Shown here piece after piece: positions 1-64,000 of a stretch of 64,000 nucleotides of DNA (position 1 is the first letter of the stretch; each line of letters begins with the position of its first letter). The DNA is taken from the NCBI GenBank assembly GCA_963776275.1, contig CAVZMI010000021.1, forward strand, positions 128,001-192,000, in the 5' to 3' direction. This DNA is from Ignavibacteriota bacterium. Lineage in GTDB: Bacteria > Bacteroidota > Ignavibacteria > UBA10030 > CAVZMI01. Below the pieces are notes generated by a model. The model had not been told where the DNA came from and ran no database searches. It saw nothing but the letters and a program-made list of their open reading frames with translations. Position numbers and translations under genes: made by a program.

Positions 1-811
1 TTTTTTCATCGCGTAGGTCCGATTCTTCATCAAATTGCTCGTAGTCTTTCCCGATTGTGAATTTCCATACGTCCTGAAATGTTGAAGAGCGCCAGAAGTT
101 ATCGATAAGGAGAGATATTTTTTCCTCACCATATGTTTCTGCCACATATTGCAGAAGCAGCTGAGCCTCTTTATACATAAGAAATGAACCGGAGATTGAA
201 TAGATTTGTGAAAGCGGAACAAAGTAACCGTTCAGAATAACGTCGCGCATAAGCCATTCAGCCTGCGTATCCCATGTCGTCGACCAGAACTCTGCCAGCC
301 CTTCCGTGAACCAGAGTGGCGGTTCCCGATCTGTTAACTGTCTGTGATCAACAAGTACACGATTTATTTTTGCATGCATGAATACATGGACAAGCTCATG
401 CCGTATCACACGACGGAACTGACTCAGCGACCCATCGGCGGGAATCACCACACGTCCTTTCAGAAACTCGAAAAAACCGGCAACTCCCTCGGGTATGAAT
501 CCTGGAGTGGTATTGGTTTGTTGAAAGTGAAGCGGCGAACTGTAAAATACAAGCGGTATGTGATGTACAATCGTAAAGTTAAACCGCTCTTCAAGCTCTT
601 TAAACGTTTCTTCCGCAAATGCTGCCCCGCGTTCGGCAAGTTCTTTCATTTCCGGATAGTAATAGATATCGAAATGGTCGGTTTTCAGAACATGCCAGTC
701 GAAGTCGGTATATTGTACCTTGTTCCGGCCAAAATAATAGAATTGAGCATTGAGTGTTACGTGCGTGATGACCAGTCCAATCACAACCAATATGAGGTGG
801 ATCAATTTCAT
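1..811 (-). CDS. Secreted peptidase MA-like (HEXXH) domain protein, probably of the PD40/BamA-fusion type; 3' end runs off the window
   Basis: Manual translation from ATG at 811: MKLIHLILVVIGLVITHVTLNAQFYYFGRNKVQYTDFDW...RHELVHVF...PLWFTEGLAE. Signal peptide, HEXXH motif and downstream EGxAE. Absent from the ORF track because it has no stop in the window. Confidence 0.8.
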   Translation of the reverse strand, partial: MKLIHLILVVIGLVITHVTLNAQFYYFGRNKVQYTDFDWHVLKTDHFDIYYYPEMKELAERGAAFAEETFKELEERFNFTIVHHIPLVFYSSPLHFQQTNTTPGFIPEGVAGFFEFLKGRVVIPADGSLSQFRRVIRHELVHVFMHAKINRVLVDHRQLTDREPPLWFTEGLAEFWSTTWDTQAEWLMRDVILNGYFVPLSQIYSISGSFLMYKEAQLLLQYVAETYGEEKISLLIDNFWRSSTFQDVWKFTIGKDYEQFDEESDLRDEK

Positions 812-896
812 TGTTCTTCTCTGCAACCAAAATAGAAGCTTTATGCTCAAGTATATAATTTTGTCATACGAGAATCAAGATGCACGGGTTTCTTCG

Positions 897-925
897 TTGC
901 ATCTGATTTGAACCTAACGTATATT
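897..925 (+). promoter_or_regulatory. Sigma70-like promoter for the FmdB-metK operon; a divergent TTGATT-N17-TATACT promoter lies at about 850-878 on the minus strand
   Basis: TTGCAT-N17-TATATT about 35 nt upstream of the ATG at 962. Confidence 0.5.
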
Positions 926-961
926 TTTATTGTTGTATATTAGAACCACGATTGAGTAATT

Positions 962-1276
962 ATGCCGACTTACGAATACCGGTGTGCCGCATGCGGTTAC
1001 GATTTTGAGGAATTCCAATCGATTACTGCCGAGTCGCTGGTGAATTGTCCACAATGCGGTCAATCAACCTTGAAACGACTTCTAGGTGGCGGCGGGGGAA
1101 TGATTTTCAAAGGAAGCGGTTTTTACCTCACCGATTATAAAAGTACCGGCAAAAAAGAAAAAACCGATTCTCCCCCATCAACAAAGAAAGACGAAAAGGA
1201 GAGCCCGAAAGATACTGCATCTCCGAAAGCATCGTCAACACAAGAAACCGGTTCGAAATCAAATCCGACATCATAA
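962..1276 (+). CDS. FmdB family zinc-ribbon protein
   Basis: MPTYEYRCxxC...CPxC...FKGSGFYLTDY signature with a low-complexity tail. Confidence 0.92.
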   Translation: MPTYEYRCAACGYDFEEFQSITAESLVNCPQCGQSTLKRLLGGGGGMIFKGSGFYLTDYKSTGKKEKTDSPPSTKKDEKESPKDTASPKASSTQETGSKSNPTS

Positions 1277-1342
1277 TTGATTCTCGGGAGAATCTTCAGT
1301 ACCTTTATTCCATATTACCTTGACATCACTGACCGAGTAGTT

Positions 1343-2317
1343 ATGAAAGCAATAATTCCTGTCGCTGGCGTAGGAAGCAGGCTTCGACCGCATACTTATA
1401 CACTCCCCAAAGTATTGTTGAATGTTGCGGGCAAACCGATTATCGGCCATATAATAGACAAACTAATCGAAACCGGTATTGATAACGCCACCGTGATAGT
1501 CGGCTACATGGGAGATAAAATTCGAGAATACATCACGAACCATTACGATATTCATGTCGATTTCGTGGAACAGGAAGAACGGTTTGGCCTTGGCCATTCG
1601 ATTTACATTGCGCGTGAAACTCTTCCCGGTGAACCCGTCCTGATTATTTTGGGCGACACAATTTTTGATGTTGATCTTGTTCCGATTATCAAACAGAACG
1701 AATCGGCACTGGGTGTGAAATGGGTCGAAGATCCACGGCGTTTTGGAATTGCCGAAGTCGACCACGGCTATATCAAAAATCTCATTGAAAAACCTGAACA
1801 CCCGACGAGTAATCTTGCACTTGTCGGGTTATACTACATTACGAATACTCGACTCCTCATCGAATCGGTAACCCAGCTTGTAAAAGAGAATATCCGGACA
1901 AAAAATGAATATCAGCTCACCGATGCATTACAATTGATGATCAGCAAAGGAGAGCGAATAAAAACATTTCATGTCGAGGGCTGGTACGATTGTGGAAAGC
2001 CCGAAACACTTCTCGAGACAAACAGACACCTTCTCGATAAATATCCATCGAAACCGTCACATGATGGCATCGTGGTAATCCCGCCGGTTTTTATATCGAA
2101 GAAATGTACAATCAGTCATTCGGTTGTCGGTCCCTATGCAACGATCGCTGATGGTGCTGTTGTCCGTGATGCAATCATACGCAATTCGATAATCAGCGAA
2201 GATGCACAGGTCCAGGGAGCTCTCCTTGAGAACTCGATTGTGGGGAATAATGCAACGGTACGTGGAGTGTGGAAACGGATTAATATCGGGGATTCGTCCG
2301 AGATTGATTTCTTCTAA
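1343..2317 (+). CDS. Sugar-phosphate nucleotidyltransferase (glucose-1-P thymidylyltransferase-like) with a left-handed beta-helix tail
   Basis: MKAIIPVAGVGSRLRPHT...PK motif, EKP, WYDCGKPE, hexapeptide C-terminus; start moved to ATG 1343. Confidence 0.9.
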   Translation: MKAIIPVAGVGSRLRPHTYTLPKVLLNVAGKPIIGHIIDKLIETGIDNATVIVGYMGDKIREYITNHYDIHVDFVEQEERFGLGHSIYIARETLPGEPVLIILGDTIFDVDLVPIIKQNESALGVKWVEDPRRFGIAEVDHGYIKNLIEKPEHPTSNLALVGLYYITNTRLLIESVTQLVKENIRTKNEYQLTDALQLMISKGERIKTFHVEGWYDCGKPETLLETNRHLLDKYPSKPSHDGIVVIPPVFISKKCTISHSVVGPYATIADGAVVRDAIIRNSIISEDAQVQGALLENSIVGNNATVRGVWKRINIGDSSEIDFF

Positions 2318-2359
2318 AAGAATAATTCACTGTTCTATAATTAAGGAGCTAGTAGTTTC

Positions 2360-3502
2360 ATGTCACAAATGTTTACTTCTGAGTCTGTTTCCGAAGGACA
2401 TCCGGATAAAATCTGCGATCAAATCTCCGATGCTGTGCTTGATGCTCTGATCACGCAGGATCCTCATTCACGTGTCGCCTGCGAAACATTTGTTACTACC
2501 GGACTCGTTGTCGTCGGCGGTGAAATCACTACCAAGGGATACATTGAGATCCAATCACTCGTGCGCAACGTCATACACGACATTGGATATACAAAAGCCG
2601 AGTACCGATTCGATGACAAATCCTGCGGTATTCTCTCGGCCATTCACCAGCAATCTCCTGATATTGCTTTGGGGGTAGATAAAGGAGGCGCCGGTGATCA
2701 AGGGATGATGTTCGGCTATGCAAACGATGAAACTACGGAATATATGCCGATGCCCATTACATTTGCCCACCAGCTTGTATATCGCCTCTCCGAGCTCCGG
2801 AAGAAATCGCCGCAGGTTATGCCGTATCTCCGGCCAGATGCAAAATCGCAGGTTACTGTCGAGTACGAGGGACGCAAACCGGTACACGTCCACACTGTCG
2901 TCATTTCGACACAACACGATTCCGGAGTATCTCAAAAGAAAATTAAGGAAGATGTCATTGAGCACGTCGTGAAGAAAGTGATTCCGGAACAATATCTTGA
3001 TAAAAAGACAATCTATCATGTCAACCCAACAGGACGTTTTGAAATTGGCGGACCGCATGGCGATACCGGGCTCACTGGCCGAAAAATCATCGTCGACACC
3101 TATGGGGGGCGCGCACCTCACGGCGGCGGTGCCTTCAGCGGAAAAGACCCGTCGAAAGTCGATCGCAGCGCAGCCTATGCGGCACGACATCTGGCCAAGA
3201 ATGTTGTTGCAGCAGGACTCGCTAATGAATGCTTGATCCAGATTGCCTACGCAATTGGCGTGGCAGAACCCGTCTCGATTTATGCAAATACGTATAACAC
3301 AGGACGAATTCCGGACATTCAACTGGCAAAGATCATCAGGAAAAACATTGACCTCACACCGCGTGGAATCATCCGTCGCTTAAAACTCCTCCGCCCGATT
3401 TATCGGAAAACTGCAGCGTACGGTCATTTTGGAAGAAACGACAAAGACTTCACCTGGGAAAAACTCGATCTCGTTCCAATGTTGAAAAAATTAGCCGTGT
3501 AA
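2360..3502 (+). CDS. metK: Methionine adenosyltransferase
   Basis: [19 protein letters not shown] and GGGAFSGKD motifs. Confidence 0.99.
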
Positions 3503-3530
3503 TTAAAATTTTCATAACGATAAGAATATT

Positions 3531-4808
3531 ATGGATGAAAAAAAAGGTCTGTACAAAGTACAAAGTTTAAAACTCGCCCCTGAAGGGCATAGGCTCATTG
3601 AATGGGCCGAGTCGCGTATGCCCGTGTTGATGGCACTGCGCGAAAAGTATCGAAAAACAAAACCATTAAAAGGGTACCGCATTGCCGGCTGTCTGCACGT
3701 TACGAAAGAAACCGCCGTTCTCGTCCGTACATTCATTGAAGCAGGAGCGCAGGTAAGCTGGAGCGGATGCAATCCTCTTTCGACCAACGATATGGTTGCG
3801 GCAGCACTTGCATCTGACGGTATATCGATCTTTGCATGGCACGGTATGAACGTAAAAGAATTCTACTGGTGTATTGAAGAGACGTTGAAGTTCCACCCCA
3901 ACCTCACACTCGATGACGGCGCCGATTTAATTTTTACCATCCATAATAAACATCAGGAATTGGTTCCCGAAATTATCGGAGGGACGGAAGAAACAACCAC
4001 CGGTGTTCACCGCCTTCGTGCAATGGCCAAAGACGGTGCTTTGAGGTATCCGGTTATTGAGGTGAATGATGCCGAAACGAAATGGGATTTCGATAATGTG
4101 TACGGGACCGGACAATCGACCATCGACGGTATTATCAGGGCGACCAGCGTTCTCATAGCCGGGAAAAACTTTGTTATTGCCGGATATGGCCACTGCGGGA
4201 AGGGTGTCGCAACGCGCGGTAAAGGTCTTGGAGCGAACGTCATAGTGACCGAAGTAAAACCTACTGCTGCTTTGAAAGCAACACTCGACGGTATGCGAGT
4301 CATGAAAATGGATGACGCTGTTAAAATCGGTGATATTTTTGTTACCGCAACAGGCGTTAAAGATGTCATCATAGATCGTCATTTTAAAAAAATGAAAGAT
4401 GGAGCAATCGTCTGCAATGCCGGTCACTACGATTGCGAAGTTAACCTCGGACATTTAAAAAAACAGGCAAAGAGTATACGCGAAATTCGTCCGAATAATG
4501 AAGAGTACCTGTTGAAAGATGGACGCCGCATTTTTGTTCTTGCACAGGGGCGCCTGGTAAACCTAGCAGCTGCTGAAGGACATCCATCCGAGGTCATGGA
4601 TATGTCGTTCGCAAATCAGTTCATGTCGCAACTCCGCCTTGCAGAACTCCATAAACGGGGCGTCAAGCTCGATACTGTTGTCCACGACATCACACCCGAG
4701 CAGGATCAGGAAATTGGGCGAGTGAAACTCGCAACACAGGGGATCACCATCGATATACTTACAACTGAACAGCGGGCATACATGGAAGATTATTCCTCAG
4801 GAACCTGA
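3531..4808 (+). CDS. ahcY: Adenosylhomocysteinase
   Basis: GCNPLST, EETTTG, KWDFDNVYGTGQS and GHPSEVMD motifs. Confidence 0.98.
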   Translation: MDEKKGLYKVQSLKLAPEGHRLIEWAESRMPVLMALREKYRKTKPLKGYRIAGCLHVTKETAVLVRTFIEAGAQVSWSGCNPLSTNDMVAAALASDGISIFAWHGMNVKEFYWCIEETLKFHPNLTLDDGADLIFTIHNKHQELVPEIIGGTEETTTGVHRLRAMAKDGALRYPVIEVNDAETKWDFDNVYGTGQSTIDGIIRATSVLIAGKNFVIAGYGHCGKGVATRGKGLGANVIVTEVKPTAALKATLDGMRVMKMDDAVKIGDIFVTATGVKDVIIDRHFKKMKDGAIVCNAGHYDCEVNLGHLKKQAKSIREIRPNNEEYLLKDGRRIFVLAQGRLVNLAAAEGHPSEVMDMSFANQFMSQLRLAELHKRGVKLDTVVHDITPEQDQEIGRVKLATQGITIDILTTEQRAYMEDYSSGT

Positions 4809-4836
4809 CCACATACATCACACGTCGTCACTCACG

Positions 4837-5969
4837 ATGGCGCGGTACTATCACGATACCACGTTGGAAAAAACATACTCAGGATTGCTTGAAGTCGAAG
4901 AAAGAGGGTTCGGTTTTGTCCGCACCCTTTCATTAACATTACGCCACCTTCCGACCGATCCCTATATCGCACCTCACCTCATCACACAATATCGCTTGCG
5001 CCCCGGCGTTTTGATTGAAGGAACGATCAGTATTGCCGGGAACGGCAAGTCCCAGGTCGATACTATAGAACGAATTAATAAGGTGAAGCCGGAACGATGG
5101 ATGCGCGTCGTCGAATTTTCACAGCGCACCGTCGTCAACCCGAACGAGCTCTTGAAGCTCGAGGGCTCTCACAACGACCCGGCGATGAGAATTGTGGATC
5201 TTATTTCTCCGATCGGGAAGGGACAGCGAGGTTTGATCGTCGCACCTCCCCGCTCGGGCAAAACAATGCTCCTCCAGCAGATGGCCCATGCCATAAGCAC
5301 CAATTATCCGAAATTGGATTTAATCGTTTTACTTGTTGATGAACGACCCGAAGAGATAACCGACATTCGCCGCGCCGTAAAGGGATTGGTATTTGCAAGC
5401 TCGCACGATGATCACCGGCTAAGCCACACACGTCTCGCGCAGCTTGTGCTTGATTATGCAAAACGACGAGCGGAGCTCGGTCGGGATGTCGTAATGCTGC
5501 TCGATTCTCTCACAAAACTCGGGCGTGCGTTCAATCTGACACAACGCAGCAGCGGCCGGACCTCTCCGGTGGAGTCGACGCCCGTGCACTCGAGATTCCT
5601 GAAAAAATATTCGGCGCAGCCCGCGCACTCGAGAATCATGGTACATTGACAATAATTGCCACCGCTCTTATCGAGACGAATTCGAGAATGGACGAACTGA
5701 TTTTCGAGGAGTTTAAGGGAACAGGAAATATGGAGCTCGTGCTCAGCCGCGAGCTTTCAAACCTGCGAATCTTTCCGGCAATCAATATTCTCCAATCCGG
5801 GACACGCCGTGAAGAACTATTATTCGGAGAAAATACTTACGTATACCAGACACTCCGCCGCGCTCTGGAACGAAAAAAACCTGTGGAGGCCATGAAATTA
5901 CTTCTTCAAGCTATTCAAAAGACAAAAACTAATGAACATCTCTTGGCCGATATAAAGAAGTATCTATAG
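4837..5969 (+). CDS. rho: Transcription termination factor Rho, short form; split by a 1-nt deletion near 5562
   Basis: GFGFVR, PIGKGQRGLIVAPPRSGKT and DERPEE. Restoring one C gives SGRTLSGGVDARAL and joins the FEEFKGTGNMEL...SGTRREELL ORF at 5646-5969. Confidence 0.9.
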
Positions 5970-6251
5970 ACGCAGAACGGTTTATTCATCCTTCCCCGAA
6001 AAAAATCCGGTGACTCTTTTATTTCTTTTATATTAGTCAAAGAGGGCTTCTCATTACCCTTATTATTCCTCCCCTCAGAAAGCATTAAAATGAATTCATC
6101 GGCTGCCATGATCCGGCATGCATGCGATTTCCCGTAATGTGCAATTTCTGCGTTGTTTGAAATAATAGGGGTGGCTTACACTATATCTGTACCCGCACAG
6201 GGAACTTCCAATAAAAAAATTTGTTGTAAAAAGTAGGAAGGTAGTATCTTA

Positions 6252-6400
6252 CACAGCACGCTTGTCTTAACGGTGGGGAGATCGGATGAGGGGAGGAGTC
6301 AGGCGTGCTGTTCTTATTGTGTTATGGTCGAAACCGCACGGAGAAGTCGGTTTCTTCACAAACGCGCACCGGCGAAACAATGACGCTTCGCCGGTGTAGT
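6252..6400 (+). ncRNA. Candidate structured small RNA (three consecutive hairpins) between rho and the 3' end of typA
   Basis: Stems acagcacgc/gcgtgctgt, gaaaccg/cggtttc and caccggcgaa/ttcgccggtg; TATCTT -10-like box at 6245-6250. Confidence 0.3.
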
Positions 6401-6407
6401 TTATATT

Positions 6408-8264
6408 CTACAATTCAACTTCTTCTGCTTTCTTACGGCTCATTCTATTCCGCTCGTTATGATCCAGATATCGTTTTCGTAATCGAATACTCTTCGGTGT
6501 AATTTCGACGTATTCATCGTCGGCAATCCATTCGATTGCCTGTTCGAGTGTGAGCAGGCGAGGTGGTTCTAGACGGATCGCTTCATCGGCTCCACTTGCA
6601 CGCATATTGGTCAGTTGTTTCGTCTTGCAAACATTGACGACCATATCTCCTTCGCGCGCGTTCTCCCCCACAATCATACCTTTATAGACACGTATTCCCG
6701 GTTCAACAAAGAACGTAATCCTTTCCTGAAGTTTCCACATTGCATATGAAACCGCTTCGCCATCTTCCAATGAAATTACCGCTCCTTTATTCCGGATCGG
6801 AAGGTCTCCCCTATACGGTTCATAGCCCTGGAAATTGTGATGTAATAAGCCGGTTCCCTTCGTCTCGGTCATGAACTCATTTCGGAATCCGATCAAACCA
6901 CGTGCAGGCACGACGAATTCGAGTCGCGTATTCCCATTGTTGGAGATCATGTTCCGTAATTCTCCCTTACGTTTACCGAGGTTCTCGATCACTACACCCA
7001 CAAATTCGTCGGGAACGTCGATGATCACGTGCTCAATCGGCTCGCTGAGAACATCGAGCACGCGCTTGAAGATGACCTCCGGTCGTGAGACTTGAAGTTC
7101 ATATCCTTCACGCCGCATAGTCTCGATAAGTATTGCCAGATGCAATTCACCGCGCCCGCTGACCTTGAACACATCGGGCGAATCGGTAAGCTCGACACGC
7201 AGACTGACATTACTCCGCAGTTCTCTGGCCAGTCGTTCACCAAGATGACGCGTTGTCACGTACTTTCCGTCAAGACCGGCAAATGGCGAATTGTTCACTA
7301 TGAAGTTCATCGAGATCGTCGGCTCTTCAATCGATACGAACGGGAGTGGGAAAGCATCGGCAGGATCGGCAATAGTTTCGCCGATATCGACATCTTCCAT
7401 CCCGGCAATGGCGATGATTTCGCCTGCACTCGCTTCGTTCACCTCGATGCGTTTCAAGCCGTGAAACGTGTAAATCTTTGTGATCTTAGCGTCTTCAACA
7501 ATGCCGTCGCGATGGATGATTTTCATCGGAGCACCTACACGGATTGTTCCGCGAAATATCCGTCCGATCCCGAGCCGCCCCAGATAGTCATTGTAATCGA
7601 TCGTCGTCACCAGCATCTGAAAGGACGATTCTGTGTCACCCGGCGGAGGAGGAACATAATTGACGATGGCTTCGAAAAGAGGAACGAGATTGCTCCCCTG
7701 ATCTTCCAATTCTTTTTTTGCAATTCCCTGCTTTGCGATCGAGTACACCACGGGAAAATCAAGCTGCTCGTTCGTTGCCCCGAGTGAAAGAAAAAGATCG
7801 AAAACCTCATCAAGTACTTCATGCGGCCTGGCGTCTTTCCGATCAATTTTATTAATAACGACGATCGGCTTCAGGTTCAGCTCGAGTGACTTTTTAAGAA
7901 CAAATTTAGTTTGCGGAAGCGGACCTTCAGCGGCATCGACCAGCAGAAGAACGCCATTGACCATCATTAATGTCCGCTCTACTTCACCGCCGAAGTCCGC
8001 GTGACCCGGCGTATCGACAATATTTATTTTGATGGGTGTATTTTTTCCAGCCGGAATATAATTTACGGCAGTATTTTTTGCCAGGATTGTAATTCCTTTT
8101 TCACGTTCCAGGTCGTATGAATCCATGATACGTTTTTCAACTACCTGGTTCTCGCGGAACGTGCCTGTCTGGCGAAGCATATAGTCCACCAGTGTTGTCT
8201 TTCCATGATCAACGTGTGAAATAATTGCAATATTTCTTATGTCTTCTCTTAGAAGATCCGACAC
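6408..8264 (-). CDS. typA: Translational GTPase TypA/BipA
   Basis: [44 protein letters not shown]; start placed at GTG 8264 behind a GGAGAG RBS. Confidence 0.98.
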
Positions 8265-8479
8265 GGACAGGTTCTCTCCCAACACAAACAATAAAAATGC
8301 CCCAAGCATGCCTTTGGCGGGCTCGAGGCAAATATGCTATTCATATTTTGAAAGATACGGAAAAAACAATAAAATTCCAAGAACTTCACCAATATTCCCG
8401 GAATTACCGGACAAAGATTGAATGTTTTGCGAGTTCTTCATACACTTAAGAGAGCCGAAACGCCGAAAGAATACTACAG

Positions 8480-9523
8480 ATGAAAGCATTCGTTCTCAAT
8501 AGCACCTGCGACCTAAATAAAAACAAAAATCCTCTTTCTCTGGTTGACATTTCCGATCCGTCGCCACGTGAGAATGAAATTCTTGTACGCATTTCAGTAT
8601 GCGGTGTATGTCATACCGAGCTTGATGAAATTGAAGGCCGCACTCCCCCTCCACATTTCCCAGTAATTCCCGGACATCAGATTATCGGACGGGTTGAAAG
8701 CTGTGGAAAAAATGTAAAAAATTTTTCAATTGGTGATCGCGTCGGTATTGCATGGATTCATTCAGCGTGCGGTAAATGCGAGTACTGCCGCCGGGGCGAC
8801 GAGAACCTCTGTCCTGAATTTGTTGCAACGGGAAGAGACGTAGATGGCGGATATGCAGAACTCGTGACGGTCCCTGAGGATTTTGCTTTTAATATCCCCG
8901 AGGAATTTTCCGACACTCAGGCGGCTCCGCTCCTCTGTGCAGGCGCCATCGGGTACCGCTCATTACGGCTCACCGGCTTGAACGACGGGCAGAATCTCGG
9001 ACTCACAGGATTCGGTGCTTCAGCACATCTCGTCCTGAAAATGGCGCGTCATCTTTTCCCGCATTCAAAATTCTTTATTTTCGCACGGAGTGAAAACGAG
9101 CGGGCTTTTGCCGGTGAAATCGGTGCGGCGTGGACAGGCGATGTAACCGACAAATCACCCTTGAAACTCCACGCGATCATCGATACAACACCGGTATGGA
9201 AACCTGTTGTCGAAGCAATGAATAACCTGGTTCCCGGCGGGCGTCTCGTTATCAATGCAATTCGAAAAGAACATCTGGACAAAGAATATTTACTCAATCT
9301 GGATTATACACATCATCTCTGGATGGAAAAGGAAATTAAAAGCGTCGCTAATGTCGCCCGCCGCGACGTATTGGAATTTCTTGCTCTTGCCGCTCAAATT
9401 CCACTGGCTCCGGTGGTTGAGATGTTCCCATTTGAGAAGGTAAATTTGGCACTTTTTGAATTGAAGGAAGGGATAATCCGCGGTGCAAAAGTGCTGCAAA
9501 TTGGAGGAGAAAAACATGGCTGA
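8480..9523 (+). CDS. Zinc-dependent alcohol dehydrogenase family protein
   Basis: CGVCHT, PGHQ, CGKCEYC...C structural zinc site, PLLCAGAIGY. Confidence 0.93.
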   Translation: MKAFVLNSTCDLNKNKNPLSLVDISDPSPRENEILVRISVCGVCHTELDEIEGRTPPPHFPVIPGHQIIGRVESCGKNVKNFSIGDRVGIAWIHSACGKCEYCRRGDENLCPEFVATGRDVDGGYAELVTVPEDFAFNIPEEFSDTQAAPLLCAGAIGYRSLRLTGLNDGQNLGLTGFGASAHLVLKMARHLFPHSKFFIFARSENERAFAGEIGAAWTGDVTDKSPLKLHAIIDTTPVWKPVVEAMNNLVPGGRLVINAIRKEHLDKEYLLNLDYTHHLWMEKEIKSVANVARRDVLEFLALAAQIPLAPVVEMFPFEKVNLALFELKEGIIRGAKVLQIGGEKHG

Positions 9524-10334
9524 AGATTTTACCCACACGACATTAGGGAGGACAGGTATCACAGTACATCGGCTCGGACTCTCAGCGACATATTGGCCCG
9601 GCAAAAAAACCGTGTACAAAGCTCTTGATGAAGGGGTGAACTATTTTTTTGGGTTTGGGACCGATGGACAATTAATACGCGCGATACGGAGCGTCGTTGG
9701 GCAGAAGAGAAAAGATATTGTCATCGCAACAGGGGCGTATAATTTGTTGATCGGATATCCAAACCTTCGGCGAACGCTTGAGAAACGGCTTCGTCAATTC
9801 GGGACTGATTATATCGATGTATTTCTTTTTCTTGGAGTGACAAAAGAAAAAGATTTTCCGGCCGAGGCCCGTGAAGAGCTTGCCCGATTCAAAGAGGAGG
9901 GGAAGGTCGGCGCAATCGGCTTATCGTCACACGACCGCAAATTTGCCGGCAAGCTGGCTGCTGAGGGATCAATGGACGTGCTGATGATCCGCTATAATGC
10001 GGCACATCGTGGTGCAGAGCAGGATATTTTTCCTTTTGTGAAAGATCACAATCCCGGCATTACGAGCTATACGGCCACACGATGGACCTACTTGATCCGA
10101 AGATCGAAAAAATGGCCGACAGACAGGCCGATACCGACGCCCGGTCAATGCTACCGATTTGTTCTATCAAATCCGAATGTGCATCTCTGTCTGACAGCTC
10201 CAAGAAACATCAGACAATTCGAAGAGAATATAAAATCTCTTTCAGATGGACTTCTAAGCGAAGATGAAATGAAATTGATGCAGGAATATGGCGATGCAGT
10301 GCATCACACAAAAAAATGGTTTATGGGAGGATGA
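9516..10334 (+). CDS. Aldo/keto reductase
   Basis: LGRTGITVHRLGL, LRQFGTDYIDVF, GKVGAIGLSSH; GGAGG RBS before ATG 9516. Confidence 0.88.
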   Translation: MAEDFTHTTLGRTGITVHRLGLSATYWPGKKTVYKALDEGVNYFFGFGTDGQLIRAIRSVVGQKRKDIVIATGAYNLLIGYPNLRRTLEKRLRQFGTDYIDVFLFLGVTKEKDFPAEAREELARFKEEGKVGAIGLSSHDRKFAGKLAAEGSMDVLMIRYNAAHRGAEQDIFPFVKDHNPGITSYTATRWTYLIRRSKKWPTDRPIPTPGQCYRFVLSNPNVHLCLTAPRNIRQFEENIKSLSDGLLSEDEMKLMQEYGDAVHHTKKWFMGG

Positions 10335-10395
10335 TAAATGCATAGAAGATCTCCGTCATCCAGGGAAATGCCGGAGAATGGAAACCTTTTACTAT

Positions 10396-11028
10396 TTAAC
10401 GCAGCATTACCATCTTCTTCACAGAGTTCCACTTCGGCGTCGAGATTCGATAGAAATAAACGCCCGAAGAAACCGTTGTCCCGGTTTCACTTCTGCCATC
10501 CCAGGTTAATTCGATGTATCCCGAAGGGTATTCGTCGTCCGTGAGAGTCCGCACTTCGCGGCCGAGTGCATCGTAAATAACAAGCTTAACCTTCGATGCC
10601 ACCGGTAATTCAAATGCGATCTTTGTCGTCGGATTAAATGGGTTTGGGAAATTATCGTACAAATGAAATTCCTTCGGCGGACTGATTGTAAATGATATTT
10701 CCTTCATCCAACTCTGTCCATTGGCTGTTTTTATCAATGCTTTGATCTTCTGCTCTTTGCCGATTGGTGCAGACCGTTCAACTGAAAACAGAAACTCAGC
10801 ATCTTTTGATTGCTTCGCAAGGATATCTTTCAGCATGATTTTCGATGATTCAAGTTTCAACCATGACTGTGGATTCTGGATCTCAACGGTGACATTTTTT
10901 GCAGCGACCGCCGCCGTGTTTTCAACGGTCAGTGCGAACGAGTTGCCCTTTGAGTTATAAGGGATTTCGTATCCTTGAGCCAGGAGAATTAACGGCATCA
11001 ATATTGATATAATGAATATTGTTTTCAT
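10396..11028 (-). CDS. Small secreted Ig-like protein with a T9SS type A C-terminal sorting domain
   Basis: Signal peptide, one Ig-like module, then NFPNPFNPTTKIAFEL...IYDALGREV...WDG...SSGVYFYRI...KKMVMLR. Confidence 0.88.
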   Translation of the reverse strand: MKTIFIISILMPLILLAQGYEIPYNSKGNSFALTVENTAAVAAKNVTVEIQNPQSWLKLESSKIMLKDILAKQSKDAEFLFSVERSAPIGKEQKIKALIKTANGQSWMKEISFTISPPKEFHLYDNFPNPFNPTTKIAFELPVASKVKLVIYDALGREVRTLTDDEYPSGYIELTWDGRSETGTTVSSGVYFYRISTPKWNSVKKMVMLR

Positions 11029-11045
11029 AAAGCCCTTTCACAATT

Positions 11046-11150
11046 TAAAAGATAACCACAAAGGTCACAGAGTTATAAATGAGTACACGGAGTATCGACC
11101 TCTGTGAACTCATCTTTCCAACCTCCGTGTACTCTGTGGTTATATTTTTA
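11046..11150. repeat. About 100-bp imperfect palindromic element (CACAGAG/CTCTGTG type)
   Basis: ataaccaca...cacagag...gagtacacggag on the left is complementary to ctctgtga...ctccgtgtactctgtggttat on the right. Confidence 0.75.
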
Positions 11151-11151
11151 T

Positions 11152-14100
11152 CTACGGCAAACTAAACTCCACCACATTATTCGTCGATAAGTTCTGTGCC
11201 TTATCCTGTTGAACTGTTCCCAACTTAACCCTGAATGTTAAATTCACCGGCAGTAACTCCTTGGTCACTTCGCCATTCACAGTGTTTCCAATCTGTCTCC
11301 ACGCACCTGAATAATAACTTGCCTGTGCATTATCAACCGGCTGGTTCTGTGCGTTTCTCACTCTCACAGTACATAATACTGTGGAAAAACTCACTGTATT
11401 ATTTGTTGAAATATCCTGTGACTTATCCATGGATATATATTCATGGGTCATTCTGAATGAATAATTATTGGGTAGCAGCTCTTTATTTGCTGTTCCACCA
11501 CTTGTTGTACCGAAACTCCTCCAGGCGCCCGAGTAATACTGTACCGTTCCCTGATCTATTAAACTGGCTTGACTGTTTTTCAACTGGACTATTGCATTGA
11601 CCGTCTGGAATACTACCGTAGGATTTGTACCGATATCCTGCTGTTTATCCTTGCTCGCATATGAATATGTCATTCTAAACGAATAGTTATTCGGTAACAG
11701 CTCTTTTGCTGCTGTTCCGTTTGTTGTAGTCCCGAAGTCTCTCCATGCTCCTGAGTAGTATTGCACAGTTCCCTGATCCATCAAACTACCCTGGCTGTTC
11801 TTCAATTGTACTGCTGCATTGACGGTTTGAAAAACTACTGTACTATTTGTTCCTATATCTTGCTGTTTGTCTTTGCTTGCAAATGCGTATATCATTCTAA
11901 ATGAATAATTATTTGGCAGCAGCTCTTTATTAGCGACACCATTTGCTGTTGTTCCGAAACTTCTCCAGGCACCTGAGTAATACTGGACTGTTCCTTGATC
12001 CATCAAACTACCCTGACTGTTCTGCAATTGTACTGCCGCATTGACTGTCTGGAAGACTACTATTGGATTTGTTCCTATCTCTTGTTGTTTGTCTTTGCTC
12101 GCATATGCATAGATCATTCTGAATGAATAATTATTTGGCAATAATTCCTTGTTTGCTACACCATTAGCAGTAGTACCGAATTCTCTCCATGCACCGGAGT
12201 AATATTGTACTGTTCCTTGATCCATTAAACTGCTTTGACTGTTCTGTAATTGGACTGCAGCGTTGACAGTTTGGAAAATTACTGTTGGATTTGTACCTAT
12301 ATCTTGTTGTTTATCCTTGCTTGTATAAGCATAGGTCATTCTAAATGAATAGGTATTTGGCAGCAGCTCTTTGGCTGCAATACCGTTTGTCGTTGTTCCG
12401 AAGTTTCGCCATGCACCGGCATAATATTGCACTGTGCCCGTATCTATCAATGCACCGCTACTGTTTTGCAATTGAATTTGCGTATTGACGGTTTGAAATA
12501 CTACAGTATCAATGCCGACCGGCACATTTGATTTTGTTTGTGTGCCGTACTCGTATGTCATTCGCAGACTTAAGGTTTTTTGGTTTGTAGTAATGGTGAA
12601 TGTACCGTCGTTGTTATTTATTGCATCTTTCCAGGCGCCTTCGTAGTACTGAAGTGTGCCACTGGTGAGAATCATACCACTGCTGTTTACAAATTTTATA
12701 ACGCATCCTGTTACTTGCGGCTGCGGCTTGATGTAGAAATGGATGCCGTTTGATTCTGCCGATCCATCGGGATTCTTTACAGTAACTACCGGAGAATCGA
12801 CGGCAGCGAGATCCGAAACGATTATAGATGCTTGTAGTAGTGTGTCTTTTATAAATGTCGTCGACTTTGCTGTTCCATTCCAAAACACCGTTGAGCCACT
12901 GACAAAGTTTTTGCCAGTGACACTTAGTGTAACGGTGCCACCCCCGACATAAGCAATGGCGGGACTTAGTGATATGATATTTATTAATTTAGAAAGATCG
13001 ATGTTGACGGAACGCTCTTCTTTAGGCAAATAGTAATAAAGCATGTTGGGATAATTGTCGAAGACCAAGACCTTTCCATCGGGCGGTAAGTTAAGATTTT
13101 GCAAAATGGTTCCTGTTTTGCCATCAAAAACAGAAATTCTCCCGGGATGTAAGTCTTTATAATTGGAGTGCCTGGAGGTTTTCTCAATGATCCAGGGTGT
13201 TTCTTCAATAATGACATACTTCCCGTTGCTAGATAAATAACTATGTTCAGCTAATGGAAAAGGAATTAGACCATAGACAGTATCTTTATCAATATTATAG
13301 ACAGCAAATTTTTTATCTTCCATTTGTTGTCTTGGATATAAAAAACATAAAAGATAATTTCCCTTTTTACTATCTGCGACATCGTATCCACCGGGAACAT
13401 ATATGTCGGACAATTTTCGATTAATAATAAGCTGCTGTGTAAATAATGAGTACTTGCCAATTGCTCTGCATTTCTGATTGTCCCTATTTTCTGAGTATAG
13501 GTAATTCCCATCAGCCGAGACAGAGCTTATCGAAGTAATCCAAGCTGGAGGAACTGGCAAGGTATCAAGAACTTTAAATGTGGAAGCATCATAAACAGCA
13601 GTCTTCTGGAAAATAAACAGGCTATCCCAAAGCCCTGAATAATCTGATCTGAGAAAATCAGTTGTCCACGTCACATAGAATACATTCTTGACGGGATTGT
13701 ACACTATTCCATCGAGTATGCTTCTGCCATCTCTTGATAGGTTATAAAACCTTGTGAATGATTGTACTTTCCCAACTGGTTGAGAAGGATCGTCAAATAA
13801 CCTATGACGTTCAAAATGTACCCTGCCAATTTTTTGCGTTGTATCTTGTTCAGGGAAACGATGATTAACCCCAATATTGTTTGTGTTAATGACATCCGCA
13901 ACGAACACCGGATACTCACGTCCTCCTGCATCTCCATATGTAAAGACCCAACTTTGTGTCGGATCCCATGATTCTAATTTAGCGCAGCAAACGGTATCGG
14001 TATAGAACAACTCATTTATATTAGTCTGTAGATTGAATCGCCAAAACTTTTCCGCTTCTTTGGCATCGCTGTAATAATAATATGGTTGCGCAAATACTTG

Positions 14101-14157
14101 ATATGTCAGGCATATCATTAGCGACAACGTCATCCACAAGCATTTTTTCATTTTCAT
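11152..14157 (-). CDS. 1001-aa secreted protein: propeller-like N-domain, IPT/TIG domain and seven 74-aa beta-rich repeats
   Basis: Signal peptide; IISLSP...TLSVTGKNFVSGSTVFWNG (IPT/TIG); repeated GTVQYYSGAWRxFGTTxNG...KELLPNNYSFRM. Confidence 0.85.
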   Translation of the reverse strand: MKMKKCLWMTLSLMICLTYQVFAQPYYYYSDAKEAEKFWRFNLQTNINELFYTDTVCCAKLESWDPTQSWVFTYGDAGGREYPVFVADVINTNNIGVNHRFPEQDTTQKIGRVHFERHRLFDDPSQPVGKVQSFTRFYNLSRDGRSILDGIVYNPVKNVFYVTWTTDFLRSDYSGLWDSLFIFQKTAVYDASTFKVLDTLPVPPAWITSISSVSADGNYLYSENRDNQKCRAIGKYSLFTQQLIINRKLSDIYVPGGYDVADSKKGNYLLCFLYPRQQMEDKKFAVYNIDKDTVYGLIPFPLAEHSYLSSNGKYVIIEETPWIIEKTSRHSNYKDLHPGRISVFDGKTGTILQNLNLPPDGKVLVFDNYPNMLYYYLPKEERSVNIDLSKLINIISLSPAIAYVGGGTVTLSVTGKNFVSGSTVFWNGTAKSTTFIKDTLLQASIIVSDLAAVDSPVVTVKNPDGSAESNGIHFYIKPQPQVTGCVIKFVNSSGMILTSGTLQYYEGAWKDAINNNDGTFTITTNQKTLSLRMTYEYGTQTKSNVPVGIDTVVFQTVNTQIQLQNSSGALIDTGTVQYYAGAWRNFGTTTNGIAAKELLPNTYSFRMTYAYTSKDKQQDIGTNPTVIFQTVNAAVQLQNSQSSLMDQGTVQYYSGAWREFGTTANGVANKELLPNNYSFRMIYAYASKDKQQEIGTNPIVVFQTVNAAVQLQNSQGSLMDQGTVQYYSGAWRSFGTTANGVANKELLPNNYSFRMIYAFASKDKQQDIGTNSTVVFQTVNAAVQLKNSQGSLMDQGTVQYYSGAWRDFGTTTNGTAAKELLPNNYSFRMTYSYASKDKQQDIGTNPTVVFQTVNAIVQLKNSQASLIDQGTVQYYSGAWRSFGTTSGGTANKELLPNNYSFRMTHEYISMDKSQDISTNNTVSFSTVLCTVRVRNAQNQPVDNAQASYYSGAWRQIGNTVNGEVTKELLPVNLTFRVKLGTVQQDKAQNLSTNNVVEFSLP
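11155..12700 (-). repeat. Intragenic tandem repeat, about 7 x 222 bp (74 aa)
   Basis: YYxGAW-coding motif recurs at about 11310, 11532, 11754, 11976, 12198, 12420 and 12642. Confidence 0.95.
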
Positions 14158-14178
14158 ATTGACCTCATTGTTTTAACT

Positions 14179-16590
14179 TTAACGCCACGGGTGATTAATG
14201 CGAAGACTATCGACGTCATCAGCATAATCTCTTGCCGTAATATTCTTACCTGTTCCTTCCGTACTTCTTGCCCAATAACCGGGTTTATTTTCCATTACAT
14301 CCGGTGGCTTCCAATCCCAATACCATGCTCCGATTCCACCATTATACTCGCAATACGCTTCGCAGTACCTCTCTTCTTCATCCAAAGGTGTATTTTTCGC
14401 TGTTTCGGTTGGGTCACGATAATCAAGATGGTAATTCGTCGCATCGTTGTCATAACAATATCTAAAATACAATTTTCCTTGCTGCACGTTAGTAACCCAA
14501 TTCCAAATAATATCATCACAGTCATAGTCATTATTATTATAGTACCAATTATTGGGATAATACCATGGTGAATTGATCTGCATCATTCCAAAATCCTGGT
14601 GGTCACCCCCTTGAAGGGGGAAATCGGGAGTCGTGTTATATTCTGTTTTGAAAGTAGACAACTTGGCGAATTGATTGAAGTGACTTTCATAGGATGCTAT
14701 GGCAGCATATTCATCTCCCTTGAGTTCCGCAAGGACAGTCGCCTTAGATGGATTCTGTCCTTTGATTATGAATGGATTCGATACGTCAGTCGTGTATTTT
14801 TTCTCATCCTTCTTTGTCGTAGCCTCTACATGAAGTGTTATCTGGTTGCCTCCGCGCATGTTGGCTTCACCATAAAGGTATTCACCTATTTCCAAATCCG
14901 TTGTATCCGAATTTGCACCTGATGCATCGCCTTTATAAGACTCAGTTGTATCATTCGGTGTCACATATCTATCTCTGTCTGATTTCCATTTTATCTTTAG
15001 TTCCCAATTAAAATCTACATCACCGCCATCGTAATTTTTTAAATATGCTTTAATCAAAGGCTTTGGCATTTTGGGTAGATTAGTCCCTTCGATTTTCTGT
15101 ATTTTCTGATCATCAGGAAGTGTATCCACCACTAACTCCGGCTTGCTCTTGATCGTCACATCAGCCACGGGTATCCTGCATGATTCTCCCCCTTCTATCG
15201 CGGTCGCCTCTATTTGTGCTAGTTTTGCACGTGATTCCGGCGAATTACTGGCATCTTTCATCACTCTGTTCAAGTTTGCTAAACGGGTTTCCACATATCC
15301 TATAATTCTATCAAATTGGGATTTGTTTTTGGCTATCTCTCTCCTATCAAACAGTCTCTTCTTTAACTTTTCAGCCGAACGGATCGAAGATCTTACCTTG
15401 CTCGTAGTATCTATTGAATATGTACCTTTTTTTTCACTGTTACTCGCCTGTTGGTTCTCGTGCGAACTATTCCGCATCTTCACCATCAATCCCGCAGGCA
15501 ATCGGTGTGTATCGATCGGTTCATTTTTTATCGATCCAGCACCCCCGCCACCACCTGCTCCCTCCGGATAAGCCTCTATCTCTGCCACAACGGAATCAGC
15601 ATCAATACTGTCAGCAGCCACAAATTCGAACGGTTGCTGACCATAGAGGTAAGAACCTTCATCGCCAGTTATCAATGAGCGCAAAAAACCATAGCTCTCG
15701 TCGCTATTCATCCAAATACTGAAATTGGTTTCTGGAGGGTACTCGATAAGAGCACCATCTGATTGAAGGCCCATAATGTTTATAGCGTCTGTATCACCGG
15801 GATTGATCTCTGCTTTTGATACATTTACAACCGTACAGAGTTCCGGCATGTCCGGGACTTCGACAGAAAGCCAGCGCAAATCACTATAGCCATAATAGGG
15901 GCCCCAAAATGCTGGATCGCTTACCACTCCATCACATGAAGCAGTCGTATATGGGTGATCTATTCGATAACAAAGATCTGCCGCACTATTAGTATACGAT
16001 AGTGTTACATTCCGAGCCCGATAAGTAAGGCCTTCGCAATCAGGAACTCCAATTGTAATGGTCACTGAGTCTCCGGCATGGAAATATCCAAGATCAACAT
16101 ACCAATCCTTGTTCCAGAAGGGATCATCATAACTTAGTGTCCAGTAAGTACCGGCACCGCAAAAAAAGGTTGAATCCATCGTTCTTTGATAAAATGCATC
16201 CTTCGCATTATATGAAAATCCAGGCTCGATGCCTTCGGTTCTGATAATCGGACCAAAGGTGACAATGCTACAATAACTACAATCAGCGTCAGTATAGTTA
16301 AAATAAGGTCCAAACCACCAACAGGCCATGTAGCCAATTCTATTAAAGTTCTGCCTCAGTCGAAGAGTACCGGGAGCTGTAAAGTAGATCCTACCATTGT
16401 ATTCATTATCGGGTAGTTCACTCGCATTTTGCAGAATCGTAGCCGGTGTAATTTTTACCCGCTCTCTAATTTTAACCTGGCTATTGGCAGTAGTTGAAAT
16501 TAAACCGGTGATAATCACAACGATTAGAAACTTCAACAATCGTAAGTTTCTAGAATCCTTTCGAGTGAGAAAATAAATTCGAGATGTCAT
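14179..16590 (-). CDS. 803-aa secreted protein with a C-terminal lytic transglycosylase (SLT)/lysozyme-like domain
   Basis: Signal peptide; Cys/aromatic-rich N-half; Gly linker; C-terminal AAIASYES.FNQF, DFGMMQIN, WNWVTNV and YNGG matching SLT motifs I-III. Confidence 0.75.
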   Translation of the reverse strand: MTSRIYFLTRKDSRNLRLLKFLIVVIITGLISTTANSQVKIRERVKITPATILQNASELPDNEYNGRIYFTAPGTLRLRQNFNRIGYMACWWFGPYFNYTDADCSYCSIVTFGPIIRTEGIEPGFSYNAKDAFYQRTMDSTFFCGAGTYWTLSYDDPFWNKDWYVDLGYFHAGDSVTITIGVPDCEGLTYRARNVTLSYTNSAADLCYRIDHPYTTASCDGVVSDPAFWGPYYGYSDLRWLSVEVPDMPELCTVVNVSKAEINPGDTDAINIMGLQSDGALIEYPPETNFSIWMNSDESYGFLRSLITGDEGSYLYGQQPFEFVAADSIDADSVVAEIEAYPEGAGGGGGAGSIKNEPIDTHRLPAGLMVKMRNSSHENQQASNSEKKGTYSIDTTSKVRSSIRSAEKLKKRLFDRREIAKNKSQFDRIIGYVETRLANLNRVMKDASNSPESRAKLAQIEATAIEGGESCRIPVADVTIKSKPELVVDTLPDDQKIQKIEGTNLPKMPKPLIKAYLKNYDGGDVDFNWELKIKWKSDRDRYVTPNDTTESYKGDASGANSDTTDLEIGEYLYGEANMRGGNQITLHVEATTKKDEKKYTTDVSNPFIIKGQNPSKATVLAELKGDEYAAIASYESHFNQFAKLSTFKTEYNTTPDFPLQGGDHQDFGMMQINSPWYYPNNWYYNNNDYDCDDIIWNWVTNVQQGKLYFRYCYDNDATNYHLDYRDPTETAKNTPLDEEERYCEAYCEYNGGIGAWYWDWKPPDVMENKPGYWARSTEGTGKNITARDYADDVDSLRINHPWR

Positions 16591-16844
16591 TGCTTAAATT
16601 CTCTCTTTTCGGGATACTCTTCCCCACGAGAGATAATCCATCCAGCACAAGTACGTTTATGATTACGCTATTAACAAGGAAGCTTCCATTATAATACCGC
16701 AGTGAGTTACTATTTTGTGACAATTCAACCAGAAGCTGATGAAGCCTGGGGTAAAACTGGAATATTTTGCGTCTCTAACTCGTAGAGCCTATAATCAAAG
16801 GATGAAATTGATCCTGAATTAAATTCAGGATAGAATACAACTGT

Positions 16845-16873
16845 AACTTAATGCTCGGGAATTGAAATGTCAA
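16845..16873 (-). promoter_or_regulatory. Sigma70-like promoter for the three-gene secreted cassette
   Basis: TTGACA-N17-TAAGTT on the minus strand, about 250 nt upstream of ATG 16590. Confidence 0.55.
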
Positions 16874-17022
16874 GAACTTTATTGGAAAAAAGTGTAAAAA
16901 TTACGATAACCGGAAATATTAGAAGGCGCCGAAATTCGGCAATCATCAATCATAAATCGGCATTCTCTCGGCCATTTCCAAATTGACCCTCAGTAATCTC
17001 GTGCCTCCTCTGGAGCTTTGAA

Positions 17023-18519
17023 TCAGGGAGACAAATCAGAAGATGGTATTTCTGATACCGGAGATTTCCGCTGTAGAAGAGCTTTCAGAATGCCAATCTC
17101 CGCAGGATCGAAGAAGCGCATGAGAGCCATAAGCCCGATGAATCCAATCAGAAGTCCGATTTTGACAAGCATATGAGCATGGAGAGTGCCTCCGACCACG
17201 ACAAAGATACAGAAAATTATTCCTGTCGATACGGCAATTACGCCCATTCTTCTGAATTCGTATCTGACCGGGTAATATCGTTGAACAATAAAATAGAGCG
17301 ATAGCGCCATTACAATGTAACCGCCGAGAGTCGACCAGGCCGCGCCTACAAACCCGAGCAAAGGAATCAGCAACAGATTCATCCCGATATTCGTCACGGC
17401 ACCCAGTCCTGACGTCAGTGGAAGAAATTGAGTTTTTTTCTCGATATAAATACCCGGTATCAGGAGAACATAAACTCCTGTAAAGACATAGGCGAGGAGC
17501 ACAATGGGAACGATGCCGAGTCCCGGCCAGTATGCAGGATGAATTAACCGGTGGTGTAAAATTTCAATACCGACAAGGTCGCCGATAAAGAATGAGATCA
17601 CCAGAAAACCAAACATTAAAAGAAGGAAAAAGTACGTGGCGATGCGCGCAAACATTTTTTTCGCATCCGGCTCTTTTGCATTCGAAAGGAAGAAAGGACG
17701 CCAGGCATAATCGAACATCGACACAATCAGCATGATAAAAATTCCCAGCCTATAGTTTGCCTGATAGATGCCGACCGATGCATCATCGGTGAGCGCCCGG
17801 AGAATCGGCCTGTCGATAACCTGAAGCGCAATGCCGGCGAGTCCTGCCGGGACGTATGGCAGACCGAATTTCAATAATGCCGAAAAGAGCTTTGAATTTT
17901 TCGGCCATGCGATATGACGGATAATTGTGGGGAAAAGACAGAGTGCCGTAAAAAGAGATGAAATGATCCCGCTTACGAATATTCCCGCCACGCCCATCCT
18001 GAATTTTGCAAGAAGAATGGCATTTAATACAACATTTAGAATGATGCCCGCAACCCGGATTCCCGCAAACTGCCACGGCCTTTTCTGTAATCGTAATGCC
18101 GCAAACGGTATCAATGAAACTGCATCGAAGAAAAGAATCCCGACGGCGTAAATCACGATATATCGTTCCTGTTCACCACGTGCTACCAGATATGAAAGCG
18201 GAGTTGCATTCCAGAGAATAAGAAGAGAAAAAAGAACAGAGCCGATAGTCACGGTCAGCCACGAGAGTCCGAAGACTTCTTTTTCATCGCCAAGCTCTCG
18301 AGTGGATGAATATTTAAAAAAAGCCGACTCCATGCCGAGGCCGTATACAACATTGAGAAATGCTATATAGGAATAGACATTTGCAACAACGCCGTAATCA
18401 CTTTTCGGAAGGATATTCGTATAAAGGGGAAGAAGAAGGAAACTCAGAAATCGCCCGAGAATGGTACTGATACCATAGATGGCTGTTTCTGCGCCGAGTC
18501 GTTTGATTTTATCGAACAT
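17023..18519 (-). CDS. Oligosaccharide flippase (Wzx/MATE-like)
   Basis: Many TM segments; RFLSFLLLPLYT...DYG and VGIYQANYRL motifs. Confidence 0.88.
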   Translation of the reverse strand: MFDKIKRLGAETAIYGISTILGRFLSFLLLPLYTNILPKSDYGVVANVYSYIAFLNVVYGLGMESAFFKYSSTRELGDEKEVFGLSWLTVTIGSVLFSLLILWNATPLSYLVARGEQERYIVIYAVGILFFDAVSLIPFAALRLQKRPWQFAGIRVAGIILNVVLNAILLAKFRMGVAGIFVSGIISSLFTALCLFPTIIRHIAWPKNSKLFSALLKFGLPYVPAGLAGIALQVIDRPILRALTDDASVGIYQANYRLGIFIMLIVSMFDYAWRPFFLSNAKEPDAKKMFARIATYFFLLLMFGFLVISFFIGDLVGIEILHHRLIHPAYWPGLGIVPIVLLAYVFTGVYVLLIPGIYIEKKTQFLPLTSGLGAVTNIGMNLLLIPLLGFVGAAWSTLGGYIVMALSLYFIVQRYYPVRYEFRRMGVIAVSTGIIFCIFVVVGGTLHAHMLVKIGLLIGFIGLMALMRFFDPAEIGILKALLQRKSPVSEIPSSDLSP

Positions 18520-18520
18520 G

Positions 18521-19402
18521 TCACCGACGGAGTGTCAGTTCCAGAGAAATATCGAGTGCCTGTACCGAATGCGTCAGGGCACCGACCGAAATCAAGTCGA
18601 CGCCGGTCTTAGCGACGGTACGGACATTCTGAAGCGTCATTTCGCCCGATGCCTCCACCTCCACACGTTTTGCTATGAGTTTGACAGCTTCGTGCATTGC
18701 ATCAGGTTGAAAATTATCGAGCATGATTCTGTTGAAAAACTTGCCCGCTTCAAAACAGGCCATAGCTTTACGAACGTCATCCATTGATCGCGTTTCAACT
18801 TCGATCGGAATATTAAGTTCTTTTTTTTGCAGGTATGCAAAACAGCGCTCGATTGCGGGTTGAATCCCGCCTGCAGCAACAATATGGTTATCCTTGACCA
18901 TTATCATATCGTCAAGCCCGAAACGATGATTCACTCCGCCGCCGATCGTCACGGCAAGTTTATCGAGCACACGGAGTCCTGGAACAGTCTTTCGCGTATC
19001 GGTGATCCGGACACCTGTTCCCTTGACGGCGTCGACAAATTGCCGCGTAAGGGTTGCGATGCCGCTCATTCGCTGAAGGAAATTCAGCGCGACGCGTTCT
19101 CCTTTAAGGATTGATTTCGCCGGTCCGTTGATCGTTCCGATAAAATCCCCCGGTCGAACATGATCACCATCGTGAACGGCCGGTAACATACCGAGGCTTT
19201 CGTCGAGGTACCGGAACACGATTGCAGCCACCCCGAGACCGGCGACGATTCCAGGTGCTTTTGCAAGAAAAACCGCTTCTCCCGACATTTCTTCGGGCAC
19301 GGATGCATCGCTGGTGACATCGCCCAGGCCGATATCTTCGAAGAGCGCCTGTTCAATGATGCGGCTGACACGGCTATCGTGCAGAGTGTTACTGTTCATC
19401 AT
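18521..19402 (-). CDS. nadC: Nicotinate-nucleotide diphosphorylase (carboxylating)
   Basis: ED...GDVTS, GERVALN, DTRKT, HRFGL, KDNH, IMLDN, ISVGALTHS. Confidence 0.97.
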   Translation of the reverse strand: MMNSNTLHDSRVSRIIEQALFEDIGLGDVTSDASVPEEMSGEAVFLAKAPGIVAGLGVAAIVFRYLDESLGMLPAVHDGDHVRPGDFIGTINGPAKSILKGERVALNFLQRMSGIATLTRQFVDAVKGTGVRITDTRKTVPGLRVLDKLAVTIGGGVNHRFGLDDMIMVKDNHIVAAGGIQPAIERCFAYLQKKELNIPIEVETRSMDDVRKAMACFEAGKFFNRIMLDNFQPDAMHEAVKLIAKRVEVEASGEMTLQNVRTVAKTGVDLISVGALTHSVQALDISLELTLRR

Positions 19403-19547
19403 CCACCAGGAGAATGGGAATATCATCCTTCACGGCATACACCTTTGCACATTTCTTGCATGTGAGGGAGTTTCCAGCTGCATCATAGAGAAGATCTCCT
19501 TTGCACTTTGGACAACAAAGAATGTCGAGAAGTTCCTGACTTAACAT
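19389..19547 (-). CDS. Trm112 family small protein (52 aa)
   Basis: Manual translation MLSQELLDILCCPKCKGDLLYDAAGNSLTCKKCAKVYAVKDDIPILLVDDEQ; below the ORF-track size cut-off. Confidence 0.92.
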   Translation of the reverse strand: MLSQELLDILCCPKCKGDLLYDAAGNSLTCKKCAKVYAVKDDIPILLVDDEQ

Positions 19548-19558
19548 AATGGCTCTCT

Positions 19559-19978
19559 CTATTCGAATTTTGATTGCAGGAGTTCAATAAACGAAGCCGG
19601 TGCACGCGTTGGACGGCCAGTATCAGATTTCACAAAGCTGTGGACGGTATATCCTTCAATCAGAAGATCCGTTTTGCCTGCGCGTCGGATTTCATAGTCA
19701 ATGCGGATTCGTGCTGCTGGAATCTCGCGTACTATCGTCTTCACTTCTATCAAATCGTCATACCGGGCAGAAGAAATATATCTTGCGTGTGATTCCACAA
19801 CAGGGAGAAAATAGCCGAGCGCTTCGATTTCAGAATACGGCATGCCGATTTCCCTCAGGAGGTCGGAACGTCCTTGCTCAAAATACTCATAGTACTTTGC
19901 GTAATACACTGATTTCATCTGATCCGTATCGGCATATCGCACACGGATCTGCGATGTTGTAAAGAGAGTACGCGCCAT
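19559..19978 (-). CDS. YbgC/FadM family acyl-CoA thioesterase
   Basis: RVRYADTDQM..VY...Y..YFEQGR hot-dog fold motif. Confidence 0.92.
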   Translation of the reverse strand: MARTLFTTSQIRVRYADTDQMKSVYYAKYYEYFEQGRSDLLREIGMPYSEIEALGYFLPVVESHARYISSARYDDLIEVKTIVREIPAARIRIDYEIRRAGKTDLLIEGYTVHSFVKSDTGRPTRAPASFIELLQSKFE

Positions 19979-20928
19979 TATTCGTCGAATGATCCCATTG
20001 CACCGAATTTTTCGATACGGTGTTCGAGAAGCTTTTCAACTTTAATTTTTTTCACCAGTTTTAATTCTTCGATCAGCACGTCTTTTAACATTATTGCAGC
20101 CAGTTGTGGATTACGGTGGGCTCCGCCGAGTGGTTCAGGCACAATTCGATCAATCACGCCCTGCACCAGCAAGTCGGGTGCTGTCAGTCTCAGCGCTTCG
20201 GCTGCCTGTTCTTTAAAATCCCAGCTCCGCCAGAGAATGCTCGAGCATGATTCCGGGGCAATAACATTATACCATGTATTTTCGAGCATCAACACTCTAT
20301 CGCCGATTCCTATCCCCAACGCTCCGCCCGATGCGCCTTCACCGATAATGACGGCGATAATGGGTGTTCGCAGCCGGGACATTTCGAGCAGATTTCGCGC
20401 AATTGCCTCGGCCTGCCCGCGTTCTTCCGCTTCCAAACCGGGATATGCACCGGGAGTATCGAGGAGTGTAATGACCGGCCTTGAGAATTTCTCGGCAAGC
20501 TTCATCAACCGTAGAGCTTTTCGATAGCCTTCGGGATTCATCATACCAAAATTCCGGTAGAGATTCGTCTTGGTATCCCTTCCTTTTTGATGGCCAATCA
20601 CCATAATGGTCTCGGTACCCAGACGTGCAAAACCACCGACCACAGCGTGATCATCGCGGTATGACCGATCGCCGTGAAGCTCGATGAAATCGGTCATCAT
20701 GAAGCTTATATAATCAAGCATATAGGGGCGTTCCGGGTGACGGGCGAGCTGTACTTTTTGCCATCGGGTCAATCCTGTGAACACATTCTGGCGAAGTTGA
20801 TCGACTTTCTTTTCCAGCGTTTTAATTTCTTCCGAAATATCGAGGTTATCGGCATATTTTCTCATCTCATCGATTTTTTGCTCAAGCTCAAGAATCGGCT
20901 TTTCGAATTCGAGGACCACTTTTGCCAT
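19978..20928 (-). CDS. accA: Acetyl-CoA carboxylase carboxyltransferase alpha subunit
   Basis: [45 protein letters not shown]. Confidence 0.98.
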
Positions 20929-20932
20929 CCTT

Positions 20933-22930
20933 TTACTCCTTCGTCCGATGTAAAAGCGACTTTACAAGAATTTCAATATCGAGCGTCAACGACTGGTTTT
21001 TTGCATAATACAGATTGTACCGTTCTATTTCTTCACGCGTTGTTATACTTCGGGAATTGATCTGCACCATTCCGGTCAGTCCGGCTTTTCCAAGATAGAA
21101 TTCTTTCTTGTCGGTGTGTAAATTTTCGATTCCAATTGTTATTGGGCGACCGACAAAACTGTACGTTCCGCGCAGGACGAGAGGTACATTGCAGATTGCA
21201 GTTGCAAAGGCCGATAAATCTTTCGATCCAAGCAACTTCTTTAAATATACAAAAGGGTAAATCGAAATCAAAAGAAAAATTGAGAAAAGAAGGTCGAAAG
21301 TCCTTTTTGTAATGCGGTTGATGGGTTTATCAATATTATAGTCGATTTCTACCAGCGGAATATCGTCAAGTTGGTCGATATGTGTTTTGCCGATAATTAC
21401 TTCGAGGTTATTGGGTACGAGCCGGAAATTCACCGAGCGCTCTCGACTACGTCCAATCACCGAGAGGATGTCGCCATAGGAAAGTGCGTCGGTTGAGAAA
21501 ATTACATCGGTCACTTTCGCTTCACGAATGACTTTGCCTATATTGTCGATACTCCCGGTGATCTCAACACCCGATACCTTTTCACCCAGCCTCTGACGAT
21601 TGATATCGATGAATCCGACGACATCGTATTCATCATCCGCATGAAGACGGATTTTTCGAAGTACTTCCTGCGCCGAAGAGCTTGTCCCCACAATCAGTGT
21701 GCGCCGGCCAAAGAACAATCTTTCACCGCTTCGACTGAGCAATCGGAGTAACAACCGCCATCCAGGCAAGAATAGAAGATTTTCAATAAATGAGATCCCT
21801 GTCACGGCTCTACTGAATCCGAAACCTTTGAAGAAAAAAACCAAGGCCGAGATGATGGTAAATCCGATCACCACAGCGCCCAATGTCCGCGAAATGGCAT
21901 GCCGCCGTTCGGTATATACACCAAGAAAATACATCGCCAGGACAAGAATCATCGGTGGGACGATATAGATGATTGGATAGGCATAATTTGGAAATGTCCA
22001 TAGCCGTCCCATCCAGATGAGTTCCCCGATTATTTGTGAAATATCGATCAGGATGATGTCACACAGGGGGATAATGCTGTTGCGAAATGCTTTCCATAGA
22101 AAAGCAAAGAGCGTGCGAATCACAATGCCACTTCTGAGAAGGGAAAGGCTGAACCAGGAATTGCTGAGATGTTTCCTGACAAATAAATGCATTGCCTGAT
22201 AAAATATCCTGATTTCATCAAGGTCGCTCCGTTTTGTGCTCTCGCCTTTATAATGTACTATTTGCGTCGAATGAACGTAAAATATTTTCCATCCTGCTTT
22301 TTGAATCCGATAGCACCAATCCAGATCTTCTCCATACATGAAGAATTCCTCATCGAGACCGCCGACCGTTTCAAAGATCCGACGCCGCAGCATCATAAAA
22401 GAACCGCTGATCGCATCAACCTCGTATGTTTCTTCAGGATTAAGATATGTGAGATTATATCGACCTAACAACCGGGAATTGGGAAAGAGCGAAGACAGAC
22501 CGATTATCTTTGTGAATGCAATTAATGGCGTTGGGAAACTCCTCCTGCATGCGATCTGGAGTGTTCCGTTAGGATTCAGAATCTTGCAGCCGGCCATGCC
22601 GACATCGGGATTCTTCTCAAAAAAGTCGACCATTACCTGGAATGTATTTTCCTGAACGATTGTATCGGGATTAATCAGTAATAGATATCTCCCTACCGCC
22701 CGCTGAAGGGCAATATTATTCGCCCGGGCAAAACCGATATTAATCTCGTTCAAAATGAGCTTCACCCCTGGAAACTTCGACCTGATAAGCTCAACACTTC
22801 CATCGTCCGATGCATTATCGACGACAAAGATTTCATGACGAAGATTTTCGGCGGCTTTCGAAATCGAGACAAGCGCGTTATCGAGGAACTCGCGGACGTT
22901 ATAGTTCACTATAATAATCGAGAGATCCAT
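20933..22930 (-). CDS. GT2 glycosyltransferase fused to TM, CoA-binding and degenerate sugar-transferase domains
   Basis: [28 protein letters not shown]; C-half resembles WcaJ ([17 protein letters not shown]). Confidence 0.88.
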
Positions 22931-23650
22931 TTATGAAAGTCTTCCAATCAGACTATGCCACTTCAGTTTCCAGACCATGAAAATAGCCTCGTACACAATT
23001 TTCTTCGACATCTTTGAAACACCGACCCGACGATCTTCAAAAATAATTGGAATTTCGATCATCCTGAATCCTTTTTTCCATGTTTTGAAATTCATCTCGA
23101 TTTGGAAGGCATAACCGTTCGAGTGGATCGCATCGAGGTCAATATTCTCGAGAACTTTTCGACGGAAACATTTGAAACCGCCTGTTGCATCTTTAATTGG
23201 CATTCCGGTAATGATCCGCGTATAAAGATTCGCCCCATAACTGAGTATTAATCGTTTAAGCGGCCAATTGACAACAGTGACACCGGTAAGATATCTTGAG
23301 CCAATGACGAGATCATAATTCCGGATCTTTTGAAGAAAATTCGGGATTTCACGCGGATCGTGGGAAAAATCAGCATCCATCTCAAATACACAGTCGTAAC
23401 CATTAGTAAGGGCATATCTGAATCCGGCAACGTATGCCGTCCCGAGCCCTTTTTTCCCCTCACGTTCAATCAGGCTGATCCGGTTGTTCGCCGTCATCAT
23501 TTGCTTGACGATCGAGCCTGTCCCGTCCGGTGATGAATCATCGACAACAAGCACATGGAGCGACGATTCGACGGAGAGAACATCATCAATAATCTTCTGG
23601 ATATTATCCGCCTCATTAAATGTGGGTATGACTACAAGTGCTTTTTCCAT
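22931..23650 (-). CDS. Polyprenol monophosphomannose synthase (DPM1-like GT2)
   Basis: VIPTFNEADNI, VDDSSPDGT, EMDADFSHDP, DATGGFK, GYAFQIEM. Confidence 0.92.
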   Translation of the reverse strand: MEKALVVIPTFNEADNIQKIIDDVLSVESSLHVLVVDDSSPDGTGSIVKQMMTANNRISLIEREGKKGLGTAYVAGFRYALTNGYDCVFEMDADFSHDPREIPNFLQKIRNYDLVIGSRYLTGVTVVNWPLKRLILSYGANLYTRIITGMPIKDATGGFKCFRRKVLENIDLDAIHSNGYAFQIEMNFKTWKKGFRMIEIPIIFEDRRVGVSKMSKKIVYEAIFMVWKLKWHSLIGRLS

Positions 23651-23661
23651 TTTTCTCACTA

Positions 23662-24789
23662 TCAATTGTAATTGTCAGGAGTACGACGCATGCCAGAAAA
23701 TTCCTTGATAGCATCCGTTACATATACCAGTTGTTCATCAGTAAGTTCCGGATGAATTGGAAGAGATATCACCTCTGCCGCAATCTTTTCAGCCACGGGG
23801 CAGGCTCCCTTCCCGTATTTGAGATGAGCAAATGCCGGCTGCAAATGAAGAGGAATCGGATAATGGACTGCCCATGGAATTCCCTTTGTCTTCAAAAACT
23901 CTCCCAGGCCATCACGATTCTGAACTCGCAGTGTATATTGATGATAGATATGTCGGTTATATGGTTCCACATATGGCGTAATGACCTGTGCTCCACGAAG
24001 AAGGTTATTATACTTCCCAACGATTTTCCGCCGGCCTTCATTCCATTCATCAAGATATTTCAATTTCACGTTGAGAATTACCGCCTGGATTGTGTCGAGT
24101 CGGCTGTTGACACCCAGTATTTCATGTTGATATCTCACCCGCGATCCATGGTTGCAGATCATCCGCATTTTCTGACACCAAGTTTCATTATTCGTTACCA
24201 TCATACCCGCATCGCCGAATGCACCAAGATTTTTACTTGGAAAGAAGCTGATTGTTCCAATATCGCCAATTCCCCCGGCTTTTCTTCCTTTATATGTTGC
24301 TCCGACCCCCTGAGCATTATCTTCGATAACAGCAATTTTGTGCTTTCGGGCGATTTCCATTATCGTATCCATTTCCGCCGCCTGTCCGTATAGATGCACG
24401 GGAATGATTGCTTTTGTTTTCGGAGTAATTGCAGCCTCAATTTTAGACGCATCAATGTTATATGTTCGTTCGTCAATATCGACATACACCGGCGTTGCCC
24501 CGAGCAGTACAACCGTTTCCGCCGTCGCTACAAATGTAAACGGCGTTGTGACGACCTCGTCTCCGGATTTGATATTTAATGCCATCATCGCGACCTGTAG
24601 CGCATCAGTACCCGAAGCACATGCCACTGCATATTTGACGTCGAGATAGCTTGCAATGGCATTTTCAAGTTCTGCGACCTCTTTCCCGAGGATAAAATAG
24701 CCGGAATCAAGCACCCGCTGAATAGCCGAATCGAATTCAGATTTATGTTTTTTATACTGAAGTTGAATATCTGTCATTGGTACGATCAT
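23662..24789 (-). CDS. DegT/DnrJ/EryC1/StrS family sugar aminotransferase
   Basis: SGTDAL, PVHLYGQ, EDNAQ, SFFPSKNLGAFGDAG, NSRLD. Confidence 0.95.
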   Translation of the reverse strand: MIVPMTDIQLQYKKHKSEFDSAIQRVLDSGYFILGKEVAELENAIASYLDVKYAVACASGTDALQVAMMALNIKSGDEVVTTPFTFVATAETVVLLGATPVYVDIDERTYNIDASKIEAAITPKTKAIIPVHLYGQAAEMDTIMEIARKHKIAVIEDNAQGVGATYKGRKAGGIGDIGTISFFPSKNLGAFGDAGMMVTNNETWCQKMRMICNHGSRVRYQHEILGVNSRLDTIQAVILNVKLKYLDEWNEGRRKIVGKYNNLLRGAQVITPYVEPYNRHIYHQYTLRVQNRDGLGEFLKTKGIPWAVHYPIPLHLQPAFAHLKYGKGACPVAEKIAAEVISLPIHPELTDEQLVYVTDAIKEFSGMRRTPDNYN

Positions 24790-24841
24790 CGGTCTTCCCT
24801 TGTGTGATAAATATCAGTTAATAAGTGATATGTCTTTCCCA

Positions 24842-25311
24842 AAGGAAAAATTAAAAATTATAAAGGAAAAAGTATTACATGACAAACACAAATTATTATT
24901 TCTTTGGTGAAATATTTCTCGAAATCTTCGACGTTATTGATCCTAATATCAACATTAACTCTTTTGCCTCACCTTGGATTTCTTTGATATCATCATTATG
25001 TTTGTTTTCAATCGCGGCTATAATTTTTATCCAATAGTTTGCTTCTCTAATTTCCTTCAAAGCGATATTGAGTTTATTCTTAAAATCTGCTCGCGATGAC
25101 GCAGCTTGAGCTTCCTCATAATTCGCTCCTACTGATGTTATAGCTTTGATCAGTTGATGCTTTATATCCCGTAATTCGACATCATTTGGTAATTTCCGGA
25201 GAAAAAGAATTACTCTGATTGTGAAATCAAATATCCTTTTATCTAGGTCTATGTTCATACATACATTGTAAACTTTTATAATTTTTAATTTTTACTTTTT
25301 AATTTTTCCTT
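24842..25311. repeat. Inverted AT-rich heptamer-repeat arms bracketing the four-helix-bundle gene
   Basis: Left aaggaaaaattaaaaattataaagg (about 24842-24866) matches the reverse complement of right ttttataatttttaatttttactttttaatttttcctt (about 25274-25311). Confidence 0.75.
24896..25258 (-). CDS. Four-helix-bundle protein (23S rRNA IVS-protein/Avd-like family)
   Basis: QLIKAITSVGANYEEAQAASSRADFKNKLNIALKEIREANYWI signature. Confidence 0.93.
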   Translation of the reverse strand: MNIDLDKRIFDFTIRVILFLRKLPNDVELRDIKHQLIKAITSVGANYEEAQAASSRADFKNKLNIALKEIREANYWIKIIAAIENKHNDDIKEIQGEAKELMLILGSITSKISRNISPKK

Positions 25312-25315
25312 GCTT

Positions 25316-26755
25316 TTACGCATGCCCTCTCCCCATCAACATGACATAGATCGTATTCAGAATGATTTTAATATCCATTCGAAGCGACATATTTTCGATA
25401 TAGAACAGATCGTACTGCAATTTTATTTTTACATCCTCGAGCGATTCATCATATTTATGCTTTACCTGAGCCCAGCCCGTAATTCCCGGACGGACCTTAA
25501 GTCTTCGCGGGTAGAGCGGAATTTCTTTCGATAATTTTTCGACAAAAAATGAACGTTCCGGCCGGGGACCGACGAGGCTCATATCACCCTGAAAGACATT
25601 AATGAACTGTGGGATCTCATCGAGATGTGCTTTTCTTAAAAACCACCCGAATGTCGTTACACGTGGATCTTTCTTTCCGGCCCACTGCGGGCCATATTTT
25701 TCTGCATCGCCCCGCATCGATCGGAATTTATAAATAATGAATTCCTTTCCATCTTTTCCAACACGTGCTTGTTTGTACAATACCGGACCCCGTGAATCGA
25801 TCTTGATGATCAGAGCTATGATCAGCCAGACCGGGAATCCGATGACAAGAACGCAGGATGAAAAACCGATATCGATGAGTCTTTTGAGGCTTTGTTCCCA
25901 AGGTGGCATGATTTCCGGCATAATTTCGATCAGCGGAAATCCATATATCTGATTCGTCCTTGCCTGACCGCTGATGATATCGTACATATCGGGCATTATT
26001 TTAATGCCGACATACTGCTCATCGCTATATCGGATTACTTCAAGCAGCTTCTCATGCTCGGTTGATTCAAGAGCTACGATTAATTCTTGAATGCGAAATT
26101 TCTTGATCAAGACAGGAAGGTTCTGCAGCACTCCGACAATACGTATATTTTTGTACGACATAATTTGTTTTCGTTTATCTGTGCGGACAAAACCGACGAT
26201 TGTATACCCGAGTGCAGGGTGCTGCTCGATCATATCGTACATATTTTTTGCCTTTTGAGACCAACCGATGATTAATGAACGGCGTAACCCAATACCCGCC
26301 CGAAGCAGGCGACGTTGAACACTCCGAATAGCGAGCCGACCGCCTCCGACAAAGAGCAGCATGATACCCCAGTAGAGCAGGATTAGCAGTCGCGAGATAG
26401 CCGGAGAGTTATTTGAAGTATCATCGATAAAGATGAGGAAAAAAAGGATTACGATTCCGATTGTGATGGTCTTGAATAAAAGCGCAAACTCGTCGAAGCG
26501 CGACTTTGCATACCAGGGACGGTAGAGTCCGACAAATGTGAAGAGGATCAGCCAGTAGCAATAGATGACGATCATCGGTACCCAGAGTTCCGGTTCCACA
26601 ACGTAGGCGATCCAATTCGATTCGATTCGTATGAGGTAATAGGCCACCCATGCGATGTTGATGGTCAGGAAGTCGATGAAAAAAAGCTGCAATTTATCCC
26701 GGAGTATTGTCATTTCAGTGTAATATAACAAGATTTTTTTAAGGAATCGAGACAA
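25316..26755 (-). CDS. Priming polyprenyl-phosphate sugar phosphotransferase (WcaJ/WbaP-like)
   Basis: KRLID, YKFRSM, DPRVT, LDEIPQF, MSLVGPRPE, PGITGWAQV; start could be ATG 26713. Confidence 0.93.
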   Translation of the reverse strand: MSRFLKKILLYYTEMTILRDKLQLFFIDFLTINIAWVAYYLIRIESNWIAYVVEPELWVPMIVIYCYWLILFTFVGLYRPWYAKSRFDEFALLFKTITIGIVILFFLIFIDDTSNNSPAISRLLILLYWGIMLLFVGGGRLAIRSVQRRLLRAGIGLRRSLIIGWSQKAKNMYDMIEQHPALGYTIVGFVRTDKRKQIMSYKNIRIVGVLQNLPVLIKKFRIQELIVALESTEHEKLLEVIRYSDEQYVGIKIMPDMYDIISGQARTNQIYGFPLIEIMPEIMPPWEQSLKRLIDIGFSSCVLVIGFPVWLIIALIIKIDSRGPVLYKQARVGKDGKEFIIYKFRSMRGDAEKYGPQWAGKKDPRVTTFGWFLRKAHLDEIPQFINVFQGDMSLVGPRPERSFFVEKLSKEIPLYPRRLKVRPGITGWAQVKHKYDESLEDVKIKLQYDLFYIENMSLRMDIKIILNTIYVMLMGRGHA

Positions 26756-27015
26756 TATGCTTACGATGAGGCTTTAGCATATACCTACCCCGTAAAGGGA
26801 CGAGAGAATCAAAGCAAGATGGTAGGAACACCAAATCCTCGCCTATGTCAGAGAAAAAAACGTTCGAGTATGACGTGAAACCATAACCCTTTATCGTTCT
26901 ACTTAGTATCGACAAAACCGTTCAAACGATTCCTTTTACGAAGGATTGATTCCGTAATTCACGGATAAATCTGTGTGTTTGTGCAATCCTATTACTTTCA
27001 ATAGTGGTGAAAAAT

Positions 27016-27179
27016 AAACAGGGGCAACAGATATATTGTATTGCACAAACCCATAACTTCAGTCATGGGTTAAAAATCTTAGCAATGAGATTCAGTTAAA
27101 CCGTCTCTAATTTATCGACATGTGCTACTATTTGTGAAAAAATATTTGTACCCTTATATTATCTATGTTGCCCCGGTTT
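27016..27179. repeat. Short inverted-repeat-bounded (MITE-like) segment enclosing a REP-like palindrome
   Basis: aaacaggggcaaca at 27016 and tgttgccccggttt at 27166-27179; internal aacccataacttcagtcatgggtt at about 27048-27071. Confidence 0.45.
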
Positions 27180-27273
27180 GTGGGTTTTCTCTTTCCGCTT
27201 GCTTTTTAACGCTGCCACGTTCCGGAGTTCATTACACGAGTAATAGCCAATTCAATTCGGTTGAAGGAATACC

Positions 27274-28968
27274 ATGAAAACGATTTACCAATTAACGATA
27301 CTTACTTCGGCATTGTTTTTTTTGCACGGATATGGGATTGCACAACAGGATCTTATTCCGAGCTCCCATCCCGTCTACCGCTATCTATTCAGGCAAGAGA
27401 TTCACAATACCATCGAGGGATTCAATTGGGGTATGCTTCCTTTAAGCCGTCACGAAATTTTATCATATCTCGATTCGCTTCGCGATAGAAATGCACAAGG
27501 AAAAATCCATCTGACGTCCACTGATCAACAATTACTCAAAGAATATAGATCAAATTTTCTGATGCAAGGACCAGAATTCGACTCGACAACAACATCATTT
27601 CTCTCCAATCCGGATTTTTCAACACTATTTGAAGACAACCAGCAAAAATACCTTTACAGGTATTCCGATTCGACGGTATCGCTGACTGCCGACGGCTTTG
27701 GGTTTCTGACACGCCGAATGGGCAGGGGCGATTCTATCGGAAATCGGTTTGCGTCACTCGGTGAACTCGGCTTTCGTCTTCGAGGAACGTTTCATAACAC
27801 CCTTGGATTTTATCTGCAAGCATCGAATGGAGCCCTATTGAATGGTTCGCGCGACTTTGCTACTCAGTTCGATAACCATCTGGCCACAAATCGCAAATTC
27901 CTTTCGTCCGAAGCCAGGTATTTCGATTATACGATCGGGTATTTACGATATGCGAACAATTGGCTTTCATTGACTGCTGGCCGTGATCAGATTTTATGGG
28001 GAATGGGGTATGGAGACCGTGCCGTGTTCTCGGATAATACGGTGCCGTTTGATTTCTACAAAATAGACATCACCCATGGATCCTTCCATTACTCTTTTTT
28101 GCACGGGAGTCTTGTTGGAGCAAATACGAGCGGTTATACGTTGTCGTCGAAATATATCGCTACTCATCGCGTGGAGTTTTCTTTGGGATCCCGCGTCCGA
28201 CTTGGTTTCAGCGAGATAGTACTCTATTCCAATCAGCCGATGAATTTCGCCATGATGAATCCATTCATTTTTCTGACGAGCGCCGAACTATCGTCCGAAC
28301 TGCCGCAAAAAGACGACAACAGTCACAATACATTGATTTTTATTGATGCTGAAGTGCATCCCTTCAGGGACCTACGCTGGTTTGGATCAATGTTAATTGA
28401 TGATATGAGTTTTTCCTACGTCGGAAAATCAGATATCAAAGCGAATACAAACAAATTCGGATGGCATACAGGAATCTCTATCTATAATCCCCTTTCAATT
28501 TCTGGTACAACATTTATCCTCGAATACACCCGTATCAATCCATTCGTCATGACACATTGGACCAACGTGAATTCTTATACAAATTGGAATTTATCTCTCG
28601 GAAGCTCGGTCCAACCGAATTCCGACGAGTGGTTGTTCGGTGTTGATTGCGATATCACAGCACGACTCTTCTTGACGAGCAGAATCAAAATCCAACGAGC
28701 GGGTGAAAATATTTATGATAGTCAGGAGAACGTCATTTTCGATGCAGGGAGCGATCTCTTGCACGGTTCCGGTCATCTTGATCATCCTAATAGCTTTCTT
28801 GAAGGTGCTAGAGTGAACCGGTCGATCGTATCGCTCGGGATTTCCTGGCAGGTGGTCAGACAATATTACATCGAAATGAATTATTTCCAACGCTTCATTC
28901 ATTATACGGCGAATGATCGACGGATGAGCGATTCAATTCTATGGCTCACCATGCGTCTCGATTACTAG
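27274..28968 (+). CDS. Capsule assembly Wzi family outer-membrane protein
   Basis: Signal peptide, HPVY, PLSR.EI, GRD...WG.G, KYIATHRVEF, beta-barrel-type ending in Tyr. Confidence 0.8.
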   Translation: MKTIYQLTILTSALFFLHGYGIAQQDLIPSSHPVYRYLFRQEIHNTIEGFNWGMLPLSRHEILSYLDSLRDRNAQGKIHLTSTDQQLLKEYRSNFLMQGPEFDSTTTSFLSNPDFSTLFEDNQQKYLYRYSDSTVSLTADGFGFLTRRMGRGDSIGNRFASLGELGFRLRGTFHNTLGFYLQASNGALLNGSRDFATQFDNHLATNRKFLSSEARYFDYTIGYLRYANNWLSLTAGRDQILWGMGYGDRAVFSDNTVPFDFYKIDITHGSFHYSFLHGSLVGANTSGYTLSSKYIATHRVEFSLGSRVRLGFSEIVLYSNQPMNFAMMNPFIFLTSAELSSELPQKDDNSHNTLIFIDAEVHPFRDLRWFGSMLIDDMSFSYVGKSDIKANTNKFGWHTGISIYNPLSISGTTFILEYTRINPFVMTHWTNVNSYTNWNLSLGSSVQPNSDEWLFGVDCDITARLFLTSRIKIQRAGENIYDSQENVIFDAGSDLLHGSGHLDHPNSFLEGARVNRSIVSLGISWQVVRQYYIEMNYFQRFIHYTANDRRMSDSILWLTMRLDY

Positions 28969-29073
28969 TAATGATGCAATTCAATGATTGAAAGGTACCA
29001 GCATTCTAGAACTTTCTCATTCATTAACTTTTTACCTTATTGAGAATGGGTCAATCTTGATGGGAACTACGGG

Positions 29074-30063
29074 TCAATTTTCTACGGAATTTACAATGGA
29101 ATGATCTCTTTGTTCTAAGTACCAATTGACAAATTTGGAAATACCCTCTTCCATGGTATAGGGAGGTCGAAATCCCAAAGAGAATATTAATTGTGCCCGA
29201 TGACATGTCGACGTATTAAATTTCCGTATTCGTGCTGTCGTAATTGGAATATCTTTATGAGTCAAGTAACCAATTATATCAAAAATACTTGCACATCCTA
29301 TCGCTGCCCAGGTGGGAATCTTCAGAGTTGGCATTTTCACACTTGCTTTTTTTGCTATCAATTCAACTAATTCTCTTGTTGTTCTTTGCGGCTCATCGGA
29401 ATAGTTATAAGTACTGACTCCTGGTTTCATCAATGAAAGTAAAAATATTGTTGCTTGAACGAGATTTTCAACATAGGCTATGGATTTGATATTTAAACCA
29501 TCTCCAATCCAATAAAAACGTCGATCGCATACTTGTTTTACAAGGCGGAAAATATTTGCTTGATTGTGGGGACCAAAGACAACGGCAGGTCTGATAATAG
29601 AAACCTTTCGGTCATTATTTTCTTGAGCCCATGCGTGAATCAATTTTTCAGCTTCCCATTTAGAAATACCGTAATGATTGTTGGGAGAAGGTACGGTCTC
29701 ATCGGAAGATGGTTGATGAGTACCGTACACTGCAACTGAACTATAAAAAATGAATTTTTTGATGTCCTGCTCTGCTGCAATATCGAGCAGCACATGTGTT
29801 CCTTCAACATTTACTTTATAATATTGGTCTTGTGTAATTCCAAAATCTTTATGTTCTGCTGCGAGATGGACGATGCAATCAACTCCGGAAGTAACTTTTC
29901 GAACGACATCTTTATCTAAAATATTACCTTCAACCTGTACAAAGTTCTTTAGAATATCCGTACGCGGTCTTATATCAAGTCCCCGAATACTATATTCTTT
30001 CTCGATAAGAGCGCTTGTCAGATACCGCCCAATAAATCCAGCATTACCGGTTATAAGTATCAT
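29074..30063 (-). CDS. NAD-dependent epimerase/dehydratase
   Basis: ITGNAGFIG, HLAA, SSVAVYG, YGISK. Confidence 0.92.
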   Translation of the reverse strand: MILITGNAGFIGRYLTSALIEKEYSIRGLDIRPRTDILKNFVQVEGNILDKDVVRKVTSGVDCIVHLAAEHKDFGITQDQYYKVNVEGTHVLLDIAAEQDIKKFIFYSSVAVYGTHQPSSDETVPSPNNHYGISKWEAEKLIHAWAQENNDRKVSIIRPAVVFGPHNQANIFRLVKQVCDRRFYWIGDGLNIKSIAYVENLVQATIFLLSLMKPGVSTYNYSDEPQRTTRELVELIAKKASVKMPTLKIPTWAAIGCASIFDIIGYLTHKDIPITTARIRKFNTSTCHRAQLIFSLGFRPPYTMEEGISKFVNWYLEQRDHSIVNSVEN

Positions 30064-30120
30064 CTAACCCTTTCAAAGATTTTGTCGACCGAGCGAATCA
30101 TCGTAATTTGGAAAAAAGGA

Positions 30121-31293
30121 TTAAGAAAACTTCATTTCCCTTGAAAATATTTCTCCTATTATCGACCATGTATGGTGATCCTGTACCCATTGTCTGGCTT
30201 TTTCTCCGACGGCCTGCCTTTTTTTCTCATCATCAAACAATTGAACGACAGTTTCCGCATAATTATCAATATTTTTTGCAACAAGATAGTGTTCCCCGGT
30301 AATAGCCCTTATACCATCGGCTGCTATGGGTGTCGTTACGACCGTCTTACCAAGAGCCATGGCCTCAAGGATTTTATTTTGCATGCCTGCTCCAATTCTC
30401 ATCGGGGCTACAACAACTTTTGATTTTCCCAGTATCGCATAAGGATCCTCAACCCATCCCGTGACTTCAACCCCCGGTAACGCCGAAAGGTCTCGAACTC
30501 GCCGTGTTGGCGCTGCACCCACAATAAGGAAACGTGCATTGGATCGTTCTCGGCGTATCAATGGAAAAATATCTCTCGCAAAATAGCAAGCGGCATCCAC
30601 ATTTGCTACCGTATCCATTTTCCCGATAAAACAAATTGTATCCGTCTTATCCTCCTCATATTTTTTTTCGAGGAGTGCATTCGATACTGCGACAGGAGCT
30701 ACAATAATTTTATTCGGATCGCATCCCTGATGAACGAGAAACTCTTTATCACGGCCGGAAACAATAAATGCTTTCTGATATTGCTGTGTCGCTTTTCGTT
30801 CACAATTCTGTACGCGTGACTTCTCATATTGATAAATGAGTTTCCAAAAGCCTATAGATTTAGTTAAGGCTTCCGAATAGTTAAAAGAGATAGCATCATG
30901 AAGGTCTATCCATTTGGGAATAACTCGATTTTCAATATATGGCGACATCCGAATATGATTGACAATAATACCATCGTATTCGCTGAGATGCTGATCAAGC
31001 CATGAGTTTACTGCAGCGAACTTGTAATATGCGACTTGAAGTGCCTCTCCTTGTAACAATCCGCGGATTGCATTCAAGGAATATCTTAATCTAGGGTAAG
31101 GAAATACGATGACGTGACGAAAGACTTTTTGCACCTGTTCAATCATATCCGGATCAAGAGCACCTTCGTGGAGCGCAAGCAGATCAAGATTGTGATAACG
31201 GGAGAGATATTTACCAAAATTAAAAATTCTTATCCGATCTCCACCCACGAGTGGGTACGGCAGTCTTGAGCTTATGACAAGAATATTGTTCAT
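30121..31293 (-). CDS. GT4 family glycosyltransferase
   Basis: PYPLVGGDRIR, FIGKMD...N.DA, GAGMQNKILEAMALG. Confidence 0.9.
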   Translation of the reverse strand: MNNILVISSRLPYPLVGGDRIRIFNFGKYLSRYHNLDLLALHEGALDPDMIEQVQKVFRHVIVFPYPRLRYSLNAIRGLLQGEALQVAYYKFAAVNSWLDQHLSEYDGIIVNHIRMSPYIENRVIPKWIDLHDAISFNYSEALTKSIGFWKLIYQYEKSRVQNCERKATQQYQKAFIVSGRDKEFLVHQGCDPNKIIVAPVAVSNALLEKKYEEDKTDTICFIGKMDTVANVDAACYFARDIFPLIRRERSNARFLIVGAAPTRRVRDLSALPGVEVTGWVEDPYAILGKSKVVVAPMRIGAGMQNKILEAMALGKTVVTTPIAADGIRAITGEHYLVAKNIDNYAETVVQLFDDEKKRQAVGEKARQWVQDHHTWSIIGEIFSREMKFS

Positions 31294-31548
31294 AAAAGAA
31301 TGGGCTTTAAGAGTATCAACTATATCTCACCAGTAAATCAAATATTCCACATTTTTCTTTCATCGATATTTTCTGTTGAAAAAAAACAGCCCCATCTCGG
31401 TTCATCCGCTTAGTCTTTGGGAAGGTACGGCACATTTCATTTTTATTTGATATTGCATAGTCTTGTAATCACTAATATAATAATGTTAGTTTACATTCTA
31501 ATAACCAAACCAACAATACAAACTTCATCCTAAGATATTCAAGACTAT

Positions 31549-32475
31549 TCAGCGTAAGAACGATAGTAATTTTTTACCACAAAGAGAAAGACCAATTCGA
31601 TAGCGAAGCGATCGACGTAATAATACACGGAATATTGTGCTGTGAGAAGAAATCATGTCGGCATATTTTAATTCGCTCTCGAGTGTTAATGCGGCTACCG
31701 ATCTATAATTATAAAAAACATTAATCGACTTCGAATGATTATGAGTGATCTGGTTTTTTGCGTCATAATAAACACGATATCCGGCTTGACGAAATTTGTA
31801 AGCGATCATTAACTCTTCACCGAAAAGAAATGTAGTTTCATCTAAATCCCCGACATTTGCTAATTTATCAATATCAAATACCCAAAACGACCCGTTGACA
31901 GTATATGCAAAGTGCGATTTCTTTGATCGGAAATAGAGCACTAATTCTTTAATATAATAACTTAGTGGCGAGAACAAATTGAAAAACAGATACACCCGGG
32001 GAGAGAATCCTATTAACGGAGATTGGATCCGACCTTCATCGCTGACAATGCGAGGACCATATATTGAAACTGATGGATACTTGATGAATATTTTATAACA
32101 ATCCTCCAACAAATGAATGAATTGGTGAAATCCAAAAAGTACATCATTATTTGTAACAACGGCATATTTTATCCCTGGATACTTCTGTCGAACGAATCCG
32201 AGTCCAACGTTGATGCCATATGCATATCCGCCATTTTTTTTACTCCTGATGACTTTAATATGATCATACCGTTCTGTAAACGAACTCAGTTCATCGAAAG
32301 AGTCATTCGGTGAATCATTATCTACGATGACTATAATAATTCTTTTATCTTCAATGAGATTATTTATTTTTAGGTATCCAATTGTATTTTCCCAGGAAAA
32401 GTAATTAACTATTACAATACAAAATTTATCGCAAAACTCATGAGAGGAATTGATATCTTGTGTTTGTATTTCCAT
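31549..32475 (-). CDS. GT2 family glycosyltransferase
   Basis: IVIVNY, IVDNDSPNDS, NGGYAYGIN, NNDV, FLFGEE. Confidence 0.88.
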   Translation of the reverse strand: MEIQTQDINSSHEFCDKFCIVIVNYFSWENTIGYLKINNLIEDKRIIIVIVDNDSPNDSFDELSSFTERYDHIKVIRSKKNGGYAYGINVGLGFVRQKYPGIKYAVVTNNDVLFGFHQFIHLLEDCYKIFIKYPSVSIYGPRIVSDEGRIQSPLIGFSPRVYLFFNLFSPLSYYIKELVLYFRSKKSHFAYTVNGSFWVFDIDKLANVGDLDETTFLFGEELMIAYKFRQAGYRVYYDAKNQITHNHSKSINVFYNYRSVAALTLESELKYADMISSHSTIFRVLLRRSLRYRIGLSLCGKKLLSFLR

Positions 32476-32495
32476 TTTTATTCAGATTTAATTCG

Positions 32496-33323
32496 TTATC
32501 TTTTCTCTGCAATGATGATGTCTTGAAAGCTAAGGTATTTCTTTCTTCCACACCAGGAACCGTACTGTATCGGCTCAATAATCCGCATTTCACTTTTTTT
32601 ATAAAAGTTTTTTACAAAATCTTGGTCATACAACACTGCAGATTCAGGTTTTTTTCGGATATTGTCCAATAGCCTTTCCCTGTATGACTGAAGTCGAGCC
32701 TACTTAGTTTCTGCTCTATTAGCTCCCGAGACTCATCGTTTCTTAGAAAAAATGTGATAAGCGTCTTCCCTTTATTCTTAAGCACCCGCGTGACTTCCGA
32801 GAAGTAGTTTTCCATATCAGGCGGGAGCATATGGGTAAAAACAGAAGTCAGGAATACGAAGTCGAAAGATTCATTTGGAAACGGAAATCGATATTCCGAT
32901 GCATGACAGCTCCCGGCGGGATTATACCATTTGTTATAGACGTTCAGCATGCTGAAAATGGAAGTTGGTATATCGCCTGGATATCATTTTATTGCACCAT
33001 TCTATACTGCGGGGGATGATATCAAATCCCTCGTAATTACCGACGGTCAATAAATTTGTAAGTGGAACGGCTATTCTACCAATTCCGCATCCGACTTCGA
33101 GTACACGATGGTTTGGTTTTAATCCACCAAGTTCAACAAAATATTTAAAGAACCCATCTCCCGTTTTTTTGAAATCTCCGTCGCCGACAGGCATAAGCCT
33201 TCGCGGAGGTGTGAGTGCGTTACGTCTCCCTAATAATGCGTCCGTGATATCTTGGGGGAGATAATAAAGAGCCTTTAAAGTTGTTTTAGACTGACGCTTG
33301 ATTATCTCTACGTTAACAGTCAC
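32496..33323 (-). CDS. Class I SAM-dependent methyltransferase, broken by about three 1-nt indels
   Basis: VLEVGCGIGR...HA(D)VYNKWYNP...FLTSVFTHM...; reading across shifts at about 32943, 32650 and 32540 gives a continuous C-terminus ...PESAVLY...YGSWCGRR(K)YLSFQDIIIAEKR*. Confidence 0.8.
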
Positions 33324-33399
33324 GATGACCTCCGTTTGAATATTGCATTCTCTCGATCCTTTTTTGAAAGTAGATGACTTTGTACTATATCATTACAAA

Positions 33400-33610
33400 T
33401 AGATATGTGAAAAATGGATATGCATTCCAACCATTGGATCCGGTCGCAATAAGCACAATTCTAGTGAACTCATTTCTCAATAATGGCATGCTAGTATCAA
33501 CAGTATGATTGTCAACAATGATGATTATATATTTCGGACAGTTTATTTTTAAAAAAAGGCCTTTGCAGAAATTGATCTATTACCCATCTAATTAAATAAT
33601 AGTGAATCCA
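33400..33610 (-). pseudogene. Decayed 5' fragment of a GT2 glycosyltransferase
   Basis: Manual translation LFLKINCPKYIIIIVDNHTVDTSMPLLRNEFTRIVLIATGSN aligns by eye with ITYPSYKILLVDNCSTDDSYDNLCRAFHDIEIITT of the GT2 at 35894-36805; no intact start or continuation. Confidence 0.6.
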
Positions 33611-33612
33611 CA

Positions 33613-34587
33613 CTACCGTCCCCCTTTTTTCCGCAATAAAAAGATTGCTTGGTCCCCCAATTTTTTCTCGTTTAACTCCTTTGCAGTATTTTGATAGTGC
33701 TTTATCTGTTCCTTTTTAAAAATACTATTTCTTCTATTACAATAGAACGATTGAGGTGAATGGAGTGGAATGTTATGCATATTCTGTTCGCTCCCCCAAA
33801 ACTGTAAATCCGATGAATCAAAAATGGTCTCTGAAATATTAAAAGATGTCTGTTCCGCCAGAAGCGAAAAACTCTTGAGTGAATGAAGATAAAAATGCCG
33901 GGGCGCATCAAATTGTATCCACCGAACTCCGTAGTTTTGCCAAGCCCACGACGAGACAATTGGAATTCTAATCATACACACTCCATCATTATCCAACAAA
34001 TCAAATACTTTCTTCAGTGTTTCCTTTTGTTCTTTAATATGTTCAAATGAATGATGAAACATTATGAGGTCCCACTTTCCCTGCACCTCAAAGATATAAC
34101 TCTTCTGTATAGTGAGCCCGTTGCGATATTCTATAGTATTATCAATATAAGGATCAACACCTGTTGTATAATTAAACCCCAATTCTCTTAGTTTGAAGAG
34201 TAAATTGCCACTACCGCAACCGACATCCAGAATCCGCATTGTTTTTGCCGGATTCACAGTCCGTAAGGAATATAATGCTTCCTGTGGATGGTTTTTATAA
34301 AGAAATTTTCCGACTAGTGATTTGCCAAAAACAGCGTAGGAATCTCGTTTCTTACTTAAATATAGACGAATAATATTGTTCGTATCGCTTGATGTGAATC
34401 CTGAATAATCTTTCGGATAATACTTTCTCATATCCTTTGGAATTTCAACAATCTGCACACAGTCACATTCAGAACATTCACAATACTCGAATTTCTCTTT
34501 TAAGCCATAGAGACGTTCCTCTGCAATATGGATTTTGTTCCGAGAGGAATTACCGCAAATGGTACAGGTCATTCTGATTTCCGACAT
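33613..34587 (-). CDS. Class I SAM-dependent methyltransferase with N-terminal CxxC pairs
   Basis: CTICG...CSEC, ILDVGCGSG, HSFEH, DAPRHF. Confidence 0.9.
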   Translation of the reverse strand: MSEIRMTCTICGNSSRNKIHIAEERLYGLKEKFEYCECSECDCVQIVEIPKDMRKYYPKDYSGFTSSDTNNIIRLYLSKKRDSYAVFGKSLVGKFLYKNHPQEALYSLRTVNPAKTMRILDVGCGSGNLLFKLRELGFNYTTGVDPYIDNTIEYRNGLTIQKSYIFEVQGKWDLIMFHHSFEHIKEQKETLKKVFDLLDNDGVCMIRIPIVSSWAWQNYGVRWIQFDAPRHFYLHSLKSFSLLAEQTSFNISETIFDSSDLQFWGSEQNMHNIPLHSPQSFYCNRRNSIFKKEQIKHYQNTAKELNEKKLGDQAIFLLRKKGGR

Positions 34588-34604
34588 AGCGTGATGAGAT
34601 ACAA

Positions 34605-35897
34605 TTATGTGATATAACTATGTATATTCAATGATTTTGGTGGTGGTTGAATAGCAGTACGATCTATCGAAATATACCGTTGAATTACAATGATAAACAC
34701 AAAGTTGAACATCATATCGAGTCGTGTCAACGGGTCGGAGATGATCGAAACAACCAAAATAGAAAATACGACGCAGTACATTGAAAGAGCGACGAGTGTC
34801 GGATTTCGATGGAGTGCGTAGAATATTTCTGAAAATATTAGTCCTAATATGAATGGTATGAACGCTAATCCCAGAAGTCCATAATCGTAATAGTAAGCCC
34901 AAAAGAATGGGAATGTATTATATCCGGAAATGTAATGTGGAAATTTCGTTACGTTAAGATATTCAGCAAGTGTATGTTTGACTCCGGTGAGGGCCGCAAT
35001 AAAATCAAAGGTGAATAAGCCGTAAGTATGATCGATAATTTTGGGTGCCGCATAAACAAAATTTTCAAGATTCATGACGATATACATGTATGGCTCTGTG
35101 AATACTGCGTATCGCACAGGATACTTCATTTGCGATACTGAATAGATATAGTATTCGGCGATATTTGCCAATCGTACGCTCTGAATTGTGACAACAAATG
35201 CCATAACGATGCCAGCCGCAAGAACAAATGTCCGCAACCGTATTCTTCTTTTCGCATAATATATCATACAAAGGATCATCATACTCAGCATGAACATGTT
35301 ATACCGTTGTAACAGAGTAAGAAAACTTGCCGATGCAATGATAAACACTACTGCTAATAATGCCTTCCGGGATTTATTTCCTCTGATAAATATGAAATAC
35401 TCTGCAATAAGAAATAGAATTACGTTAATTCCGTTGACGATCAAATGCACTCCAAATACACCAAATTCCACTCTCGCTCTTTCAGGTCTCGCGGTAAATA
35501 ATGGGAGATATCCCACGATAAGATATTCTACAAAGAAGCAAATACTGTACACGATAAAATACACTATGATGATCCGAAATAGTTTTCTTTCATTGATCTC
35601 CAATTTCGAAAATATCTCCCTGATTACAGAAGGGCAGATAGATATTTTTGAATAATTCATCACAAAGGAAAAATAATTACCGAGTAAGAATGAAATGACC
35701 CCGAGCAACAGAATGAACCATCCCCACGAGTTCCATTCAATCTGCAACCGGCTGAACTTGAATCCGACAAGGAAAAATGCCAGTGACCATATGATCCCGA
35801 AGACTCGTGAAGGTGAAAAAAGATCTGCGCCCTTCCGGAGTCCGCTAAAAATCCAAATCAACAATGCGATAAGCGGTATGAGAGTACTAATGGTCAT
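34605..35897 (-). CDS. wzy: O-antigen/oligosaccharide repeat-unit polymerase
   Basis: Multi-TM, YNTF....YYYDYGLLG motif, located in a wzx/wzz locus. Confidence 0.75.
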   Translation of the reverse strand: MTISTLIPLIALLIWIFSGLRKGADLFSPSRVFGIIWSLAFFLVGFKFSRLQIEWNSWGWFILLLGVISFLLGNYFSFVMNYSKISICPSVIREIFSKLEINERKLFRIIIVYFIVYSICFFVEYLIVGYLPLFTARPERARVEFGVFGVHLIVNGINVILFLIAEYFIFIRGNKSRKALLAVVFIIASASFLTLLQRYNMFMLSMMILCMIYYAKRRIRLRTFVLAAGIVMAFVVTIQSVRLANIAEYYIYSVSQMKYPVRYAVFTEPYMYIVMNLENFVYAAPKIIDHTYGLFTFDFIAALTGVKHTLAEYLNVTKFPHYISGYNTFPFFWAYYYDYGLLGLAFIPFILGLIFSEIFYALHRNPTLVALSMYCVVFSILVVSIISDPLTRLDMMFNFVFIIVIQRYISIDRTAIQPPPKSLNIHSYIT

Positions 35898-36805
35898 GGC
35901 GTCGAATAGAATTTTTGACCGTTCCCCATGTAGAAGTTATTTTTTCTATAGTCGATCACTCCGGTTCTGGCAGCTTCATAGAAACTTTTCCTTGTTAATC
36001 TCCAAAGTATTAACTTTACGGAGAGAACACCGATAAAATATAGACGTGCGATAATTCGATTATATCCGCTGCATACTGTGTTAATTAGAAGGAGCCTGTT
36101 TCGGATAGAATAATATGCCTTGAAAGCGCTTTCTTTTTCCCCCAACACTTTATGATAAATTATGGAGTCCGACACATACAGGAGGGAATATCCGTTCTGA
36201 ATGATTCGCTGAGAATATTCGATATCATCGAGGTACATGAAATATCTTTCATCAAGAAAACCGATCTTCTCTATATTGGAGACTCTGAGGAGTACCATGC
36301 ATCCTGTAATAAAAGTCACCGGCTGCGTACTCTGCCGATACACGTATTTTCTGTTCTTATCCACATGAACCGCCAAACCTCTCCATGGAATCATCTTCCC
36401 CGATGCATACCAAATGCTGCGTCTATCATGCTCACATAGTATTGTACCGCACGATGCAGCTGCAGCATTGTCGCGCTCCATTGCGTCAACGAGTTTATCG
36501 AGAAAATCGGGTTCAACGAGCGTATCATTGTTCAATATCAGGATATATTCATAGTGACTCTTTAAAAGATGTCGTATACCATAATTTATTCCACCCGTAT
36601 ATCCTACATTACGAGTCGTCGTAATAATTTCAATATCGTGAAAGGCCCTGCACAAGTTGTCATAGGAATCATCCGTCGAACAATTGTCGACTAGTAGAAT
36701 TTTATAGCTGGGATACGTTATCGAGTGAAGAGAGTGAATGCATTCTATGGTATCCTTAAACCGGTTGTAATTCAATAGAATGATCCCTACCGAAGGCCTA
36801 TTCAT
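35894..36805 (-). CDS. GT2 family glycosyltransferase
   Basis: ILLNYN, VDNCSTDDS, LNNDT, FMYLDD. Confidence 0.92.
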   Translation of the reverse strand: MNRPSVGIILLNYNRFKDTIECIHSLHSITYPSYKILLVDNCSTDDSYDNLCRAFHDIEIITTTRNVGYTGGINYGIRHLLKSHYEYILILNNDTLVEPDFLDKLVDAMERDNAAAASCGTILCEHDRRSIWYASGKMIPWRGLAVHVDKNRKYVYRQSTQPVTFITGCMVLLRVSNIEKIGFLDERYFMYLDDIEYSQRIIQNGYSLLYVSDSIIYHKVLGEKESAFKAYYSIRNRLLLINTVCSGYNRIIARLYFIGVLSVKLILWRLTRKSFYEAARTGVIDYRKNNFYMGNGQKFYSTP

Positions 36806-38258
36806 CGCTCATCCCTACAATTTGAACTATCATTTTCCGCTCGCTACCGTCCACCAAACCGAAAATACCATAGAGAACAAATACGACGCACATAATGATA
36901 AAAAGGAATACCGATACCGGCGGGTTGCTCCGTAACGATGTAAAACCAAATATAAAAACAACGGAGAGAAGAAGAGGAAAAACTATTGTCGTTTTCGCAA
37001 CCCACTTCGTACTGCGAGAATAGTAAAGATATGCTCCCAACGCCAATATGTTGCTTATGCATGATGTAACGATCGCCCCCGTTACACCGTATCCCGGAAT
37101 CAATACACAATTCAGGGAGATATTCAGTATCGATACGACAACAACAATTTTGGTACGGATCGATTGTTTCCCTACAATGGTGAGAATCATGGCGATGGGG
37201 GCGGCAGAATACCGAACGATAAAGATCACTGATGAAACCTTCAGAACATTAACGGATAAAGCTAAAAGTTCGGGATTACTGAAAAAATTCTTCCCCCCAT
37301 AGAGAAACATGAGGATGTCTTCCGAAAACGAATACACGAGGACGAAGATCGGAATACTGAGGTAAAACATATATCGAAATGTAATTTTAACAATATGTTC
37401 CCAGATATCTTTTCCTTCATGGTATATCCGGATAACCGTCGGAAACAACGTACTGATGATTAAATCCGGAATCATAAATATTGTTATACTCAATCGAAAA
37501 ACCGATTGATAAATTCCTGCCTGAGTCTCCCCTAGGAAAGCCAATAATAAGATCGTATCGATCTGAAAGTATAAGGTCCCGAATAATAAATCTAATCCAA
37601 ATAGGGATACGAGCTTGAAATCCTGAAAAAGATTTCCGGGACGGAGGTTGATCTTTAACGTTCTTAGAGCCGTCAGATGGTTCAACTGAATATATAATAA
37701 TACGAGGTAAATCAATCGCAGGAGAACGACGGCGACCGCGATATAAATGATATTCAATCCTAAGTATGAAATGATTATGGTCGTCAGCAGCAGGGCCATA
37801 TTCGTTCCAAACGATACTTTCGCTTCAATATCAAAACGTTCCAATCCCTTGAAAACCGAGAACGCCTGACTCGCAAATGTGCCGAAAACGATATTGAGTG
37901 TGAAAATGACAAGAATGATTTTCGTCAAGGCGCTCGAGGGTATCAAGACACCGACGATGATGTAAATTAGTACTGCAAGCAACGTCAAACCAATTTTAAT
38001 CGGAAGGAACCTCGAGATTATTTGGATGATCTGATTATTGTGCTTTGCAATCTCCGACGTGATGAGATAGTCAAAACCAAAATCGGCCAGATTCAAAAAT
38101 AGCAGCGACAGAATATACGATGATGTAAAACTCCCGAAAATCTCTGCGCCGTAATACCTGCCGACAATGATGAACAATAATGAATTGGCTACAAACCTGG
38201 AGATCGACGAAACGACCAGGAACGAAAAATTTTTTCGAATGAGCGATCCGAGTTGCAT
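36798..38258 (-). CDS. wzx: Polysaccharide repeat-unit flippase
   Basis: Many TM segments; RYYGAEIFG, DFGF, IDTILL...AGIY. Confidence 0.85.
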   Translation of the reverse strand: MQLGSLIRKNFSFLVVSSISRFVANSLLFIIVGRYYGAEIFGSFTSSYILSLLFLNLADFGFDYLITSEIAKHNNQIIQIISRFLPIKIGLTLLAVLIYIIVGVLIPSSALTKIILVIFTLNIVFGTFASQAFSVFKGLERFDIEAKVSFGTNMALLLTTIIISYLGLNIIYIAVAVVLLRLIYLVLLYIQLNHLTALRTLKINLRPGNLFQDFKLVSLFGLDLLFGTLYFQIDTILLLAFLGETQAGIYQSVFRLSITIFMIPDLIISTLFPTVIRIYHEGKDIWEHIVKITFRYMFYLSIPIFVLVYSFSEDILMFLYGGKNFFSNPELLALSVNVLKVSSVIFIVRYSAAPIAMILTIVGKQSIRTKIVVVVSILNISLNCVLIPGYGVTGAIVTSCISNILALGAYLYYSRSTKWVAKTTIVFPLLLSVVFIFGFTSLRSNPPVSVFLFIIMCVVFVLYGIFGLVDGSERKMIVQIVGMSDE

Positions 38259-38277
38259 TGAAAAAATAGCCGGTTAA

Positions 38278-39495
38278 TTACTTGCGTTTCAGACGGAGCG
38301 AGTTAAAAATGTATTGGTACTTCTCGGGATGCATCACCTTTAATTTTGTAAAAAGTTCTTTTGTCAAAATAATGAAATACGCGAATCCAAGTGAAAGAAC
38401 AAACGAAACCACCGCATAGATCGTCCCCTTAGGTTTTGCTTTTCTGTCTGCAGGGCCCGCTTTATCCAATACTAACACCGAAGGAGTGTTCCGAACCTCT
38501 TCAATTTTCGCCTGTTCGTACAGGGGTTGAATAAATTCAAGTATTTTATACTGAATTTCAAGATTACGGAATATTTTCAAATACTCATTTCCAAGCACTG
38601 GAGCCGTCTTAAACGGTATGAGTAGCTTGACATCCTTTTGTGATGGATCGGTACCCGAATTAAGCTGATCTATTTTCTTCTGCAACTCGTTCAATTCGAC
38701 CCTGGTATTCGTAGTAACCGGATGATCTATCCCGTATGTCTGCTTTTGAACATTGTATTCAACTTCTTTTTTATAAAGATCTACATAAATGCTTGACATC
38801 GATTTTACTGTGGCCTCAAGTTGTTCCGGAACCGCAATGACCCCATATTTTTCCTGAAACTTCCTCATACCTGTTTCAAGGCTTGTTATATCATCGACAT
38901 TCTGGAAGTAACGTTTTTCTATAAATTCACGGTTTGCTTTCGCGTTGGTAACGCCCAAGGTTGTATTAATTTCGTTCAGCCTATTAACCATATAATTTGC
39001 AATGTCTGCCGCTTTTTGTGGATCCTTGTCGTACACTATTATTGTCAGATTTCCTTCATCCTGAATTTCTAATTCCAAATTCGATTGCCATTCCTTGACT
39101 ACCTTTTCATAATAATCGCTTTCCTTGTCGTACTCTTTTCTCAATTCAAATTTCTTAATTACGTCATCAGTGATAGTTGCACTTTTTAATATTGCGATAT
39201 ATTTATCGGACTCTGAATTACGCCCCGTTAACGCCGCCAAACCTTTACTGGCAGAAAATCCTTTCGCAAGATTCGATATCCCGGAAATTGTCGATAATAA
39301 ATCATTCTTTTCTGCAGGAAGTACAGATGCAGTGGCTTTATACCATTTTGGTGAGAGGAGGGCATACACTGTGACACCAACCGTAATAATTACTACGAAC
39401 AAAAGTAAGAACTTCCTGTACTTTACGGTTATAGTTAAAAACTCAAGGAATGTACTCCCGACTCTTTCTTCGGAGCTTTGATTTTGATCGTTCAT
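38278..39495 (-). CDS. Polysaccharide chain-length determinant (Wzz/GNVR-domain)
   Basis: Two terminal TMs, PKWYKATASVLP, coiled coil, VLDKAGPADRKAKP. Confidence 0.85.
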   Translation of the reverse strand: MNDQNQSSEERVGSTFLEFLTITVKYRKFLLLFVVIITVGVTVYALLSPKWYKATASVLPAEKNDLLSTISGISNLAKGFSASKGLAALTGRNSESDKYIAILKSATITDDVIKKFELRKEYDKESDYYEKVVKEWQSNLELEIQDEGNLTIIVYDKDPQKAADIANYMVNRLNEINTTLGVTNAKANREFIEKRYFQNVDDITSLETGMRKFQEKYGVIAVPEQLEATVKSMSSIYVDLYKKEVEYNVQKQTYGIDHPVTTNTRVELNELQKKIDQLNSGTDPSQKDVKLLIPFKTAPVLGNEYLKIFRNLEIQYKILEFIQPLYEQAKIEEVRNTPSVLVLDKAGPADRKAKPKGTIYAVVSFVLSLGFAYFIILTKELFTKLKVMHPEKYQYIFNSLRLKRK

Positions 39496-39512
39496 CTGTT
39501 CATCCTTAAAAG

Positions 39513-40946
39513 TTATTTCTGGAATTGAATAAATAATAGAATTACGGTCGCTATACTGCCGGCTATTCCAAGAACGTCCCCTATTCTTCTAATATATGTC
39601 CACGTTTTCACAGGAATATTTTTATGAACATAAATATAATCGCCTGGTTCTATTTTTATGTTCCTTTTATCTTTTGTCACCCAGTTCATTTCTTTCCCTT
39701 TTATAATCACTATGTCGTCTTCACCGTCGCGCGCCGTCTCCGCAAGACCCCCGGTTTTTTCTATGTAATAAGTATAATCTTTTTCCGGAACATACTTTAT
39801 ATACCCTACCTTTGCAACCTGACCGAACACGTATACATAATCGAATTTAGCCGGTACTACTATGAGATCACCATCTTGTACATTGAACTTGTTTTCTTCC
39901 GATTCAGGATCGTTCAATTTTGTGAAGTCCACCAAATTCTCAGAACGAAGTATTCGAAGTTCATTATCGACGCTAAAGGAAAGCGAGTCTTCTTCTGAAA
40001 GATTAGCGTGCCGTAACATTTCAAGAACTTTTATTTGGTGTAGTTTTATCCACTGCTCTTCAATATTGGTTGTAAATTGAGATCGCTGCAATATTTCGAT
40101 TGCGTTATAATCTCTGATTATTTCCGCTCGTCTCAGATCGGCATTTACTGTAAAACCGCCGGCTTTACGTATTACTTCGCTGAGAAATGATCCACTTTTA
40201 GCGACATAAATATACCCCTGATACCGAACCTCACCGATTACTCTAACCTTATAATTCTTTCTCTGGTTTTCGTCTGCAAGGATTCTAATTCTATCTCCAC
40301 GTTTTAGCACAATATCGTCCTCAATATTCACGACTATAAGATTTTCCTTGTTTCCTGTGTTATCGAGGCGTGAGATTTCCGCTTTTTCCACATTTTCATA
40401 GGAAGAATTAATCCCTCCTGCAAAAAGAATTGCATCTGAAAGTTTATCACCTTCAACAAACTGAAACTTCGTCGTATTATTCACAGCACCGCTAATTTCA
40501 ACAGTACTTTTTTCGTCATCATAAGCCGGTATAATAATAACATCGTCATTCATTAAATAGGGATTGTATTTGAAATCACCGGTCAAACGAAATTTCAATA
40601 GGTCAACTTTAAATTGATCTCCGTTCGCCCGCTTTAATGTGATATCCCTCAGAGCATATCGATTCATTTCCCTAATAAGTTGATTTCTCGTCGATAATTG
40701 AGTTATCATATTTAACGTTCTGTCCTGCACCTTGGTGAAAAGAGTCGTAATAAAATAATCAAGCCGCTGCATTTTAGACGCCGTGAAGGATCCTGTGATG
40801 ATAAAATCACCTCCTACGGTGACATTAATTGCCTGAACCAATTCTGCTTGAGATCTTCGAAGTGTAGAACTTTCATCCGTTTGGGCCCACATAAAAGCAA
40901 CGGAGAATATACACAACACCAGAAGAATTACACAAAAACGCTTCAT
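39513..40946 (-). CDS. SLBB-domain polysaccharide export protein
   Basis: Signal peptide; repeated VEISGAV..., VIGEV...AGGF and VYVFGQV...GG SLBB modules; C-terminal helix. Confidence 0.85.
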   Translation of the reverse strand: MKRFCVILLVLCIFSVAFMWAQTDESSTLRRSQAELVQAINVTVGGDFIITGSFTASKMQRLDYFITTLFTKVQDRTLNMITQLSTRNQLIREMNRYALRDITLKRANGDQFKVDLLKFRLTGDFKYNPYLMNDDVIIIPAYDDEKSTVEISGAVNNTTKFQFVEGDKLSDAILFAGGINSSYENVEKAEISRLDNTGNKENLIVVNIEDDIVLKRGDRIRILADENQRKNYKVRVIGEVRYQGYIYVAKSGSFLSEVIRKAGGFTVNADLRRAEIIRDYNAIEILQRSQFTTNIEEQWIKLHQIKVLEMLRHANLSEEDSLSFSVDNELRILRSENLVDFTKLNDPESEENKFNVQDGDLIVVPAKFDYVYVFGQVAKVGYIKYVPEKDYTYYIEKTGGLAETARDGEDDIVIIKGKEMNWVTKDKRNIKIEPGDYIYVHKNIPVKTWTYIRRIGDVLGIAGSIATVILLFIQFQK

Positions 40947-41099
40947 AATGATGACCTCATAAATATATTGATTATTAGGAAACAACGATTCTGCATCTCG
41001 AGAGTCCCAGGAGAATGACGTTCAAATCATACAGATGAGTTACAACTGAGACCCGGCATTTTCTCCCGTATATATAATAAAATTGCTATTTTTTTAAAG

Positions 41100-41132
41100 A
41101 CTCCTGCCGCCTTTGGGATCTACCGTGCACAA
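41100..41132 (-). promoter_or_regulatory. JUMPstart/ops-like element in the leader of the polysaccharide operon
   Basis: Minus strand reads ttgtgcacggtagatcccaaaggcggcaggagt, about 155 nt before the first gene. Confidence 0.35.
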
Positions 41133-41332
41133 CGGTACCGAAAAACCTCATCGCCCATCTCCTAAGACCACAATTTTCTCCCTGCCGCGACGAACAATCT
41201 TTGCTGCGTTGCGTGTATCAATAATACGATTCGCATTACGTACGATCATGGGATAATTATAGCACGAATGATAAGCCATAATAATAAAAATGCCAGAATA
41301 TGCCGAAGAGCGCTTTATTGATTCATGGGAGT

Positions 41333-42346
41333 TTAACGTTCTTCGTATTGTCGTTTATAATAATTTCGATATTCACCGCTGATAATTCGTTCCCACCATT
41401 TTCGATTGGCAATGTACCAATCCACAGTCTCGGCGATCCCCTTATCAAAAGTGAACGACGGTTCCCACCCCAACTCCGATTTAATCTTCGAAGCATCAAT
41501 TGCATAGCGGCGATCATGTCCCGCCCGATCCTTCACGTAATTTATAAGAGATTCCGGCTTTCCGAGATGGCGGAGTATGGTTCGTACAATTTCTATGTTC
41601 GTCTTTTCATTATTCCCGCCGATATTATATTTTTCTCCACGTTTTCCTTTATGAAGCACACAATCAAGTGCAATACAATGATCTTTCACATGGAGCCAAT
41701 CGCGAACATTCAGCCCATCTCCATATACCGGAAGCGGTCTGTCGTTGAGAGCGTTCGCGATCATTAGAGGAATAAGTTTTTCTGGAAACTGGTATGGGCC
41801 ATAATTATTGGAGCAATTTGTGATGATAACCGGCATTCCGAAAGTATGAAAATACGCGCCAACGATCTGATCCGCAGCCGCTTTGCTCGCCGAATACGGA
41901 CTGTTAGGGTGGTACGGGGTCTTTTCAGTAAATTTATCTGTGGAGCCGAGCGATCCATAGACTTCGTCGGTTGAAACATGGAGGAATTTTTCTATATCGG
42001 TTGCACGTGATACTTCAAGCAAAATATTTGTTCCCACAACATTGGTCTGAACGAATTGCAGCGGTCCCATAATGCTCCGATCAACATGCGACTCAGCTGC
42101 AAGGTGCACCACGGTATCAATAGCATATTTTTTAAATACACTTTCGACTTCATCCCTCGAACAAATATCACCCTTTATGAAACGATAACCGGCGTGATGC
42201 TCGACAGATTGAAGGTTCTCTAAATTACCGGCATACGTCAGCTTGTCGAAGTTTATTATTATGTAATCGGGATGGGCACGCAGCATATGATGAACGAAGT
42301 TACTACCAATAAATCCGGCGCCGCCCGTTACGAGGATGTTTTTCAT
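41333..42346 (-). CDS. rfbB: dTDP-glucose 4,6-dehydratase
   Basis: TGGAGFIGSNF, DKLTYAGN, AAESHVDRSI, STDEVYG, PYSASKA, GHDRRYA. Confidence 0.98.
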   Translation of the reverse strand: MKNILVTGGAGFIGSNFVHHMLRAHPDYIIINFDKLTYAGNLENLQSVEHHAGYRFIKGDICSRDEVESVFKKYAIDTVVHLAAESHVDRSIMGPLQFVQTNVVGTNILLEVSRATDIEKFLHVSTDEVYGSLGSTDKFTEKTPYHPNSPYSASKAAADQIVGAYFHTFGMPVIITNCSNNYGPYQFPEKLIPLMIANALNDRPLPVYGDGLNVRDWLHVKDHCIALDCVLHKGKRGEKYNIGGNNEKTNIEIVRTILRHLGKPESLINYVKDRAGHDRRYAIDASKIKSELGWEPSFTFDKGIAETVDWYIANRKWWERIISGEYRNYYKRQYEER

Positions 42347-42829
42347 TTAGTCAAGCCTGAAAATTGTATCGGGATTGTCTTCGTGGCGGATTTCATCCAC
42401 CGGATCCTTCCTGTCTCGTCCGGCAAACAACCTATTCGGGAAATTCACAACCATTCCGGGTGTCCCACCAATGTTCTTATACGCATGGACTACTCCTGCT
42501 GGTATTAAAACCGATTTAGGGGCGTCCTCGCCTCCAACGAATACCATTTTATGTTGGTATGTAGAGGAGTTTTTTCTATTATCCCATAGATATACCTTGA
42601 AATTTGACGGCCCCAAAAAGCAGAAAAAATCAGCTTGTTCACTATGTTCATGAGGCCCACGATGAATACCTGCGTGAGATATGGAAATATAAGCCATTTC
42701 CGGCCGGAATACTTCATCAAGATTATCCATCCGGAAGAGTTCGCACAACCAACCTCTGGTATCTTTAAATTTCTTCAGATCCCGAATGACTACACCCTCA
42801 ATAGGCTTTTCTATAGACATCAACGCCAT
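42347..42829 (-). CDS. dTDP-4-dehydrorhamnose 3,5-epimerase family protein (RfbC-like cupin)
   Basis: DTRGWLCELFR, RGPHEH, IPAGVVHAY; adjacent to rfbB. Confidence 0.88.
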   Translation of the reverse strand: MALMSIEKPIEGVVIRDLKKFKDTRGWLCELFRMDNLDEVFRPEMAYISISHAGIHRGPHEHSEQADFFCFLGPSNFKVYLWDNRKNSSTYQHKMVFVGGEDAPKSVLIPAGVVHAYKNIGGTPGMVVNFPNRLFAGRDRKDPVDEIRHEDNPDTIFRLD

Positions 42830-42859
42830 ATCTCTAATTGGAAAATTAAAACAAAAAGT

Positions 42860-42888
42860 AATGTACGAAACATGTTTTTTAAAGTCAA
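42860..42888 (-). promoter_or_regulatory. Sigma70-like promoter for the rfbC-like/rfbB pair
   Basis: TTGACT-N17-TACATT on the minus strand. Confidence 0.55.
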
Positions 42889-43121
42889 TTCAAGTTATTG
42901 AATTTATTTGGGTTACAGCTATTCCTTGACGGGTAAAAAGTGAAATGAAAAATTTACGCGGTAACAAGAGGAGTAATAGAGCGCCTATTCAGTAAGTCCG
43001 CCAATTGATTTGGATTTATTAGAATGTAAAAAATTAGAAAGTCAAAGTCAATATTGTGAGAAAGAGTCCGATTTTTGAAACAACTTGAGTAATTCAGATG
43101 TTTTTTGTACGTTCCATTGCA

Positions 43122-44271
43122 ATGAAAATTATTATAGCCCCCACATCGTTCAAGGGAACGCTCTCATCCCGTCAAACTGCTGCCGTAATGGCTGAAGCGG
43201 CACACGAAATATTTCCTGATGCAGAAATTCTTCCGATCCCTTTATCCGATGGTGGAGAAGGAACGACAGAAACACTGGTAGAGCTCAGTCAGGGGCAATA
43301 TCGCACATCGATTGTAGCTGAACCGGCTTCCCGGGCAGAAAGTCGAAGCCCGATGGGGTGTTTTGGGAGATAAGGAAACAGCCGTGCTCGAGATGGCATC
43401 AGCGGCCGGACTCTCTCTTATCCCATCCTCAAAATGCGATCCAAAAATCACAACGACCTTTGGGGTAGGTCAACTCATCACTCACGCCCTCAACGCCGGC
43501 ATGCGGCAGATAATCCTCGGGCTTGGAGATAGCGGCACAAACGACGGCGGTGCCGGTATCGTCCAGGCTCTCGGTGTACGGCTCCTCGATGCCAATGGAC
43601 ACGAACTTCCCCAAGGGGGCGTTGCTTTGCTTCAACTTGATAAGATCGATGTTTCTAACCTCGATCCAAGGATTCCGAACACCAAAATTATTCTTGCATG
43701 CGACGTGACTAATAACCTATGGGGTCCGGAAGGCGCATCCGTTGTTTTCAGTCCTCAAAAGGGTGCCTCGATGGAAGATGTCGGTATCCTCGATAATGCC
43801 CTTTTTCAGTACGGGTCGATTATTCGCCGCGATCTTGGCATTAATGTGCTGCAACTTCCTGGAAGCGGAGCCGGAGGAGGTGCGGCAGCAGGATTAGTCG
43901 CTTTTTGCAACGCAGAACTCCGCCGCGGGATCGAACTAATTCTGGATGTTGTCAATTTTAACAGTCTTATCGAAAATGCTACAATCGTACTTACCGGCGA
44001 AGGGAAACTCGATTATCAGACTCAATTCGGGAAAGTCATTCATGGGGTCTTGAGTCATACCAACCGGAGAGGAATTCCGACAATCGCAGTTGTTGGGACA
44101 ACCGAAGAAAATCCAGAAGATATTGCCTTGAAGATGCATCTCAATGCAGTTCATCGACTCATCGATGAAGTCGGCGAGACAGATGCCATCAAAGATCCGA
44201 AAGAATCTCTCCGACGAACAACCATCCATGCTTTACAAAAATTTACAAACGATACTCACCTAAAGCTTTGA
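43122..44271 (+). CDS. Glycerate kinase (GlxK/GarK family); +1 frameshift near 43326
   Basis: MKIIIAP.SFKGTL...DGGEGT, then EMASAAGL, TNDGGAG, PQKGA and TGEG..D.QT..GK in the next frame. Confidence 0.9.
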
Positions 44272-44283
44272 AAGGAGTAAAAA

Positions 44284-45177
44284 ATGGCATTTATTTTCTC
44301 TCTTATGATCGCGGTCATCGCACTTTTCTGGTGGATTGCTGCACGAAAGAAATATTTAGCACAGCGAAATCTTGCTTTCCAAGCAAACACAAGAGTTGCA
44401 CTCGTGGTTTTTGTGCTATCTCTTGTTTTCGCTCTCGTCCAGTGTTTTACGATCATCCCGGCCGGACATGTCGGTGTTGTCGATCTCTTCGGAGTTGTAT
44501 CAAACCGTACACTCCCTGCGGGTATTAACTTCGTAAACCCACTCGCAAACGTTGAGAAGTTTTCGATCCAAACGAAAGAACATAAAGAAACCATGCAAGT
44601 ACTTTCCCGCGAAGGATTGACGATCGGTCTTGAGATCAGCGCATTGTACAGACTCAATCCCGATTCCGCTGCACGTGTCTATCAGACCGTCTCAAATGGA
44701 GATTATGAAAATATTGTATTGATTCCACAATTTCGTTCCATCAGCCGGTCGGTCACGGCAAGTTTTCAAGCCAGCGCGCTCTACTCTACGGAAAGGGAAA
44801 GGCTCGGTATAGCAATTCTGGAAGAACTTGGACGAACGATAGGCCCCCGAGGTGTTATCGTTGAATCAACACCATTGCGCAATGTTGCCCTGCCGACACA
44901 ACTCACAGAGGCAATCGAGCAGAAACAGCGGGCGGATCAGGAAAGTCAGCGGATGGAGTTCATTCTTACGAAGGAACGGCAGGAAGCCGACAGGAAGCGC
45001 ATCGAGGCCAAAGGAATCGCCGACTTCCAAACAATCGTCGCTGCCGGAATCAGTGACCAGTTGTTACGCTGGAAAGGAGTTGAAGCGACAGAAAAACTGG
45101 CAAATTCACCGAATACCAAAGTCATCATCGTCGGCTCAGGAAAGGATGGCCTGCCCGTCATTCTCGACACCAAGTAA
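44284..45177 (+). CDS. Prohibitin/SPFH (band 7) family protein
   Basis: Two N-terminal TMs, IPAGHVGVV, AIEQKQ.A.QE, EA.RKRIEAKGIA. Confidence 0.92.
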   Translation: MAFIFSLMIAVIALFWWIAARKKYLAQRNLAFQANTRVALVVFVLSLVFALVQCFTIIPAGHVGVVDLFGVVSNRTLPAGINFVNPLANVEKFSIQTKEHKETMQVLSREGLTIGLEISALYRLNPDSAARVYQTVSNGDYENIVLIPQFRSISRSVTASFQASALYSTERERLGIAILEELGRTIGPRGVIVESTPLRNVALPTQLTEAIEQKQRADQESQRMEFILTKERQEADRKRIEAKGIADFQTIVAAGISDQLLRWKGVEATEKLANSPNTKVIIVGSGKDGLPVILDTK

Positions 45178-45227
45178 CTAAAAATCCTGGTGGAGCGACC
45201 TATGAATTCTCGATCCTTTTTGAGAAA

Positions 45228-47989
<2,762 letters not shown>

Positions 47990-48033
47990 CTTTCCCTCCT
48001 TATATTTACCAAACCACCCTTCTTTCCAGTAAT

Positions 48034-49035
48034 TTATGCGAAATGATCATAACCATGTTTATGTACTACATACTTCTTCCCGTCTTCACTATACTGTAAT
48101 CCCTTCCCCTTTTCGAGAATAGTGCCAATCTTTGAGAGAGGACGATTGAACTTTTTTTGAAAGCTATGAGCTATATGTGTATAGTATTCAGGATCAATTG
48201 TAATAAGCAAACAGTAATCTTCTCCGCCGGTAAGAGCAATTTCTTCCGCATTCCAATTGTACCGCTTCGATACTCTTCGAAGCTGTACAGAAAGCGGAAG
48301 CCATTCAATTTGAATATGAGCGCCGCAGGATGAGGCTTCCATAATTCTGCAAATGTCAGAGTCGATCCCATCGGAAACATCCATCATCGCGTGCACTCCA
48401 TCCTGAATTGCAAGCCATGCTCCTTCCATGAGATGTGCTTTCGGCCTCTGATGCCGCTGAACCAGCAGAGCGGTATCCTCTTCCATGCCGATATCCTCGA
48501 GAAGAATTCTCAATCCGCCTCCGGAGTCTCCTATACAATCTGTAACACAAATATAATCGCCATACCGTGCAGTTGAACGGTATTTTATCAGTCGAGTTTC
48601 TTCTAATCCTAGGACAGTCATAGTAACAACGATATGAGCCGGAGATTTCGTAGTATCCCCCCCTAATAATGAAACATTTTCAGACTCGGCGAGTTCACGT
48701 AATCCATTGTAAAAATCATCAAGCCATTCCACTTCAATTTCCCCTGGTATTCCGATCGAGATAAAAGTGCTTGTAGGACTCCCTCCCATTGCGGCAATAT
48801 CGCTGAGATTGACTGCGAGTGTTTTATATCCGAGATCGCGGGGAGAGATTTTTTCTCGGAGAAAATGAATGCCTTCAACAAGCATATCGGTGGTGACAAG
48901 AAGCGAGGTTCCAGAGCCCCAAGGAATAACGGCGCAGTCATCTCCGATCCCCACTATATTTTGAGGAAGATTTTGGGTAAATGGTGGCGAGACTCGTCGA
49001 ATAAATCCAAATTCACCGATTGCTGAGAGTTTCAT
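48034..49035 (-). CDS. thiL: Thiamine-monophosphate kinase
   Basis: GEFGFI, GIGDDCA, TTDMLVEG.HF, NLSDIAAMG, GGDT, DVSDG, GGEDY. Confidence 0.96.
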   Translation of the reverse strand: MKLSAIGEFGFIRRVSPPFTQNLPQNIVGIGDDCAVIPWGSGTSLLVTTDMLVEGIHFLREKISPRDLGYKTLAVNLSDIAAMGGSPTSTFISIGIPGEIEVEWLDDFYNGLRELAESENVSLLGGDTTKSPAHIVVTMTVLGLEETRLIKYRSTARYGDYICVTDCIGDSGGGLRILLEDIGMEEDTALLVQRHQRPKAHLMEGAWLAIQDGVHAMMDVSDGIDSDICRIMEASSCGAHIQIEWLPLSVQLRRVSKRYNWNAEEIALTGGEDYCLLITIDPEYYTHIAHSFQKKFNRPLSKIGTILEKGKGLQYSEDGKKYVVHKHGYDHFA

Positions 49036-49690
49036 CCCCGGCACCTTTCTTTTTTTGTTTCTCCTGTTCAATTATATCCCGGAATTTTCTCGATGTACCC
49101 TCGGGATCAGCGGCGGCACACAGTGCCGAGACGATAGCAAGCCCATCCGCTCCAGCTTCTATCACAGCACCAGAATTTGATAAATTTATTCCACCGATCG
49201 CAACAAGAACGTTACGCGTTTGTAAACGGAGCGCATGCAAACCTTCAATCCCCCACTCGGTGGCCGTATCGGTTTTTGTGGGAGTGGGAAAAATCGGACT
49301 GACTCCCAGATAATTTACATCCAGTTTTTCGGCTTCAACAGCTTGCTCCATCGTCTCAACTGAAAAGCCTATAATTGCATCCGGACCCATCAAATACCGG
49401 GCATCGCGAACGGACATATCCTGCTGACCGATATGCACACCATCCGCACCAGAAGCAAGTGCGACATCAACTCTATCATTAATGATCAGGGGAATTCCAT
49501 GCGAGTGGACAATTTTTTTGACTCTTCGCGCTCGCTCGACGAATTCTCTTGTCGAACATTCCTTCTCACGAAGTTGAACGATCGTTACACCTCCCCGGAC
49601 AGATAATTCTACAACTTCTTCGACAGTTCGTGGAAGCGAAATCCGGCTATCTGTCACAAGATAGAGACTATAATCAACTATGCGCCTCAT
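49013..49690 (-). CDS. thiE: Thiamine-phosphate synthase
   Basis: LYLVTD, VQLREK, IINDRVD, GVHIGQ.D, PTPTK, AIGGI. Confidence 0.97.
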   Translation of the reverse strand: MRRIVDYSLYLVTDSRISLPRTVEEVVELSVRGGVTIVQLREKECSTREFVERARRVKKIVHSHGIPLIINDRVDVALASGADGVHIGQQDMSVRDARYLMGPDAIIGFSVETMEQAVEAEKLDVNYLGVSPIFPTPTKTDTATEWGIEGLHALRLQTRNVLVAIGGINLSNSGAVIEAGADGLAIVSALCAAADPEGTSRKFRDIIEQEKQKKKGAGDETLSNR

Positions 49691-50490
49691 GACCATTCTA
49701 TTTTCAAGCGCTGGTGAATATCCGATTCTGTCAATTGATATAATGCATCGAGAATGTGTAATTGAAGAGATCCCGGACCTCTTGAATGTTCCGCAGCGAT
49801 CTCGCCGGCAATACCGATTATAACCATTGCATGGGCGGCAGCGGCCAACGGTGATGGATTCACTGCTGCAAATGCGCCGGTCAGCGCCGAAGCCGTACAG
49901 CCAAGACCGGTCACCCTTGGCATCATGGGATGGCCGTTCGATACACGGATGATTTTTTCGTTCTGGACAATAATATCTACTGCACCACTCACACTGACGG
50001 CACAGCCATAGCGTTGCGAAAGTATCCTAGATGCGTCAAGCGCCTCTTCAGAGCCATGCCTGCTGTCGACCCCCTTGGTCAACCCTTCGGCATGATAGAG
50101 TGCACGGATCTCAGACGCATTCCCACGGATAATCGTTGGCGGGGCTTCCTTCAAGAGTCTATGAGCAGTCTCGGTCCGAAAACGAGTCGCACCGGCACCG
50201 ACAGGATCCAGGATTATTGGAACATTACGGTCCTTCGCTGCGTGGACTGCTTTTATCATTGAATCGATCCATAGTCGACTCAAAGTACCAATATTAATGA
50301 CAACCGCTCGTGCGATTCCAACCATATCTTCAACCTCGTCAATTGCATGTGCCATCACGGGCGATGCACCGAGAGCGAGTAGAGCATTTGCTGTTGTATT
50401 CATCACCACGTAGTTGGTGATGTTATGAACAAGCGGCGCCTCTTCACGGATTTTCTGTACGTCCTGCCAGACTGCTTTTGCATCGGTCAT
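49687..50490 (-). CDS. thiM: Hydroxyethylthiazole kinase
   Basis: PLVHNITNYV, GASPVMA, INIGTL, LDPVG.GAT..R, RGNASEI, TGLGC. Confidence 0.97.
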   Translation of the reverse strand: MTDAKAVWQDVQKIREEAPLVHNITNYVVMNTTANALLALGASPVMAHAIDEVEDMVGIARAVVINIGTLSRLWIDSMIKAVHAAKDRNVPIILDPVGAGATRFRTETAHRLLKEAPPTIIRGNASEIRALYHAEGLTKGVDSRHGSEEALDASRILSQRYGCAVSVSGAVDIIVQNEKIIRVSNGHPMMPRVTGLGCTASALTGAFAAVNPSPLAAAAHAMVIIGIAGEIAAEHSRGPGSLQLHILDALYQLTESDIHQRLKIEWS

Positions 50491-50518
50491 ACAACCTCTC
50501 CATTGATAGTATAGAACA

Positions 50519-50572
50519 CAATCGCCGTTTCCCTGACATCATACCAGCGATCTGTCAGAAAAACGGCGATTG
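50519..50572 (-). terminator. Expression-platform hairpin (terminator-like) of the TPP riboswitch
   Basis: caatcgccgttt...ctgaca/tgtcag...aaacggcgattg stem between the aptamer and the thiM RBS; weak U-tract. Confidence 0.55.
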
Positions 50573-50580
50573 AAAAAATT

Positions 50581-50660
50581 TTAGTTTCCCTACGCTGGTA
50601 TTACCCAGATCAGGTCGAGGGTGTGTTCTCAGCATCCGCATTTTACGGAGCACCCCTAAC
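50581..50660 (-). ncRNA. TPP riboswitch
   Basis: Minus strand taggggtgc...gctgaga...accc..gacctgatctgggtaataccagcgtagggaa consensus, upstream of thiM; TTGCTT-N17-TATATT promoter at 50669-50697. Confidence 0.96.
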
Positions 50661-50757
50661 GATGAGTAAATATAATAAAAAGATGAAGAGAAAGCAAGAT
50701 TGTTTGAAATCATCCGTGAATTTCGTACATTTTAAATAATGGAAAAGGAGTTGTTCT

Positions 50758-51471
50758 ATGCGGCTTGCAATTAACATCGACCATATTGCCACACTTCGAG
50801 AGGCACGCGGCGGAGTCGAACCCGATCCGGTTGCAGCAGCAGCTATCTGTGAGATTGCCGGAGCCGAGGGGATTGTGTGTCACCTGCGTGAAGACCGGCG
50901 TCATATCAATGATCGTGACGTGCGATTGCTCCGGGAAACGGTGAAAACAAAACTCGATCTCGAAATGGCCGCCACCGACGAGATCATAGGCATTGCGATC
51001 GATATACTCCCGGATCTGGTAACTCTGGTTCCTGAACACCGACAGGAACTGACAACCGAAGGGGGAATCGACGTTGTTGCCCAGCGTGATTTCTATGGCG
51101 ATGTCATAAAAGAGTTTCACGGACATGAAATCCCGGTGAGTCTTTTTATCGAGCCGGAGCAGGATCAAATCGAAACCGCTGCAGCAATCGAGACAGACAT
51201 GATAGAAATTCACACGGGACAATATGCCAATGCCGTGAATGATGAAGAAATACGAGAACATCTCGAGAAAATCAGAATGGCGGCAGCTCTAGGAAAAAAA
51301 TTTCAACTGGATGTAAACGCGGGACATGGATTAAATTATGTGAACATCATCCCTCTTAGACAAATCCATGATATTGACGAAGTGAGCATAGGTCATGCCG
51401 TCATTTCGCGAGCCGTTCTAAGCGGCCTCGAGACTGCTGTCCGCGACATGGTGACGCTTGTCCGCGGATGA
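50758..51471 (+). CDS. pdxJ: Pyridoxine 5'-phosphate synthase
   Basis: NIDHIATLREAR, HLREDRRHI, VPE.RQELTTEGG, AGHGLNY, IGHA. Confidence 0.98.
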   Translation: MRLAINIDHIATLREARGGVEPDPVAAAAICEIAGAEGIVCHLREDRRHINDRDVRLLRETVKTKLDLEMAATDEIIGIAIDILPDLVTLVPEHRQELTTEGGIDVVAQRDFYGDVIKEFHGHEIPVSLFIEPEQDQIETAAAIETDMIEIHTGQYANAVNDEEIREHLEKIRMAAALGKKFQLDVNAGHGLNYVNIIPLRQIHDIDEVSIGHAVISRAVLSGLETAVRDMVTLVRG

Positions 51472-51486
51472 ATACGAAGCATCGAA

Positions 51487-51966
51487 TCATTTTATTTCAT
51501 AATAACCTGTCATCACCGCTTCAGCAATGATTTTCCCTTTCAAAGCAGCCTGGAATTGAGACAGATTTGTCCTCACAGGAAGATTCAACGATTCGATATT
51601 CAGTGCATACAACGTCGCGACGTATGGATGAACACCCGATCCGGGCGGCGGTGATGGACCACCGTAACCGATTTCGTTATAGGTGGACATCAATTCTTTT
51701 GCACCCGAGGGAAGGCTGTTTGTTCGTGAAGCACCCTCAACGATCTTCCCTTCCTGTCGATTAATATTAATAATTAACCAGTGCACCCAGTTTCTTGCGA
51801 CCGGGTGGGGATCGACGAGCGAAAAGGCGAAGGATTTTGTTTCAGGCGGAGAACCGGCCCAGGAAAATCCGGGTGAAACATTTTTTCCACCGGTAACGGT
51901 GTGGTGGGTAAATCGGGTCGGTATTGAATCCTTGTCTTTGTACGAAAGACCTGTGAGCGTAAGCAT
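51487..51966 (-). CDS. YbhB/YbcL family (PEBP/RKIP-like) protein
   Basis: NVSP, DP.....WVHW, GYGGPSPP.GSG.H.Y. Confidence 0.92.
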   Translation of the reverse strand: MLTLTGLSYKDKDSIPTRFTHHTVTGGKNVSPGFSWAGSPPETKSFAFSLVDPHPVARNWVHWLIININRQEGKIVEGASRTNSLPSGAKELMSTYNEIGYGGPSPPPGSGVHPYVATLYALNIESLNLPVRTNLSQFQAALKGKIIAEAVMTGYYEIK

Positions 51967-52202
51967 AGAGACCTCCTACTACCGGATCAATTTAATAATA
52001 TATTTTATTTGTAAGAATCCGCTGGAATGGCATCCCATCACTCTTTTCTCTTTCGGGCTCCATAACCTGTGACGGTGCCGTATGTTTCTTCCATTATCAC
52101 CTGATATGACATGGGACAAGAGTGCTTATAACTCGGGCTCACGAGGAATATACTGAATTTCGAGATATGAAGTCAAATATCAGGAAGTAAAAGAGACGAG
52201 TA

Positions 52203-52253
52203 AAAAAGGCTGCCCGAAATAATCATCTTACAATGAGTCATATTTCAGACAGC
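52203..52253 (-). terminator. Intrinsic terminator after the 52277-52771 gene
   Basis: ggctg..gaaata/tatttc..cagcc stem followed by a T-run on the minus strand. Confidence 0.5.
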
Positions 52254-52276
52254 CGATCTATTATTAATGGAACGTG

Positions 52277-52771
52277 TTACCATAATGCCAATAACACTGT
52301 TTTCTGAATGGTATTCACTGCCACTTGTGTTTTTTCAAGCTGACGAGTGTACGTAAACCAGGAACACAGTTTCTTGACTTTTTGGTTAACGGAATATTTC
52401 GCCATCCCCGCAATAGCAAAATCACCACGATCGCTCTTTAAATCATATAGTGCCAGTATTGCACACAGACGCGATCGAGTATCGGCGGTTTCAGATTTTA
52501 CTATACGCATTAAAGGGATAATAGAACGAGAAAAGGAAAAACCGGGGTTATATGCTTTTAACTCACGGAGTGTATGAGCCGCGGATGACTCGATGCCGGG
52601 ATAACCGCTTTGAAGAGCGATTATAATATTCGTCTCAATCTGATACAACTTCGCATCAGTGAAATAGGGACTGTGGAGTACTTTGTCTTGTGCCATTGCA
52701 GAAGCTGCAATCAACACAAATCCGATAAGCACCATTACTATAGAGCTGAGAATGTGTTTACGATTTTCCAT
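52277..52771 (-). CDS. Hypothetical secreted helical (HEAT-like) protein
   Basis: Signal peptide, GAGGAG RBS, IIPLMRI...R..AILALY helical repeat pattern. Confidence 0.7.
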   Translation of the reverse strand: MENRKHILSSIVMVLIGFVLIAASAMAQDKVLHSPYFTDAKLYQIETNIIIALQSGYPGIESSAAHTLRELKAYNPGFSFSRSIIPLMRIVKSETADTRSRLCAILALYDLKSDRGDFAIAGMAKYSVNQKVKKLCSWFTYTRQLEKTQVAVNTIQKTVLLALW

Positions 52772-52862
52772 GGTTGACTCCTCCAAATTATCTTTGGATC
52801 TTTTGTTATTTTCGATACTACGATTCAGTGGGACCTCTTTTGAACAACACTCTACGTTGCGT

Positions 52863-52888
52863 TACGTAGTACTGTAAAAAAAGTTACA
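52863..52888 (-). promoter_or_regulatory. ECF-sigma-type promoter
   Basis: tGTAAC-N16-CGTA on the minus strand; same layout as 54286-54310. Confidence 0.6.
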
Positions 52889-52959
52889 CTCGTGATACTT
52901 CTTGCAACTCACATTCCTCCTCGATATCTTTGGATGGAACAGCCGAGGCAGGTTATTCT

Positions 52960-53925
52960 ATGAAACAACCGGTAATCTGGATTATTTTGTGTGTCTTTTC
53001 TATAGCATGTTTTTTTTCATGCAATGGAAAAGGGAAACAGTCAGCATCTCAGGATCGAAGGTTCACGGTGGGCATTTGCGTTGCACAGGAAACCGAGGCA
53101 ACCCGAGAAATGCATCGGGCTATTGATGAACGTGCTGTAGATGATGATGCAAATATCCTCTGGGCGTCAGCCGAACAGAATGAAGCGACGCAAGAACAAA
53201 TATTCAAAGAATTCTTTGATAAAGGAGCCAAAGGGATAATTTTTGAACCCGTCAATCAGTTGACGGCTGGATTGCTGATCGATGATGCAATCAGCCGGGG
53301 GATATCGGTTGCCGGTATTGGTGCACTACCGGAGGCAAAACAGGTAGGAGTTTTTATCATGCCTGATTTCGAAAACGCTGCAGAAAAGTTGGTTCGCGGT
53401 GTTGTCGAAAGACAACGCAAACAGGGACGGATTCTTATTCTGACGGCTGAAATCCTAGATTCACAGGAAGTCACTCTGCTTCGCTCAATGCTTAAGAACC
53501 TAAGGGAGAATGGATCGGAGTATCAGGCCTTTGGTCTTTCCACTGATTCGGGCACTGTTCGCCGGGCTATGAACAGCATTCTGTTTTCTCCTTCACCGCC
53601 TACAGCCGTCATAGCAACACACGCTTTATACATCCTCATTGCAAGTGATCTATTCCGGCTAGGACTGGTTTCACCGCGTCCGATTCTTGCTTGCTATAGT
53701 GAAGAGCGAAGAGCCCGGGATGCCCTTCAAAACGGTCTCATTGATATCGTCGTCGATCCTCAACCGGCAGAAATTGGCACCACGGCTCTATCCAGCATTG
53801 TTCGTCTTATAAAACGGCTCCCTCTGGAAACTCACTCAAAAGCAATTCGGAGTGGACAATTGCCGATCCCGATAATAAAAACACCCGTACAGATTAGTTA
53901 CTCCCAACATATCTCTCGTCACTAG
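52960..53925 (+). CDS. Sugar-binding periplasmic lipoprotein (RbsB/Peripla_BP_4-like)
   Basis: Lipobox-like FFSC, GAKGIIFEPVN, VDPQPAEIG; no ABC partners nearby. Confidence 0.75.
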   Translation: MKQPVIWIILCVFSIACFFSCNGKGKQSASQDRRFTVGICVAQETEATREMHRAIDERAVDDDANILWASAEQNEATQEQIFKEFFDKGAKGIIFEPVNQLTAGLLIDDAISRGISVAGIGALPEAKQVGVFIMPDFENAAEKLVRGVVERQRKQGRILILTAEILDSQEVTLLRSMLKNLRENGSEYQAFGLSTDSGTVRRAMNSILFSPSPPTAVIATHALYILIASDLFRLGLVSPRPILACYSEERRARDALQNGLIDIVVDPQPAEIGTTALSSIVRLIKRLPLETHSKAIRSGQLPIPIIKTPVQISYSQHISRH

Positions 53926-54241
53926 TGTCTCGATTCAAAAATAACTTGAATAATTCGGAGCGCCATATAATGCTATTCCATTCGGTTTCCGTCAGTTTTA
54001 ATCCAATAAATTCTCACCGTTACAATCATATAATTATAATTCTAAATGAATTTAATAGTTGGAACGGTACTGTGCCCTGTTTTCTGTAAGAATTAATGGT
54101 TGTCGGGGCACTAGTCAAGTTATTTTTGGTACTCGACACTAGTACCGCTCCAACCATCATTTTAAAAATTCTATATGGTTATATAGGTCGGACCGTGTAC
54201 TGTGCCCTTTTAATAATAAGAAATAGTTGTAAGGGCACTAG
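53921..54241. repeat. Nested/tandem array of short palindromic (MITE-like) elements joined at CTAG/CTG
   Basis: 29-bp inverted repeat at 53921-53949 and 54115-54143; roughly 58-bp imperfect direct repeat at 54056-54114 and 54184-54241. Confidence 0.75.
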
Positions 54242-54285
54242 AAATCGAAATTCCCACTTAGAAATCTCATTTCCCCTGGCGATAC

Positions 54286-54310
54286 GTAACTTTTTCACTA
54301 ATACACCGTA
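54286..54310 (+). promoter_or_regulatory. ECF-sigma-type promoter
   Basis: GTAAC-N16-CGTA about 60 nt upstream of the AGGAGG RBS and ATG 54373. Confidence 0.6.
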
Positions 54311-54372
54311 TCTATTTTTGAGTGTTCGTTTCAAGTCAATTCAATTTTAAGCCTTAAAACAGGAGGTGAATT

Positions 54373-56120
54373 ATGGACTCCCGGCAATCTCTTCGGAGTC
54401 TCGGCATGATATTGATTGCATCTCTTTTCATCACCCAATCGTATGCACAACATCAATCGAAGACAACTAAGGATGATGACAGTACCAGCGCTGTTGAAAA
54501 AAGAATTAATGCTCTTGTAGAAAAAATTCTTTCATCCATTGACAATGAAATGCAGATGACATTTGGTCACCCGGTGCTGCGCGAGCCACTTCCTGAAGGC
54601 CAATCTGCAGATTCCTCTGACTCAAGTGCATTACATGATGAGTTCATCATAAACGGGACAGATAGCACAATCACTTTCAACGGTGATAATAACATTGGAA
54701 TCAATGACACGATACGCGGATTTGTGGTTGTCCGCAACGGATCCCTGACTGTAAATGGCGTTGTCGAAGGAGATGTCATAGTTTATGAGGGCAACATAAT
54801 TGTAAACCGCAGCGGGATAATCACAGGGGATGCCACTGCCGTGCATGGAACGATCACAAAAAACGATGGAGGCGCTGTCGGCGGAGTCATGTATGAAACT
54901 ACAGAAGCACCCGACCATTATAGAGCACACAGTAGCTTACTAGGTCACCGATATTATTACACCGGCAGAGACCGCTATGCTATTCATCATCATGGACCCA
55001 CAGTCCCTCAATTTTCCCTTAACTGGCTGACAAATTCTGTTTCAAACTTCGATCCTTTCATTATTCGTTATAATCGTGTCGACGGGCTGTTCCTTGGTTT
55101 AGGAAGACCGGAGGTCAAGCCCTGGGAAGCGAGAAGAAATTTTGCATTGTACGGATCTCTTGGATACGGATTTGCTATTCATCGTTGGCAATACAATCTT
55201 GGATGGGATTTATTCGCCGGACCCGAGACTGTATGGAGGCAGGTATTGAATATCACGATATCACCGATACTCGTGATTCATGGATCATGAATCGAAATGA
55301 AAATAGCGCCGCCGCCTTTTTCATCCATGAAGATTTCTTTGATTATTACGGACGTCGTGGGTTCAACATTCATGGCTCGTTATATCCGACACATCATCTT
55401 CGCGCACGTTTTGATTACCTCGTTGACGATTATGAATCACTGCCGTGGAAAACCGATTGGTCATTATTCGGCGGGAATAAGCATTTCAGACCCAATCCCC
55501 CTATCTTCGACGGATTGATGCGAAGCGTTGTCATGAGTCTTGACTATAGTACAATTGATCGTACATGGTGGCAACGGTCCGGCTGGAATATTCATGCAAG
55601 CGCCGAGTATGCAGGAGATAATCTCGGCGGAGATTTTTCATTCCACCGTTATCTGCTCGACATCAGAAGGTATGAGCCTATCGGCAATTTCTCAAAGCTC
55701 AGCACTCGGTTGCGGGTTGGCAGCAGCCATGGAACACTTCCTTATCAAAAAATATTCGAATTCGGAGGAATCGGAACACTCCCCGCCTATCCCTACAAGG
55801 AATTCTTCGGTAACCGGATGGTACTTGTAAATTTTGAATATCTTATCCATGGAAGCGCATTAGACAATTCTGATTTCTGGCCGTTAGAGATTCTCAGTCC
55901 GTTCAGTCTGGTGCTCTTTCTTGATGCAGGGTGGGCCGATTACGTTCCGGCACGTCTATCATATTCCGATGGATTTAATACGCTTACCTGGAATACTCTC
56001 AAGAGCGACGCTGGATTTGGAATCGGATCGCGCGATGGCACACTCCGCATCGCATGGGCATGGAGGACGGATCAACGGAGTTCACCGGTATTCTTTTTTA
56101 GGGTAAGCAGACCATTTTGA
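54373..56120 (+). CDS. Outer-membrane protein: bactofilin-like beta-helix plus BamA/TamA-like barrel; frameshift near 55215-55235
   Basis: Signal peptide; V.GDV.V..G.I repeats; RYNRVDGLFLG; second ORF has FGGIGTLPAY...F.GNRM and ends in RPF. Confidence 0.75.
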
Positions 56121-56133
56121 GGGAACGTCAGCG

Positions 56134-57066
56134 TTATTTTTTTCGAATGACATACTCCACCCTGTCGGGTTTCGATGTCACGAGTGCGAGTCCTGCCGGT
56201 ACACTGATTTCAGGACGAATCGAGCCGGATGTGTCGAGAAGAATTGAATGATAATGAATGGAAGCAGAAATTTCGTCGGCCTGGACTGATGCCAATTGAG
56301 ATATTCCACCGCGGACAACGACATCAATTGATGGAGGAAAAAGAATAACCTGCCGATTGAAGGGAACCGCCGCAACATCAATAGGGATTCGCGGGAGAGT
56401 TTTTTCGGCAAACGGCTGGACGTCAAAACTTACCATCACCGTTGATTGTGAGAGAGTAAGAGGAACTTCGAGCGTGTCGCTGAGAGCTACCTGTTGGCGT
56501 AGCGGCATGTGGAGATCAGAAAGGACGATCTTTTTCGTTGCCCACCCCATAATTGTATCAAGAACACTCCTTGCACCGGCGATCGTGATACTATCCGGCT
56601 GAATATCGATCTTTCCCACCTGAATGTATCCTTCACGGAAGTGTACGTCACAGGAAGGTTGGACGGGTATCTTTTTCTGCGCCGCAACATCAAGCGTAAT
56701 TGTCAGCAATTCCGGGTAGATATCCACCACTTCAATATCCGATGGAAGAGCGACCGCTTTTAGAAGTATCTTTTGTAGTGACACCGTTATTTCTCGGTTC
56801 ACCGATGATAGGTCAATCGTGCATTCGGGTGGTTTGGCGATCTTCATCATTGCAATCCTCCATCCGCTCCCGTGAACCCTTAAAAGGACTGTTTGAGGCA
56901 ATGGGGATTGTATTGCAAATCCCGGCCGGATATTTTGAATAGCAAGAGGAATACTGAACGTTTCGAGATATTCAAAGCGTAGCGTTACAAATCCCCACAT
57001 TATGAGAGCAAAAAAAAGTGAGAGGGCCACAAGAGAGACGCGAGCTATGGAGAATAATCGAGACAT
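56134..57066 (-). CDS. CdaR/YbbR-like domain protein
   Basis: N-terminal TM, V.LRV.G.G and PDSITIAG repeats; TTGACA-N17-TATATT promoter at 57091-57119. Confidence 0.8.
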   Translation of the reverse strand: MSRLFSIARVSLVALSLFFALIMWGFVTLRFEYLETFSIPLAIQNIRPGFAIQSPLPQTVLLRVHGSGWRIAMMKIAKPPECTIDLSSVNREITVSLQKILLKAVALPSDIEVVDIYPELLTITLDVAAQKKIPVQPSCDVHFREGYIQVGKIDIQPDSITIAGARSVLDTIMGWATKKIVLSDLHMPLRQQVALSDTLEVPLTLSQSTVMVSFDVQPFAEKTLPRIPIDVAAVPFNRQVILFPPSIDVVVRGGISQLASVQADEISASIHYHSILLDTSGSIRPEISVPAGLALVTSKPDRVEYVIRKK

Positions 57067-57140
57067 TTATAAGTGATCGGTTATTGCATCAATATAGAGA
57101 AGCCCTGAGAGAATGTCAATCGCTTCTCCGCTGAAACGAA

Positions 57141-57515
57141 TTATTGCGAAGCAAGAAAAATCCCGAGTGCAATAAGTGCGATGCCGGTTCATCTCATGAA
57201 TGTCATTGTCTCACCAAAGAGAAATTGTGCGAAGAATGCGATACAAAAAAAGGCAAGTGCGTTGGCAATCGGGAATACCACACTCAGGTTGCTTCGTGAA
57301 ACGACAACCATCCATGTTCCCATGCTAATAATGGCACAAACAATCCCTCCAATCAATAGTGGATTGGTGAAAACCGACACAAGACTTTCCCACGGCCGGG
57401 TAATATCAATCATAAATGTATGATGCTTCGTTCCGAATTTAAGAAGGAATTGACTTGTGACGTTGGAGGCGACGCAAATGAGAAACTCTACCATTGTTAT
57501 CGGCGTAGTCTTCAT
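57141..57515 (-). CDS. SMR/EamA-like small membrane transporter (ArnE/F-like) with an in-frame TGA at 57189-57191
   Basis: SQFLLKFG...LSVVFP...LFGE; the frame continues past TGA as TGIALIALGIFLASQ*, which would supply the fourth TM. Confidence 0.78.
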
Positions 57516-57565
57516 AATCTCTCCCTATAGAAATTTCTCTATTGTTCCGACATACGAGATAATAA

Positions 57566-58558
57566 TCACCAGTAGTGATTTTTATATTGCCGGTAAAATG
57601 CGATTGTTTTTTCCAATCCAATTTCGAGTTCAACCGATGGTTTCCAGCCTGTCACGGCCGAGAGTATAGAACCATCAGCAATATAGTCACCGATCTCGAC
57701 CCGTTTGTATTCTTCCGGAAAAGGAACAGCGCATACCGAGCCGCTGCCCGCGAGCCGTATTACTGTTTCGGCAATATTTTTTAATGACGAAGCGTTACCT
57801 CCGACATTATAGACACCGCCGATCGTTTCCGGTTGCATGGTAACGGCTAGGAACACTGAGACAAGGTCGTCTATATACGTTGCGTCACGTATTTGAGTGC
57901 CTCCGCCAAAGAGTTTGATCGTTTCATTGTCAAGCGCCTGTCGGACAAACCAGTTAATGATTCCCTGTCGGGAGTGCCTCATCTGGTGCCGCGGCCCATA
58001 GGTATTTGTCAGCCGTAACGTTGTTGTCCGCAGACCGTGAAGAGTATAATAGAGCGAATGATACCATTCCGCGGCCACATTATGAATTCCATTGATATCA
58101 ATCGGATGCAACGGATCGTCTTCTTTTACCGGAAGCGCTGCAGGTCGGCCATATTCACCCCGGGTTCCGGCAAAGAGAATTCTAGCTGTCGGATTACATT
58201 TTCTGCATGCTTCGAGAAGACTTAACTGCGCCCTGCAATTGATGTCAAGATCTGTAAAAGGATCCGAGATGCTATCTATATGACTCAGTGTTCCGGCCAG
58301 GTTAAACACTATATCCTGACCGGCCACTGCTTTCTCTATCAATTCCTGATCTCGTTGATCACCAATGATGATTGTGAGTGAATTATCGATACCATCGATA
58401 TTGAATCGATTACCACCGTATCCGACAAGAAGTGCATCCAATAGTGTTACGTTCGCATGAGCCCTGACGAGAGCCTGTGCAAGAGAACTTCCAATAAAAC
58501 CGAGTCCTCCCGTGATCAACACCCGGCGATTGGCATAGTATGTATCGATTGAGACCAT
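57566..58558 (-). CDS. NAD-dependent epimerase/dehydratase
   Basis: ITGGLGFIGS, FNLAG, LRLTNTYGPR, QIRD..YIDD. Confidence 0.92.
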   Translation of the reverse strand: MVSIDTYYANRRVLITGGLGFIGSSLAQALVRAHANVTLLDALLVGYGGNRFNIDGIDNSLTIIIGDQRDQELIEKAVAGQDIVFNLAGTLSHIDSISDPFTDLDINCRAQLSLLEACRKCNPTARILFAGTRGEYGRPAALPVKEDDPLHPIDINGIHNVAAEWYHSLYYTLHGLRTTTLRLTNTYGPRHQMRHSRQGIINWFVRQALDNETIKLFGGGTQIRDATYIDDLVSVFLAVTMQPETIGGVYNVGGNASSLKNIAETVIRLAGSGSVCAVPFPEEYKRVEIGDYIADGSILSAVTGWKPSVELEIGLEKTIAFYRQYKNHYW

Positions 58559-59283
58559 TATACGGTCGTTTCCTGTTGAAAGAGACGCAGATTAACCCAG
58601 AGATGGACCAGCTGGAACATAGCACGGAAAATTCGTCTGAATTGGAACATCGTTGATTTTCCGTACGAACGAAAATAATGATGAACTCCCACCTCGACAA
58701 ACCGGGCTCCTGCATCCTCAAGCTTAGCAATCATTTCCACACACACAACACCGCTCGTATGTCTGAGTGGAATCTTAGAAATCATTGAACGGCGCACTAA
58801 CCGAAAATCACAATCAACATCGCGGATTATCAATCCAAATGCGATTTTCACAATAGTTTGATAGAGCCACCCAATAATAATTCTATGAAAAGGATCATGA
58901 CGCTTAATTTTATATCCATTGACAATATCAACCGTATCCGAGATCCGGTTTACAAGAAGCGACAGTTCATTCACATCGTACTGTCCATCCCCATCAGTAT
59001 AGAACACCCATTCCTTTGTCGCTGCGGCAAATCCCGCACGGAGTGTAGCACCATATCCCTTATTCTTTTCATGATGAATAAGCCGGAGTGCCGTATAGCG
59101 CCGATGTAATTCCTGCACGATATCCCAGCTCCCGTCTTCACTTCCATCATCGATGACAATAATCTCGTAATCGTCGGTGAGCGTGTGAGCGAGGGCATCT
59201 GCTTTGACGACCATCGATGCAATAGTCCCTGCATCATTATAACAGGGGAAAAAAATCGAGAGTGAAAGCGGCTCAGGTTTCAT
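58558..59283 (-). CDS. GT2 polyprenyl-phosphate glycosyltransferase (ArnC/GtrB-like)
   Basis: FFPCYND, IDDGSEDGS, NKGYG, YTDGDGQYD, DVDCDFRL. Confidence 0.9.
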   Translation of the reverse strand: MKPEPLSLSIFFPCYNDAGTIASMVVKADALAHTLTDDYEIIVIDDGSEDGSWDIVQELHRRYTALRLIHHEKNKGYGATLRAGFAAATKEWVFYTDGDGQYDVNELSLLVNRISDTVDIVNGYKIKRHDPFHRIIIGWLYQTIVKIAFGLIIRDVDCDFRLVRRSMISKIPLRHTSGVVCVEMIAKLEDAGARFVEVGVHHYFRSYGKSTMFQFRRIFRAMFQLVHLWVNLRLFQQETTV

Positions 59284-61789
59284 GAGACTTAATTATCGGT
59301 TTTTCCCCTTTTTTAATTTTCTGATTTTGGATATATCCCCCGCCGAGAACGCACAGGAGTACTGCTGTCCACGCTGCAAGACTGATCGCATAACCGGCCG
59401 AATACATTTTAGATTCATACTTCATTAGAACCGTATGCTCACCCGCCGGTACAACAATCGATCGCAGTATGTAATTTGTTTTATATACCCGGACTTCGTT
59501 ACCATCGATAAAAGCTTTCCAATCCGGATAATAAACTTCACTGAATACCAATAGTGCGGGGGTATGTGTAAAAACTCGATACGATTTCTCCTGCGAATGT
59601 ACTGCAATAGGTATAATCGATGTGCTGTCAGAACGGCCTGGCTGGACTTCGGGTTCTTTTTCAAGAATCGCCTGCTTTGCCGGATTGAATAATTTACTGT
59701 TCAGTGTCCGGAAAAGATCCGATTTCTCCTTTATCACTATGGCGGTATCGACAAAAAAGATTCTCGGGAGTACGCCGGGATTCTTATATGTAAGTACTCT
59801 CTTCACCTGATCAACATTGACCAGCTGAAAATACTCATCGGGTAATCGTCTTGGCGCGATCAAATATTTCACATTCAACATATTGACAACATTCATATTA
59901 AGCGGAAAATTCGGATCCCATCCGCGATACAGCGCCGAGTCGAGCATCTCCTGATAGATGCTCAGTTTCGCGGGACTGTAGCCACCGATGGATTCTACAC
60001 GATGATACATCCATGTATTATCGTTGAATAATTGCATTAACGGGAATACTCGATATTCTTCAGCATCCTTTTTTAAAAAGGTCACCGTTGCGTCCGGAAG
60101 AAACCTGTTTTCAACATCTGTCGCAGTTTGTGGATTGATATAATTTGCATCAATGAGAAAAATATCGACTACAAATGTTAAACCGAGGATTGCAACAAGA
60201 GCACCTTTCCCGATAGATTTAATGGAATACAGGAAGAGGGTTCCGAGCAGGATTGTCATAAAAACGGTGAATCGCACAATATCCTTCCAGAGCATCTCAA
60301 AGCGATATTGTTTGAGCTGTGAAATCTGTTGTTGAGTATATTGCTGGGGATCCGAGTCTTTTACAAACATTGAACCGGAAAGAGTTTGATAAAGACTATC
60401 TTTCATCAATGCAATAAGAATTGTTGCACCAATAATAATGCCAAGGGTTATGAGTATTCGCCGTTTAAACTTCGCAACATTAAATTTTGCATCTTTTTCA
60501 AAGATTGTCATTAAGAACGACACACCATAAGCTGAAAAGATAGCACCTATGAATGGAAGAAGCGATAGAATCATTGCCGGCGAGCGAAATTTGCTTAAGA
60601 ATGGCAGATAATGAAAAAGGATGTTGTAGAAAACTGAAAAATGCTTTCCGAACGACATAAGCAGAACAAGAACTGCCATGAGTGCACAGAACACCGTCAT
60701 CCGATTCCGACAATAGATGAGCGCGATAACAGATAAGAGAATTGGAAGCAGACCGAAATAATTTGTCGTTTCGGTGAACGGCATCCAGCCCCAATAATAC
60801 GGTGTTTGGTATCCGAAAAAGGCAGGGATCGTAAACGTGAGCATTTCGAGCGGATGGAATGACCAATCTGTCGCATATGCGAAGGTGAGCCCGCCTCCCG
60901 CTCCCGGCATTCCGGTTCCGCCACGCATTGAATAATGGGAATAATCATAGACCGATAAATACACAAACGCAGAAATGCAGAATCCGAGTATAATCCCGCC
61001 CCAGAACAATGCACTCTGGACGACTACTTTCCTGGGTTGCGACTTCACTTCGATGACGACTGAATATAACCAGTAGCATCCGATCACCATGAATACATAA
61101 TAGGCAATCTGGACATGGCCGGTCAGAAGAAGCGTTCCAACACCCGCCGCGAAAAGTCCGAAACTTAAAAATGACCGTTTTTCAAAGAGATACTGGGTTG
61201 CCAGTACTATCGCGGGCAGGTACATTAGTGCGAAGAGTTTCGATCCGTGACCGGCCTGAGCGAGACCGATCGCGACTGGATTAAACATGAACACCAACGC
61301 CCCGATCGTGGAGGCAACCGGCGTCTGTTTCAGCACCCGTAAGAGAACGTACATGCACACACCGCCGAAAAAATACGCCTGCACCATCTGCCCCGTCCAT
61401 GACATCGGCGCATATATAAAGAAAGGGAGGCCGAATAGTAACCTAATAATCCATCCAATATAATCCATCCCTTTATAATCCATCTTGAATGTAGGCACTC
61501 CAAGACTGGCGAATGCCGGCATGCCGCTGAAGGCATAGGGCATCCAGAGAATTGGTACTTTTTCGGTATCATGGAGTTGCGTCGCGGCCGTTTGCCAGCT
61601 TTGAGCGGCCGCAGTATCACCTTCGGTCGAGAATACGGTATTTTCAAAGACGATGCCGCGGAAGAGGATAAGGGTCAGGACGTAGAGTATCGCAATGGCG
61701 ATAATATCGGTTCTATGCCGTGAAAAAAATTGTGCGGATTTTTTTTGAGGATTTCGAGATTGCGTGGAGAGTTGCTGTTGTTTTTTCAT
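59273..61789 (-). CDS. YfhO family multi-pass membrane protein (GT-C fold)
   Basis: LWMPYAFSGMP, KFRSP, GGYSPAKL, NMLNVKY, SEVYYPDWKAFIDG...NYILR...VPAGEH. Confidence 0.88.
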   Translation of the reverse strand: MKKQQQLSTQSRNPQKKSAQFFSRHRTDIIAIAILYVLTLILFRGIVFENTVFSTEGDTAAAQSWQTAATQLHDTEKVPILWMPYAFSGMPAFASLGVPTFKMDYKGMDYIGWIIRLLFGLPFFIYAPMSWTGQMVQAYFFGGVCMYVLLRVLKQTPVASTIGALVFMFNPVAIGLAQAGHGSKLFALMYLPAIVLATQYLFEKRSFLSFGLFAAGVGTLLLTGHVQIAYYVFMVIGCYWLYSVVIEVKSQPRKVVVQSALFWGGIILGFCISAFVYLSVYDYSHYSMRGGTGMPGAGGGLTFAYATDWSFHPLEMLTFTIPAFFGYQTPYYWGWMPFTETTNYFGLLPILLSVIALIYCRNRMTVFCALMAVLVLLMSFGKHFSVFYNILFHYLPFLSKFRSPAMILSLLPFIGAIFSAYGVSFLMTIFEKDAKFNVAKFKRRILITLGIIIGATILIALMKDSLYQTLSGSMFVKDSDPQQYTQQQISQLKQYRFEMLWKDIVRFTVFMTILLGTLFLYSIKSIGKGALVAILGLTFVVDIFLIDANYINPQTATDVENRFLPDATVTFLKKDAEEYRVFPLMQLFNDNTWMYHRVESIGGYSPAKLSIYQEMLDSALYRGWDPNFPLNMNVVNMLNVKYLIAPRRLPDEYFQLVNVDQVKRVLTYKNPGVLPRIFFVDTAIVIKEKSDLFRTLNSKLFNPAKQAILEKEPEVQPGRSDSTSIIPIAVHSQEKSYRVFTHTPALLVFSEVYYPDWKAFIDGNEVRVYKTNYILRSIVVPAGEHTVLMKYESKMYSAGYAISLAAWTAVLLCVLGGGYIQNQKIKKGEKPIIKSHET

Positions 61790-62354
61790 AACGGTCCTTC
61801 TCTGATTCAAAGACTTTCTAAAGAAAGCATAAACTCCGCTAAAGTTCAACTTTTTTATTATCGTATGAAGTTTTCTATCAATTTCATAATTGTTGAAGTT
61901 TTCTCATTCCAATCATTTTCCAAGTGAAGGTTAATATCTTACGGATAAAGATTTTATCGTTTTTCTTTTTCTCTGAGTCTTAAATAGCAGCAAGACACTC
62001 ATCGGTAGAATAACCGCTCGTCACATATATCATAAGTGAAGGAACGGACATACAATGGGATTGAAGCATACTTTCCAAAACCGGGGGAAAAAATCTTGTG
62101 ACCTTCGAGATATTCATTCTTGGCAGAGATATCGAGATGTGCCGATCCTATAACAATTATATTCATCTATGGAAAGTTTTAATAAGGGTGAGTGAAAGCG
62201 ACGGCGCGGGAAAAAGGTCAAATTCAACTTCATTGTTGACAAGATATAATCGATACCCACATTGGTGTAAACGAATCGACAATATCAAATCATGATAATT
62301 TTTAAAGAGATTCTGCATGCTTCCATCTGCCTCTGCGGTGTTTTTGAATAACTT

Positions 62355-63229
62355 TTAATTTGGATGATTCACCATAATTCTTGCCAATTCAGTTATTGTC
62401 GTCGTAGCGAACCATCCTAAAGAATTAATTGTCGCTGGATTTGAAACCAATACCTGATACTCCGCCTTGAAGTCTCTCTTCTCCCTGACATAGTGTCGCC
62501 AATCCTTATTAATTAGCTTGAAACACTCATCAAGCCACCTCTCGATAGAATATGCATGCCCTGAGCCAATCGTCGCCTCATATACTTGGTTCTGCCCGAC
62601 GAGCGTCATAATTCCTTCAGCCACATTTTCAGCAAACGTCCATTCTTTCCTCACCGATATGTCGTCTATCTCGAGTATTTCTTTGCTTCCTTCTCCAATT
62701 CGTCGTGCCGTCAAAGCTATCTTCTGGCTCACAAATTTCTCTCCCCGCAGGGGACTTTCATGATGAAAAAGATAACCAATGTATGCCTGGATTCCCATTG
62801 CACGGAAGTATCGAGCCAGATACACTGAATAGTTCCTGCTGGCAACATACGCACTGCTGTGATCGAAGGGTCCTTCTCGGATATAGGCCCCCCTTTATTA
62901 ATAAACTGTAGTCCACTTCCTGCTATGAATACCTTACTGCCGGGAGACCATCGTTTGACTGATTCCAATATATTGATAGTACCGGTACCGATGGTGGAAT
63001 GGTTCTCATAAATCACGTCATGTTTGGTCGTCGATATCGAAGCGAGGTGAAATACCATAGCCGGATTGTGATTTCGAATTAGCTCATCCACAAATTCGGT
63101 GGAAGCAACATCACCGTGCAGCCAATCACCGCTCCGGTCGATCCCGATGACCTCTATCTGCCGCTTACGACAGAACTCAGATAGATAGTATCCATCCTGT
63201 CCATTGGCCCCAAATATTAACGCCTTCAC
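62355..63229 (-). CDS. GDP-mannose 4,6-dehydratase-like SDR; 1-nt deletion near 62869
   Basis: IFGANGQDGYYL, FHLA; after the shift ...SAYVASR..., LFHHESPLRGEKFVSQKI. Confidence 0.85.
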
Positions 63230-64000
63230 CGTCCGGGTACCTTTCCCTTTGAAACGATCTCTATCTTAGGAAGCGGGAATATCAGATTTGTCCCTCGTTC
63301 CAAGATTTCCCGTTCTCGCTCTATGAACTCATCCTTGAAATGCCACGGTAGCACAAGGTAGTAATCAGGATTCATCGCACGCGACTCGGTCTCACTAATA
63401 ATCGGAATATCCGTACCCAGGGTATGTGCACCATATTTGTCGGGATTCCTTTCGGCAGCATAGTCGATAATTTTGTTATCGATATTGCACCATTGCAGTA
63501 TGGTATTACCTTTGGTTGATGCACCGTAGATATGGATTTTTTTTCCTTCCATCTTGAGTTTCTTTAGTAAAGTAATTAATTCGTCCCGATGGACATTAAT
63601 TCTATCTTGGAAATTTTTATAGGGTTTATCGGTATCCAATTCGAGGTCGAACTCGTCATTGTGTATCGCCTTAATATTCTGCAGATATTGTTCACTCTTA
63701 TATTTGAAGTTTGTTGTGTGCGTTGCATAGCAGCGCAAACTCCCGCCATTGATATCATTTAGCGTTGCGTTAAAAACTTTCATGTCGCTCTGTTTTAGTA
63801 TATATTCGATCACTGCGAGGCTGTAGAATTCCAGATGCTCGTGGCAAATTGTATCGTATGAGGTCATTTTTAGCATCATGGGCATATAGGACATCTCGAA
63901 AATCCAGATGCCGTCCGGTGCAAGGATGTTTTTTATACCCTTAACAAACGCAACCGGATCTTCCAAATCATAGAACATTGCGATGGAAGTAATGATGTCC
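63226..64000 (-). CDS. NDP-hexose C-methyltransferase-like class I SAM methyltransferase; 5' end outside the window
   Basis: ITSIAMFYDLEDP, YDTICHEHLEFY, NGGSLR, YGASTKGNT, VLPWHF. Confidence 0.9.
   Translation of the reverse strand, partial: DIITSIAMFYDLEDPVAFVKGIKNILAPDGIWIFEMSYMPMMLKMTSYDTICHEHLEFYSLAVIEYILKQSDMKVFNATLNDINGGSLRCYATHTTNFKYKSEQYLQNIKAIHNDEFDLELDTDKPYKNFQDRINVHRDELITLLKKLKMEGKKIHIYGASTKGNTILQWCNIDNKIIDYAAERNPDKYGAHTLGTDIPIISETESRAMNPDYYLVLPWHFKDEFIEREREILERGTNLIFPLPKIEIVSKGKVPGR

Follow-up and report, generated by a model that had tools for sequence, protein, structure and literature searches.

Three adjacent genes of an Ignavibacteriota bacterium raise the question of whether a secreted cell-wall toxin, its immunity protein and a component linked to type IX secretion (T9SS) can be encoded together as one exchangeable unit, as an earlier note on this DNA had proposed. 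We analyzed these genes within the 64,000-nt stretch of contig CAVZMI010000021.1 that contains them (hereafter, the window) and compared them with related proteins and loci.

Organization and synteny of the cassette

The cassette consists of three co-oriented ORFs in the order gene 1, gene 2 and gene 3, of the lengths that had been claimed, and has the following features:

16845..16873, minus strand: promoter-like string TTGACA-N17-TAAGTT, in the 432-nt region 5' of gene 1
14179..16590, minus strand: gene 1, 803 aa, candidate polymorphic peptidoglycan hydrolase of modular build, secreted
11152..14157, minus strand: gene 2, 1001 aa, secreted partner protein, starting 21 nt after gene 1
11029..11151, minus strand: spacer between genes 2 and 3, in which a long stable hairpin (MFE -44.6 kcal/mol) precedes UCUUUU
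10396..11028, minus strand: gene 3, 210 aa, beginning 123 nt after gene 2

All three proteins start, on a reading by eye, with basic residues, then a hydrophobic segment and a site of small residues directly before a Gln, in agreement with the claim of a signal peptide for each gene; putative cleavage would fall between ANS and QVK (gene 1), VFA and QPY (gene 2), and LLA and QGY (gene 3). The claim that the cassette has its own promoter did not hold. The string is present ~255 nt 5' of the gene-1 ATG, but its -10 box agrees with TATAAT at just 3/6 positions, and a promoter scan, whose list did not include the string, returned 19 promoter-like sites versus 19.5 +/- 4.5 in shuffled sequences. 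The cassette is AT-richer than its flanks, as had been noted (GC 0.412, compared with 0.46-0.52 in the immediate flanks and 0.438 in the remainder of the window); however, this dip is unremarkable among 6.2-kb windows, which have a mean of 0.434 +/- 0.029 and reach 0.377 elsewhere, and the comparison gave no compositional sign of recent transfer. Neither the promoter string nor the AT-richness carries weight for the interpretation of the cassette. The hairpin in the spacer has a z-score of -6.2, with equally good folding in 0 of 200 shuffles and no match in Rfam, and is possibly a partial terminator or stabiliser. The cassette adjoins a polysaccharide-biosynthesis cluster, and no T9SS core gene, mobile element or further toxin gene was found within the window.

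A pattern scan with two gene-1 motifs yielded 97 candidate stretches, 7 of which encode a gene-1 relative. All 7 loci are on MAG contigs of Ignavibacteriota/Bacteroidota, so that gene 1 anchors this sample, which is a narrow one. A gene-2 relative begins directly after the gene-1 relative in 7/7 loci, and a gene-3 relative (identity 39-54%) comes next in all 4 loci that reach far enough, which bears out the expected co-occurrence. The outer flanks are unlike in every locus (ComEC, ATP synthase/PilB-like, RadC and others), and the polysaccharide neighbourhood is therefore not conserved. The gene-1 relative of locus L007 is split into two ORFs, reflecting a frameshift or an assembly error. That the three genes are the remnant of a phage or tailocin lysis or tail-lysin module, or unrelated secreted proteins that lie together by chance, is scarcely credible. 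Phage lysins are typically modular proteins with lysozyme-like, LAS and cysteine-peptidase domains, which also occur in the gene-1 family; however, neither the window nor the flanks of the scanned loci contain a phage-type gene, all three proteins have putative Sec signal peptides, and the order and spacing kept in 7/7 and 4/4 loci exclude chance juxtaposition.

Modules of gene 1 and its alternative C-terminal domains

The gene-1 product can be divided as follows:

16480..16590, minus strand: putative signal peptide, residues 1-37, ending in ANS before Gln (by-eye reading)
16444..16479, minus strand: conserved mature N-terminal motif QVKIRERVKITP (by-eye reading of relatives)
15841..16443, minus strand: variable, Cys-rich N-domain, ~residues 50-250, of no known family
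15145..15840, minus strand: constant trunk, residues 251-482, matched in 7/7 loci
14758..15144, minus strand: C1 beta-sandwich, residues 483-611, with which the variable C-terminal module begins
14182..14757, minus strand: GH23-like lysozyme/lytic-transglycosylase domain, residues 612-803 (combined evidence)

The gene-1 family comprised 224 representatives (E <= 1e-3, 50% clustering), and gene 1 matched no NCBIfam family at all. Its relatives show the same signal-peptide layout, directly followed in most full-length proteins (74 N-termini, by eye) by a motif of the QVKIRERVKITP type with the family pattern Q-[VI]-x-I-[KR]-E-[KR]-V-E-I-x-P; a strict regular expression caught 19 of the 74. The motif persists even where the next domain differs. 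The variable N-domain of gene 1 has no Pfam match, is matched in only one of the related loci (L003) and is present in few representatives (P0004, P0005 and P0159). Within the trunk are an Ig-like module that carries QPFEFxAADSID, a run of Gly residues, a helical linker and, as junction motif, C..ADVTI; the trunk has no look-alike in the Atlas. The earlier note had anticipated a conserved N-terminus with swapped C-terminal domains. The C-domains are indeed swapped on a constant trunk; however, the N-terminus as a whole is not constant, since the constant part comprises the ~12-residue post-signal motif and residues 251-482, whereas the N-domain at ~50-250 is variable (1/7 loci).

The C-terminus of gene 1 had been described as SLT/lysozyme-like. 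Pfam SLT scored below threshold (E 0.062; 13.3 bits versus a cut-off of 21.3), and the top PDB sequence match was a c-type lysozyme (E 0.066). The motifs E635-S636, G668-x-M670-Q and Y749-N750-G-G are conserved, with E635 invariant in 31/31 aligned relatives and in 20/20 in another alignment. In the AlphaFold model of the C-region (pLDDT 81.5), C1 is all-beta (model residues 1-133), and Foldseek placed goose-type lysozymes at the top (1gbs: E 3.2e-3, prob 1.00, TM 0.47), with no match at E <= 1e-3. Only when these lines of evidence are combined is the C-terminus predicted to be lysozyme/SLT-like, as claimed. In relatives, the C1 beta-sandwich occurs together with the lysozyme-like domain. The sub-threshold SLT score and the lack of a C-region Foldseek match at E <= 1e-3 count against a toxin/immunity reading.

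The trunk module was present in 102 of 152 mapped relatives, 36 with and 66 without a lysozyme-like C-region; 51 of the 66 non-lysozyme tails are at least 100 aa long and form groups of 26, 12, 6, 4, 1, 1 and 1. Lysozyme-like, LAS/M74-like, HExxH and C39-like domains are all found on this common trunk. P0005, which is identical to gene 1 of L003, shares 96% identity with P0004 across 436 residues as far as the junction; beyond it the two are unrelated. Among 113 relatives scanned, Peptidase_C39_2 reached the cut-off in 5 and Peptidase_M74 (MepA-like) in 1, with one further match below the cut-off. An H-x-x-G-x-S-x-D-like motif is invariant in the C-domains of the L006/L007 group, as is HExxH in the L003 group. 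Judged by these motifs and families, the alternative C-domains appear to be mostly cell-wall-type enzymes. When 24 representatives (10 of lysozyme type and 14 of other types) are placed on a tree of the trunk, the C-type must change at least 8 times, with at least 4 of the changes forced by well-supported branches; shuffled labels require as many (mean 7.9-8.0).

Lytic transglycosylases and LAS peptidases belong to the ordinary housekeeping repertoire, all three proteins are predicted to be Sec-exported, and the cassette adjoins a polysaccharide cluster in the window. These points would suit an endogenous cell-wall remodelling pair, in which an autolysin and a dedicated periplasmic regulator or adaptor, as for amidases and endopeptidases, act in growth, division or the insertion of envelope structures, gene 3 being an unrelated or loosely linked surface protein. 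Such a pair is quite improbable, however: free change of enzyme class on one trunk is unexpected for a housekeeping enzyme, the flanks differ in 7/7 related loci, single MAGs contain several gene-2 paralogues (according to source names), and gene 3 is syntenic in 4/4 loci.

Gene 2 and its match with gene 1

Gene 2 comprises three parts:

12988..14088, minus strand: variable N-domain, residues 24-390, YVTN-like beta-propeller (model pLDDT 85.5)
12718..12987, minus strand: IPT/TIG-like domain, residues 391-480 (NCBIfam CoaZ_rpt_PGGG, 2.5e-22, residues 394-475)
11155..12717, minus strand: constant region of seven 74-aa repeats, residues 481-1001 (TRF)

The 21-nt gap, the IPT/TIG domain and the seven repeats agree with the earlier note, which had called the N-domain unique; the N-domain has no Pfam match. 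Foldseek placed 1l0q, a YVTN propeller plus PKD, at the top for the N-domain (E 1.5e-12) and also matched YncE. The propeller is confined to loci whose gene 1 bears a lysozyme-like domain, and the IPT/TIG-like domain is optional (matched in 1/7 loci). The repeats (TRF period 222 nt, 4.7 copies, 77% matches) are probably CarboxypepD_reg-like beta-sandwiches. A search with them returned 806 proteins at E <= 1e-3 (90% clustering; identity up to 92%), a number not comparable with the 224 gene-1 representatives at 50% clustering. An Atlas lead at 0.90-0.92, which is a lead only, suggested a resemblance to extracellular stalk domains, and the distant repeat relatives P0317 and P0320 carry CarboxypepD_reg and Por_Secre_tail in precomputed Pfam annotation. 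The repeat stalk is the best-conserved part of gene 2.

The type of the gene-2 N-domain matches that of the gene-1 C-domain in 8/8 loci (the window and 7 others), with gene 3 constant, as the earlier note had anticipated. A lysozyme-type C-domain is paired with a P0002-type propeller in the window, L001, L002, L004 and L005 (5/5), a LAS-like C-domain with a P0315-type N-domain in L006 and L007 (2/2), and an HExxH-type C-domain with a HEAT-repeat N-domain in L003 (1/1). None of the 7 related loci lacks the gene-1 trunk or the gene-2 repeats (50-81% identity), and the repeats in L003 are 84% identical to those of P0018, a protein with the other N-type. This covariation points to a specific functional match, the direction of which (inhibition, activation or substrate presentation) it does not give. 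Since the variable segments of genes 1 and 2 are neighbours on the DNA between constant segments, they can be replaced jointly by recombination.

Complex prediction for gene-1 residues 480-803 with gene-2 residues 24-395 gave a score of 0.49 (runs 0.49, 0.55 and 0.44), a range in which, according to the prediction tool, a guess is wrong more often than right if it was not already likely; the best of 3 controls scored 0.00. At least 56% of contacts agreed among the runs, and the partner pLDDT was at least 81. The mark, reached by 58/80 solved complexes and 2/110 mismatched pairs, was weakly passed; only 7/80 solved complexes, plus both passing mismatches, reached it at <= 0.60. The predicted complex thus lends weak support to a physical match. 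L006 has an additional stand-alone N-domain gene with a signal peptide between genes 1 and 2, which recalls the layout often seen in immunity-gene arrays. We consider it likely that the cassette encodes a polymorphic effector and a physically matched partner. The gene-2 N-domain is a candidate cognate inhibitor (immunity domain) of the gene-1 C-domain, although whether the partner acts in this way is evenly balanced. At 1001 aa, gene 2 is far larger than usual immunity proteins, which counts against the immunity reading.

Type IX secretion and the closest known systems

Gene 3 had been described as an Ig-like module plus a T9SS type A sorting domain, and profile searches confirmed both:

10408..10650, minus strand: T9SS type A C-terminal sorting domain of gene 3, residues 127-207 (Por_Secre_tail and TIGR04183 above cut-off)

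The scores were 29.4 bits for Por_Secre_tail (cut-off 27) and 36.8 bits for TIGR04183 (cut-off 23); gene 3 also matched FlgD_ig (9.8e-13) and has a NEW3/CARDB-like Ig domain at residues 30-96. Genes 1 and 2, as claimed, gave no CTD match at E <= 0.1. PF18962 was found in 0/113 gene-1 relatives scanned and, among 120 gene-2 relatives listed, in only P0317 and P0320. Compared with canonical T9SS cargo (TIGR04183 / PF18962), gene 3 fits the domain definition, whereas genes 1 and 2 do not. It is doubtful that gene 3 is an export carrier for the other two.

Surface coats of degradative enzymes are a typical product of T9SS. The cassette could accordingly encode a secreted or surface bacteriolytic complex that serves to feed on cell-wall material or prey and not in antagonism between strains; the gene-2 N-domain would then be a matched substrate-binding, positioning or activating subunit, and the repeat stalk and gene 3 would be surface anchors. 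The bona fide sorting domain of gene 3, the domains of P0317 and P0320 and the stalk-like repeats are consistent with this, and the covariation and weak complex pass suit any specific pairing, not inhibition alone. However, a peptidoglycan hydrolase crossing its own periplasm must still be held inactive, and near-identical trunks with unrelated enzyme domains, like the random distribution of C-types on the trunk tree, are a signature of conflict systems, not of digestive enzymes. The stand-alone N-domain gene in L006 is also more readily read as spare immunity. We regard a feeding complex as unlikely.

A toxin beside a T9SS substrate is not wholly without precedent. In PMC7073777, TANFOR proteins of Bacteroidetes are proposed to be CTD-less, signal-peptide-bearing polymorphic toxins beside T9SS substrates, the enrichment of which led its authors to hypothesise T9SS export. 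As described there, TANFOR toxins share with the cassette a Sec signal peptide, the absence of their own T9SS sorting domain, polymorphic C-terminal domains and a gene directly downstream, for immunity there and for the candidate partner here. The cassette differs in that it has no TANFOR domain (TIGR02542) and gene 1 has no NCBIfam family; its trunk is different and undescribed, and its T9SS-tagged neighbour is one fixed small gene. Its candidate toxins are periplasm-acting cell-wall enzymes, not mainly nucleases, and the candidate immunity function lies in the N-domain of a large repeat protein, whereas TANFOR immunity proteins are small and separate (PMC7073777).

According to PMC3391265 and PMC10933484, Tsi1, X-Tfi XAC2610 and PliI-Ah are inhibitors of peptidoglycan hydrolases with beta-propeller topology, and immunity proteins can guard against cis-intoxication. 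In Tse1-Tsi1 (T6SS), X-Tfe XAC2609/X-Tfi XAC2610 (X-T4SS) and PliI, a signal-peptide-bearing (partial) propeller neutralises a periplasm-acting enzyme, as proposed here; those inhibitors are small and single-domain, whereas the predicted propeller of gene 2 is a full 7-blade-like YVTN type that takes up ~370 of the 1001 aa. Near the cassette there are no T6SS or T4SS genes, and no sequence similarity to Tse1-Tsi1, XAC2609/XAC2610 or PliI was detected.

CDI (CdiA-CT/CdiI) and Rhs systems show C-terminal displacement after VENN or PxxxxDPxGL and have an immunity gene directly downstream. The cassette resembles them in its sharp C-terminal displacement past a short junction motif (here C..A[DS]VTI), a candidate immunity gene directly downstream, several loci per genome and spare candidate immunity genes; however, it has no TPS/FHA, YD-repeat or two-partner transporter, and conserved coding sequence flanks its variable block at either end (gene-1 trunk and gene-2 repeats). 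Colicin/pyocin-type operons combine a modular toxin, whose receptor-type N-part varies and whose killing domain can be exchanged, with an adjoining immunity gene and a constant third gene connected with release, and pesticin is a muramidase bacteriocin with a periplasmic immunity protein. The three-gene logic, with killing domain and immunity exchanged jointly between conserved flanks, would be the same here, and a lysozyme-like killing domain would likewise require periplasmic immunity. No sequence or family relationship to colicins, pyocins or pesticin was found. In contrast to colicin/pyocin operons, the candidate toxin starts with a Sec signal peptide, a repeat stalk is joined to the immunity candidate, and the third gene is a T9SS substrate by domain, not a lysis lipoprotein.

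Co-occurrence, C-domain swapping and covariation uphold the earlier interpretation in part, whereas the promoter, the AT-richness and the constancy of the whole N-terminus do not. On sequence and model evidence, we lean slightly toward the reading that the cassette represents a new polymorphic peptidoglycan-hydrolase toxin/immunity family. It would be a self-contained three-gene unit of Ignavibacteriota/Bacteroidota encoding a polymorphic, Sec-exported, peptidoglycan-degrading effector and a matched partner. Gene 1 consists of a signal peptide, a conserved 12-residue mature N-terminus, a variable N-domain, a constant trunk and, directly after C..ADVTI, an exchangeable enzyme module, here a beta-sandwich and a GH23-like domain that keeps the catalytic Glu (E635); gene 2 presents an exchangeable N-domain, here a YVTN-type beta-propeller, on a constant stalk of 74-aa repeats. 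This N-domain would bind and block the gene-1 enzyme domain in the producer's periplasm (cis-immunity), and gene 1 would then be released or displayed and attack competitors' cell walls in the manner of a bacteriocin. More tentatively, the constant parts, which are the N-terminal motif and trunk of gene 1, the repeats of gene 2 and the Ig and T9SS sorting domains of gene 3, may connect the system with type IX secretion or with the cell surface.

Layout and setting of the three-gene cassette

[quoted passage not shown] The cassette and the features discussed below are as follows.

14179..16590, minus strand: gene 1, ORF of 803 aa
16444..16479, minus strand: motif Q-[VI]-x-I-[KR]-E-[KR]-V-E-I-x-P of gene 1, ~12 residues, just past the cleavage site
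11152..14157, minus strand: gene 2, ORF of 1001 aa, 21 nt past gene 1
11029..11151, minus strand: spacer between genes 2 and 3, 123 nt, with a long near-perfect hairpin followed by UCUUUU (from folding)
10396..11028, minus strand: gene 3, ORF of 210 aa, 123 nt past gene 2

At the start of each of the three proteins, a basic segment leads into a hydrophobic one and then a small-residue site that precedes Gln (ANS, VFA and LLA, respectively, before Q). On the basis of this pattern, all three are predicted by eye to carry Sec signal peptides, in agreement with the original claim; a +1 Gln is given as a rule for Bacteroidetes signal-peptidase-I substrates in a passage of PMC5837995. Two other properties attributed to the cassette were discarded as evidence. 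The string proposed as its own promoter exists, but no more than 3 of the 6 positions of its -10 box fit, and sites of promoter type occurred no more often in the window than in shuffled sequences (19 versus 19.5 +/- 4.5). The supposed AT-richness is not unusual: the GC content of the cassette is 0.412, versus 0.438 in the rest of the window. For windows of 6.2 kb this stays inside one standard deviation, and other parts of the window go lower.

Upstream, on the same strand, lie genes for a Wzx-like flippase, nadC, a thioesterase and accA, and a polysaccharide-biosynthesis cluster; downstream, on the opposite strand, are dehydrogenase/reductase genes and typA. The remainder of the window contains further genes for polysaccharides, for thiamine and for housekeeping functions. 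Neither a T9SS core gene nor a phage gene, mobile element or second copy of the cassette was found within the 64-kb window.

Two large polysaccharide (capsule or O-antigen-like) clusters lie at 17023..42829 (minus strand) and 57566..63978. Besides numerous glycosyltransferases, they encode two Wzx-like flippases and a Wzy-like polymerase, together with Wzz, an SLBB export protein and a Wzi-like protein; the GC minimum of the window (0.377, at about 29-31 kb) lies inside one of them. Split or truncated housekeeping genes in the window include thiC and an Omp85-like gene, each present as two ORFs (overlapping in thiC; 46076..47870 and 54373..56120, respectively), a 270-aa Rho-like ORF (4837..5649) and a fragment of a GDP-mannose-dehydratase-like gene (62355..62825), which suggests assembly frameshift errors or true pseudogenes.

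The gene 1 trunk and its exchangeable end

An exhaustive HMMER search returned 224 representatives of gene-1 relatives at E <= 1e-3, and a module map was drawn by placing 150 listed matches and four earlier ones on gene 1. The map divides the protein into a mature N-terminal motif, a variable N-domain, a constant trunk (residues 251-482), a beta-sandwich (483-611) and a helical domain (612-803). The trunk consists of an Ig-like module with QPFEFxAADSID, a poly-Gly stretch, a helical linker and a terminal C..ADVTI; a search of the ESM Atlas with the N-domain and trunk gave a best score of 0.75 and no lead. The ~12-residue N-terminal motif was recognized in most full-length relatives, whatever domain comes next, when 74 N-termini were read by eye (a strict regular expression matched 19 of the 74). 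The motif may serve in sorting or docking; it resembles none that is known to us. No known delivery or secretion domain (TPS, Rhs, PAAR, LXG, TANFOR and others) was detected in gene 1 with Pfam and NCBIfam.

The earlier note had described the end of gene 1 as SLT/lysozyme-like. In the GH23/SLT families, the catalytic Glu lies in an E-S pair at the end of a helix and is followed by G-[LM]-M-Q and [AE]-Y-N-x-G. The helical domain of gene 1 bears this series as E-S, G-x-M-Q and Y-N-G-G. E635 was invariant in 31/31 and 20/20 aligned relatives and S636 nearly invariant in the 31; in the 20-sequence alignment, E-S was invariant throughout (20/20), as were G189 and M191, and Y270, N271 and G273 were nearly so. 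A loss of the catalytic Glu, which a five-sequence alignment had indicated by placing a Leu at this position, was rejected, as in the larger alignments E635 is the conserved Glu and an insertion comes after it. The model of the C-region (pLDDT 81.5) matched goose-type lysozymes best in Foldseek (1gbs and 3gxk; probability 1.00, TM 0.47, 16% identity), with a best E value of 3.2e-3 (1gbs) and none at E <= 1e-3, and the best match among PDB sequences was a c-type lysozyme (E 0.066). Taken together, the motifs and matches favour the lysozyme-like description, but the Pfam cut-off for SLT was not reached: the sole Pfam match of gene 1 was a sub-threshold one to PF01464 (E 0.062, 13.3 bits versus a cut-off of 21.3), and none of 113 gene-1 relatives scanned reached this cut-off either. 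We therefore call the domain GH23-like, as judged from motifs and a predicted model, rather than a proven member of the family.

The lysozyme-like C-region was present in 36 of 102 trunk-bearing representatives and absent from 66, some of which are fragments; 51 of the 66 have other tails of at least 100 aa, in at least four groups. The exchange is sharply delimited in the pair P0004 and P0005, two gene-1 relatives that are 96% identical over 436 residues up to the junction. Their similarity ends right after the VTIE junction, beyond which P0004 has a lysozyme-like domain and P0005 (identical to gene 1 of the related locus L003) has another. A tree of the trunk was built from 24 representatives (10 lysozyme-type and 14 other), leaving out those in which no single match spanned the trunk and tails shorter than 150 aa with no lysozyme match; it required at least eight changes of C-type, no fewer than shuffled labels. 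A constant trunk that takes unrelated C-terminal domains at one fixed junction is an arrangement that characterizes polymorphic toxins. The swapping of gene-1 C-termini anticipated in the earlier note was found, but the accompanying N-terminus is not conserved as a whole, since the N-domain is itself variable.

From their sequences, the alternative C-domains look like cell-wall enzymes. Among the 113 gene-1 relatives scanned with Pfam, Peptidase_C39_2 reached its cut-off in five, and Peptidase_M74 in one, with one more below. The group found in L006 and L007 (LAS-like) has an invariant H-x-x-G-x-S-x-D-like signature, and that found in L003 an invariant HExxH. Because profiles of two of the alternative groups gave no relevant match to PDB sequences, the assignment is based on the Pfam matches in a few members and on the invariant motifs. 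In L007, the gene-1 relative is split (8708..10792 and 10819..11358), with the trunk and the LAS-like C-domain in different frames and the open frames overlapping around 10680..10792; either a frameshift pseudogene or an assembly error of the metagenome-assembled genome (MAG) accounts for the split.

Gene 2 and its covariation with gene 1

Gene 2 matched no Pfam family and nothing relevant among PDB sequences. The IPT/TIG domain and the seven repeats claimed for it were both found: residues 394-475 match the IPT-like CoaZ_rpt_PGGG (NCBIfam, 2.5e-22), and the seven repeats are of 74 aa. The repeats are widespread and highly conserved, with relatives in at least 806 proteins at E <= 1e-3 and 50-92% identity among the best 120 of the 806; a protein from a Melioribacter MAG is one of these gene-2 relatives. 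The N-terminus ahead of the IPT domain and repeats was cut out for clustering; the type of the window protein (P0002 type) accounts for 36 of 126 complete N-termini, and the others include FG-GAP-like and HEAT-repeat domains. A 78-member cluster, formed by single linkage, mixes FG-GAP-like, HEAT and other types and was not used as a type count. The model of the window N-domain (pLDDT 85.5) is a YVTN-type beta-propeller followed by an Ig-like domain; its top Foldseek match was 1l0q (E 1.5e-12), and matches to YncE and to WD40 propellers had E values near 1e-8. The predicted fold is that of a seven-bladed propeller, with no Pfam match in sequence. Judging from source names, single Bacteroidota MAGs contain three (P0286, P0289 and P0292; locus-tag prefix ABSD46_) or two (P0298 and P0335; locus-tag prefix ABR936_) gene-2 paralogues, so one genome can hold several cassettes.

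A pattern scan of genomes with a five-sequence alignment (A1) yielded 97 candidate stretches, of which seven encode a relative; the scan reaches only relatives with QPFEF[IVK]AA or [WL]MN[TS]D[AE][RKS]YG, hence the small number. All seven loci are from Ignavibacteriota/Bacteroidota MAGs. A gene-2 relative begins directly past the gene-1 relative in all seven, and a gene-3 relative comes next in all four whose contig extends further (L002, L003, L004 and L007), so the co-occurrence that the earlier note looked for in relatives was found. The outer flanks are unlike in each of the seven. The conserved order between differing flanks indicates that the three genes travel as a unit. The gene-2 IPT domain is optional, being matched in one of the seven loci.

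Constant and variable modules in the seven related loci (L001 to L007)
Gene-1 trunk: present in all seven
Gene-2 repeats: present in all seven
Gene-1 lysozyme-type C-region: present in L001, L002, L004 and L005; absent from L003, L006 and L007
Gene-2 P0002-type N-domain: present in L001, L002, L004 and L005; absent from L003, L006 and L007

L006 and L007 have in common both the LAS-like C-type and a P0315-type N-domain, and in L003 the HExxH C-type is paired with a HEAT-repeat N-domain. Three C-types therefore pair with three N-types in 8/8 loci, the window included. This is the covariation of the gene-2 N-domain predicted in the earlier note, and it follows the polymorphic-toxin pattern, in which the cognate gene directly downstream varies with the toxin-type domain. 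Overall divergence does not account for the swaps, since the gene-2 repeats of L003 are 84% identical to those of P0018, a propeller-type protein. The variable segments of genes 1 and 2 abut on the DNA, with constant coding sequence on either side.

L006 contains an additional 321-aa ORF (11502..12467) with its own signal peptide and a gene-2-type N-domain alone. Over its last ~110 residues it is nearly identical to the next full gene 2, and over its first ~200 about 40% identical; this comparison suggests either a spare immunity gene or a duplication of part of gene 2.

We also predicted a complex of the two variable domains (gene-1 residues 480-803 and gene-2 residues 24-395) with custom alignments, as the earlier note had proposed. 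The score was 0.49 (0.49, 0.55 and 0.44 in separate runs) versus 0.00 for the best of three controls, which weakly supports contact; the runs had at least 56% of contacts in common, and the partner pLDDT was at least 81. In calibration, the mark was reached by 58/80 solved complexes and 2/110 mismatches; scores at the mark but no higher than 0.60 were obtained for only 7 of the 80 solved complexes, yet for both mismatches that passed. In view of the covariation of the domains, we take the predicted score as making contact between them modestly more likely.

Gene 3, proposed function and related systems

In gene 3, a NEW3/CARDB-like Ig domain is joined to a type A sorting domain of the T9SS that scores above the curated cut-offs (TIGR04183, 36.8 bits, cut-off 23; PF18962, 29.4 bits, cut-off 27), as first described. 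Genes 1 and 2, said to lack a recognizable C-terminal sorting domain (CTD), indeed matched neither model in Pfam and NCBIfam and hence are not type A cargo, and none of the 113 gene-1 relatives scanned had such a domain. The idea that gene 3 is the carrier of genes 1 and 2 has no direct support. The hairpin in the spacer ahead of gene 3 is very stable (-44.6 kcal/mol, z = -6.2, 0/200 shuffles equally stable), which, together with its length, points to a different level of expression for gene 3; no Rfam match was found across 10000..17200 at E <= 1. At the same place in L002, the spacer (14229..14400, 172 nt) contains an inverted repeat, GTCATTGCGA ... TCGCAATGAC, unlike the window spacer in sequence.

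Comparison of the loci establishes a conserved three-gene unit with mutually matched, exchangeable putative enzyme and partner domains, a retained candidate catalytic Glu in gene 1 and a sorting domain for the T9SS that is confined to gene 3. The gene-2 partner domain would inhibit the gene-1 enzyme in the periplasm of the producer, the enzyme would act on the cell walls of competitors, and the constant parts may serve assembly, display or export. As precedents for such inhibition, proteins of propeller topology that inhibit peptidoglycan hydrolases, and immunity against cis-intoxication, are described in passages of PMC3391265 and PMC10933484. It is rather unlikely, in our judgement, that the whole is a bacteriocin-like, Sec- and T9SS-linked weapon with a new design, in which a CTD-less toxin is kept inactive by scaffold-borne immunity and exported to the surface on the CTD protein of gene 3. 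In such a weapon, the toxin would dock on gene 3, perhaps via the conserved N-terminal strand QVKIKERVEI, and the toxin and immunity domains would be encoded back-to-back across the gene boundary, between constant scaffolds, so that one recombination would swap both.

The closest published idea is that of the TANFOR toxins, which according to passages of PMC7073777 are polymorphic, have signal peptides but no CTD, and adjoin T9SS substrates, their use of the T9SS being hypothesized. The cassette resembles them in its CTD-less, signal-peptide-bearing proteins and adjacent T9SS substrate but differs in that gene 1 lacks the TANFOR domain TIGR02542 (no NCBIfam family at E <= 0.1, if the model is in the library). 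There is also a functional likeness to bacteriocin operons (toxin, immunity and release gene) and to CDI/Rhs systems (C-terminal displacement). In a text-based rather than sequence-based search of open-access full texts, no description of the gene-1 trunk, the gene-2 repeats or the cassette was found.

Large protein families of Ignavibacteriota/Bacteroidota MAGs that have no Pfam family are defined by the gene-1 trunk, with 224 representatives, and by the gene-2 repeats, with at least 806 proteins. The cassette supplies several candidate enzyme/partner pairs: GH23-like with a beta-propeller, LAS-like with a mixed alpha/beta domain, and HExxH with HEAT repeats. Fusion of the immunity candidate to a constant scaffold is an unusual way of holding toxin and immunity modules together, and it leaves the variable block flanked by homology on both sides. 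A role of the T9SS in bacterial warfare has so far been only a hypothesis, raised for the TANFOR toxins (in passages of PMC7073777). The cassette offers a compact test case, with three conserved genes, clear exchangeable modules and a T9SS-tagged gene in all loci that reach far enough. If the weapon reading is true, it would be the first case of a protein carried piggy-back through type IX secretion, and the T9SS would gain a role in interbacterial killing.
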